DNA of 32,000 nt from Candidatus Saccharimonadota bacterium (GTDB taxonomy: Bacteria; Pseudomonadota; Alphaproteobacteria; CAJXXZ01; 1604HC), in the NCBI RefSeq assembly GCF_008189405.1, contig NZ_CP043316.1:390001-422000 (forward strand), written 5' to 3'. Under the pieces are notes generated by a model. That model ran no database searches. It was given only the letters and a program-made list of their open reading frames with translations, and was not told where the DNA came from. Below, piece after piece: positions 1 through 32,000 of this stretch. Every line of letters begins with the position of its first letter. Within the stretch, counting starts at the first letter, position 1. A program made the translations under genes and the position numbers.

Positions 1-1
1 A

Positions 2-1198
2 GCTGCTCAACTATATCAAAAAGCTGCAGAAGAACACCAAAAATATGAAAGCGAGCATTACATTGAAAAACCTCCATTCAAATCTGCTCAATTATATGAG
101 AAAGCTTTTCAATTATATAAGAGTATAGGAATGTATGATGAATATACAAAAATGTATAAAAAAGCTGTGGAACTATATGAAAAAGCAAAGCAACATGAAA
201 AAGTTGCAGAGCTATATTTATACAATTCTCAATATGAAAAGGCTGCAGAACAATACATAAAAGCAGGGCAATCAGAAAAAGCTGCAAAGCAATATGAGAA
301 TGCACATAAATGTACAGAAGCTGCAGAGCAATATATAGAAGCAAAGCAACCTTTGAAAGCTGCAGAGTTATATATAAAAGCAAATCGATATGAAAAAGCT
401 GCAGAGCAATATATAGAAGCAAAGCAATATGGAAATACTGCAGATTTATATAAAAAAGCTGCAGATTTATATATAAAAGCAAAGCAATATGAAAAGGCTG
501 CATTGTTTTATGAAAAAGCCGCGGAACAATATATCAAACTTGCACAAGAATATACAAAAATCATACAGTATGAAGAAGGAAATGGAGGACAAAACGCAAC
601 AGATGCTACATATTATTATAGTTGCACCGCAAGTAACTATGAATACTCTGCACAGCAATATGCACATTCTGCACAACAATATACAAATGCACATCAATAT
701 GAAAAAGCTGCTAAACAGTATGAAAAAGCTGCAGAGCAATATGAATGTTATTCGAATGTATATGAAAAAATAGACCTACAACATATTGCTAGTGGTTATT
801 ATAGTAGTAGTGGCTTTAGTGTTGAAAGTTTGAATTATTTTCGAGCACAGGAAGCAGATTCAAATAGAAAGAATAAAAGTGAAGCATTACAGCGCGTACA
901 TGCAAAACAACAATACGCATACGCTGCAAAGCAATATGCAAATATTGCAAAACAGTATGAAAAAACTGCAGAGCAATATATAAGTGTGCATAAATATACA
1001 AAAGCTGCTGAAGAATATGAAAAAGCTGCAGATATTTATAAAGATACTGCACAACGATATAAAATGAATGATATATATGTCAAAGCTGTAAAACAGTATA
1101 GCAATGCAATGGAACAATATAAAAATTCAGGAGAATATGAAAAAGCTGAGAATATGCGAGAGAAAGCCAGTGAAATGGAGAAATTAGCTAAATCATAA
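2..1198 (+). CDS. AAEQY/YEKAA helical-repeat protein (paralog 1), 5' end cut by window edge
   Basis: The frame of listed ORF 131..1198 stays open back to nt 2 (AAQLYQKAAEEHQKYESEHYIEKPPFKSAQLYEKAFQLYKSIG-MYDE...). The same motif occurs upstream of the first Met, so the gene starts outside the window. Stop TAA 1196-1198. A/Y/Q/E/K-rich, with AAxxY recurring every 7 or 13 residues. Confidence 0.75.
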   Translation, partial: AAQLYQKAAEEHQKYESEHYIEKPPFKSAQLYEKAFQLYKSIGMYDEYTKMYKKAVELYEKAKQHEKVAELYLYNSQYEKAAEQYIKAGQSEKAAKQYENAHKCTEAAEQYIEAKQPLKAAELYIKANRYEKAAEQYIEAKQYGNTADLYKKAADLYIKAKQYEKAALFYEKAAEQYIKLAQEYTKIIQYEEGNGGQNATDATYYYSCTASNYEYSAQQYAHSAQQYTNAHQYEKAAKQYEKAAEQYECYSNVYEKIDLQHIASGYYSSSGFSVESLNYFRAQEADSNRKNKSEALQRVHAKQQYAYAAKQYANIAKQYEKTAEQYISVHKYTKAAEEYEKAADIYKDTAQRYKMNDIYVKAVKQYSNAMEQYKNSGEYEKAENMREKASEMEKLAKS

Positions 1199-1490
1199 TA
1201 AAACTATCTAAACCTTAATTCTTTTTAACAAGTTAATCCTAATCTTTAGAGATTCTATAATACTCATATCTAAATATGTAATGCACAAAATCTAGGAGTG
1301 TAATAATTAGCCAAAGAGCTATATAGCGTACTAAACCTTGTAATACACTAAACTAAAAGCTACCTATATTCAAGATATAATACACATGCCAATCAACCTT
1401 ACGTACATATATGAAATTCAGTCTGATTCTACCCGAATTCGTGATTTGCGAATTTTTAAATTGAGTTTATTTTGATATTTTTATAGTTCA

Positions 1491-2696
1491 TTAATTTTCA
1501 GATTTTTCAGCTTCTTTTGCTAATTTCTCTTTCCTTGCTTCTTCTTTTATTGCTGCTCTTTCTAATGCTTTTCTTTCAAGAACTGCTTTTTTACGCTCTT
1601 GCTTCTCAATTTCTGCTTTTTCTAACTTTTCTTTTTCGATTCTATTTTGCTCAATCAACTCTTTTTCCAAAGCTTCTTGATCAATTAATTCTTTTTTCCG
1701 TAATTCAATCAAATAATCATGTACGAAATCCAACATATCGTTAATTCCAAGCTTATCCCAACTTGCAAGGCAAAATACATTCTTATATTTCTGTTTTACC
1801 TTTGCTTTTGCTTCTTCAATTTCTTCTTCGTCAACTAAATCACATTTAGTCAGACAAATACAACTTACTTTTTCTGAAAGCTTAGGATCATACTCATGTA
1901 TTTCAGTCATAATGCATTCAATATCTTGCTCAAAATCTGGACTACTTATATCTGCTAAATGTAATAAAACTTTACATCTTTCAATATGTTGTAAAAATTG
2001 GTGACCAAGGCCCTTCCCTTTATGTGCTCCTTCAATCAAACCAGGAATATCTATAAATGTAATATCTTTATTATGGTGCTTTACATGTGCAAGCTTGGGC
2101 TTAATTGTACTAAAAGGATAATCAGCAATAACAACTGGGGCATTTGAAATAACATGAACAAGTGTGGATTTACCAGCATTTGGCTTTCCAACCACTCCAA
2201 CATCTGCAATCTTTTTCAAAATTAATTTTAATTCTTTCTCTTCACCTTTATCTCCATCAGTTGCAATTCGTGGAGTTTGAAAATTTGGTTTTGCAAATCT
2301 CTTATTACCTAATCCACGCTTTCCACCACGAGCAATCAGAATCTTTTTGTCATTTAAAATTTCACCTAATAAATCTCCACTTTCATCGCCCAAATATATT
2401 TGAGTACCAAATGGAACTTCAATAATTAAATCTTCTCCTGATCTTCCTGTACATAAACAACTAGATCCATCACGACCGTTTTCAGCTTTCCATACTTTTC
2501 TATATCGAAAATCTACTAAAGTACTAAGATTATGGTTTCCTTTGATGTAAATGCTTCCACCACGTCCACCATCACCACCATCAGGACCACCCTGAGGTTC
2601 TCTACTCTCACACCTAAAACTTATACATCCGTTTCCACCATTTCCAGCTTTAACAATAATTCCAATTCTATCTATGTACTGACTCATTAGAATCAT
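1491..2696 (-). CDS. obg: GTPase Obg/CgtA with Lys/Glu-rich C-terminal extension
   Basis: Obg-fold glycine-rich N-domain (IVKAGNGGNGCISFR, GGPDGGDGGRGGSIY). GTPase motifs G1 GKPNAGKST, G3 DIPGLIEGA, G4 TKCD. The true start may be the second Met at 2687 (MSQYIDR...). Confidence 0.93.
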   Translation of the reverse strand: MILMSQYIDRIGIIVKAGNGGNGCISFRCESREPQGGPDGGDGGRGGSIYIKGNHNLSTLVDFRYRKVWKAENGRDGSSCLCTGRSGEDLIIEVPFGTQIYLGDESGDLLGEILNDKKILIARGGKRGLGNKRFAKPNFQTPRIATDGDKGEEKELKLILKKIADVGVVGKPNAGKSTLVHVISNAPVVIADYPFSTIKPKLAHVKHHNKDITFIDIPGLIEGAHKGKGLGHQFLQHIERCKVLLHLADISSPDFEQDIECIMTEIHEYDPKLSEKVSCICLTKCDLVDEEEIEEAKAKVKQKYKNVFCLASWDKLGINDMLDFVHDYLIELRKKELIDQEALEKELIEQNRIEKEKLEKAEIEKQERKKAVLERKALERAAIKEEARKEKLAKEAEKSEN

Positions 2697-2822
2697 TATA
2701 TATTACGATCGATAAATATTATATATGCAATATTATTAATCTCAATGCATCATTTACGTATTAATTAGATACTCATTATATTTATTCTTAAGTTACTTGA
2801 CTTTCCAATATATATAATATAT

Positions 2823-4331
2823 ATGGTAATCATGAGAATGAGTACCATGATTCCCTCAATAGTTTGTTCTATGGCTTTCAGTCTGATTGCTACAAGGGAC
2901 ACAGTTGAACAACAATTGCCTGCTACGGGATTGCCTACAGTACTTACTGAGGAGACCTTACTAACACTTAGTCACAGTTTACAGGATGAGTCTCCCTCAC
3001 CTACTACTGAATCTTCTACCACTATGGTTAAAAATAGCAAAGAAGATCAACATGAACTATCTTACCCTGAAGATTTAACACAAAAGAAAGACTTACACTT
3101 TGAGCAAGTTTCAACTACTTCAGGAGATACAGTTAGTGCAAGTATTTCTTACCATACATGCTCTGCATCCAATGCAAATGATAGACAAAACTCATTGACC
3201 ATCTCGTCATCTTCTCACCATAATGGACCACCTAATAGGAGTGGAGTTGCTATAGGATCTGATTTAGAACATCAAATGCGTAATTATTTATATAGTGAAA
3301 TGCATAAAATAGTAAGTGCAGAATTAGCTGGATCAAAACATGATATTGTGCGCGAATCTATAAATAAAGCAAAGGAAGAAGAGCGTAATAGATGCAACAT
3401 AGAAATTGAGAAACTCAAAAACAAACTCAAACAAATATCAGAAGAGAAAGAGAAGGATGTCAGAAGCATTAGGAGATTGGCAAATCAAAAAACTCAGGCT
3501 ATGAGATGGGAATTATGTATGCATGAAATTCGCAGCTTAATGTCTGATGAGATCATTGCGCGACAATCAATTGATATAGATTATACAATGGAAGCTCAAA
3601 GCACTTTCCAAACTTATAAACATTTTATCACAAGAATTCAAATGGATTGTTTACTTAATCAGCATGAGCATGAGCTTACCAAACTAAAGAATGAGCATAC
3701 ACAAGAACTTTCAGAAGCACTTAATGATAAAAATCAAGCAGTACTTGCAAAAGAATCATCTGTAAATTATGAACAAGCAAAGCAAAAACTATTACAAGGT
3801 GCATTAGACTTAGCTGAGCAAAAAGTGCAAGAACAAGCTGACCAAATCAATGAAACACAAAGTCAATTAATCAAAAGTTTAACTATTAAAAAAGCTCAAT
3901 TTAATTTATATGCTAATGTTTATATAGGTAATAGATACGTATCTAGTACAACATTTACAAGAAATGTTCCATTAGTAGAAGTAGGCCAAGAATTACCTGC
4001 TACAATTAACATAAGTAAAATGAGTGTGGTTCGAATGCATGTAGAAAAAGAAGCAGGTGATTGTATACAATTTTTCTTTTCCAAAGGAGAAGAGTGTTGC
4101 ACCGGAAAGGATTTTGCTTGTGATCTCTCTGGATATGCTAGTTCTTTTAATCCAAGAGTAACTCCAATGATAAATGGAAGGTTAGAACATGATACCGTTC
4201 ATTTTTACATGAATACATCAAGTGATGCGGTACTTAGGAATGAAAATCCTCGATTATTTAAATTTAAATTTGATTATGATAAGGTAATTCATGTTTTAAA
4301 TGTACAAAAAAACAGCAATTCAGGTGGTTAA
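2823..4331 (+). CDS. hypothetical protein: hydrophobic N-terminus, Ser/Thr-rich segment, long coiled coil, Cys-containing C-terminal domain
   Basis: 502-codon ORF with no competing ORF. Several in-frame Met at the start (MVIMRMSTM). Hydrophobic stretch IPSIVCSMAFSLIA. Heptad-like K/E/Q-rich middle. No family motif recognised. Confidence 0.6.
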   Translation: MVIMRMSTMIPSIVCSMAFSLIATRDTVEQQLPATGLPTVLTEETLLTLSHSLQDESPSPTTESSTTMVKNSKEDQHELSYPEDLTQKKDLHFEQVSTTSGDTVSASISYHTCSASNANDRQNSLTISSSSHHNGPPNRSGVAIGSDLEHQMRNYLYSEMHKIVSAELAGSKHDIVRESINKAKEEERNRCNIEIEKLKNKLKQISEEKEKDVRSIRRLANQKTQAMRWELCMHEIRSLMSDEIIARQSIDIDYTMEAQSTFQTYKHFITRIQMDCLLNQHEHELTKLKNEHTQELSEALNDKNQAVLAKESSVNYEQAKQKLLQGALDLAEQKVQEQADQINETQSQLIKSLTIKKAQFNLYANVYIGNRYVSSTTFTRNVPLVEVGQELPATINISKMSVVRMHVEKEAGDCIQFFFSKGEECCTGKDFACDLSGYASSFNPRVTPMINGRLEHDTVHFYMNTSSDAVLRNENPRLFKFKFDYDKVIHVLNVQKNSNSGG

Positions 4332-4427
4332 TAATATATTCTCTTAATTCACCGCTATAGTTTCATATATAGTCGGTATATACATGCCAGAGATTTCCTG
4401 ATCCTCAATTTATATACACATAATTTT

Positions 4428-4457
4428 TTGCATATACTATGTGATTTAGGGTACAAT
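4428..4457 (+). promoter_or_regulatory. candidate sigma70-type promoter for comEC-hinT
   Basis: TTGCAT (4428-4433), 18-nt spacer, TACAAT (4452-4457), 15 nt upstream of ATG 4473. Such matches are frequent by chance in AT-rich DNA. Confidence 0.3.
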
Positions 4458-4472
4458 CAGTAAGAGAAAGCT

Positions 4473-6449
4473 ATGTGGATTTTGAAAAATATTGTTACAC
4501 CTAAAATTCCAATTCATCATTATCCGCTTTTTTGGCTGTTAATAGGTAAAATTATTGGAATAGGAACATATCTAATATGCCCTACCCCAACATTACTATT
4601 CCTTATAATTCCCATAGGATTACTATATTTTGTAAGAAAAAACATTACCATATTTCTTATGTTTGGACTGATTTTAGGGTTTGCACGAATTAGTCATAAA
4701 ATATATTCATTAAAGTATGACAAACCAACCTTTACGTATTTTGATGGCATAATCCATAAAATATACCGTAATAATGACAGATGTAGTGTATTAGTAAAGC
4801 TGAATGATTCTAAAAATTTCATAAGGATTAAATTAGATAATGATCAGGACTTACATCAAAATAATAATGATTTATATCAAGCTGGAATTATTAATGAGCA
4901 AACTAGCAATCCTAATTCATATCAAAATTTAAATTCATATAAAACGAGCAAGCAGCATGATAAGCATAATTATCATAGTAATTGCATAAATCAATCCCAT
5001 AGCGTCTACAGTTCTACAAATAATAATGAAGATTATAATAGAAGTTTGAAACATCATGAAACTTACAATGAAAATTTACAAATTAATAATTATATTTCTG
5101 GGCATGTACAATTATATGGAATCCCTGAACCATGTTTGCCAGAAGCAAAAGATATTCGATATAAAGAATATTTTTCCAGAGTGATATCTTACGGCAATAC
5201 AAAATCATATAAAATCATATCATCTAAGAGCTACCTTTTCTCTGAGAAAATAAGCAAATACATAAAAGCAAATTTCAAACCAATTGAAGCATCATTATTT
5301 AAATCATTATTATTAGGGCAAAGCAATGAAGTGCCTTATAAAACCAAACAGGCATTTCAAAATGCCAGTATTTCACATTTATTAGCAATTTCTGGGCTGC
5401 ATATTGGATTGATTGCATTGTTTTGCTATGCATTATGTAGGTGGGGAATATACTTTTTTATCTTTAAGCACTATAAAATTCCTATCATATATATCAGCCA
5501 ATTATTTTCTGTTATAGGAATAATATCTTATTTATTTTTAATTGAAACATCAATATCTGCAATCAGAGCAATTATAATGTTTTTATTCCCAATTATGTCA
5601 TATTTTTCTTTCCGCAAAACATTACCATCTCATGGGCTTATGTCAGCAATCTTCATACTGCTCATGATTTGGCCTGAATCATTGCTATACCCTAGTTTTC
5701 AATTTTCATGTTTAGCAGTATTTGGATTAATTTCATTTAAATCTACATATAAAAATTATTTTATAAAAATACTATCAAGCACATTAATATGTTTTTTAAT
5801 CACAGCTCCATTCACAATATATTGGTTCAATCAAATACCAATTCAACCATTTCTATCAAATTTAATATGTATTCCTCTAATGTTTATTATTATGTCCTTA
5901 ATTACTTTCTGGGTATTTTTATTCAAATTAAATATTTCATTCATCTTTCTAAACAAAATAATTGCATTACTCCTATATTGGTTAAATAATTTAGCAATAA
6001 TATTTTCTGATTTTTTAAACCATACTATATTGTTTCACCAAATACATTATTCTGCTTTAATTTTCTGGGTAATCAGCTTAATAATCATAGCAAATTATAA
6101 AAATTATGCACAAAAAATTGGATTGGTATTCTTATTGCCATTCTTATTTAATATATATAACAAGCCAAAAAATATGTTTGTGATTTCAAAAAATGGAGAA
6201 GTAGCACTACTACAAAATAGTATTTTATATGCTAAAAATGACAATTTCACCACAAATTGTTGGGCAAAAACATTAGGAGCTAAGCTTTTAGTAGGCACTG
6301 AAATAGATAATCACGTACAAATTAACAAAATAAATGGGAGAGTGAATACAATAAAATTAAGAAATAGGATGTTTTTATCTAGACAAAGTTTCAAGAATTG
6401 CCCTTGTAAGATTATAAATAATAAACCTAATATTAATTATTGGAGTTAA
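4473..6449 (+). CDS. comEC: ComEC/Rec2 DNA-uptake channel protein lacking the C-terminal MBL domain
   Basis: Competence-domain signature FQNASISHLLAISGLHIGL followed by many hydrophobic helices. N-terminal TM helices plus an OB-like segment interrupted by an Asn-rich insert. The last ~100 aa contain no DVGQG, HxHxDH, TGD or HHGS motif. Confidence 0.85.
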   Translation: MWILKNIVTPKIPIHHYPLFWLLIGKIIGIGTYLICPTPTLLFLIIPIGLLYFVRKNITIFLMFGLILGFARISHKIYSLKYDKPTFTYFDGIIHKIYRNNDRCSVLVKLNDSKNFIRIKLDNDQDLHQNNNDLYQAGIINEQTSNPNSYQNLNSYKTSKQHDKHNYHSNCINQSHSVYSSTNNNEDYNRSLKHHETYNENLQINNYISGHVQLYGIPEPCLPEAKDIRYKEYFSRVISYGNTKSYKIISSKSYLFSEKISKYIKANFKPIEASLFKSLLLGQSNEVPYKTKQAFQNASISHLLAISGLHIGLIALFCYALCRWGIYFFIFKHYKIPIIYISQLFSVIGIISYLFLIETSISAIRAIIMFLFPIMSYFSFRKTLPSHGLMSAIFILLMIWPESLLYPSFQFSCLAVFGLISFKSTYKNYFIKILSSTLICFLITAPFTIYWFNQIPIQPFLSNLICIPLMFIIMSLITFWVFLFKLNISFIFLNKIIALLLYWLNNLAIIFSDFLNHTILFHQIHYSALIFWVISLIIIANYKNYAQKIGLVFLLPFLFNIYNKPKNMFVISKNGEVALLQNSILYAKNDNFTTNCWAKTLGAKLLVGTEIDNHVQINKINGRVNTIKLRNRMFLSRQSFKNCPCKIINNKPNINYWS

Positions 6450-6450
6450 T

Positions 6451-6897
6451 ATGAATGAAAAAGATAAAATAAACTCAATATCATATGATGCACATGATAT
6501 ACGTAATAAGCATAATACAAGTAATATATACAGTAATACAAATAATGTGCACAGCAAAAGTATAGACAATACATATAATACAAACAATTTATTTGCAAAA
6601 ATCATTAGAAAGGAAATTCCATCTGAAGTGGTTTATGAAGATGAACATACTTTATCTTTCAAAGATATTAACCCACAAGCTAAAATTCATATTCTTATTA
6701 TACCAAAACAAAGATATTGCAATGTAAGCGATTTGCTTAATGGTAATAAAGAATTTTTAGGAAACTTTATGCTAGGAGTAAGCAAAACAATTCAGAAAGC
6801 AAATCCAGAAAATAAAGATTTTAAGTTATTAACAAATAATGGTACTAATGCTGGCCAAGAAATATTTCATATGCATTTCCATTTACTCATTAATTAA
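6451..6897 (+). CDS. HIT-family (HinT-like) nucleotide hydrolase with Asn-rich N-terminal extension
   Basis: Histidine triad HMHFHLL at the C-terminus and LFAKIIRKEIPSEVVYED at the HIT N-motif. The start is 1 nt after the comEC stop, with GGAG at 6441-6444. Confidence 0.88.
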   Translation: MNEKDKINSISYDAHDIRNKHNTSNIYSNTNNVHSKSIDNTYNTNNLFAKIIRKEIPSEVVYEDEHTLSFKDINPQAKIHILIIPKQRYCNVSDLLNGNKEFLGNFMLGVSKTIQKANPENKDFKLLTNNGTNAGQEIFHMHFHLLIN

Positions 6898-7125
6898 GCT
6901 ATTTCATTAATATTCTAATTAAAAACAAATAAATCATTAATTAGATTTGCCATTGATATATTAATTAATTTTGATTATCTAATGCTAATCTTTATGTTTT
7001 ACAACCCTCATACGCCTTTTATTATATTGCATTGATAATTTTTATATTTTCATGTTTTATCATACATATTACTTACTAAATACATTGATTATTATTAGAT
7101 TGATTGTTATAAATTATTAGGTTTA

Positions 7126-8133
7126 TTATTTGAATTTAATGTGGTCTATTTTATAGTTTGCAATCGCACTTTCATTATATTGTGAAACTATTCCTTTTTT
7201 GTAATATAAGTATCCTGTATATGCAATCATTAGACCATTATCTCTACATAATTTTGGCTCTGGTATGAAAATATTTTTACCATTCTGCTCACATAAATTT
7301 GTAATTTTCTCTCTAATATACAAATTAGAAGCAACTCCACCTGCAAATACCCATGACTTTATATTGTAAGATTTCCATACATTTTCCAGCCTGCTCTCAA
7401 GAGATTTTGCTACTGTTTTTTGCAAACCCATACATATATCACTTTTTGTTTGTTCAGATTTATCACTTTGGTCCCAAAACCTTATTGCTGCTGTTTTCAA
7501 TCCAGAAAAAGAAAAATTCATAGAATCATCATTCTTTAGTGGAATAGTGAATTCTATAGCACTCTTTGATTTTTTTGCATACTCTTCCATATAAGGACCA
7601 GCTGGATTAGGAAAACCCATACACCTCCCTACTTTATCAAACATTTCACCAACAGCATCATCCATAGATGAACCCAAAATTTCGTATTTACTTAATTCAT
7701 TTGCTAGAATTATACATGTGTGCCCTCCAGAAACTAATAATATTCCAAACGGAAATTCTAAGCTGCTATTCCATTTCGCAATTATCGCATGACCTTCTAA
7801 ATGGTGAATACCAATCCATGGAATATTCAAGCTCCATGCTAAACTTTTAGCATATTGCACTCCAACCATAACACTACCTAACAATCCAGGCCCTTGTGTA
7901 GCAGCTATAAAACTCAAATCGTGCAAAGTAACATTATTACGTATGAGAATACTATCAATCAATTTAGGCAAAACATCCATATGCTCTCTTGAAGCATATT
8001 CTGGGACTACCCCACCAAACATTGAGGAATCCTGTGTAATTATCTCATTTGCTAAACATTTCTCATTTTCCATCAGCGCAACAGCAGTATCATCACAGCT
8101 TGTTTCTATTCCCAAGTATAAAACCACGAACAA
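7126..8133 (-). CDS. tsaD: tRNA N6-adenosine threonylcarbamoyltransferase TsaD (Gcp/Kae1 family)
   Basis: GIETSCDDTAVAL N-motif, HHLEGH metal-binding motif, GGVASN near the C-terminus. The start is ambiguous: TTG 8133 or GTG 8127. Confidence 0.92.
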   Translation of the reverse strand: MFVVLYLGIETSCDDTAVALMENEKCLANEIITQDSSMFGGVVPEYASREHMDVLPKLIDSILIRNNVTLHDLSFIAATQGPGLLGSVMVGVQYAKSLAWSLNIPWIGIHHLEGHAIIAKWNSSLEFPFGILLVSGGHTCIILANELSKYEILGSSMDDAVGEMFDKVGRCMGFPNPAGPYMEEYAKKSKSAIEFTIPLKNDDSMNFSFSGLKTAAIRFWDQSDKSEQTKSDICMGLQKTVAKSLESRLENVWKSYNIKSWVFAGGVASNLYIREKITNLCEQNGKNIFIPEPKLCRDNGLMIAYTGYLYYKKGIVSQYNESAIANYKIDHIKFK

Positions 8134-8413
8134 TTATAGTGAAAATTAACAAATTCTTAAAGTAAATATACCAAAATAAAATAGCTAGCTGATAATTAAT
8201 TCGAATTAGAATTAAAATAATAAATATAATAATTAAATAAATATAAGCTTCTTAGCTAATACAAATTAAATAGAATCATTCAATAAATAATATACATAAA
8301 ATAACTAATCAATATTAGTGAAAATTAAAAATATTATGAAATTAAAATTTAATTTTCCAAACTAACCTAATAGCCAAATTAAGATATTATGAAATTGAGA
8401 TTGAAATTAAAAA

Positions 8414-8485
8414 AGCGAGCGAAGGGATTCGAACCCTCGACCCCAACCATGGCAAGGTTATGCTCTACCACTGAGCTACGCCCGC
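8414..8485 (-). tRNA. tRNA-Gly (anticodon GCC)
   Basis: Reverse complement GCGGGCGTAGCTCAGTGGTAGAGCATAACCTTGCCATGGTTGGGGTCGAGGGTTCGAATCCCTTCGCTCGCT folds as a 72-nt cloverleaf. It has a 7-bp acceptor stem, D-arm GCTC/GAGC, anticodon loop TTGCCAT and T-loop TTCGAAT. CCA is not encoded. Confidence 0.93.
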
Positions 8486-8724
8486 TTGTGAATTGATTAT
8501 ACATGACAAAAAAGCTAAAAGTCAAATTCCAACAAACTATTATTTCTAATTTTCAAACCAGTTACTGTTCAACCTTCCCCAAACCTTATTTTACAATCAA
8601 AACAAATGATAAATTGAACATATATATAGATCAGTAAAAACACATAGGTTTAAAAATATGTTTTGTTTATATTAACACCGCATGGAAATGCTTAACAAAT
8701 GCCTAAAAACCACATAAAAAACAC

Positions 8725-8753
8725 TTGCATTCAATTAAGTAAATATGTATAGT
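8725..8753 (+). promoter_or_regulatory. candidate sigma70-type promoter for the 8771 gene
   Basis: TTGCAT (8725-8730), 17-nt spacer, TATAGT (8748-8753). AAGGA lies 7 nt before ATG 8771. Confidence 0.4.
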
Positions 8754-8770
8754 CCAACAAAAGGATTTTT

Positions 8771-9355
8771 ATGTTAAAAAAATTTATAATAATGCTACTT
8801 ATAACAAGTGAATCATACGCTATGGAAAACGAAGAGATGGATATGATGGATGAAATGCCTTATTCTGAGCTTGATAAGTATAGTGAGCATACCGTAAATG
8901 AGGGCTCTGAACATTTAAATGTGTCAAAATCACCTCAGTTAGATTCTCAAATAACAGTGAAGATATTAGATAACGATCAAATATATTATCGTAGTCAAAT
9001 AAAAGAAGATAGAGCTGATGATTTTGCTCATATTACTTATATGCAAAGATCAGAGCTGGCATTGTTACGCAAAATGGAAAATAGCAAATTAAAATTACAA
9101 TTACATGATGAAGATAAGATTAACGAATTACAAAATGAGGTTGCAAATTTAAAGGAAGATAGAGGTAATGATCGAGAAAGTATTAAATCATTATTGTCAA
9201 AGTTGCAAAACAAAGAAGAAAAATCAGAGCAACTAAAACTTGAATTGCAGAACAGGCAAAATGAATTTAATTATCAGATTACAAAATTACAAAATGAAGC
9301 TGCTATTTTACAAAATAGCAAAAATGATGGTCAGAAAAATATCGATAAATTATAA
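8771..9355 (+). CDS. signal-peptide + coiled-coil protein (possible N-terminal fragment of the downstream repeat protein)
   Basis: MLKKFIIMLLITSESYA has a Sec-type n/h/c layout with an SYA cleavage-like site. The C-terminal half is heptad-like (LQNEVANLKEDRGN...KLQNEAAILQN). It ends at a single TAA 9353-9355, after which the same frame stays open. Confidence 0.65.
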   Translation: MLKKFIIMLLITSESYAMENEEMDMMDEMPYSELDKYSEHTVNEGSEHLNVSKSPQLDSQITVKILDNDQIYYRSQIKEDRADDFAHITYMQRSELALLRKMENSKLKLQLHDEDKINELQNEVANLKEDRGNDRESIKSLLSKLQNKEEKSEQLKLELQNRQNEFNYQITKLQNEAAILQNSKNDGQKNIDKL

Positions 9356-9634
9356 TCTGAATTAAATCAAAAGAACCAAAATGCTGCTGCAATCAGGCTT
9401 GCAGAACAAAATAAAATAAATTTAGAAAAGAATCCAAATACAACTGAAGGTGAAAAGGTTGCAGAAAAGTATGAAAAATCAGGACAATATGAAAAAGCTG
9501 CACAATTATATAAAGAAGCTGCAGAGCAATATGTTAGTAATGCAGAAGAAGATCAAGATGAAAAGCAAGCAGAAATAGCTGCAGAATTATATAAAAAAGC
9601 AGCACAATTATATGCAAAAACAGATAAGAATGAA

Positions 9635-11593
9635 TTGTCTGGAGAGCTATATACTATAGCTGCCAAGCAATATTTTAGTGCAAATAAAAATAAAAATGCT
9701 GCAGAATCGCATGAAAAGGCTGCATTCATGTATGAAGCATGCAAGTCTAAATATAAATCCACACGAGATAAGTATATTGAAAACGCTATTGAGCAATATA
9801 TAGAATCTGCAAAACTTTATGAACAACTCAAACAGTATGAAAAATCTGCACAGCAATACATCAAAATAAATCAACATAGCAAAGCTGCAGAGCAATATGA
9901 AGAAGCAGAAAATTATGATAATGCTGCAACCAATTACATTAAAGCGGAACAATATGTTAAAGCGGCTCAATGCTATTCACGCGATGCTGCAAAACATGAA
10001 GATGTTGCAACTCAGCATGAAAATCAAGGAAATAAGCATAAACAAAATAATCAATATAAAAGTTCTGCTGAACAATATAGCAATGCATCTAGACAATCTT
10101 CTGAAGCTGCTAAACAATATATAAAATCTGGACAACAGTATGAGAAAGCACAACAATACGAAGATGCTATAGAACAGTATAAAAGTGCTGCTGAACAGCA
10201 CATAAAATCCTCAAGTCAATATATAAAACTCCATGAACAAATGGAATTAGAATATGAACGCCAAAAACAGTGTGGCACTTTTAAACCTGATCATATAGTA
10301 AATCTTCAACGAAAGGGTCTTAATAGCACAATAGAAAAGCATTACGACCAATCTTCTACACAATATGCAGCTGCAGCAAAAATTCATGAAGAATCAAAAC
10401 AATTTGACAGGTCTGCATTAATATACATTGTTATTGCACAACAATACGAAAAAGCAAGCTTTCACCTCAAATCAGCACAACAATATGCAAAAGCTGCCGA
10501 ACAATATGAGAAAGATGGAACGCAATATACTCAATATGGCGAACAAAAAAAGCAGCAGTATATAAAAGCTGCTGAACAATATATAAAATCTGGACAACAA
10601 TATAGAGAGTGCCATAAAAAAAACGAAGCTGCTGAACAATACGAAAAATCTGCACAATCATATGAGAAAGCAAATAAATCTATAGATGCATCAAATTTAT
10701 ATGAAGTAGCAGCAAAACGATATTCTGAAGCATTGCGCGATACAAAATCTGCTGAGCTTTATGAAAAACTCACACAATATGAAAATGCTGCCGCCTCATA
10801 TATAGAATATGCTAACCGTTTTGCGAATAATTGGCACTCAAAAACACGAGCAGATAACCCACTTATATATATAAAAGCAGCAAATCTATATGAACGAATC
10901 AATCAATATGAAAACGCTGCTAAAGCATACGATAGCGCTGGTGCAGGATATACAAAAGAAAAAATGCATAAAGAAGCTGCTGAACAATATATGATGTCTG
11001 CGCAAAATTATGTTATTAGACCATGTAATGAATATGAAAAGGCCGCTGAGCAATATGTAAAGGCTGCTGAGCAATACGTAAAAGCAAATCAATCTGAAAA
11101 GGCCGTAAAATTGTATATAAATGCTGCACAAAATTATGTCATGGGATCATGCAGTGAGCACGTGAAATCAGCTGAACAATATATAAAAGCTGCAGAGCAA
11201 TATAAACAAATAGAGCAATATGAAAATGCTGCTGTGCACTATAATAATGCTGCACAAAAATATATAACTGCAAAAATAGATGATAAGGCAGCTCATCAAT
11301 ATTTGTGTTCAGCTGTGCAATACAAAAATGCAGGCAAATCTTTAGATTCAATAAATCAATATACAAAAGCAGCAAATACTTATGAAAAATTAGCACAAAA
11401 GTGTTCATCAGACACACCAAAAAAGCAACTATATTCCCAAGCTGCTGAGCAATATAAAAATGCAAATAAACATACAAAAGCAGATGAAATGCATAATGAA
11501 GCTAATAAAATTATAATCCCACGACATGCCCTATCTCACCGCAGAGTGCATAAATCAACAAGGGTAAGAAGATCTACCCCTACACAAAATTGA
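9635..11593 (+). CDS. AAEQY/YEKAA helical-repeat protein (paralog 2); coordinates from first canonical start (TTG), coding signature extends upstream to 9356
   Basis: 652-codon ORF of the same repeat type as 2..1198. The in-frame repeat sequence EKYEKSGQYEKAAQLYKEAAEQY starts near 9464 with no ATG/GTG/TTG between 9356 and 9634. Stop is TGA 11591-11593, immediately followed by TAA. Confidence 0.7.
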   Translation: MSGELYTIAAKQYFSANKNKNAAESHEKAAFMYEACKSKYKSTRDKYIENAIEQYIESAKLYEQLKQYEKSAQQYIKINQHSKAAEQYEEAENYDNAATNYIKAEQYVKAAQCYSRDAAKHEDVATQHENQGNKHKQNNQYKSSAEQYSNASRQSSEAAKQYIKSGQQYEKAQQYEDAIEQYKSAAEQHIKSSSQYIKLHEQMELEYERQKQCGTFKPDHIVNLQRKGLNSTIEKHYDQSSTQYAAAAKIHEESKQFDRSALIYIVIAQQYEKASFHLKSAQQYAKAAEQYEKDGTQYTQYGEQKKQQYIKAAEQYIKSGQQYRECHKKNEAAEQYEKSAQSYEKANKSIDASNLYEVAAKRYSEALRDTKSAELYEKLTQYENAAASYIEYANRFANNWHSKTRADNPLIYIKAANLYERINQYENAAKAYDSAGAGYTKEKMHKEAAEQYMMSAQNYVIRPCNEYEKAAEQYVKAAEQYVKANQSEKAVKLYINAAQNYVMGSCSEHVKSAEQYIKAAEQYKQIEQYENAAVHYNNAAQKYITAKIDDKAAHQYLCSAVQYKNAGKSLDSINQYTKAANTYEKLAQKCSSDTPKKQLYSQAAEQYKNANKHTKADEMHNEANKIIIPRHALSHRRVHKSTRVRRSTPTQN

Positions 11594-11851
11594 TAAATAT
11601 CTAACAAAAGAATTAGCATTAAATATTCGCTCATTGAGCAATTCAATGAAATGGAGAAAGTGGGTCAACACTGTAGGGCTCAAAATATGCTTGATAGAGC
11701 AAATAAAATAAAATAATCTTTCATATATAAAAAGCAGCTCTATTGAAAATCACTTTAGCTATTTCCCTCCCCCAGTATAATCACCTCAAAAATTCATCAT
11801 TTTAATGAAAATTTAAATTTTAGTTGATTGTTATCTTAAGTGTAATATAAT

Positions 11852-11857
11852 AGGAGG
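11852..11857 (+). promoter_or_regulatory. Shine-Dalgarno AGGAGG for atpH
   Basis: AGGAGG lies 3 nt before ATG 11861. TTGATT (11824-11829), a 16-nt spacer and TATAAT (11846-11851) sit directly upstream, but that would leave almost no leader. Confidence 0.5.
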
Positions 11858-11860
11858 GTT

Positions 11861-12358
11861 ATGAGCTTACAGCATTCAGTTTGGAGTAATGTGCCTGTAG
11901 ATCGCATTAGTGATTTGACAGCAGATATTCTGAAAATATACATTTTTAGGAAAAAGGAAAATGATACCTGGAATTCGATTCCAATACTTAATCTAGACCT
12001 TGAAAACACTCTAAATCTATCAAAAATATCAAATGATATAATATCTTATGTATACAATTCATGTACTTGGTCAGACTTCAATCAATTTATTTCTATGATG
12101 TATAGGCAATGCTCAATATGCAAAAGCAATATAAATAATGTTCAAGTTATTTTATCTAAGCCTGATGAAGAATTAGAGCAAATCGTAAGAAAATTCATTG
12201 TGGATCAGTTTGAAAATGATGTAAATATAATATTTAAATACAAAATATCCATCTTAGGCGGTGTTATGATTGACATTGGATCTATCAGAATTGATGCTTC
12301 TTATGGTAATATGTTGAATAAGTTTATTGGAGAATTGCATGAATCGTTTAAAGCTTGA
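11861..12358 (+). CDS. atpH: F0F1 ATP synthase subunit delta (OSCP), short and divergent
   Basis: Position as the first gene of the atpHAGDC order. The C-terminal ILGGVMIDIGSIRIDASYGNMLNKF resembles the conserved delta C-terminus (GG..v..G...iD.S....L). Confidence 0.7.
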   Translation: MSLQHSVWSNVPVDRISDLTADILKIYIFRKKENDTWNSIPILNLDLENTLNLSKISNDIISYVYNSCTWSDFNQFISMMYRQCSICKSNINNVQVILSKPDEELEQIVRKFIVDQFENDVNIIFKYKISILGGVMIDIGSIRIDASYGNMLNKFIGELHESFKA

Positions 12359-13858
12359 GGATATTATAAATGGAATTAAAGCTAAAATAGATACCTTAGA
12401 TACAAATATAGATATTTACGAAACTGGGAAGGTAGAAACTGTTGCTGATGGAATTTGCAATGTTTTGGGATTATCTGACGCTATATATGGAGAGGTTATC
12501 GTTTTTGAAAACAAACAAAGAGGGTTAATCGTAGAGTTATTGGAAGATAATGTAAAAGTAGCCATTCTAAATTCTGATCCAAAAATAATATCTGGAATGA
12601 TTGCATACAGAACAAAGCAAATACTTAAAGTTAAAGTAGGACCAGCAATGCTAGGTAGAGTTGTAAATGCATTTGGTGATCCAATTGATGGAAAAGGTGA
12701 TATTAATACTGATTTAGAGCAAGTTGTAATGGCAGAATCTCCACAAATCATAGACCGAAAAAAAGTTAGCGAACCTCTCTATACTGGTGTTAAAATGATT
12801 GATGCATTGATTCCTATAGGATATGGGCAAAGAGAGTTGATTCTGGGAGATAGAAGAACTGGAAAAACCACAATAGCAATTGGCACAATCTTAAATCAAA
12901 AAGAAAATTACCAAAAAGGGAAACCAGTCTATTGTGTTTACGTGTTTATAGGTAAAAAAGCCTCTGATGCAGCAAAATTAGCGAAATATCTTGAAGAACA
13001 AGATGCAATGAAATATACAACTTTTGTAATTGCTTCAGCAGACGATCCAGCTGTGTTTCAGTATTTAGCTCCATATGTTGGAACAGCAATTGCAGAATAT
13101 TACAGAGATAATGGAGAGCATGCATTAATTATTTATGATGATTTATCTAAACATGCTATAGCATATAGGGAAATTTCACTATTGTTGAAACGTTTTCCTG
13201 GAAGAGAAGCATATCCTGGAGATATTTTCTTCCTACACTCTAGCTTGTTAGAAAGATCAGCTTGTATGAGCGATGAAAAAGGTGGTGGATCGTTAACAGC
13301 TTTGCCAATCATTGAAACATTAGAAGGAGATATTTCTTCATATATTTCTACAAATGTGATTTCAATTACTGATGGTCAGATTTTCATGGATAAGAACCTA
13401 TTTTTATACGGGCAACGACCTGCAATCAACACAAATATATCTGTAAGTAGAGTTGGTGGATCAGCACAAACACAGGCTATGAGAAAAGTATCTGGAATGC
13501 TTAAGTTGGAATTAGCACAATATGCTGAATTAAAAGAATTTTCTAGATTCTTAACAGATATTGATGAAACTACTGAAAAAGCTTTAAGAAGAGGTGAAGC
13601 AGTAACAAGAATATTGAGGCAAGGTGCTAACCAGCTGTACTCATTTGAAGATGAAATACTTGTGATTTTTGGATGCAACTTAGGATGCTTTGATAATTAT
13701 CCAATAGATAAATTACAAGAAGCTGAAAAACAATTCTTATCTCAATTTAGAAAAGAAAACTTTAGCATATTAGATAAATTAATTAAAACAAAAGTGATTG
13801 ACGAAGAAATAGATTCCACTGTGAAGAAGTTTGTAAAGAAATTCAAGGAACAGTCTAT

Positions 13859-13862
<4 letters not shown>
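12339..13862 (+). CDS. atpA: F0F1 ATP synthase subunit alpha
   Basis: Walker A GDRRTGKTT. Conserved stretches include YDDLSKHAIAYREISLLLKRFPGREAYPGDIFFLHSSLLER and ITDGQIF. ATG 12339 is preferred over the listed TTG 12327 and overlaps the atpH stop. Confidence 0.95.
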
Positions 13863-16067
<2,205 letters not shown>

Positions 16068-16068
16068 T

Positions 16069-16449
16069 ATGTTTCTTTCTATCACATCTGGAGTAAAAGA
16101 AGTGATTCATGAGAAAGTATTTATGATTGGGTTTAACAATTATAATGGGATGAAAGCTGTATATTATGGACATAAAAGTTTCGTCATGTCAGTTCCTGCA
16201 AACACATTATTTGTTTTATTAGAAAAATCTCATAAATTATATTCTATTGGCAATGCATTAATCAAAAAAAGAAAAGAAAACTTATACGTTATCACACACT
16301 ATATTGATAATGATCAAAAACTGAAAATTCAGCCTAAATTACAAGAAAAATGGGATCAAATCGTAAAAGCATATAAAAAAAATTGGTCTAGAGAGAACTG
16401 GTTTGAACAAAATAAAGATCATGCAATTAATTTGATTCCGAAGATATAA
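16069..16449 (+). CDS. atpC: F0F1 ATP synthase subunit epsilon, divergent
   Basis: Starts 1 nt after the atpD stop. Size (126 aa) and position fit epsilon, and there is a weak match to the beta-sandwich N-domain pattern (GMKAVYYGHKSFV). Confidence 0.65.
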   Translation: MFLSITSGVKEVIHEKVFMIGFNNYNGMKAVYYGHKSFVMSVPANTLFVLLEKSHKLYSIGNALIKKRKENLYVITHYIDNDQKLKIQPKLQEKWDQIVKAYKKNWSRENWFEQNKDHAINLIPKI

Positions 16450-16476
16450 GCTGAGTAAGGTAAGGAACAGAAACAA

Positions 16477-18060
16477 ATGGAATTAGTAGATAGTATTAAG
16501 TCTTCTGTAAAATTATCAGATGTTGTAAGAAGGTATGTTAATATACAAAGTAGTTCTACTAAAAAGCTATATATCTGCTGCCCTTTCCATAGTGAAAAAA
16601 GTCCATCATGTGCTATTCAAGATGATATAGGTTTGTTTCACTGTTTTGGGTGTGGAGCTAGTGGAGATTCAATTAAGTTTGTAGAGAAAATGGATAACAT
16701 TCCCTTTTTAGAAGCATGTAAGAAGATTGCAGATTGGTTTAACATACAGTATTCAACAAGCAATAAAAAACATGACCCTAATTTAAAAGCAATGGCTAAA
16801 CTCAAAGACTGGTTTGTTAAAAACTTAAATTCTAATTTAACTGCAATAGAATATTTAAAAAACCGTGGCTTAAATTATGAAACAATACAGAAATTCGAGA
16901 TGGGGTGGATTCCAAATATTCAAGATGTATATAATTTTTGCGCATCTCAGAAAATCACAAATAATACTATGGAACAAATTGGATTTAAAAATAGTTTATT
17001 GAAAATATTCCAGAATAGGATCATTATGCCTATATATAATAACAGTAAAATATGTGCATTTGGTGCTAGGAAACTTACTGAACAACAATATGGCCCTAAA
17101 TACATCAATAGCCCTGAAACTGCGTATTTCAAAAAATCCAAAATATTATATGGAATGAATTTAATTGATAAATCAAAGCCTATTATTTTAGTTGAGGGAT
17201 ATATGGATGTAATCGCTTTACATCAACATAATATAAATGCTGTAGCTTCAAATGGAACAGCTATTTCGTACGAACATATTCAACAAGGGTGTAGTTTCGG
17301 CAAAGAGTTAGTTATTTGCTTAGATGGAGATAATGCTGGACTCAATGGAATGAAGAGGATAATAGATACAGTATTACCACACTTAAACGAAAATTTTCTT
17401 ATATCTTTCATGATTTTGCCAAATAATGAAGATCCTGATTCGTTTTTAAGAAAATATGGCAAACAAAAATGGGAGAGTATAGCCAAAGATAGAATTGCAT
17501 TAGTTGATGCATGTTGGAAATTATTTTTCAAAACCAGTGATATTCCAGAAGTGCAATATAAATACTATAAAGAAATTCTTGATTTAGGTGATAAAATACA
17601 AAATCATAATATTAAGGAGCTTTATAAGAAAAAATGGAAGGAAAAGTGGAGCAAAGATGTAATGCAGTATAAAAGCAATCAATATAAAAATCACAAAAAT
17701 AAATCTAGTTATATAAAAAACAGTATGCCTAACAAACACATTGAAAATATAAAACATACATATGAAAAGATTTTATTTGCTATTATTTTAAATAATCCTG
17801 AAATATATGATGAAATTTGTGAAGATTTTTTATACCTTAACTTCTCTGATAATATGAGTAAAATGCATGAAATCATTCCTGAATGGATAACACATCATAC
17901 AAAGAAACTTGACTTTTTTGAACAAAAGGGATGTACTAATCTAGTGGAGTTATGCCTTTCTGATACTATTATGCAGTTAGCGCCTTTTGCGTTTTCTAAA
18001 AATAGTAAAGAAAATTTAGTAAAAATGTGGCAATTTATACTTAATAAACATAGGGAGTAA
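16477..18060 (+). CDS. dnaG: DNA primase DnaG
   Basis: Zinc-ribbon [11 protein letters not shown]...[16 protein letters not shown] motifs [12 protein letters not shown] and LDGDNAG. Confidence 0.94.
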
Positions 18061-18062
18061 AA

Positions 18063-19661
18063 ATGGGAAAAAGCATTAATAGACATTTTCCGCTTGAAGA
18101 TAAAAATATTAGCTCAGAATCAAGTGAGAAAAATGATGATGAAATTGTATTTGATGATATAAAATCTTCAAAAAGTTCTGCAGCGAATGATGATCCTGTC
18201 CGTATGTATTTAAGAGAAATGGGAAATGTTCCATTATTATCTAGAGAAGAAGAAATTGAAGTAGCAAAAAAAATTGAAGAAGGTAGTGATTTAATGATTA
18301 GTGCTATTTGTGAAAGCACTATCACTGTCAAAAGAATTTTAGAATGGCATGATGCAATAAAAAAGCAACATATGCACCCTTCTGAATTAATAGACGTTGA
18401 AGATAGCACATCTACTGATGAAGAGAACTGCTTTGAAACTGATGAAGATAGTGATGAGCCTAAATATGATTTAGAAGCTTTAGAAAAAAATATGCAAAAT
18501 TTAGATCAAGTATATAAGAAATTCAAAAAAGTACAAAATCAAAAATTAGAATTTATTAATGAAGATAAAGAAGTTAGTGAATCTGTTATGAATAAATATC
18601 AGAAGACTCATAAAGATCTAACCCAATGTATAATTGAACTAAGAATAAGCTACCTTTGCATTGATAAGCTAATTAATGAGATGTACAGCTTAAATAAAGA
18701 AATTATAAAGCTAGAAATAGAAGTAATTAAATTAGCTGAAAAGCAAAAAATAAAAAGAAATATTTTTGTTGCGCATATGAATAAAAATCCAATTAAAAAC
18801 ACTCAAGTTAAAGAGTTTTTTGAAAAGAATTCAGGGTTTATTAAAGAGAATGAGATGAAGATGAATTCAATTACTAATCACATCAACTTACCTTTAAAAG
18901 AATTCAAACGAATTATTAAGTCACTAAAAACTGGTGAGAAAATCATGTCTAAAAACAAAAACATAATGGTTTCTGCCAACTTGAGACTTGTAATTTCTAT
19001 TGCTAAAAAATATACAAACCGTGGATTGCAATTCTTAGATTTGATTCAAGAGGGAAATATTGGATTAATGAAGGCAGTTGATAAATTTGAGTATACTAGA
19101 GGATATAAATTCTCTACTTATGCAACATGGTGGATTAGACAGGCAATCACAAGGGCAATTGCCGATCAGGCTAGAACAATTCGTATTCCTGTGCATATGA
19201 TTGAGACGATTAATAGGGTTGTTAAAGCATCTAGGCAGTTACTACATGAAAATGGGAAAGATCCCTCACCTGAAGAGATCAGTGAATATTTGAGTATTCC
19301 TGTTGATCGCGTACGTAGAGTTCAGAAGATCTCCAAAGAGCCTGTAAGCTTAGAATTACCTGTAGGTAGCAGTGAAGATGGGCAGTTGGGTGATTTCATT
19401 GAAGATCAAAGTGCTGTTTCTCCTATGGATGCTATGATGCAATCTAGTGTAAGGAATGCGATTTCGAAATCATTCTCACATTTGACCAGTCGTGAAGAAA
19501 TGTTGCTTAGATTACGTTTCGGACTAGGAACAAAAAGCGACCATACTTTGGAAGAAGTTGGAGAGAAATTCAAAGTCACAAGAGAGCGTATTCGTCAGAT
19601 TGAGGCGAAGGCAATTCGTAAGTTGTTTAATCTAAAAGCGCTACGCTCTTTGTACAATTAA
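18063..19661 (+). CDS. rpoD: RNA polymerase primary sigma factor RpoD
   Basis: [11 protein letters not shown] (region 1.2), [39 protein letters not shown] (region 2), [27 protein letters not shown] (region 4.2). Starts 2 nt after the dnaG stop. Confidence 0.96.
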
Positions 19662-19873
19662 AAGAAAATTCAACACCATACTGCATTACGTTACAACATA
19701 ACTGCAGATTATAAATCCGTATGCAAAATCAACTTGTATAATTACAAAAGACTATGTAACAAAATTAAAAAATGAAACATAATTATATTATTTAATGAAA
19801 TATTGTTAATGGGGAAACAAAAATTATGATATGCTAGAGCTTTCAGATCTCTAATTTCTCATGACTGCATTAC

Positions 19874-21562
19874 TTATTCTGATATTATAGATGATATCTT
19901 TTCTAATTTCTTTCGCAATTCTTCAATTTCTTTCCGCTGTTCATCAATTGTTTTATCCTTATCTACCATTGCTTTTTCAACAATTCTTAACATCTCTTTA
20001 TTATTTAGCACATAATTTGGATCACTATCAAACATAATTGTCCCAGAATAATAAGGTGATGCAACATAGGGCATATAAATCGGCTTACTAGAGTTACTAC
20101 TGGAAATAACATAATTTTTACCCTTAATGTATTGTTTAAATTCATCTATGTTTTCAGAAGGTTTATAGTATAAAAGCTTCTCATTTAGTTCACTACTTAA
20201 CTTATTAAATAATATTAAACTACTATAACAAGGTAGACACGGATATGTTAATAATTTTGTCATTTTATTTTTTAGTTTATATTGATCTCCATCATTACAA
20301 TAAGTTAAGCATATTTTAGAATGAATGCTGTAAGCCATCGCAACATATCTAGGCATAATATCTTCAAACACCTTACTATCTACATATGCAAATTTTTCCA
20401 TCCATCTTGTATATGGAAAAGAATCAAAATCAGCTGGAATAATAATTGCACTTACTTTAAAATAATTATTTAACTGTATCATGGCATCTACACTTGCAGT
20501 ACTTCCTGATCCATGATGTGGCGCCATACAAATAATACTATGCTGTGGTTGAGCTTGATGTGCTGGATTTTCTTGTACAGAGTCATATAACGCGTATAAT
20601 GCCTTATTTTCATTATCTATTCTTTTTCCCGTGGCCTGCATCAACGCACTAAGCCATGGATATTTCTGTAATCTTATTTTATGTCTCAGCACACCTCCAT
20701 CTGCTTCTTGATCATTTATCTTTTCTTTTAAATATGCAGGTAAATTGTCTTTCAATGTGTTCAATGTGCTATTTTCAGCATCTCCAGTACATAAAAGTGA
20801 CATAGTATCCTTATCACCATATTTATGTGCAAATGAAATAATCGGACTGGCTGCATTGTGATTTGCATTAGTATTCATAGACCATATGTATACATAATTT
20901 TGCAATTCAGAAATTATATTATCAAATCCACTTAAATATCTTCTATATCTCTCCGCTTTTTCACTAATTTCTGATTTTTCTATTTTTTCATTGATACTTC
21001 TATTTTCATTGATACTTATATATTGATTTTCAAGTTGTGCTTGAGCCTTATCCCATAATTCTTTAATATCCCCATTAAAAAAAGCAGGATTAGAATGTTC
21101 TTCATTCTTTTTATTTCTCCAATAATATGGTTCGATTGATCTATCTTTATACTGCAAACGTACTTCTTTCGCAATTTTTGTATCTTTTGTATTCCAATCA
21201 CCACATAGAAATGCAACTAGATTAAACTGCTTTAAATAACTAAAATAACCCCTCATTTCACTTATATGATCTTGTTCAGGATGAGATAATATAACTATCA
21301 ATAAATTCAAACCTTTTAGTGCTTTTAAAGCAGCATCTTTATCTATACCGTAAGTAGTAGTAGTTCCAAAATCATACATTATGCCTACTCTTTGGGGCAC
21401 TAGAGTACTATTATCCTCTTTCACCCAATATTTATTTAATTGACAATTCCCTTTACCAAAATTGAATATATAAAACTCACTTTTTTCCACCACCGAGTCG
21501 ATTTGCAGCATGCATATCATTAAGCATGTACGCTGCAAATAATTTACGAATATTTTCAACAT
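19874..21562 (-). CDS. ComEC-type MBL-fold family protein, paralog A (562 aa), possibly decaying
   Basis: Aligns with 26462..29509 across the N-terminal module: IFNFGKGNCQLN, ILSHPEQDHI (21266-21283), FLCGDWN, YVYIWSMNT, LLCTGDAENS, ICMAPHHGS. C-terminal coiled coil. No SD upstream, and the putative signal peptide is interrupted by Q/R. Confidence 0.75.
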   Translation of the reverse strand: MLKIFVNYLQRTCLMICMLQIDSVVEKSEFYIFNFGKGNCQLNKYWVKEDNSTLVPQRVGIMYDFGTTTTYGIDKDAALKALKGLNLLIVILSHPEQDHISEMRGYFSYLKQFNLVAFLCGDWNTKDTKIAKEVRLQYKDRSIEPYYWRNKKNEEHSNPAFFNGDIKELWDKAQAQLENQYISINENRSINEKIEKSEISEKAERYRRYLSGFDNIISELQNYVYIWSMNTNANHNAASPIISFAHKYGDKDTMSLLCTGDAENSTLNTLKDNLPAYLKEKINDQEADGGVLRHKIRLQKYPWLSALMQATGKRIDNENKALYALYDSVQENPAHQAQPQHSIICMAPHHGSGSTASVDAMIQLNNYFKVSAIIIPADFDSFPYTRWMEKFAYVDSKVFEDIMPRYVAMAYSIHSKICLTYCNDGDQYKLKNKMTKLLTYPCLPCYSSLILFNKLSSELNEKLLYYKPSENIDEFKQYIKGKNYVISSSNSSKPIYMPYVASPYYSGTIMFDSDPNYVLNNKEMLRIVEKAMVDKDKTIDEQRKEIEELRKKLEKISSIISE

Positions 21563-21860
21563 GATCAGACTATAACTTTATTCTTCATTACTTACAATAC
21601 ACATAGCATCCATTATTCACTGTAATATAAACAATTATCACCCTTTTCATAATTGCAAACACATAATTTTAAGTAAAATCATTATATATGATCGTAAAAT
21701 TTCTAATATATAAGTATACACTAAGTAACGATGCATGCTTAATATATCATGCATTATTTATAGCTTATATATTATGATGTATTAATTTAATGATGCAAAA
21801 TCCATTTTAGCACCTACTATGTAACAGGAGGTTGCTAAGAATTAGTAGATTGATCGCGTA

Positions 21861-22970
21861 TTATGATGTCCATTTATTAAACATATTTTTGATATTTTCG
21901 AATGAACTTGTCTTTGTTTCTGTTTTATTGCTCTGATTACTAATCTTATCCAATGCGCTCCAAAGATTTATCTCTTCTGCTGTCATAGTTTTCTTAGAAG
22001 GAGTTTGTACAACAACGCGTACATATAAGTTACCCTTGCTTCGCCCAATAACCATTCCATGTGTTGCAACTCTCAGCTTAGTCTCAGATTGTATGCCTTC
22101 AGGAATTTTAATATTAATCATCTTTTTATCAATAGAGCTAATTTGAATTTCACTACTATTCACAGCTTGTACTGGTGAGATATTCACAGAACAATACAGA
22201 TCAGATTTAACTCTAGTAAATTCCTTATGCTTTGCTATACGAATCCTGATGTATAGGTCACCACTTCTAGAAACACCTTCATCACCCTCACCTACCAAAC
22301 GGATTTCTTGTCCATTTTCTATGCCTTGTGGGATAGTAATTGAGATTTCTTTATCTTTTTTAACTCTACCATTTCCAGCACAAAATCTACACTTAACTTT
22401 TATGGTTTTTCCAGTTCCGTTACAATTACTACATGCTTGCTCCACATGAAAAAAACCATGCCTAACATGCAACGTTCCTTTACCTTGGCATTGATTACAT
22501 TTTACAGGTGGCTCCATTGATCCAACACCTTTGCACTTTTCGCATTTTGCTAATTTTGGAATTTTCACTTTAGTTTGGTGACCATGATAAGCTTGCTCTA
22601 AAGTTATTTCTAAATCGAAACTTAAATCACGACCTGCTTGATTAGTAGATTGCTTTTGCCCACCACCAAAAAAACTAGAAAATATGTCATCCATACCATT
22701 AAAGAATGATGATCCTTGCTGAAATTGACTTGAATCAAATCCACCAAATTCATCCCCACCATGATCATATTGCGTTCTTTTATTTTGATCTTTCAAAACT
22801 GTATATGCTTCAGATATTTCTTTAAACCTATCTTCAGCTTCTTTTTTCTTTGCATCTTCAAATCTATCAGGGTGATGTTTCTTTACCAAAGACCTGTAAG
22901 CTTTTGTAATCTCTTCTTGTGTAGCAGTTTTAGAAACACCTAAAACATCATAATAACTTTTTTTATTCAT
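21861..22970 (-). CDS. dnaJ: chaperone DnaJ
   Basis: J-domain YYDVLGV...HPDR, a G/F-rich linker, and four CxxCxGxG repeats (CEKCKGVG, CNQCQGKG, CSNCNGTG, CRFCAGNG). Confidence 0.96.
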   Translation of the reverse strand: MNKKSYYDVLGVSKTATQEEITKAYRSLVKKHHPDRFEDAKKKEAEDRFKEISEAYTVLKDQNKRTQYDHGGDEFGGFDSSQFQQGSSFFNGMDDIFSSFFGGGQKQSTNQAGRDLSFDLEITLEQAYHGHQTKVKIPKLAKCEKCKGVGSMEPPVKCNQCQGKGTLHVRHGFFHVEQACSNCNGTGKTIKVKCRFCAGNGRVKKDKEISITIPQGIENGQEIRLVGEGDEGVSRSGDLYIRIRIAKHKEFTRVKSDLYCSVNISPVQAVNSSEIQISSIDKKMINIKIPEGIQSETKLRVATHGMVIGRSKGNLYVRVVVQTPSKKTMTAEEINLWSALDKISNQSNKTETKTSSFENIKNMFNKWTS

Positions 22971-22997
22971 TTATTTATTTCCTTAGCATTCAATACT

Positions 22998-24908
22998 TTA
23001 TTTATCTTCTTTTACGTTCTCTTCTTCTGCTTTATATTCAGCATCCTGAACAGTATCTTGATTTTCAGAGCTTTCAGAATTATCATCTGATTTTTTCTCT
23101 TTTTCTTGAGCAGCTTTATAAGCAATTTCACCAAGCTTCATAGCGTCATTTGATAGAGCAGCGATTGAATCTTCAAGAACTTTCATATCATCAGAATCTT
23201 TTTTGCTTTTCAAATCTTCTAAGGATGCTTCAATTTTTTGCTTGTTTTCTGCTTCAAGTTGATCTCCATGATCAACCAAAGCTTTTTCTGTACTTGAAAT
23301 CAAAGATTCTGCTTTATTTTTAACTTCAATTAATTTAACTTTTTGCTTATCAGATTCAGCATATTCTTCAGCTTCTTTGATCTTTTGTTCAATTTCTTCT
23401 TCAGACAATCCACCAGAATCTTTAATAGAAATTCTGTGCTCTTTATTAGTTGCTTTATCTTTAGCAGAAACATGAACAATACCATCTACATCAATTTCAA
23501 AAGTAACTTCAACTTGAGGAATCCCTCTTGGTGCTGGAGAAATTCCTGTCAAATCAAATTGCCCTAACAGCTTATTATCAGAAGCCATTTCTCTTTCACC
23601 TTGCAACACTCTAATTGTAACAGAGGTTTGATTATCTGCTGCAGTTGAGAATACCTGAGATTTCTTAGTTGGAATTGTTGTGTTTCTTTCAATTAGTTTA
23701 GAACAAATTCCACCTTCAGTTTCAATTCCCAATGATAATGGTGTAACATCAAGAAGCAATACATCTTTTACATCACCTTGAAGAACACCACCTTGAATAG
23801 CAGCTCCACTTGCAACAACTTCATCAGGATTCACTCCTTGATGTGGTTTCTTACCAAAAATTTGTTGTACTTTCTCTGCAATTTTAGGCATACGTGTCAT
23901 ACCACCAACCAAAACGACATCATCAATATCACTAGAAGATAACCCAGCATCTGCTAATGCTTTTTTACATGGTTCTGCTGTTCTTTCAACCAAACCGTCA
24001 ACCAAAGATTCTAATTTAGCTCTAGTAATAGATACATTAAGATGTTTAGGACCAGATGCATCTGCTGTAATAAATGGCAAATTAACTTCAATTTGATTAG
24101 AAGATGAAAGTGCAATTTTAGCTTTTTCTGCTTCTACTCTTAATCTTTGTAGCGCAAGCTTATCTTTTCTTAAATCAATACCATCTGATTTCAAAAATTC
24201 ATCAGCTAAATAATTCAATACAGCTTGGTCAAAATCTTCACCACCTAAGAAAGTATCACCATTAGTTGATAGAACTTCAAAAACACCATCACTAATTTCT
24301 AGGATAGAAACATCAAATGTTCCTCCACCCAAATCATAAACAGCAATCTTCCCTGATTTCTTCTTCTCTAAACCATATGCAAATGCTGCAGCTGTAGGCT
24401 CGTTAATAATTCTTTTTACATCTAATCCAGCGATTCTACCAGCATTCTTTGTAGCATTACGCTGTGCATCATTAAAATACGCAGGAACAGTAATTACCGC
24501 TTCAGTAACAGTAGCTCCTAAATATTTTTCTGCTGTAGATTTCAATTTTTGCAAAACAATAGCACTAATTTCTTCAGGTCTATAAGTTTGTCCATTTACT
24601 TCTACGCATGCATCTCCATTACAATTCACAATTTTGTATGAAGATAAATTAGCATGTTCTTTTGTGGTTTTATCATCGTAACGACGTCCAATTAACCTTT
24701 TTACAGAGTTAAAAGTATTCAATGCATTTGTCACAGCTTGTCTATTTGCTGCAGCACCCACAACTTTCTCTCCATCTTTAAAGGAAACTACAGAAGGAGT
24801 TGTTCTTCCACCCTCATCATTAGGTATAATAACAACCTTTCCTCCTTCAAGAACTGCAACACATGAGTTTGTTGTTCCTAAATCTATTCCAATAATTTTG
24901 TTCATCAT
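22998..24908 (-). CDS. dnaK: chaperone DnaK (Hsp70)
   Basis: [38 protein letters not shown]. Full-length 636 aa. Confidence 0.98.
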
Positions 24909-24999
24909 GACCCCTTTCTCGTAAAATTCAATAATAAATTAACCGTATATTTCAATTTATCAAAAATTTCTGTAAAAAGCTACTAATTTCTGTAAAGAA

Positions 25000-25545
25000 C
25001 TATTTAATTCCTGTTGAAACAGAGACTTTCGCATGCCTCAATACTTTATCATTCATCATATAACCTTTTGCTTTTATTTGAGCTATTTTATTTTTATCTT
25101 GATCTGAGCTTATTTCTTCTAAAATTTCATGTTTTTGAGCATCAAATTCATCACCAATTTGAGTATTTTGTTGGGTGATATTTTTACCCTCTAAAATAGA
25201 CAGAATTTGCTTATATACTAACTGAATACCAATATGAATATTCTTATCAGATTCAGCAGCTTGCAATGCTAACTCTAAATTATCCACAACCTCTAAAATA
25301 GATAGAGCAAAATTGTTGACAACATGTTTAGCATACTCTCTCGAATCTCTTTCAAATCTTTTTCTCATATTCTCTTTATCAGCTAATGAAAGGACAAGAT
25401 CTCCCTTTAATTTTTTAACTAAATTCTCTAAACCTTCTTGCGCATTCTCTTCATTTTCAGAATCTGAATTAGCATTTAAATTTACAGAATCCACATTATC
25501 ATTTAAAGTTTCATCTACATTACTTGAATCATGATCTACAAACAT
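25000..25545 (-). CDS. grpE: nucleotide exchange factor GrpE
   Basis: Acidic N-terminus, then LADKENMRKRFERD, the C-terminal beta-domain GYMMNDKVLRHAKVSV, and a position directly upstream of dnaK. Confidence 0.9.
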   Translation of the reverse strand: MFVDHDSSNVDETLNDNVDSVNLNANSDSENEENAQEGLENLVKKLKGDLVLSLADKENMRKRFERDSREYAKHVVNNFALSILEVVDNLELALQAAESDKNIHIGIQLVYKQILSILEGKNITQQNTQIGDEFDAQKHEILEEISSDQDKNKIAQIKAKGYMMNDKVLRHAKVSVSTGIK

Positions 25546-25629
25546 TGAACCCCCAAAATACTATGAATTTTATCAAAAAAATATTATTTAATCTAGTTTG
25601 AACCTTTAAAAACAAACTAAATCATAACT

Positions 25630-25658
25630 AATTTAACATAATACCTAACCAAAGTCAA
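25630..25658 (-). promoter_or_regulatory. candidate promoter for grpE-dnaK-dnaJ
   Basis: On the minus strand: TTGACT (25658-25653), 17-nt spacer, TAAATT (25635-25630). GGGGG SD at 25555-25551, 5 nt before ATG 25545. Confidence 0.3.
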
Positions 25659-25771
25659 TTTTCTGTACAAACCATCATTCTATCCTATATATCACACATC
25701 TTTCGTTATCAGTAATTTTTAAAATATTAATTAGCTCCTAAAATCCTTTTTATACAAATAATCCATAATAT

Positions 25772-26290
25772 ATGTTATCCTGTACGAATATGTTAATTGA
25801 AATCAAACCATTACCTAGTTATGCGAAATATTGGAGAATCACAACAGCGAATATTCCACACAGTTTACAATTAGCTGCGGAATATGCTGCAAAGAAGGCG
25901 ATTGCATTCAAGACACACATGCATGAGCAGGAAATACACCTTAATGTTAGATGCATTGATGTTCGATATATGAAATATTTGAATAAGAAGCATAGGGGCA
26001 AGAATAAAATTACAAATGTTTTGTCTTTTTCTTCTGATGTGATGCCAGATGATATGAAGTGTACTAGGATTTTAGGGGATATTTTTGTATGTACTAAAGT
26101 CATAGAGGATGAGGCATTGGAAGCAGATAAAAACTTCGAGGAGCACTTCATTCATATGGTGGCTCATGGGGCATTACACCTAATCGGGTATGATCATGAA
26201 ACTGAAGAGCAAAGTAAAATCATGCAAGACGTAGAAATCAAATTACTCAAAACCTTCAACATCCAAAATCCATATAAAATAAATGACTGA
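25772..26290 (+). CDS. ybeY: rRNA maturation endoribonuclease YbeY
   Basis: Metal-binding motif HMVAHGALHLIGYDHE. The start may be the internal Met at 25790. Confidence 0.9.
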   Translation: MLSCTNMLIEIKPLPSYAKYWRITTANIPHSLQLAAEYAAKKAIAFKTHMHEQEIHLNVRCIDVRYMKYLNKKHRGKNKITNVLSFSSDVMPDDMKCTRILGDIFVCTKVIEDEALEADKNFEEHFIHMVAHGALHLIGYDHETEEQSKIMQDVEIKLLKTFNIQNPYKIND

Positions 26291-26461
26291 TATAATGCAT
26301 ATTAATTGAAAATATTATAATATCTGCTAAATCAATATTAACAAAAAAACTTTACAATATATTCATTAATCTTGACTAAAAAAAATTTGATTAAAACATA
26401 ATATAAATCCATTATTGTGAATTAAGCTGTTGCCAGTTCTTTTGAATCTGATTATTGTTGA

Positions 26462-29400
26462 TCATCTTTTTTCAGCTTGTGCTTTAAGCTTGTTCAATTC
26501 ATCTATAGTGAAAGTTAAATTTGCATATTTACCTAAATCCCTAAGTGCATCATCTACACACGCTCCGTCTAAGTATTCTATTGCAGTATCAATTTCACCT
26601 TTTAACTTTTTTACTTCTTCTATAGTAAGTTCAGTAACTTCAGCAATTTCATTTATACTCACCGTATTCTTTATTAACATACTTTTCGCAATATTAATAC
26701 GCGTTTGATTTGTTCTTTCCTTTTCTGCCTTATCCATAGAAATACCATAGTTATATTTAATTATACTATCATTCATAAACTCCAGTATGCTACCCTTGAT
26801 TCTCACTCCGCTATTATGTCCAGCATATTCCTTATATTCAAACTCTTTAATATATTTCCAAGATTCAAGATATTTAGTATATTCAGTAGATTCAACAGAT
26901 TCAACAGATTCAACAGATTCAACAGATTTAGGCACACTGTTTGTATGGACACCTATTACAACATTACCATTTAAAATAATTGGACTTCCACTATTTCCTT
27001 GCAAAGTATCTACTGTATGTAAAATCATTTCATTATCATTATTTCTGAGTCTAGCTTTTTTAGCATTTCCAGATGATTTACACAGTTTGCTATTAGTACT
27101 TGTATTGCAAGCTCCTGGATATCCAATGATTGTTACATCTTTTTTATCAGCAAATTCTACTACTTTAAGTTTAAATACACCTTCTTCATTATCAGTAATA
27201 TTATAATCAAAAAATAGTAATGCAATATCATACTCAAGCGCACGCTCTTCTTTTCCTTTATAATTGTCATGAACATAATAATGTTTACAATGATGTTTAG
27301 TATTATGCCCCTCTTTTGCAAGTGCAAAATATACTTCATAAGCTCCTTTAAATTCAAAATCATATACATTATGCGCAGCAGTCATTACTATATTTTTACC
27401 AATTAAAAATCCACTTCCAAATACTGGCTTATCAATACCATCAAATTTCATGGTTATTTTTCCACAAGCAGAGTATGGAAGTGATTCCAATTCTTCCGAT
27501 TTTGTAATTTGTTCAAATGCCTCATCTTCTGATTTTGCACTCATTATAGATTCAGGCTCTCCATACCTACCTTCATTATATTTTTTCATTGCTTCCATTC
27601 TTCTATCATTTTCACTTTCATTTAACTCAGCAAGAATTGGACCGCCATAGCCTTCTATACTTTTAATATTTTTTTCATCTTTTTCATCTTGATCTGGTTT
27701 ATCAAATTTAGGCATTATAATTTTAACAATACCATCTGGACCTACGTTTACATATTGACTTGTAAATATATTCTTATCATCTTTACTTACAGGCACTGTA
27801 TTATTTACTGCTACAATAGAATATGCTGCTGCAAGTGCAATGATAGGATAAGGCTCAATACAATCATCAAATCCATTCCAATCACTTATAGTAACACACA
27901 AACTTCCATGATCATTCGTTGAATATAGCCAATTTGGACACCTTAACTTATCTGAATCTTTATATGGCCTAATAGGTGCATCTTTTCCGCTTGATGCTCC
28001 TATATATGTAGCTATTTGAGACAAATCTGTTTTTAGCCCTGCAACCACACCATTAATGTTTTTTAATATTATACAATAACTATCACCAATGCTTTTTGAT
28101 AATTTCCCATATCTCCCTCCTATATCATCATTCAAAATTCCAACACTCATCATCCTATACCAGTGTTGATGTATATGTGGATACATTGTTCCATGCCCAT
28201 TAGATACATAAACCATGCTCATCTTCATTAAATCATTTAATAAAATCATAGTACTTGCTTGATCTGCAGATCCATGATGTGGTGCAATACAAATAATATC
28301 ATGATCACTAGTATCACTTGTTACAGAATCATATAATGCATATAATCCAACTTTATGGCTATCTGTCGCCTGCATCAATGCATTTACATATGAGTATTTT
28401 TGTAATTTCATATTCCTACGCACAATATCTTTTCTATCTTTTAAGTATAGCCGCAACCTTTCTTCTAATGATTTATTATCATTACCTGATATTGTACTAT
28501 CCTCAGCATCTCCTGTACAAATCATAGATAAATATTTTGTATCTCTTGAGACAGTTTGATATTGGTGTGTGAATGAGATAATTGGACTAACTGCATTCTG
28601 ATCCTTTTCTGCACTATTACATGGTGTATTCATAGACCATATATATATATAATCTCTTAACTGAGCAATTGCATTATCAAATTGATTTAAATAACCTAAT
28701 AATGATGCTTGAGCATTTGCTTGAATTAGCTGGTTTTGAGCTAAATCAAACTGTTGATTTGTATGATCCCATTGGCATATATAATCTATATAATTGATTT
28801 TGTTTTTGGCATGAGAGTCAGTCAGAGATTTTAATTGATGAGTTAAATTTTTAACATTTGCTTCTGCAGCTGTCTTATTTGCTACTTTTCGTGCTTGAAT
28901 AAGATTCAATTCACCCTTCGCTATAGCAAATAATTCTTCAATATTTCCATAGAAGAAATTATTGCCCATTCTATCCTTACTCCAAGAATATGGCTCTATT
29001 AGTTTATTTATAAAAGCATCTTTTGCTTTTTTCATTTCACCTTTGTCATTCCAAACCCCACATAGAAATGAAATAACTTTTAATGTCCCATCAATCATTT
29101 TGTCTTTTAATGACTGGCTTTCTTTATCAACTTTATATTCAAGAACTCCTTCAACCTTATTTATATGATCTCTATCTGGATGTGATAGGATTACTATAAG
29201 TAAATGTAAGTCTGTAAGTTTTGAGCTAATTTCACCACATAAAGTTGCAGACCTAACATTATCAGCATATACATTAAATCTCAATGGAAATGGATGGCTC
29301 CCACAATCATACAGGAATCCAATTCGTTCTCTTTTTTTCACTTGCATTCCATCTTCATCCCTTTTATCATACTCAACAAAATACGTATTCAACTGGCAGT

Positions 29401-29509
29401 TACCTTGGCCGACATCAAATACATGCATCTCACTGCTCAGTACTCCAGCGTCAATCGATATACCAACAACCAGTATCAGGCTGCGTAATAGCATCATATT
29501 ATTCTTCAT
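26462..29509 (-). CDS. 1015-aa multidomain protein: signal peptide + ComEC-type MBL module + S1 trypsin-fold serine protease + (VES)n repeat + Rpn-like helical tail (paralog B)
   Basis: DVGQG 29402-29416, HPDRDH 29165-29182, TGD 28508-28516, HHGS 28268-28279. Protease triad: TAAHNV (His 27371-27373), EYDIALL (Asp 27227-29), GNSGSPI (Ser 26990-92). SD AGAGG lies 5 nt (GTAAA) before ATG 29509. Confidence 0.85.
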   Translation of the reverse strand: MKNNMMLLRSLILVVGISIDAGVLSSEMHVFDVGQGNCQLNTYFVEYDKRDEDGMQVKKRERIGFLYDCGSHPFPLRFNVYADNVRSATLCGEISSKLTDLHLLIVILSHPDRDHINKVEGVLEYKVDKESQSLKDKMIDGTLKVISFLCGVWNDKGEMKKAKDAFINKLIEPYSWSKDRMGNNFFYGNIEELFAIAKGELNLIQARKVANKTAAEANVKNLTHQLKSLTDSHAKNKINYIDYICQWDHTNQQFDLAQNQLIQANAQASLLGYLNQFDNAIAQLRDYIYIWSMNTPCNSAEKDQNAVSPIISFTHQYQTVSRDTKYLSMICTGDAEDSTISGNDNKSLEERLRLYLKDRKDIVRRNMKLQKYSYVNALMQATDSHKVGLYALYDSVTSDTSDHDIICIAPHHGSADQASTMILLNDLMKMSMVYVSNGHGTMYPHIHQHWYRMMSVGILNDDIGGRYGKLSKSIGDSYCIILKNINGVVAGLKTDLSQIATYIGASSGKDAPIRPYKDSDKLRCPNWLYSTNDHGSLCVTISDWNGFDDCIEPYPIIALAAAYSIVAVNNTVPVSKDDKNIFTSQYVNVGPDGIVKIIMPKFDKPDQDEKDEKNIKSIEGYGGPILAELNESENDRRMEAMKKYNEGRYGEPESIMSAKSEDEAFEQITKSEELESLPYSACGKITMKFDGIDKPVFGSGFLIGKNIVMTAAHNVYDFEFKGAYEVYFALAKEGHNTKHHCKHYYVHDNYKGKEERALEYDIALLFFDYNITDNEEGVFKLKVVEFADKKDVTIIGYPGACNTSTNSKLCKSSGNAKKARLRNNDNEMILHTVDTLQGNSGSPIILNGNVVIGVHTNSVPKSVESVESVESVESTEYTKYLESWKYIKEFEYKEYAGHNSGVRIKGSILEFMNDSIIKYNYGISMDKAEKERTNQTRINIAKSMLIKNTVSINEIAEVTELTIEEVKKLKGEIDTAIEYLDGACVDDALRDLGKYANLTFTIDELNKLKAQAEKR
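26889..26928 (-). repeat. perfect 9-bp tandem repeat (GATTCAACA x4 plus a partial copy) encoding (VES)n
   Basis: Unit copies at 26889-26897, 26898-26906, 26907-26915 and 26916-26924, then GATT. Translated on the minus strand as SVESVESVESVES, between the protease domain and the tail. Confidence 0.9.
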
Positions 29510-29836
29510 TTTACCTCTATCCTCATAATGCCAAGGTTTTTACAATGAATTGCACCTGAAACTTTATAATTGTTCAGACTATAACCTATTTTCCCGGCAA
29601 TTTGAAGGGTATCCTCATGATTACCTCAATTTTCAATCAAAATCAGCAACTATGATTTCAAAAGAAAATGTAAAAAGAAAACAAACTGCAATAAGAATAT
29701 ATATAATCAACAAGATAAAGCAGTGCCAAATACTCAGTTCAACATTGCATAATATAAACTATAAATGTTTAAATCCTAAATAAACACCTAAGCCTGATCA
29801 AAACCAGATAATCAAATAAAAAAAATTACTTAATAT

Positions 29837-31093
29837 TTATTTGATACATTTATACGCATTATAGTGCTGCTTCACAGCTCGAAGCTCTTCATTTTTCATC
29901 TTTTTATAGAAAGTCTTTATAGAATTAGGGTTCACAAATTTCCCATCCACTTTAATCTCATAATGCAAATGTGCAGCAGTTGTCATACCTGTATTTCCTG
30001 AATATCCTATCAACTCACCTTTTTTAATTTTCTGATTTTTATTCAAAAGCAATTTTGTAAGATGCGCATAACCAGTTGTGATTTTACCATTATATGTCGG
30101 ATGTGTAAGTTCAATATAATTTCCATAACCCCTACAAACAAATGCTCTTGTAACAATTCCATCGGCTGAAGCATAAATAGGAGTCCCCAAAGGTGCTGCG
30201 TAATCAATGCCTCTATGCATTCGTTTAATTTTCAAAACTGGATGAATTCTCCAACCATATGAAGATGAAACTCTAGCATTTACAGGCTTATTCAAATAAA
30301 CCAAATCATCATAGGAATAATTTTTCATAGGATCATACAGTTTTTTCCCTAACTGCACTATCACGTTATTCTCACCATTCTTATATTTAACATCTATCAG
30401 AGAAATCTTTGGCATCACTCCTTTTTGAGATGAAGATTCATACTCCACATTAATATTATGAATATTATGAAGAGATTTCCCTGCTTTTTGCATATATTGC
30501 ATTATTGTATGAACCATCGGCATTGGTAAACTTTTAGAAATTGAATTTCTCAAATTACCATTCACTTTATGCTTAAATATTTCTCTTTTCTCTCTCTGAA
30601 TCCATTCTAAAATAATATTATCATCAATAGATTTAAGAAAAATCTTAAAACCTTTGCCTGTAATATAGCATTCATCAAATTTATGCTGACCATTTTGCTC
30701 AAATACTTTAGTGGAAATCACGGCATTATATAGCCATGATGGAGGAATTACTTTTTCAATTTCTTGAGTAATTTTTGCAACTTGATTAAGAGCAATTCCC
30801 TCTTTTGAAAATGATATTGAAACACCTTCATGCCCAATCACGTGCTTTACCATTAATTGTTTTACAGGAATATTAGATAAAATCATATTAGATTGGGAAA
30901 TTTTTGGAACATTTGCTAATTTTAGTATAACAATACAACCACTCATAAATAGACATAATCTAAATAATGATATTAATTCGAAAAAGATATAAGTAAAGTT
31001 GATTAATCTAGGCATTAATCTGACAAAACTAGCCACATAACGACTCCAAAAACTAATTTCATCTACAAAAAACTTTACTACTATCGAGACCAC
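29837..31093 (-). CDS. M23 (LytM-type) peptidoglycan metalloendopeptidase, membrane-anchored, MepM-like
   Basis: HRGIDYAAPLGTPIYASADG and TAAHLHYEI (the HxxxD and HxH zinc motifs of M23). N-terminal hydrophobic helix. The start is uncertain: GTG 31093 or ATG 31015. Confidence 0.88.
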   Translation of the reverse strand: MVSIVVKFFVDEISFWSRYVASFVRLMPRLINFTYIFFELISLFRLCLFMSGCIVILKLANVPKISQSNMILSNIPVKQLMVKHVIGHEGVSISFSKEGIALNQVAKITQEIEKVIPPSWLYNAVISTKVFEQNGQHKFDECYITGKGFKIFLKSIDDNIILEWIQREKREIFKHKVNGNLRNSISKSLPMPMVHTIMQYMQKAGKSLHNIHNINVEYESSSQKGVMPKISLIDVKYKNGENNVIVQLGKKLYDPMKNYSYDDLVYLNKPVNARVSSSYGWRIHPVLKIKRMHRGIDYAAPLGTPIYASADGIVTRAFVCRGYGNYIELTHPTYNGKITTGYAHLTKLLLNKNQKIKKGELIGYSGNTGMTTAAHLHYEIKVDGKFVNPNSIKTFYKKMKNEELRAVKQHYNAYKCIK

Positions 31094-31363
31094 GAAGCAA
31101 TTCTAACACTTTCAAATAATTATCGCTATCTTATGTTGAAAAATCTGTGTAAAAATTGATATAAAATTAATTTTATTCTTTGGAAATACCTATATATAAC
31201 GCAAATATATTGTAATTTCTTTATTACAAAAATATCATTATTTTATATGGTATATTTTATGTAAATTTATCCGTTTATTCTTGTAAATTTTATGCAAATA
31301 ATATTCTATATTGCATGATTACAAATAATATGCCTATTATGCACACATTAGGAGTGTGTAAGC

Positions 31364-32000
31364 ATGAAAAAATCTCTAATAATACCTCTGTGTACATTAA
31401 TCACCCAGATCGAATCTGTAGTTCTAAGCAGTGAATTTCATATATTTGATGTTGGGCAAGGTAATTGCCAGTTGAGTAAATATTATGTCCAATATAATCA
31501 TAGCAATGAATATGGACAATCAGTTGAAAAAACGGAAAGAATTGGATTCCTTTATGACTGTGGAAACCATAAGCATTCACAAAAATCTGGTAGCCATAAG
31601 AGCAGATCGCAAACTTTAAGTGATGCAATCAATAAAGATATGCTAACAGATCTTGACTTGCTTGTAACAATCCTTTCATACCCAAATGTAGAAAATATAA
31701 ATAGTTTGAGTGGATTATTAGAAAATCACTATGCAGTCCAAAGCCATGATCCAAAAAAAAGAAGATCTTCTGAAAAGCCATTTGTTTCATTTCTATGTGG
31801 TGATTGGGGTCAAAGTAAAGACTCTGTTGCAAGCACAAAAAAACGTTTGGCAGATAATTCTATAGAAACATATTCATGGAAAAACAGTGATGGATCACCT
31901 GAATTTTTCTCTGATAATATTGTTGAATTGTGGTCAAAAGCAAAATCACAAACAAGTCATGCAAAACAATTGTTATTAAGTAAGTTTGATAATGCAATTG
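31364..32000 (+). CDS. ComEC-type MBL-fold family protein, paralog C, 3' end cut by window edge; metal-binding motif degenerate
   Basis: Absent from the ORF track because it runs off the window; translated by hand as MKKSLIIPLCTLITQIESVVLSSEFHIFDVGQGNCQLSKYYV...RIGFLYDCG...LLVTILSYPNVENI...SFLCGDWG...IETYSWKN...FFSDNIVELWSKAK...LSKFDNAI. GGAG lies 9 nt before ATG 31364. Collinear with paralogs A and B. Confidence 0.8.
   Translation, partial: MKKSLIIPLCTLITQIESVVLSSEFHIFDVGQGNCQLSKYYVQYNHSNEYGQSVEKTERIGFLYDCGNHKHSQKSGSHKSRSQTLSDAINKDMLTDLDLLVTILSYPNVENINSLSGLLENHYAVQSHDPKKRRSSEKPFVSFLCGDWGQSKDSVASTKKRLADNSIETYSWKNSDGSPEFFSDNIVELWSKAKSQTSHAKQLLLSKFDNAI

Follow-up and report, generated by a model that had tools for sequence, protein, structure and literature searches.

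The window, that is, the whole stretch of 32,000 nucleotides that we analysed, comes from Ca. Cytomitobacter primus (GCA_951805245.1), a Holosporaceae endosymbiont of Diplonema japonicum with a genome of 622 kb. Two neighbouring paralogous genes were found, an intact one (copy A), of which the window holds the C-terminal part, and one that is interrupted by a stop codon (copy B); their parts are listed in Table 1. The order of these parts is the same in both copies and runs from a signal-like N-terminus through an acidic disordered stretch, a conserved block and long helices to the repeats. The two proteins are 44% identical, their architecture is colinear and long open frames are kept in both. 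Comparison of the two genes by blastn showed that DNA identity reaches 93% in the conserved block, versus about 70-77% over the rest of the genes.

The original prediction spoke of at least two large copies, and two were indeed found, each with an N-terminal signal-like sequence; these were the only two copies detected in the protein collection. It also placed the repeats of copy B at 9464-11480, where they are present, but their limits had to be widened and the open frame that contains them begins at 9356. The part of copy A that lies in the window has a run of five 13-residue units and, in addition, several units of 20 and 34 residues. Both genes occupy variable slots between conserved genes. 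A tRNA-Gly was the only match of the Rfam scan, and the promoter and terminator scans performed no better than shuffles (27 promoter-like sites versus 24.4 expected). Three open reading frames antisense to the repeats (9647..9970, 10886..11131 and 11139..11477, minus strand) were rejected as by-products of the repeat composition.

Table 1. Positions of copies A and B and of their parts (window coordinates unless L002 is given)
Feature	Position	Strand	Remarks
Copy A, whole gene	L002:11499-13742	minus strand of L002	747 aa; start upstream of the window
Copy A, C-terminal 399 codons	window 1..1198	+	identical to the end of the L002 gene
Copy B, ancestral gene including the stop	8771..11593	+	8771 ORF and repeat ORF in one frame
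Copy B, signal-peptide-like N-terminus	8771..8821	+	MLKKFIIMLLITSESYA then MENEE; read from the sequence
Copy B, N-terminal module	8822..9352	+	acidic, probably disordered stretch, conserved block, long-helix/coiled-coil segment
Conserved block	8972..9083	+	...YYRSQIKEDRADDFAHITYMQ(R/K)xELxLLRKMEN; blastn and protein alignment
In-frame TAA	9353-9355	+	leaves copy B as a 194-aa N-terminal product followed by an open frame of 745 codons
Copy B, repeat region	9356..11593	+	745 codons and TGA; repeats from ~9440 to ~11509
Copy B, C-terminal basic tail, 27 residues	11510..11590	+	IIIPRHALSHRRVHKSTRVRRSTPTQN

The in-frame stop of copy B and the N-terminal module

The ORF that starts at 8771 and the repeat ORF make up a single ancestral gene that an in-frame TAA has divided. 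The original prediction had rightly seen a connection between the 8771 ORF and the repeats, without noticing the stop that lies between them. Copy A is uninterrupted in the linker that matches this TAA. The 194-aa product has been recorded from two contigs whose size class is 0.2-1 Mb, and the 745-codon frame that follows the TAA is devoid of a signal peptide, its first canonical in-frame starts being a TTG at 9635 and an ATG at 9728. Recoding or readthrough was rejected, since most genes in the window use TAA as their normal stop and a T follows it here. The nonsense mutation lies downstream of the long helices and ahead of the repeats. Copy B is therefore either a pseudogene of recent origin or a split gene, in which case its repeats would be made without the export signal; with its premature stop it may be inactive.

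The frames themselves are well kept. No second stop was found in the downstream 745 codons of copy B, although about 41 substitutions (1.8% divergence) should suffice to introduce one if the sequence were neutral; the share of point changes that create a stop is about 7-8% for the copies. Copy A has kept an open frame of 747 codons in a genome of 30% G+C despite a share of about 8%, and appears to be under selection.

The signal-like sequence of copy B has a basic n-region, a hydrophobic core of eight residues, Ser at -3 and Ala at -1. Its equivalent in copy A is MLRKLIIMLLMANKSYA, then MENEE, and the stretch is 67% identical between the two copies. The n-/h-/c-region pattern was seen by eye in both, with an h-region that is short (8 residues), and we take it to be a putative Sec signal. 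Homology links the N-terminal module of copy B with residues 1-312 of copy A (BLASTP against P0001, E = 3e-27), in which AlphaFold predicts disorder at residues 17-83 and then two helices of 95 and 108 residues. When the 194-aa module was used in a HMMER search of 1.84 billion representative proteins, only the module itself and copy A were recovered. No catalytic domain was found in either copy, the N-terminus being made up of the signal-like sequence, the orphan module and the long helices.

The repeat and its predicted fold

The AAxxY repeat is real and far above chance. The motif A[AVI]xxY occurred 30 times in the repeat part of copy B (745 aa), where 2000 shuffles gave a mean of 2.4 and a maximum of 9, and 16 times in copy A, where the mean was 1.9 and the maximum 8. 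With the looser anchor [AS]xxx[YFHW], spacings of 7, 13, 20, 27 or 34 residues (7n or 7n+6) were counted in 43 of 55 consecutive intervals for copy B and in 20 of 29 for copy A, while the same test on shuffles gave fewer than two on average. Residue-identity autocorrelation peaked at lags 7, 13 and 20 and more weakly at 26/27, 33/34 and 40. The spacing counts and the autocorrelation agree with the recurrence after 7 and 13 residues and the super-repeat of about 20 that had been described at the outset; the accompanying statement that the repeats consist almost entirely of A, Y, Q, E and K was too strong, as these five residues account for 57% of the residues in copy B and 64% of those in copy A.

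The array is composed of a heptad, YEKAAEQ, and a 13-residue helix-plus-turn unit, KAAEQYIKA(G/N)QYE. Occupancy at the helix-interface positions of the 13-mer consensus (i, i+4, i+7 pattern) was 100% for Ala, 76% for Ala, 82% for Tyr and 76% for Ala, and in the 6-residue segments G, N, S/T or P stand at the predicted turns. Tandem Repeats Finder detected periods of 21, 39 and 60 nt at the DNA level, with copies matching at 58-95%.

AlphaFold predicted helices of about 10, 17 or 31 residues separated by 3-residue turns, the turns of copy A having a pLDDT of 95-98. Residues 324-605 of copy A had a pLDDT of 90-98 and residues 30-300 of the copy B repeat part one of 85-98, although idealised helical repeats tend to receive a high pLDDT regardless and the alignments were shallow (16-20 rows, composed of repeat proteins). 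In the copy B repeat part, residues 300-410 mostly reached 62-85, with a drop below 50 at 312-317, and the greater part of the C-terminal half stayed under 50. The repeat region was predicted to hold several helices of 31-50 residues, preceded by two of about 100 residues.

The top Foldseek matches were the TPR domains of OGT/SPY, Ctr9, consensus TPRs, LGN and IFT-A (E = 1e-6 to 1e-7). The probability was 1.00 for many TPR superhelices, and all structural matches among those listed were solenoids. The sequence matches in the PDB were a consensus TPR (9qhb, 1.7e-10), WDR19 (4.8e-4) and Sec17 (8e-3). The TPR_14 model gave 30.7 bits with copy A (cut-off 23.5) versus 17.7 bits with copy B; among NCBIfam models only MamA (TPR) was hit, at 21 bits and below its cut-off of 200, and the PADLOC search gave no match. 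These predictions point to a TPR-like stack of antiparallel helical hairpins and not to a plain coiled coil. They are in line with the TPR/SNAP-like helical-hairpin fold class that had been proposed from the letters: helix-turn-helix stacks were predicted over the regular repeats, and TPR superhelices came out on top in Foldseek, with Sec17 far down.

Relatives of the repeat and the resemblance to SNAP

Comparison with canonical TPRs (CTPR, OGT, SPINDLY) showed that YEKAAEQYIKA resembles the B helix YDEAIEYYQKA, and the predicted packing, with Ala-Ala and Tyr between neighbouring helices, is like that of Ala20, Phe24 and Ala27 of the TPR. However, the dominant spacings of 7, 13 and 20 leave no canonical, fixed 34-residue unit with distinct A and B helices; W4, L7, G8 and Y11 of the A helix are missing and every helix is B-like. 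Likeness to the IFT-A and coat solenoids (WDR19/IFT144, IFT140, IFT122, WDR35, clathrin) lies in the arrays of short-helix hairpins: residues 843-1123 of WDR19 aligned with residues 381-669 of copy A, and IFT-A chains were among the Foldseek matches. These proteins differ from the copies in being eukaryotic and in having N-terminal beta-propellers, and the TPR_WDR35, Clathrin and TPR_IF140-IFT172 matches of the copies fall short of the curated cut-offs.

Outside the genome, the best matches by sequence (E = 4e-10 to 1e-4, identity 22-33%) were bacterial 13-residue TPR-like domains (P0002-P0034) at the C-termini of Ser/Thr kinases of Deltaproteobacteria and Acidobacteria, with one fusion to a UvrD-type helicase; their sources name them 'tetratricopeptide (TPR) repeat protein'. 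They have in common with copies A and B a 13/26/39 periodicity, the 13-mer K-A-A-E-(L/Q)-Y-x-K-A-(G/N)-x-Y-E and matches to the Pfam models SNAP, TPR_IF140-IFT172, Clathrin and TPR_GEMI5. They occur as fusions with cytoplasmic kinase or helicase domains and have a regular 13-residue period, whereas the Cytomitobacter copies have a signal-like sequence, an orphan module, long helices and interleaved heptads (units of 7, 13, 20, 27 and 34). An early idea, that these distant matches had a 20-residue period and that the 13-residue unit was new, was rejected because their period is 13.

Profile and sequence scans of genome contigs (with P0001 and the paralog alignment) and one scan of metagenome contigs with the conserved N-terminal block yielded no relatives, and both copies were absent by tblastn from the syntenic 21-kb regions of three sister Cytomitobacter genomes. 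A word-indexed search with an 82-aa run of 13-mers gave nothing at E <= 10, for which the short length and the bias filter are probably to blame. The description of the family as unassigned therefore holds for the N-terminal module and for the family as a whole, which have no detectable relative, but not for the 13-residue unit, which is a widespread bacterial TPR-like repeat. By sequence comparison, the proteins are best classed as orphan members of a known repeat class, not as SNAP.

The Pfam SNAP model (PF14938) scored 90.9 bits with the repeat part of copy B and 45.1 bits with copy A (gathering cut-off 25). The SNAP-like resemblance in the original prediction is thus above threshold, but a specific relationship to SNAP/Sec17 was not found. 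The reversed sequence scored 60.2 bits and the unrelated bacterial TPR proteins P0002 and P0009 scored 59 and 30 bits; because these also pass, the match is not specific to the family. Full shuffles and shuffles of 20-residue blocks gave no PF14938 score. Whether forward or reversed, the match was limited to positions 19-196 of the 282 of the model. Only the TPR-like N-terminal half is matched, and the NSF-contacting bundle and the hydrophobic loop therefore have no counterpart. The alignment with Sec17 covered its residues 33-148 only (E = 8e-3). Sec17 chains ranked 41, 47 and 48 in Foldseek for copy B, with the highest target-normalised TM-scores of that list (0.39-0.43), and were not among the 50 matches listed for copy A. 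The match to PF02071 (the 12-residue aromatic-di-alanine AdAR repeat) was weak (13 bits). An aromatic-plus-Ala-Ala motif on stacked antiparallel helices is common to the copies and SNAP/Sec17, but the copies have no C-terminal helical bundle and no full-length match, are far larger (747-940 aa versus ~290) and carry other modules. Literature searches for bacterial effectors that resemble SNAP and for the AdAR repeat turned up nothing relevant, and the Cytomitobacter genome papers and a Holosporales review make no mention of SNAP or TPR proteins. Judged by these comparisons, the resemblance to eukaryotic SNAP is generic, not specific.

Competing explanations and proposed role

CpoB combines a signal peptide, a coiled coil and a TPR domain, and the signal peptide, long helices and TPR-like domain of copies A and B would follow the same architecture. 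They could accordingly be periplasmic or envelope scaffolds for the bacterium's own machinery, like CpoB/YbgF or the TPR scaffolds of motors and secretion systems. The presence of a Campylobacter periplasmic flagellar-motor scaffold (9hmf_K) among the Foldseek matches is consistent with this, as is the fact that a Sec signal by itself reaches only the periplasm. We nevertheless regard it as unlikely, while giving it some weight, since three sister genomes have the same conserved machinery without these genes, no homolog was found elsewhere in the searches, a species-specific and fast-diverging family sits badly with a housekeeping role, and the copies are three to four times the size of CpoB. 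A functional alpha-SNAP/Sec17 mimic, secreted and binding host SNARE bundles or NSF so that trafficking is redirected, takes up the host-trafficking mimic suggested in the original prediction and would fit the PF14938 scores of both copies, the weak similarity to Sec17 and alpha-SNAP and the Sec17 chains matched by copy B. It is very improbable given that the PF14938 score survives reversal and is reached by unrelated proteins, that the match stops at the N-terminal part of SNAP, that the structural matches listed for the intact copy include none, that the proteins exceed SNAP so much in length and modules, and that the symbiont lives free in the cytoplasm and not in a vacuole.

The DNA-level tandem periods, the nonsense codon of copy B and the confinement of the family to one species would also be expected if both ORFs were non-functional products of slippage, a 21-nt unit having expanded in an AT-rich, drifting genome to give decaying or selfish sequence. 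This is improbable: at 44% protein identity the architecture is still colinear and the frames long, in spite of the share of point changes that would make stops; the non-repetitive N-terminal block is strongly conserved; and the frame of copy B downstream of its TAA remains open. A continuous Ala-rich coiled-coil fibre, serving as a surface filament or tether and built from AAxxY heptads instead of a solenoid, has hardly any chance of being correct. The strong lag-7 periodicity and the long helices in and upstream of the repeats suggest it, but the second dominant spacing of 13 (7+6) is incompatible with a continuous register, the turn residues and the confidently predicted 3-residue turns would interrupt such a fibre, and the structural matches listed were solenoids throughout.

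The explanation that we favour, and hold to be fairly probable, is that the two paralogous, species-specific genes code for an exported scaffold that binds proteins where symbiont and host meet. Direct computation gave the repeat, the paralogy of the two copies, the stop within the frame of copy B, the class of fold predicted and the lack of the genes in relatives, and the apparent selection on copy A was counted in support. Export, localisation and binding partners, as well as any activity of copy B, are what we infer. The protein would consist of a Sec-type signal, acidic disorder, a block of ~37 residues, ~100-200 residues of long helices and a TPR-like array of 400-700 residues. It would cross the inner membrane by the Sec pathway, would then be retained in the envelope or released to the host cytoplasm, for example via a reduced T2SS/T4P, and would serve as a passive scaffold for the binding of proteins at the interface between symbiont and host. 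The genus is described as having numerous hypothetical proteins for which secretion is predicted, along with a reduced T2SS/T4P and a modified T6SS (bioRxiv 10.1101/719211), and the symbionts are in physical association with the host mitochondrion (PMC13462478).

A bolder proposal, which we consider a long shot, is that copy A is secreted as a tether or decoy peculiar to C. primus and acts on the host, either by docking to the mitochondrion through a surface like that of a TPR receptor or co-chaperone or by imitating SNAP on SNARE bundles, and that the family was born de novo when a 21-nt unit expanded onto a signal-peptide/coiled-coil gene that already existed. If true, this would be a rare gene birth in an otherwise shrinking genome.

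A Pfam 'SNAP' match on proteins of this kind should be taken to mean 'TPR-like repeat', not a role in SNARE biology, and the 13-residue KAAExYxKAG unit, widespread in bacteria, is still without a proper family name. The pair is not discussed in the papers on these genomes. About 5 kb of the ~622 kb are spent on two species-specific repeat proteins with putative export signals, and such genes are obvious candidates for the specificity of each diplonemid symbiosis, for example the association with the mitochondrion.

Gene structure of the two copies

The original prediction of AAxxY repeats in two large copies was correct as to the repeats and their number; its coordinates and gene structure needed correction, one copy being split by a TAA and the other beginning upstream of the window. 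In the interrupted copy (copy B, 8771..11593), the DNA reading placed the 194-aa ORF and the repeat ORF in the same frame, with TAA 9353-9355 as the sole separator and the frame open from 9356; repeat units are already encoded in 9356..9634 (for example EKYEKSGQYEKAAQLYKEAAEQY). The protein alignment of copy B with its intact paralog (copy A) showed 44% identity and colinearity from the first residues into the repeats, and the 194-aa ORF matched residues 1-312 of copy A at E = 3e-27. Because of the shared frame, this colinearity and this match, copy B is a single ancestral gene, interrupted by a nonsense codon where the long helices are linked to the repeats.

Features of the repeat genes and of their surroundings (window positions unless a locus is named)
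Feature	Position	Strand	Remarks
ORF of copy A	131..1198	+	C-terminal part of gene starting upstream of window
Full copy A gene	L002 (locus with full copy A): 11499-13742	minus strand of that locus	747 aa, uninterrupted
Orphan ORF, 502 aa	2823-4331	+	hydrophobic signal-like N-terminus, Ser/Thr-rich stretch, coiled-coil-like middle
194-aa ORF	8771..9355	+	mechanical ORF list
TTG-started ORF, 652 aa	9635..11593	+	mechanical ORF list
atpH-A-G-D-C operon, complete	11861-16449		directly downstream of copy B
amidase_2/PG_binding_1 gene, 285 aa	L004 (C. indipagum): 8510-9367		atpH-tsaD slot, the place of copy B in C. primus
obg-comEC slot orphans	L004, L005, L006 (loci of other Cytomitobacter genomes)		L005: 561, 433, 77, 548 aa; L006: 355 aa; L004: 107, 72 aa

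In 9356..11590, about 7% of all possible point substitutions give rise to a stop codon, and in a neutral remnant a second stop is expected (P > 0.95) within about 41 substitutions, or 1.8% divergence. No second stop is present in the 745-codon frame after the TAA. Copy B may therefore be a pseudogene of recent origin; alternatively the gene is split and translation of its downstream part continues, giving a product that would lack the signal peptide. Beyond the TAA the frame offers just two canonical starts, TTG 9635 and ATG 9728, both without a convincing ribosome-binding site. The 194-aa product that ends at this stop is recorded on two contigs of 0.2-1 Mb, in keeping with the number of published assemblies for the species (GCA_008189405.1 and GCA_951805245.1); contig OX638200.1 (622,378 bp) of the latter carries exact matches, in reverse orientation, to the ATP synthase beta subunit and Obg of the window. 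Recoding of the TAA is not indicated, since this codon ends most genes in the window. The base that follows it is a T, and readthrough is unlikely because TAA followed by T is a strong termination context.

The paralogs are 93% identical over a 112-nt block (8972-9083 of copy B, nt 430-541 of copy A in L002; product YYRSQIKEDRADDFAHITYMQ...LLRKMEN) and about 70-77% identical elsewhere, which suggests gene conversion or strong constraint; no homolog of this N-terminal block was found beyond the two copies. The C-terminus of copy B (11510-11590) is a strongly basic, non-repetitive tail (IIIPRHALSHRRVHKSTRVRRSTPTQN) that is absent from copy A; it may serve in secretion or targeting, or may be former non-coding sequence into which the frame now runs on.

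Repeat pattern and predicted fold

For the motif A[AVI]xxY, the copy B repeats gave 30 occurrences and copy A gave 16 (about 2 in shuffles, maximum 9). Identity autocorrelation peaked at lags of 7, 13 and 20, then 26/27, 33/34 and 40, and with a looser anchor, [AS]xxx[YFHW], the spacing was 7, 13, 20, 27 or 34 in 43/55 cases for copy B and 20/29 for copy A, where shuffles averaged fewer than 2. The predicted pattern is thus real, its motif counts and spacings being far above those of shuffles, and the super-repeat of about 20 residues corresponds to 7 + 13, with its own peak at lag 20. Two elements make up the array, the heptad YEKAAEQ and the 13-residue unit KAAEQYIKA(G/N)QYE, which is a heptad plus six residues; the DNA repeats with periods of 21, 39 and 60 nt, and its copies match at 58-95%. 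Minus-strand ORFs over the repeats (9647-9970, 10886-11131 and 11139-11477) were rejected as genes and regarded as a by-product of repeat composition, because the reverse complement of GCTGCAGAACAATAT-type units is without stop codons.

AlphaFold2 gave an all-helical model of the copy B repeat part (745 aa, 20-row alignment), with a pLDDT of 85-98 for residues 30-300, and mostly 62-85 for residues 300-410; it falls below 50 at 312-317 and through most of the C-terminal half. The model of copy A (16 rows) has an N-terminal signal helix, disorder to residue 83, helices of 95 and 108 residues, and repeats (residues 324-605) at a pLDDT of 90-98, which include five successive 10-residue helices with 3-residue turns between them (helix and turn making up the 13-mer) and, after these, 31-residue helices. 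The predicted turns are mostly G, N, S/T or P. Stacked helical hairpins are the reading consistent with these models, since the 13-residue spacing is incompatible with a continuous coiled-coil register; a fibrous coiled coil is very improbable. The first Foldseek matches in the PDB were TPR superhelices (the SPINDLY and OGT TPR domains, Ctr9, consensus TPR designs, LGN, APC/C subunits and IFT-A) at E = 1e-6 to 1e-7; TM-scores were low throughout (at most 0.43 by target-length normalisation), as expected when long superhelices of differing pitch are compared. At the level of structure prediction, the proposed TPR/SNAP-like helical stack was therefore borne out by hairpins and TPR superhelices.

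SNAP and the bacterial 13-residue unit

The suggested likeness to SNAP holds formally, both copies exceeding the 25-bit cut-off of Pfam SNAP (PF14938; 90.9 bits for copy B and 45.1 for copy A), but it does not extend to family membership, as the reversed sequence still scored 60.2 bits (E = 2.8e-16) and two unrelated bacterial proteins (P0002 and P0009) also passed. The model no longer matched once the sequence had been shuffled, whether in full or within 20-residue blocks. All matched stretches lie inside model positions 19-196 of 282. With phmmer, Sec17 (1qqe) and alpha-SNAP matched at E = 8e-3 over residues 33-148 only, and other matches were equal or better (consensus TPR designs, 1.7e-10; WDR19, 4.8e-4). 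Sec17 chains ranked only 41, 47 and 48 in the Foldseek search with copy B and were absent among the 50 matches listed for copy A. A C-terminal bundle and an N-terminal hydrophobic loop belong to SNAP function, and neither has a counterpart in the Cytomitobacter proteins. PF02071, the 12-residue 'aromatic-di-alanine repeat' of Pfam, matched weakly, and PF14938 matches are called simply 'TPR-like' in another paper. From the survival of reversal, the passing of unrelated proteins, the partial model coverage and the equal or better TPR matches, the resemblance is to the TPR-clan repeat pattern and not to SNAP as a family. Membership of the pair in that family was rejected on the partial model, the low rank of Sec17 and the reversed score, and a true SNAP mimic is very improbable.

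The only close relative of the copy B repeat part is copy A. Next came bacterial proteins (E = 4e-10 to 1e-4), most of them Ser/Thr kinases carrying a 'TPR' domain at the C-terminus and found in metagenomes, Deltaproteobacteria and Acidobacteria; their periodicity is a clean 13/26/39 residues. Their 13-mer (K-A-A-E-L-Y-E-K-A-G-D-Y-E) has the same consensus as that of Cytomitobacter (K-A-A-E-Q-Y-I-K-A-N-Q-Y-E). Since distant proteins share period and consensus, the unit is recognisable as a widespread bacterial TPR-like repeat, and its novelty was rejected. Long arrays of this unit (KAAELYEKAGDYE) occur in many bacterial Ser/Thr kinases and other proteins (P0002-P0013), where the Pfam labels are scattered eukaryotic models (SNAP, IFT140/172, Clathrin, GEMI5); no dedicated family model seems to exist for this class of repeat. 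Among 1.84 billion representative proteins, the non-repetitive N-terminal module had no relative besides copy A, and GTDB species genomes and metagenome contigs scanned for the family gave no matches.

Variable slots and proposed role

Syntenic 21-kb regions were fetched via the neighbouring TsaD from C. indipagum (CP043315.1) and two further Cytomitobacter genomes (TsaD identity 70-72%). The backbone (M48 peptidase, obg, comEC, HIT, tsaD, atpHAGDC, dnaG and rpoD) was kept in all three, both C. primus repeat-gene slots were empty or held other genes, and tblastn with both copies found nothing in these regions; the family is therefore specific to C. primus as far as detectable. The repeat genes occupy variable slots in which each species has its own orphan genes, and the intergenic slots next to tsaD and obg appear to be hot spots where species-specific genes settle. 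The 502-aa orphan ORF sits in the obg-comEC slot, where orphans differ among Cytomitobacter genomes; it had no Pfam or NCBIfam match and no similarity in the sister syntenic regions. In the neighbouring ATP synthase operon, no Pfam match is on record for the putative epsilon subunit (16069..16449); the literature describes these symbionts as keeping ATP synthase while lacking oxidative phosphorylation.

Copy A has all the marks of a maintained gene, because its 747 codons are open at a G+C content of about 30% in the window, its architecture is conserved against a 44%-identical paralog, and the 93% block is shared; a non-functional repeat expansion is improbable. Read from the sequence, the N-terminus of both copies has the n/h/c layout of a putative Sec signal, in which Ser occupies -3 and Ala -1. 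The genus is reported to have a modified T6SS, a reduced T2SS/T4P and numerous hypothetical proteins predicted to be secreted (bioRxiv 10.1101/719211), and the symbionts are located in contact with the host mitochondrion and at times inside it (PMC13462478). On the best-supported reading, the copy A product would be exported and, without enzymatic activity of its own, would act as a scaffold that binds proteins where symbiont and host meet; its long helices might make it multimeric. A periplasmic scaffold for bacterial machinery is a possible but rather unlikely role.

The feature is an orphan, species-specific pair of TPR-like repeat proteins with putative signal peptides, built of a known bacterial 13-residue unit and extra heptads, one copy being interrupted by a stop. 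Intracellular bacteria often have repeat-protein effectors, so the type as such is no surprise; the local interest of the pair is moderate and lies in its being a candidate factor for host interaction in a protist endosymbiont that is highly reduced.

Follow-up and report, generated by a model that had tools for sequence, protein, structure and literature searches.

With moderate confidence, we regard a lineage-expanded family of proteins in Candidatus Cytomitobacter primus, each built on an MBL domain of the type that forms the C-terminal domain (CTD) of ComEC, as most likely consisting of exported, host-directed effectors, a reading that combines predicted export, catalysis, substrate, and targeting. 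C. primus is an endosymbiont of the diplonemid Diplonema japonicum, a marine protist, and possesses a 622-kb genome, from which the window (the whole 32,000-nucleotide stretch of DNA analyzed here) originates.

A family of at least seven paralogs among core genes

Three family genes are located in the window, and their positions agree with those given in a first-pass annotation of the same DNA.

19874..21562, minus strand: paralog A (P0006, annotated as "MBL fold metallo-hydrolase"), 562 aa; ORF, translation, BLASTP to B (E 9e-64), and family HMM (E 1e-127)
20072..21562, minus strand: divergent MBL head of A, about aa 1-497; HMM match extents, motif table, and alignment
19877..20071, minus strand: private C-terminal tail of A, about aa 498-562, with a short charged helix at the end (KEIEELRKKLEKISS); sequence
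26462..29509, minus strand: paralog B, MBL head plus secreted-type S1 protease, 1015 aa; ORF, translation, and Pfam
31364..32000, plus strand: paralog C (P0004), first 212 of 671 aa, divergently oriented to an M23 gene; translation and alignment

The proposed paralogy of A, B, and C proved to be genuine, with pairwise BLASTP similarities far above chance: A and B share 31% identity over about 530 columns (E 9e-64), B and C share 43% over 184 aa (E 3e-41, with C partial in the window), and A and C share 36% (E 4e-30). The motif blocks originally described are present and collinear in all three proteins, although A deviates at the first blocks (FNFGKGNCQL and RVGIMYDFG). The family is larger than the three members initially recognized, as the C. 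primus genome holds at least seven, four of which (D to G) lie just beyond the window end. In record OX638200.1, the seven copies are found at 293.7-295.9, 297.1-299.4, 302.1-304.3, 304.5-307.4, 315.5-317.5, 319.4-322.4, and 327.3-329.0 kb. The earlier statement that they are not in one island holds insofar as they are interleaved with core genes, but all seven known copies fall inside 35 kb of the 622-kb genome; the preceding 10 kb and the following 20 kb contained no further copies. Together, they amount to 5439 aa, or 2.6% of the genome, and all are long uninterrupted ORFs of 562-1015 aa at 30% genomic GC, with full-length C (671 aa) ending about 1.4 kb past the window. The C termini do differ, as had been noted, but the copies vary at internal insertion sites too, the main length-variable site being occupied by an internal helical segment that ranges from 31 to 294 aa over the seven copies.

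The neighboring genes are those named before, i.e., dnaJ, dnaK, grpE, ybeY, and an M23 peptidase gene. A sits between dnaJ and rpoD, and B adjoins the M23 gene on one side and ybeY on the other. A suggested functional link of the M23 peptidase to B or C appears unlikely, because its gene encodes a MepM/ShyA-like housekeeping endopeptidase that keeps its position in three genomes. Synteny comparison revealed that the slots of A, B, and C are filled by family members in C. indipagum, and that of C also in a third genome of about 620 kb.

The shared head and its resemblance to the ComEC CTD

At the sequence level, the head is of MBL type, as had been assumed, and specifically it resembles the CTD of ComEC, of which it is, judged from profiles and motifs, a stand-alone relative. 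The NCBIfam model TIGR00361 matches 10 of 18 family members (best E 1e-7), collinear with profile positions 434-663 only, and the family scores at most 30 bits versus a cut-off of 190. PDB profile searches returned ComEC chains only (E 5e-4 with alignment A1 and E 4e-8 with alignment A4), so that the ComEC/Rec2 CTD (PDB 9vcb, 9vc6, and 9ic4) is the sole solved-structure family matched by the head, and hhalign of the family against E. coli YcaI yielded a probability of 90% (E 1.5e-6). The Pfam model PF00753 (Lactamase_B) matches 2 of the 18 members at E ≤ 0.1; its gathering threshold was not reached by A (17.6 versus 22.7 bits), and B and C gave no match. Foldseek searches with AF2 models, which were built from 18-19 sequences only, produced nothing at E ≤ 1e-3, the best match of B being the MBL nuclease RNase J2 (E 0.01) and the matches of C being noise. 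The next-best NCBIfam models were those of the anti-phage effectors Avs1a and 6A-MBL with nuclease-type MBL domains (NF041809 and NF058524), which belong to the same ComEC-like branch and are matched by 3 of 18 (best E 4e-9) and 7 of 18 family members, respectively. Unlike these effectors, the present family has no STAND NTPase or partner gene nearby, its context consists of endosymbiont housekeeping genes, and its best score is 35.6 bits versus a cut-off of 420.

The ComEC CTD is an extracytoplasmic, Mn-dependent phosphodiesterase/nuclease in which Asp replaces the second His of motif II and Asn occupies motif III (PMC8579336). The family has exactly these ComEC-specific ligands: motif II reads SHPDxDH, with the Asp, and motif III holds the invariant N305. 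They form part of a collinear series of ComEC-type motifs (DVGQG, HxDxDH, Asn, TGD, PHHGS, and GHP), and an extracytoplasmic location is predicted for the family as well. It differs from ComEC/Rec2 in lacking the competence channel domain (PF03772; no match in any family member) and the OB domain, and in being multi-copy, with its own N-terminal leader, large helical insertions, and variable C termini.

The five MBL metal-ligand motifs occur in order in B, D, E, F, and G, are partly altered in A, and are degenerate in C. In B all of them are intact: D32 (FDVGQGN), H110-P-D-R-D-H115, N305, D334 (CTGDAE), and H411-H412 (APHHGS), together with STNDHG at 530. G contains an internal duplication of motif IV. 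The head of A reads FNFGKGN, HPEQDH, N236, CTGDAE, and APHHGS and is devoid of the terminal GHG..HP and STNxHG blocks; for its C-terminal tail, no homolog was found in the loci searched, and coiled-coil Pfam matches were sub-threshold only. C carries SYPNVEN in the window and CAGNAE and ASHRES beyond it; given this loss of metal ligands, C is probably a pseudoenzyme, i.e., a non-catalytic binding or anchoring paralog. Its all-helical, aromatic-rich C terminus (AF2 model) is homologous to that of G (E 1e-26).

The ligand-less yet intact ORF of C and the several head motifs missing from A would fit a family of non-catalytic surface or structural proteins, in which an MBL-like head serves as scaffold and coiled-coil stalks and helical C termini form adhesin-like or envelope structures that place the symbiont beside host mitochondria. 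The Glu-, Lys-, and Ala-rich helical insertions, which reach 294 aa, and the reported closeness of the symbionts to host mitochondria are in line with such a role. However, the predicted metal ligands (G34/G36/N37, H110, D114, N305, D334, and H411/H412) are invariant or nearly so in five of the seven copies and in the wider family, and the motif windows evolve at dN/dS values of 0.1-0.3, a combination that is hard to explain without catalysis and makes a purely structural role improbable.

The kinship with ComEC also bears on a role in DNA uptake, in which the stand-alone MBL proteins would act in trans as periplasmic nucleases, supplying strand degradation beside the ComEC channel, e.g., for gene-transfer-agent DNA or as a nucleotide source. 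The ComEC of the window (4473-6446) matches TIGR00361 at positions 42-402 of 663 only and hence is a ComEC without the CTD, i.e., the MBL domain; the head is the closest known relative of this missing domain, which in ComEC acts as an extracytoplasmic nuclease (PMC8579336). Moreover, these symbionts retain T2SS/T4P-type genes, and gene-transfer-agent clusters are reported for reduced genomes of protist endosymbionts (PMC9254644). However, apart from some beta, gamma, and delta groups, Proteobacteria usually have a lactamase-less ComEC, which is also their ancestral form (PMC6299819), so there is no loss that would need compensation, and the remoteness of the ComEC similarity (E about 1e-7) argues against a recent splitting of the head from ComEC. 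Whereas uptake would require no more than one nuclease, the family comprises seven diverged members, with stalks, a protease, helical C termini, and one copy that is dead, and the OTU fusions of relatives described below would be senseless in the periplasm. A function in DNA uptake is therefore considered unlikely.

Protease fusion in paralog B, leaders, and family evolution

Paralog B and its upstream region comprise the following parts, all on the minus strand.

29606..29578, minus strand: promoter-like TTCAAA-17-TATAGT upstream of B; promoter scan, with a GAGG ribosome-binding site also present
29510..29610, minus strand: conserved upstream element of about 100 nt, 90-93% identical in D and E; blastn among paralogs and upstream alignment
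29444..29509, minus strand: N-terminal hydrophobic leader, aa 1-22 (MKNNMMLLRSLILVVGISIDAG), putative Sec signal peptide; Kyte-Doolittle, AF2, and alignment
27875..29443, minus strand: ComEC-CTD-like MBL head, aa 23-545; motifs and profile searches, AF2 pLDDT mostly 70-90
28661..28942, minus strand: variable helical insertion within the head, aa 190-283, a predicted hairpin; AF2 helices 190-235 and 240-270, alignment
27425..27874, minus strand: linker, aa 546-695, homologous to the N-terminal pro-region of stand-alone protease paralogs
26936..27424, minus strand: S1 (trypsin-fold) serine protease domain, aa 696-858, triad H713, D761, and S840; Pfam and PDB
26465..26935, minus strand: C-terminal tail, aa 859-1015, with SVE repeats and a helical module (about aa 925-992); AF2 and phmmer

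The C-terminal protease of B was corroborated by PF00089 (E 2.3e-13; 50.9 bits versus a cut-off of 20.6), with the His-Asp-Ser triad intact, and PF13365 also matches (E 3.4e-12). The best PDB matches of aa 696-858 are the secreted S1B proteases glutamyl endopeptidase 1p3c (E 3e-8), SplB, and V8; unlike these, the domain is fused behind an MBL head, and its linker and helical tail are common to C. primus paralogs only. Three stand-alone C. primus peptidases (P0156, P0157, and P0158) are encoded in a cluster at 269.7-281 kb, about 40 kb away, and P0156 shows 35% identity over 86% of the last 455 aa of B (aa 561-1015). The linker matches the L016 ORFs (phmmer, E 2e-7 to 8e-7), and the helical module of the tail recurs in other secreted proteins of C. 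primus, including a 171-aa L016 ORF (phmmer, E 5e-11) and P0156; residues 931-970 reach AF2 pLDDT values of 86-93 despite no alignment depth, and the tail has a weak match to the NCBIfam Rpn C-terminus (E 0.0038). B joins the head to a complete mature secreted S1 protease drawn from a second expanded family, and two C. primus contigs encode exactly the B protein.

Hydrophobic N-terminal segments (Kyte-Doolittle ≥1.6) are present in five of the seven copies (B, C, D, E, and F). A clearly hydrophobic N terminus is absent in A and G by the same measure, that of A being weakly hydrophobic with no segment ≥1.6. In B, the Kyte-Doolittle segment spans residues 5-26 with a maximum of 2.02, and an AF2 helix (residues 2-17) precedes the first strand. 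The B leader is near-identical in D and E, with dN of 0.02-0.07 versus dS of 0.4-0.7. The dS values among the copies form a mosaic, which points to a conversion tract, and the family probably grew by local duplication, each copy with its own promoter, plus gene conversion.

The loss of ligands in C, the strong divergence of A, the many windows with dN/dS values of 0.5 to >1, and the motif IV duplication in G might be taken as signs of a decaying family, the remnants of an old expansion that drift to pseudogenes under strong drift and have no current role. We consider this very unlikely: at 30% GC, where stop codons arise easily, seven ORFs of 562-1015 aa are uninterrupted; the slots are conserved across species; promoter and leader show conservation, too; transcripts of D- and E-type sequences were found in a EukProt Trinity transcriptome; and 16 kb of junk would rarely be kept by a 622-kb genome.

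Possible roles at the host interface

The resemblance to polymorphic effector or toxin families raised in the first-pass annotation has two sides: an effector function fits the hydrophobic leaders and the OTU fusions of distant members, whereas the toxin analogy is not supported. If co-resident bacteria competed by means of a polymorphic toxin system, a conserved N-terminal head serving delivery would be expected to carry variable toxins at the C terminus, accompanied by cognate immunity proteins. As in toxins of the Rhs, CDI, or LXG type, the paralogs share one part and differ elsewhere, and one copy, B, ends in a hydrolytic enzyme; in addition, the same host houses two endosymbiont species, and T6SS effector/immunity pairs have been reported in their genomes. 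In contrast to such toxins, however, the conserved head is not a known trafficking module but itself enzyme-like, with metal ligands, and no Pfam match to PAAR, VgrG, RHS, LXG, or TPS was obtained; NCBIfam likewise revealed neither a recognized trafficking domain nor a toxin domain. Much of the variation resides in the internal helical insertion, and an enzymatic C terminus occurs in B only, whose protease is an ordinary secreted enzyme of the glutamyl-endopeptidase/Spl type and has stand-alone paralogs with signal peptides. Most C termini consist of coiled coils or helical repeats and match no toxin domain. No small co-oriented immunity-type ORF follows any of the seven copies; downstream lie convergent or housekeeping genes (rpoD, ybeY, a GH108 muramidase, an SDR, a hexapeptide transferase, and rpmH). 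Membership among the polymorphic toxins is refuted by this absence of immunity genes, leaving a toxin system highly improbable.

Elsewhere, the family occurs in Holosporales-type and other small host-associated genomes. OTU-type domains are used by bacteria against eukaryotic ubiquitin systems. In three distant members of the head family, all from metagenomes, OTU-like domains score above the Pfam cut-off and contain the DGNCLF Cys motif. In this respect, these members resemble OTU effectors of intracellular bacteria (e.g., EschOTU, PDB 6w9s), from which they differ in that the OTU segments appear circularly permuted and the matches are weak (about 25 bits; PDB E 0.004-0.008); OTU domains are not found in the present window or the C. 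primus genome. These fusions favor host-directed effectors over polymorphic toxins.

As host-directed effectors, the family members would each be a stand-alone protein on a ComEC-CTD-type MBL domain, without the ComEC membrane channel, and with variable additions at three sites, namely a helical "stalk" inserted internally, an insertion close to the N terminus, and the C terminus. They would be exported via the putative Sec-type leaders and then act on the host, with the predicted active copies B, D, E, F, and G hydrolyzing phosphodiester substrates, most probably nucleic acids. As the nearest structural relatives of the ComEC CTD include phosphorylcholine esterase (PMC8579336), the substrate need not be nucleic acid. 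The variable parts would direct each copy to a location of its own or endow it with a second activity.

Few symbionts of diplonemids, a group that ranks among the most abundant of marine protists, have been sequenced; Cytomitobacter is one of them, and published Cytomitobacter analyses state just "many putative secreted proteins." Because it takes up 2.6% of a 622-kb genome and occupies slots conserved across species, the family is a prime candidate for the host-interaction toolkit, and the heads of B, D, and E together with the dead copy C provide concrete constructs for activity and localization tests. A more far-reaching proposal, which we put forward tentatively, is that obligate intracellular bacteria possess an unrecognized superfamily of effectors, in which exported nucleases or phosphodiesterases of the ComEC-CTD type sit on a variable coiled-coil stalk and are joined modularly to host-directed domains (the S1 protease in the present case and OTU deubiquitinase-like domains in relatives). 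A nucleotide-auxotrophic "energy parasite" might use them for docking at host structures and for degrading nucleic acids of the host or its mitochondria, or other phosphodiesters. The family itself would show the ComEC nuclease domain reused as a free, modular, exported enzyme.

Size, arrangement, and history of the paralog family

Candidatus Cytomitobacter primus, a member of the Holosporaceae, lives as an endosymbiont in the diplonemid Diplonema japonicum. Its chromosome (OX638200.1; 622,378 bp) encodes the exact B protein, which was located by exact-protein look-up on two C. primus contigs of the collection, and the window is the reverse of positions 316,869 to 348,868 of this record. BLASTP confirmed A, B, and C as true paralogs, with 31% identity over approximately 530 columns for A and B (E = 9e-64), 43% identity for C and B (E = 3e-41), and 36% identity for C and A (E = 4e-30). 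All motif blocks listed in the first-pass annotation were found in the alignment in the order described, but A differs at the first of them (FNFGKGNCQL and RVGIMYDFG). The genes between the paralogs are, as described, dnaJ, dnaK, grpE, ybeY, and the M23 peptidase gene; rpoD, dnaG, and the ATP synthase operon are located upstream of the paralog region in the window. The family had been taken to comprise three members; a homolog search, exact-protein look-ups, and a local HMM search revealed seven instead.

Members of the family in C. primus (positions in OX638200.1; window coordinates for A, B, and C)
D (protein P0002): 293.7 kb, 735 aa
E (P0003): 297.1 kb, 758 aa
F (P0005): 302.1 kb, 719 aa
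G (P0019): 304.5 kb, 979 aa
C (P0004): 315.5 kb, full length 671 aa; ORF from window position 31364 past the window end, plus strand
B: 319.4 kb, 1015 aa; ORF at window 26462-29509, minus strand
A (P0006): 327.3 kb, 562 aa; ORF at window 19874-21562, minus strand

The copy number was mapped by the look-ups and the local HMM search over positions 259.7 to 348.9 kb of the record, giving at least seven copies in the genome. The exhaustive protein search brought just one more C. primus member, G, and the local HMM search found no further copies in the 10 kb preceding or the 20 kb following the array. The seven copies encode 5439 aa, i.e., 2.6% of the genome. The description of the paralogs as interleaved with core genes holds insofar as the intervening genes are ordinary housekeeping genes (the array also contains ahpC, SDR, sppA, rpmH-rnpA, frr, tpiA, greA, rpsB-tsf-pyrH, and GH108 muramidase genes besides M23, ybeY, and grpE-dnaK-dnaJ), but the array is loose and spans 35 kb, with A, B, and C at its right-hand end.

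Approximately 100 nt of upstream sequence are common to B, D, and E at 90-93% identity, with a recognisable version in G, and the leader peptide of B, D, and E is nearly identical. Upstream of B, a promoter-like sequence (TTCAAA-17-TATAGT, window 29606..29578) is conserved in all three; scans of A and C gave matches at chance level in AT-rich DNA, and of these promoters conservation backs that of B only. Given the conserved upstream sequence, each copy appears to be a transcription unit of its own, duplicated along with its promoter. The EukProt Trinity transcriptome contains D- and E-type sequences, so at least D and E are transcribed. As dS is near saturation for most paralog pairs, dN/dS values by domain (0.1-0.3 in motif windows, 0.5 to >1 in variable windows) allow qualitative statements only; within a B-D tract (residues 341-420) dS falls to 0.17-0.24, a pattern indicative of gene conversion.

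In C. indipagum, family members occupy the same three slots, i.e., gene positions relative to neighbours (before M23, between M23 and ybeY, and between dnaJ and rpoD), and a third genome of approximately 620 kb (OZ247489) has a family copy at the M23 slot. In the neighbour-joining tree, copies group mostly by genome, with 100% support for B, D, and E of C. primus, and the slot-B and slot-C proteins of C. indipagum are 76% identical. Slot occupancy and grouping by genome imply that the arrangement was in place before the species diverged and that copies were subsequently duplicated or homogenised within each genome. The copies are not recent insertions; the first-pass annotation had raised the question of lineage-specific insertion. 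No copy has an assigned function in any genome. A decaying gene family is contradicted by the intact ORFs, conserved slots, promoters, and transcripts. The M23 gene encodes a MepM/ShyA-like endopeptidase and is syntenic in all three genomes; its position between B and C therefore looks coincidental, and the suggested functional link was dropped in favour of a housekeeping role.

In OZ247489 (a related 619-kb MAG), two large minus-strand ORFs occupy the slot equivalent to that of B, between M23 and ybeY; neither matches the MBL family or NCBIfam (816 aa at 2357-4807 and 1135 aa at 4935-8342 of the stretch L004).

Further features of the window (all on the plus strand)
131-1198: SNAP-like protein (PF14938), 45 bits versus a cut-off of 25
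2823-4331: ORF of 502 aa without Pfam match
4473-6449: ComEC homolog, 658 aa, TIGR00361 positions 42-402 of 663
8771-9355: ORF of 194 aa without Pfam match
9635-11593: SNAP-like protein (PF14938), 81 bits versus a cut-off of 25
11861-16449: F1 part of the ATP synthase operon, intact (delta, alpha, gamma, beta, likely epsilon)
16069-16449: ORF of 126 aa without Pfam match

Both SNAP-like proteins score above the cut-off of the eukaryotic-type SNAP (soluble NSF attachment protein) model, also match TPR models, and have no NCBIfam match; they could be effectors of a eukaryote-like kind or simply TPR proteins. The 502- and 194-residue ORFs have no NCBIfam match either, and the 126-residue ORF just after atpD may encode the epsilon subunit. 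C. primus is described as devoid of oxidative phosphorylation in a bioRxiv preprint (10.1101/719211). GC skew, positive at 12-20 kb and negative at 20-31 kb, flips sign exactly at the convergent rpoD/paralog A junction (window ~19.6-19.9 kb); it tracks gene orientation, and the flip may reflect a replication-related switch or only transcriptional strand bias.

Head domain and predicted active site

Among A, B, and C, Pfam Lactamase_B gave only a sub-threshold match to A. Several independent sequence comparisons agree in pointing to the C-terminal MBL domain of ComEC as a specific relative of the head. NCBIfam ComEC_Rec2 matched 10 of 18 family members (best E = 1e-7), exclusively at profile positions 434-663, and the matches are collinear, with DVGQG...SHPDxDH at 434-517 and TGDAE...PHHGS...GHP at 553-657. 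Searching all PDB sequences with the family profile returned ComEC chains only (E = 5e-4 with all members, 4e-8 when the profile was built from the short members), and hhalign against E. coli YcaI gave 90% probability. The second-best NCBIfam models were the MBL components of the Avs1a and 6A-MBL anti-phage systems. The ligand pattern that sets the ComEC domain apart from other MBLs (Asp for His in motif II, Asn in motif III) is retained, and these ComEC-type ligands vary little or not at all among family members, which contradicts a non-catalytic scaffold. The Competence channel domain, which belongs to ComEC, is not present in the family; hence, its members are not ComEC. The ComEC C-terminal domain lies outside the cytoplasm and has Mn-dependent phosphodiesterase and nuclease activity (PMC8579336), and we infer export and catalysis for the family as well.

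Every ligand motif is present in B, D, E, F, and G. Paralog A has HPEQDH at motif II and is missing the last two head motifs. The motifs of C are degenerate (SYPNVEN, CAGNAE, and ASHRES); since no motif II ligand remains and the bridging Asp and one His are missing as well, C is very probably inactive as an enzyme, even with its ORF intact. In C. indipagum, the protein in the C slot retains the motifs intact, so the loss is specific to C. primus.

It is attractive to view the family as trans-acting ComEC nucleases replacing a missing MBL domain, as the window ComEC comprises the Competence channel region only and is devoid of the MBL C-terminal domain related to the paralog head. However, apart from some beta, gamma, and delta lineages, Proteobacteria normally have a ComEC without this domain (PMC6299819), and seven decorated copies exceed the need; since alphaproteobacterial ComEC ordinarily has no such domain, replacement of a lost domain was rejected as the main reading. 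The analogy to polymorphic toxin systems, proposed in view of the shared head and variable C-termini, fails on immunity genes and head type.

Variable parts and the fusion origin of B

The alignment features three length-variable sites: an N-proximal insertion (approximately 150 aa in G), an internal insertion between FFxGNIxEL and FDNAI (31-294 aa), and the C-terminus beyond the STNxHG motif (36-480 aa). The internal insertion was modelled by AF2 as a helical hairpin in B and consists of Glu/Lys/Ala-rich repeats in D and E. Not every C-terminus is distinct: A and F end in private helices and B has a protease, but C and G have one domain in common. This aromatic-rich domain is homologous in the two (E = 1e-26), the only such relationship detected by local phmmer, and its low-confidence AF2 model is all-helical.

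The last 455 residues of B are homologous to P0156, a stand-alone trypsin-like peptidase of C. primus with its own leader peptide, along 86% of the length; by this homology, B joins the MBL head to an entire secreted protease in its mature form. The protease domain belongs to the S1B type and has an intact triad (H713/D761/S840). P0156 belongs to a cluster of at least five such genes (record 269.7-281 kb), approximately 13-24 kb from the MBL array, and sequence comparison identifies one lineage of this family as donor of the C-terminal half of B. At its very end, B carries a helical module (residues ~925-1015; window 26465-26735, minus strand) with AF2 pLDDT values of 86-93 obtained without alignment support. 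The module recurs at the C-termini of P0156 (phmmer match) and of a 171-aa ORF (positions 11396-11911 of L016, i.e., record 259.7-280.9 kb; E = 5e-11), is similar by eye to the C-terminus of P0157, weakly resembles an Rpn-family C-terminus (E = 0.0038), and may be a shared targeting or secretion module.

The peptidases form a second expanded family, with at least five trypsin-like serine peptidase genes amid murB, ddl, and others.

Peptidase genes (positions in L016)
10001-11245
15063-16748
17069-18430
19356-19799
20404->

Repeats occur in other copies. D (L013, 10001-12208) contains tandem repeats of approximately 22 aa (EAKEAAEKKTSKAIEAEKKAIR), and its transcriptome-derived version, P0001, is 88 aa shorter, owing either to true repeat-number variation or to repeats collapsed in assembly. 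In G (L015, 12361-15300), the motif IV segment is duplicated exactly (LCTGDAEDSTAF twice), and the C-terminal domain comprises approximately four copies of a unit of ~85 aa, with fewer copies in C.

Wider distribution and OTU-like fusions

At E <= 1e-10, the exhaustive profile search yielded 246 cluster representatives, 100 of which reached E <= 1e-30, and almost none of them is named. In a scan of the genome collection, which did not recover C. primus itself, matches fell in Cytomitobacter, Caedibacter MAGs, other alphaproteobacterial MAGs, and, more weakly, Babeliales. Three longer metagenomic members contain an OTU-like cysteine-protease domain (Pfam 24.8-25.6 bits versus a cut-off of 23.3).

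OTU-like domains
P0056: residues 40-160
P0062: residues 30-150
P0065: residues 640-730

These domains have the DGNCLF motif, and their best PDB matches are nairovirus OTU and EschOTU. In all three, WGG...HY precedes DGNCLF, the reverse of the canonical order, which suggests a circular permutation. Bacterial OTU domains act on eukaryotic ubiquitin-like modifiers. The fusion of OTU domains to the head in relatives argues that the family works inside the host cell, and we infer that it is targeted to the host.

Term searches of the bioRxiv preprint that covers genomes of diplonemid endosymbionts (10.1101/719211), of a Holosporales review, and of the 2025-26 note on the D. japonicum genome found no mention of the family. 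In this protist endosymbiont, a family of stand-alone ComEC-CTD-like MBL proteins that carry modular appendages has undergone a real and previously undescribed expansion. The analysis demonstrates its paralogy, its architecture, the fusion origin of B, and its synteny. The family belongs with known kinds, i.e., MBL nucleases and paralogous effector families. Its chief value is a short list of candidates for diplonemid-symbiont interaction.

Follow-up and report, generated by a model that had tools for sequence, protein, structure and literature searches.

Layout of the 1015-codon gene

The window, a stretch of 32,000 nucleotides, comes from Candidatus Cytomitobacter primus, a Holosporales endosymbiont of the marine protist Diplonema japonicum with a genome of 622 kb. 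Its minus strand carries an uninterrupted open reading frame (ORF) of 1015 codons, which proved real in the ORF check; the chance of a random open frame this long at this base composition (30% GC) is ~1e-36. The identical 1015-aa protein is recorded on two contigs (0.2-1 Mb class), one of them OX638200.1, from a PacBio HiFi assembly. As the preliminary description had reported, no small ORF lies downstream, where a gap of 171 bp without any ORF of its own precedes the convergent ybeY. The motif positions given there all match as well: FDVGQGN at aa 31-37, SHPDRDH at 109-115, CTGDAE at 331-336, APHHGS at 409-414, and H713, D761 and S840. The features of the gene and of two relatives are:

26462-29509, minus strand: whole 1015-codon ORF, with an ATG start and the stop codon at 26462-26464
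29376-29611, minus strand: cassette that the gene shares with paralogs P0002 and P0003 (blastn against the P0003 gene: 236 bp at 89.8% identity)
29444-29509, minus strand: signal-peptide-like N-terminus, aa 1-22 (MKNNMMLLRSLILVVGISIDAG), the most hydrophobic window of the protein
27875-29443, minus strand: ComEC-type metallo-beta-lactamase (MBL) fold module, aa 23-545, assigned from the family profile against the PDB, residue conservation, hhalign and the ComEC signature in the literature
28655-28942, minus strand: hypervariable insertion site 3, aa 190-285, predicted to form a helical hairpin of ~95 aa (AF2 helices 190-236 and 240-276)
28295-28501, minus strand: hypervariable insertion site 4, aa 337-405, lying after motif IV and before motif V, with low-confidence helices
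27779-27874, minus strand: fusion junction and linker, aa 546-577; similarity to MBL paralogs stops at ~aa 545 and the standalone-protease HMM alignment runs from aa 578
27521-27778, minus strand: family-specific N-terminal extension of the protease module, aa 578-663, which aligns with the mature N-terminus of standalone Holosporales proteases
26738-27520, minus strand: S1B serine protease domain, aa 664-924 (Pfam Trypsin E=2.3e-13; PDB 1p3c E=9e-8)
26819-26938, minus strand: loop insert of ~40 aa after GVHTNS, starting with (VES)4, 22% Glu, absent from 18/18 family homologs
26570-26737, minus strand: RpnS-like three-helix (HTH-related) tail, aa 925-980 (TIGR01784 C-terminal part, E=5.6e-4; helices at pLDDT ~90)
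26465-26569, minus strand: C-terminal helical extension found only in the 1015-aa protein, aa 981-1015, past the end of the standalone-protease HMM (aa 973)
19874-21562, minus strand: MBL-family paralog P0007, 562 aa, without a protease module (tblastn 100% identity; family HMM match)
31364-32000, plus strand: MBL-family paralog P0004, 671 aa, running past the window end, with the degenerate ligand motifs SYPNVEN, CAGNAE and ASHRES

The Sec-like N-terminus described earlier is borne out by a signal-peptide-like segment common to the whole MBL family; among the 54 members with a short N-terminus, 40 have an equivalent segment ahead of the first beta-strand. The cassette comprises ~100 bp of upstream sequence and the first ~135 coding nucleotides, including the signal-peptide codons, and its upstream part holds a promoter-like TTCAAA-17-TATAGT at 29606-29578 and a GAGG Shine-Dalgarno sequence.

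The two putative enzyme modules

Residues 1-545 belong to an undescribed family with seven C. primus paralogs, three of them in the window, where P0007 and P0004 match C. primus at 100%. Its members have a signal peptide and a ComEC-type MBL in which HxDxDH is present, motif III is an Asn and four insertion sites are hypervariable. The MBL assignment stands at the level of family profiles: a 13-member profile matched only ComEC/Rec2 in the PDB, a 66-member profile matched only ComEC (9ic4 at 1.2e-13, 9vcb at 5e-13, 30bt at 1.5e-11), hhalign gave 98.6% probability to a Lactamase_B/ComEC_Rec2-type protein, and both ComEC-specific ligand substitutions are present. The single 1015-aa sequence returned no significant MBL profile match, and the predicted structure of the N-terminal part returned no significant fold match. 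Residue conservation points to D68, H110-x-D112-x-D114-H115, N305, D334, H411/H412 and H445 as putative metal ligands: H110, D112, D114, H115, N305 and D334 are invariant in 91-92 of the 92 family members, and H411, H412 and H445 are kept in 86-89 of the 92. The four MBL motifs proposed earlier are correctly placed but misnumbered, since CTGDAE is motif IV and motif III is the invariant N305, which was missing from the list; H315, within SPIISFTH, lacks family-wide conservation. The helical insert of ~200 aa suggested between motifs 2 and 3 shrinks to the ~95-aa hairpin of site 3 (25 to 293 aa among paralogs), as the interval from SHPDRDH to CTGDAE also holds the conserved core elements FLCGxW, IYIWSMNT, N305 and SPIISF.

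Compared with the ComEC/Rec2 MBL domain (C-terminal-domain signature from Silale et al. 2021; H598-x-D600-x-D602-H603 in 9IC4; also 9VCB, NAR 2025 gkaf932), the module has the same H-x-D-x-D-H motif II, Asn motif III, bridging Asp motif IV, PHHGS and G..Y.HP, the same hydrophobic helix right before the first strand and, if it is exported as we infer, the same extracytoplasmic location. It differs in lacking a Competence channel or OB fold, in standing alone behind a signal peptide, in being interrupted at four sites by hypervariable inserts (up to ~290 aa), in its seven paralogs and in the fused protease, and its identity to ComEC C-terminal domains is only ~25%. The nearest structural relative of those domains is a phosphorylcholine esterase, so the substrate of the MBL module need not be DNA.

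The trypsin-fold S1 domain of the preliminary description is confirmed by Pfam Trypsin (50.9 bits against a cut-off of 20.6), by a Foldseek match to glutamyl endopeptidase 1p3c (TM-score 0.83, E=1.4e-12) and by the triad H713, D761 and S840, which occupies invariant columns in the protease family. An HMM built from standalone proteases only aligns with aa 578-973 over HMM positions 45-431 of 432. This segment is a complete mature Holosporales protease of the secreted S1B (V8/glutamyl-endopeptidase-like) family, whose standalone homologs carry signal peptides and the same RpnS-like tail. The extension at aa 578-663 includes a YVxxxxDGxVxI..PK beta-hairpin (pLDDT ~92). With S1B proteases such as GluBI (1P3C, the B. 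intermedius glutamyl endopeptidase), S. aureus V8, S. epidermidis Esp, the exfoliative toxins and Spl, the module shares the chymotrypsin fold, the His-Asp-Ser order, GNSGSP, secreted standalone homologs, and Thr/His at the equivalents of chymotrypsin 190/213, here the S1-pocket residues T835 and H855. It departs from them in its ~85-aa N-terminal extension, its unique loop insert and its RpnS-like tail; being fused behind the MBL module, it has no separate signal peptide. The (VES)4 reported as a linker is present at aa 863-874, encoded by a perfect 9-bp x 4.6 tandem repeat (26888-26928) inside the loop insert. This insert lies after H855 and could mean an impaired or a regulated protease.

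The claim of an Rpn-like helical tail also holds up, with E-values against the TIGR01784 C-terminal part down to 2.5e-10 among standalone family members and 8.4e-4 against the RpnA small protein 7th0. Like the RpnS of Rpn (YhgA-like) nucleases (7TH0; Zhong et al. PNAS 2023), the tail is a three-helix, HTH-related unit with a long first helix, and the two share the pattern IAK.(L/M)L....(S/P)...I...TGL(S/T)..E(V/I). Unlike Rpn, it has no PD-(D/E)XK nuclease domain, and the enzyme it is joined to is a secreted protease instead of an endonuclease of the cytoplasm; Rpn-type four-residue repeat variation was not seen in it. The tail is native to the Holosporales S1B protease family and is a unit of the dimerisation or HTH type.

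Origin of the fusion

The linker includes the hydrophobic stretch PIIALAAAYSIVAV (aa 563-577) and is modelled by AF2 at pLDDT <50; no internal start codon was found at the junction. In C. indipagum, the gene between the M23 peptidase and ybeY (P0009) lacks the protease, and by this synteny the fusion is specific to C. primus. Only the 1015-aa protein, 1 of the 154 fetched MBL-family members, contains an S1 domain. Both halves are members of secreted-enzyme families expanded in the C. primus genome, which carries a protease cluster at ~269-283 kb and the seven MBL paralogs at ~293-329 kb. Other architectures occur among their relatives: some distant MBL relatives have OTU cysteine-protease modules, as SP-OTU-MBL and as SP-MBL-OTU (OTU matches barely exceed the gathering threshold), and one S1-family member has ankyrin repeats. 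The parts were already known, and the MBL-S1 fusion is new. The earlier remark that the combination is not known as a described architecture is right for the fusion itself, although an association of MBL nucleases with trypsin-like proteases, encoded by separate genes, was described in 2025.

Proposed function and alternative readings

We read the protein as a C. primus-specific fusion of two expanded secreted-enzyme families, and we consider it somewhat probable that it is a Sec-exported two-headed hydrolase effector. The closest described association is that of the anti-phage trypsin-MBL modules in Hachiman, AVAST, Lamassu, DRT and pAgo systems (Tuck et al. Science 2025; bioRxiv 2025.09.03.673762; Evans et al. 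2025), which likewise pair a ComEC-related MBL, encoded 5', with a trypsin-fold protease and have inserted segments and an oligomerising element on the protease. In those systems a gene of its own invariably encodes the MBL, a sensor (HamA, Avs, Lmu, RT) forms part of the protease polypeptide, the proteins are cytoplasmic, and the loops responsible for inhibition are short, conserved and cleaved at KSS or IS(G)N sites. The C. primus protein, in contrast, is one polypeptide with a signal peptide and no sensor, its two families do not generally co-occur, and it lies outside the clade; we rejected its assignment to this zymogen module.

A related mechanism is nevertheless conceivable, if unlikely, in which the protein is a pro-nuclease gated by its own protease: a latent MBL, its active site occluded by the inserts, would be opened through cleavage by the fused S1 domain. 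Dimerised via the RpnS-like tail, the S1 domain would cut inserts after export, either in cis or, on the six other paralogs, in trans. In the defence systems a ComEC-like MBL zymogen gene lies just upstream of a trypsin-like protease gene, the MBL is activated by cleavage of two inserted loops, and protease oligomerisation is required; the C. primus protein matches their module order, its family inserts adjoin catalytic motifs, and its protease bears an RpnS-type dimerisation tail. In place of short conserved loops, however, the family has long coiled-coil or repeat inserts whose length is hypervariable (up to 293 aa), and the protein combines a signal peptide with the absence of a sensor domain. 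The S1 domain matches the protease parts of PADLOC RT-Protease_XI, HamA and Avs1b, but not above its generic Pfam Trypsin match, and the MBL module is unrecognised by the Avs1a, 6A-MBL and PADLOC MBL models, with family members always scoring higher against ComEC than against Avs1a or 6A-MBL. Genomic proximity is similarly divided: ~7 MBL and ~7 protease genes lie inside roughly 60 kb of C. primus and the two families are 2.2 kb apart at one Caedibacter locus, but an S1 gene occurs within 10 kb at only 1 of ~9 distinct metagenomic loci and at no C. indipagum or OZ247489 locus, and no S1-family member was detected from sister genomes.

To a role in periplasmic DNA uptake or nucleotide salvage we assign the same low probability. 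Here the MBL would degrade incoming or host-derived DNA beside the symbiont's MBL-less ComEC channel, with the protease as an accessory or an unrelated passenger. Such a channel is encoded in the same window (4473-6449, Pfam Competence E=2.6e-39, without an MBL domain), whereas ComEC is wholly lost in most highly reduced endosymbionts; the symbionts carry T4P/T2SS genes and rely on host nucleotides. The ComEC MBL domain is an extracytoplasmic, Mn2+-dependent endonuclease and 5' exonuclease, and in the alignment the N-terminal hydrophobic segment directly precedes the first strand, like the last transmembrane helix of ComEC. ComEC without the MBL is, however, ancestral in Proteobacteria, so that it does not point to a recent domain fission. 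A housekeeping uptake nuclease is also hard to reconcile with seven diversifying paralogs that have coiled-coil inserts and transmembrane-like, OTU or S1 tails, and OTU modules make sense only in a eukaryotic cytosol.

Less probable still is a neutral or decaying fusion, a product of accidental recombination in a genome dominated by drift, in which at least one module has ceased to function or is becoming a pseudogene. Both families undergo birth and death, some copies in the protease cluster are split and decayed, and paralog P0004 has lost its metal ligands; the fusion itself is unique and joined by a disordered linker. Yet the frame has stayed open across all 1015 codons, the conserved promoter, Shine-Dalgarno and signal-peptide cassette is kept, and all catalytic and ligand residues of both modules are intact, though the nearest protease paralog is only ~35-40% identical. 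That low identity leaves no repeat for mis-joining, and an assembly chimera of an MBL gene and a protease gene, both families being multi-copy, is very improbable given the unique junction sequence and the identical product on two contigs, one from HiFi reads.

For the favoured reading, an exported bifunctional effector or toxin is plausible, and we infer export, catalytic activity, substrates and processing of the 1015-aa protein. Sec would carry the predicted secreted protein from the bacterial cytoplasm; a Sec signal peptide reaches only the periplasm, and delivery to the host is assumed, possibly by the hybrid T2SS/T4P or in outer-membrane vesicles. According to George et al., these symbionts have numerous secreted hypothetical proteins together with Sec and a hybrid T2SS/T4P. 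The symbionts touch the host mitochondrion and can enter it. Outside the cell, the first module would act as a Mn2+/Zn2+-dependent phosphodiesterase or DNase and the second as a serine endopeptidase, probably with a Glu-type S1 pocket. The two would probably act independently, possibly after a cut in the acidic, disordered linker, and the protein may be one member of a fast-diversifying effector arsenal directed against macromolecules of the host or the host mitochondrion.

The fused reading frame and its surroundings

We examined a gene of Candidatus Cytomitobacter primus (C. primus), a member of the Holosporales with a 622-kb genome whose host is the diplonemid Diplonema japonicum. The gene (26462-29509, minus strand) is a single uninterrupted open reading frame (ORF) of 1015 codons with an ATG start. 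Given the base composition of the window, a stop is expected about every 13 codons, and the chance probability of an open frame this long is ~1e-36. The ORF and its motifs are as the preliminary description had stated: FDVGQGN (residues 31-37), SHPDRDH (109-115), CTGDAE (331-336) and APHHGS (409-414) were all correctly placed, and a sequence check returned the same numbering for the catalytic triad (H713, D761, S840). The (VES)4 segment occupies residues 863-874 and corresponds, in the DNA, to a perfect tandem repeat with a 9-bp unit (26888-26928). On the opposite strand, several ORFs of 89-139 aa overlap the 3′ third of the fused gene (26430-27206, plus strand), one of which reads the (VES)4 repeat as an STD repeat; they look like by-products of AT-rich composition, not genes.

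The neighbours of the fused ORF are ybeY and an M23 peptidase gene. A candidate immunity gene had been reported missing downstream, and indeed the 171 bp that separate the gene from the convergent ybeY contain no ORF of their own. The 327-bp upstream gap is equally free of ORFs, and we found no adjacent small immunity gene of an effector-immunity pair in either. A phage origin was rejected, as the PHROGs matches are only to a generic protease and a transposase-tail.

The metallo-beta-lactamase module and its family

Neither the full-length protein nor its N-terminal half gave a significant metallo-beta-lactamase (MBL) match in single-sequence searches of Pfam, NCBIfam and PADLOC, and MBL membership was therefore established through family profiles. 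For the N-terminal module, 13 homologs were identified in Cytomitobacter and in related genomes of ~620 kb. When 1.84 billion cluster representatives were searched with a profile, 501 relatives emerged at E<=1e-3, of which 72 had E<=1e-30, the named relatives being mostly from Holosporales (Cytomitobacter, a 619-kb MAG, Caedibacter). Searched against the whole PDB, the 13-homolog profile matched ComEC/Rec2 structures only. A 66-member profile matched 9IC4 (E=1.2e-13), 9VCB (5e-13) and 30BT (1.5e-11), with no MBL clade other than ComEC below E=0.1. Metagenomic members best match the MBL part of the NCBIfam ComEC_Rec2 model (E down to 2.6e-12), and for individual members of this set the NCBIfam Avs1a and 6A-MBL models always score more weakly than ComEC_Rec2. 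By hhalign, the Cytomitobacter-only alignment matched a standalone Niastella protein, itself a genuine MBL of the Pfam Lactamase_B and ComEC_Rec2 type, at 98.6% probability.

The ComEC C-terminal domain is set apart from other MBLs by two departures: in motif II an Asp replaces the second His, giving H-x-D-x-D-H, and in motif III an Asn replaces His (Silale et al.; 9IC4 paper). Motif II of the fused protein reads H110-P-D112-R-D114-H115, its residues kept in 91-92 of 92 members. N305 (the motif III Asn) and D334 (the bridging Asp of motif IV) are present in all 92, H411/H412 of motif V in 89, and H411, H412 and H445 range from 86 to 89. The segments around N305, D334 and H411-H412 align with N..S, TGD and PHHGS of 9ic4 and 9vcb. 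The earlier domain calls were right, with two details to amend: H315, implied to be a ligand, is not conserved in the family, and CTGDAE, counted as motif III, is motif IV instead. The enzyme with the matching ligand set works outside the cytoplasm, as a Mn2+-dependent endonuclease and 5′ exonuclease (Silale et al.; 9IC4 paper). The AF2 model of the N-terminal module is of moderate confidence (pLDDT 61.9, pTM 0.68); the order of its strands is in keeping with an MBL fold, it contains a helical hairpin insert at residues 190-285, and Foldseek returned nothing significant for it in the PDB. We assign the N-terminal module to the ComEC-type MBLs from sequence and ligand residues, not at the fold level.

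In most members of the family, a signal-peptide-like hydrophobic N-terminus directly precedes the first strand. The family is hypervariable at four insertion sites and in its C-terminal tail, with insert lengths of 22-183, 16-253, 25-293 and 34-103 aa and tails of 5-376 aa, often of coiled-coil or tandem-repeat sequence. C. primus has seven MBL paralogs within ~36 kb (~293-329 kb of contig OX638200.1). Besides the fused gene, the following features of this family are referred to here, L012 being a separately fetched locus with its own coordinates:

19874-21562: MBL paralog P0007, 100% identical to a database protein of C. primus
31364-32000, plus strand, ORF start at 31364: MBL paralog P0004, 100% identical to a database protein of C. 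primus
29376-29611, minus strand: copy of a cassette shared among paralogs
L012 7900-8135 and 11275-11510: further copies of the same cassette

The identity of P0007 and P0004 to database proteins assigns the window to C. primus. The cassette comprises a promoter-like site, a Shine-Dalgarno sequence and signal-peptide codons, and is common to the fused gene and paralogs P0002 and P0003 at ~90-95% identity. Outside it, the three genes are mosaic: their catalytic cores are ~83% identical in nucleotide sequence and their inserts unrelated, a pattern that suggests gene conversion or recombination among them. P0004 has lost its metal ligands (SYPNVEN for SHPDxDH, CAGNAE for CTGDAE, ASHRES for APHHGS) and is probably a catalytically dead pseudoenzyme; its tail is long, hydrophobic and transmembrane-like. 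One paralog is known both from the genome (P0002) and from the D. japonicum transcriptome (P0001), and is hence transcribed. The two records are 88 aa apart, differing in how many KEAAEKKTSKAIEAEKKAIREA-type repeats insertion site 3 contains, which could reflect real length heterogeneity or collapse during transcript assembly.

Among distant relatives, three metagenomic proteins (P0072, P0087, P0088) fuse the MBL to OTU-like cysteine protease domains of deubiquitinase type, placed either after the signal-like segment (SP-OTU-MBL) or at the C-terminus (SP-MBL-OTU); their OTU Pfam scores of 24.8-25.6 bits lie just above the gathering threshold of 23.3 bits. A further member (P0098/P0171) was found in the transcriptome of another diplonemid, Flectonema neradi. 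It has a 136-aa N-terminal extension without an obvious signal peptide, and could stem from an undescribed symbiont or a transferred gene.

The protease module, its tail and the fusion junction

The C-terminal half scored 50.9 bits with Pfam Trypsin (cut-off 20.6) and 47.7 bits with Trypsin_2 (cut-off 27.6), and phmmer matched it to the glutamyl endopeptidase 1P3C at 9e-8. The protease core is modelled by AF2 at pLDDT ~90. Foldseek placed 1P3C first (E=1.4e-12, TM 0.83), followed by V8, Esp, exfoliative toxins and Spl proteases, so that model and structure search together support a double beta-barrel fold. H713, D761, S840 and the oxyanion-hole G838 are invariant in 19 of 19 aligned family members, as are T835 and H855, the equivalents of chymotrypsin 190 and 213. 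A Thr/His pocket of this type, as in V8 and exfoliative toxins, favours Glu at P1. The fused protein may have a Glu-specific S1 pocket, with the proviso that two residues alone cannot fix specificity and that a unique insert follows H855; this Glu-rich segment of ~40 aa starts with (VES)4 and is found only here among the aligned members.

A search with residues 600-1015 retrieved standalone enzymes, from C. primus and from other Holosporales, named "trypsin-like serine peptidases". They carry their own signal peptide and, at the N-terminus, a "DG.V.I..P.YPK" hairpin; the S1 domain is present, and the helical tail is the one seen in the fused protein. An HMM built from the standalone enzymes only aligns residues 578-973 of the fused protein with HMM positions 45-431 of 432, so that what has been fused is an entire mature protease, tail included. 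About seven S1-family genes are clustered 40-50 kb from the locus of the fused gene, at 900-14300 of the fetched locus L003 (OX638200.1 ~269.6-283 kb). The cluster includes one copy split into three ORFs (L003 9490-10140, 10144-10728 and 10673-10972) and a 171-aa ORF retaining just the N-terminal and tail segments, which indicates birth-and-death evolution of the protease family. One S1-family member (P0173, 538 aa, from a Logan contig) contains ankyrin repeats, predicted to be another eukaryote-directed architecture.

The tail resembles the C-terminal end of Rpn proteins. In the fused protein it matches the last ~45 positions of TIGR01784 (~229-273 of 273) at E=5.6e-4, and in five standalone proteases the match extends over the final ~90 positions (E=1.3e-5 to 2.5e-10). 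The Rpn PD-(D/E)XK nuclease domain (TIGR01784/PF04754) is absent, only the C-terminal end of the model being matched. A tail profile also hits the solved structure of the RpnA small protein, 7TH0 (E=8.4e-4). RpnS is described as a dimerising three-helix domain related to HTH domains, and AF2 predicts residues 925-980 as one long and two shorter helices at pLDDT ~90. Profiles and model together point to an RpnS-type three-helix C-terminal domain.

The fusion appears to be confined to C. primus. The syntenic order in C. indipagum is MBL paralog, M23 peptidase, MBL paralog, ybeY, grpE, dnaK, dnaJ, MBL paralog, and the 755-aa protein at the position of the fused gene (P0009) contains no protease. 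Of 154 fetched MBL-family proteins, the fused one alone has an S1 domain, and its C-terminal extension is the longest. The junction, residues 546-577, is disordered in the model. Its hydrophobic stretch (residues 563-577) sits where the core of the protease signal peptide would have been, and the C. indipagum ortholog has a vaguely similar hydrophobic stretch in its tail. Residues 563-577 may be a relic signal peptide of the captured protease, although the stretch is unalignable and the HMM match starts at residue 578. Separate translation of the protease from an internal start is not supported, the junction having neither an ATG nor a Shine-Dalgarno sequence. Outside C. primus, the only linkage of the two families that we found is in a Caedibacter sp. 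37-49 MAG, where an MBL gene (L008 6493-8685, plus strand) and an S1 gene (L008 10908-12599, minus strand) are 2.2 kb apart; the fetched loci L008 and L015 are the same scaffold. The Caedibacter island also carries IS transposase fragments, a PIN toxin, an integrase and several signal-peptide proteins.

Proposed role of the fused protein

The best-supported reading is that of a Sec-exported two-headed hydrolase in a diversifying effector arsenal. Sec would export the fused protein, and the MBL and S1B modules would be the two hydrolase heads of one exported polypeptide; export, activity, substrate and any autoprocessing are all inferred. We favour it because of the ComEC ligand set, the intact S1B module, the family-wide signal peptides and the modular tails, and because distant relatives carry OTU modules and one S1-family member ankyrin repeats. 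It also fits the published context, in which Cytomitobacter-type symbionts have many secreted hypothetical proteins, Sec, a hybrid T2SS/T4P and a dependence on host nucleotides, and contact or enter the host mitochondrion. Elsewhere in the window, two plus-strand ORFs (131-1198 and 9635-11593) match a SNAP (soluble NSF attachment protein)/TPR profile of eukaryote type, with E=1e-11 for one and 1e-22 for the other, and may be host-mimicking effectors.

Three 2025 papers describe anti-phage modules in which ComEC-related MBL zymogens become active once two of their inserted loops have been cut by a neighbouring trypsin-like protease. The fused protein may work like such a module in cis, and it parallels the defence modules in the order of its modules, in the presence of MBL inserts and in a protease that bears an oligomerising element. 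The inserts of the family lie next to catalytic motifs. We nonetheless consider this unlikely. The nuclease is always a separate gene in the defence modules (Tuck et al.), upstream of the protease, whereas here a single ORF encodes both. In the defence modules the protease carries a fused infection sensor (HamA, Avs STAND, LmuA, RT, pAgo and others); Pfam, NCBIfam and PADLOC detected no sensor domain in the fused protein, whose RpnS-like tail is the only extra element and which has a signal peptide. Models of the protease-associated MBL clade (Avs1a/HamM/6A-MBL) do not recognise its MBL either: 6A-MBL gave E=0.023 and 13.9 bits (cut-off 220), Avs1a was absent, PADLOC gave PDC-M05A only (E=0.003), and ComEC outscores Avs1a and 6A-MBL in members of the family. 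A conserved co-occurrence of MBL and protease is likewise missing, given the single S1 domain in the MBL family and, across the fetched genome and metagenome loci, an S1 gene within 10 kb of an MBL gene on the one Caedibacter scaffold only. None of the four defining features tested was found, and we rejected membership in the trypsin-MBL defence system.

A more elaborate version of the exported polypeptide, in our view a long shot, would retain the zymogen logic of the defence modules. The protease would cut the MBL inserts, the RpnS-like tail would dimerise or contact DNA, and the result would be a self-activating nuclease directed against host DNA, for example mitochondrial, as a source of nucleotides, with the six other MBL paralogs as trans-substrates of the ~seven secreted proteases. 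The diplonemid mitochondrion is unusually DNA-rich. The nucleotides would be ones that the symbiont cannot make.

A role of the MBL family in periplasmic DNA uptake or salvage fits poorly. Two further features of the window bear on it:

4473-6449, plus strand: canonical ComEC channel for DNA uptake, 658 aa, Pfam Competence E=2.6e-39, without a C-terminal MBL domain
6451-6897: HIT hydrolase, the ORF after ComEC

The Competence domain (PF03772) has no match in the fused ORF, the ComEC of this genome being a separate gene. Its retention in a 622-kb endosymbiont is unusual, the same genome contains seven detached ComEC-type MBL paralogs, and the family could supply the nuclease in trans to this MBL-less channel. 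However, an MBL-less ComEC is the ancestral state in Proteobacteria, which also led us to reject, as a default, a recent fission of the MBL from the symbiont's own ComEC, and there are seven diversifying paralogs with effector-like tails. A neutral or decaying fusion is argued against by the intact catalytic residues of both modules and the length of the open frame. An assembly chimera of an MBL gene and a protease gene is very unlikely because the sequence at the junction is unique and even the closest protease paralog is only ~35-40% identical; the exact 1015-aa product is, moreover, recorded on two large contigs, one of them OX638200.1 from a PacBio HiFi assembly.

The combination of modules had been put forward as undescribed. 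This holds for the covalent fusion behind a signal peptide, which is new; the individual modules are of known kinds, and nuclease and protease have been paired before, as separate genes. Also new are the RpnS-type tail on secreted proteases and a hitherto undescribed family, in Holosporales, of predicted secreted ComEC-type MBLs whose inserts are hypervariable. The seven MBL paralogs take up ~2.6% of the 622-kb genome and the ~seven S1 proteases several more kb. With such a share of the genome, and neither family described, both are prime candidates for the effectors by which Holosporales handle their protist hosts and the mitochondria of these. Read as a two-headed exported hydrolase, the fusion is the covalent form of a pair recently shown, in free-living bacteria, to be a proteolytically gated death effector of phage defence. 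If the modules cooperate, the logic of proteolytic gating would have been redeployed for symbiosis; even if they act independently, the competence-type nuclease domain would have become a modular secreted chassis that gains S1, OTU and membrane-like tails.
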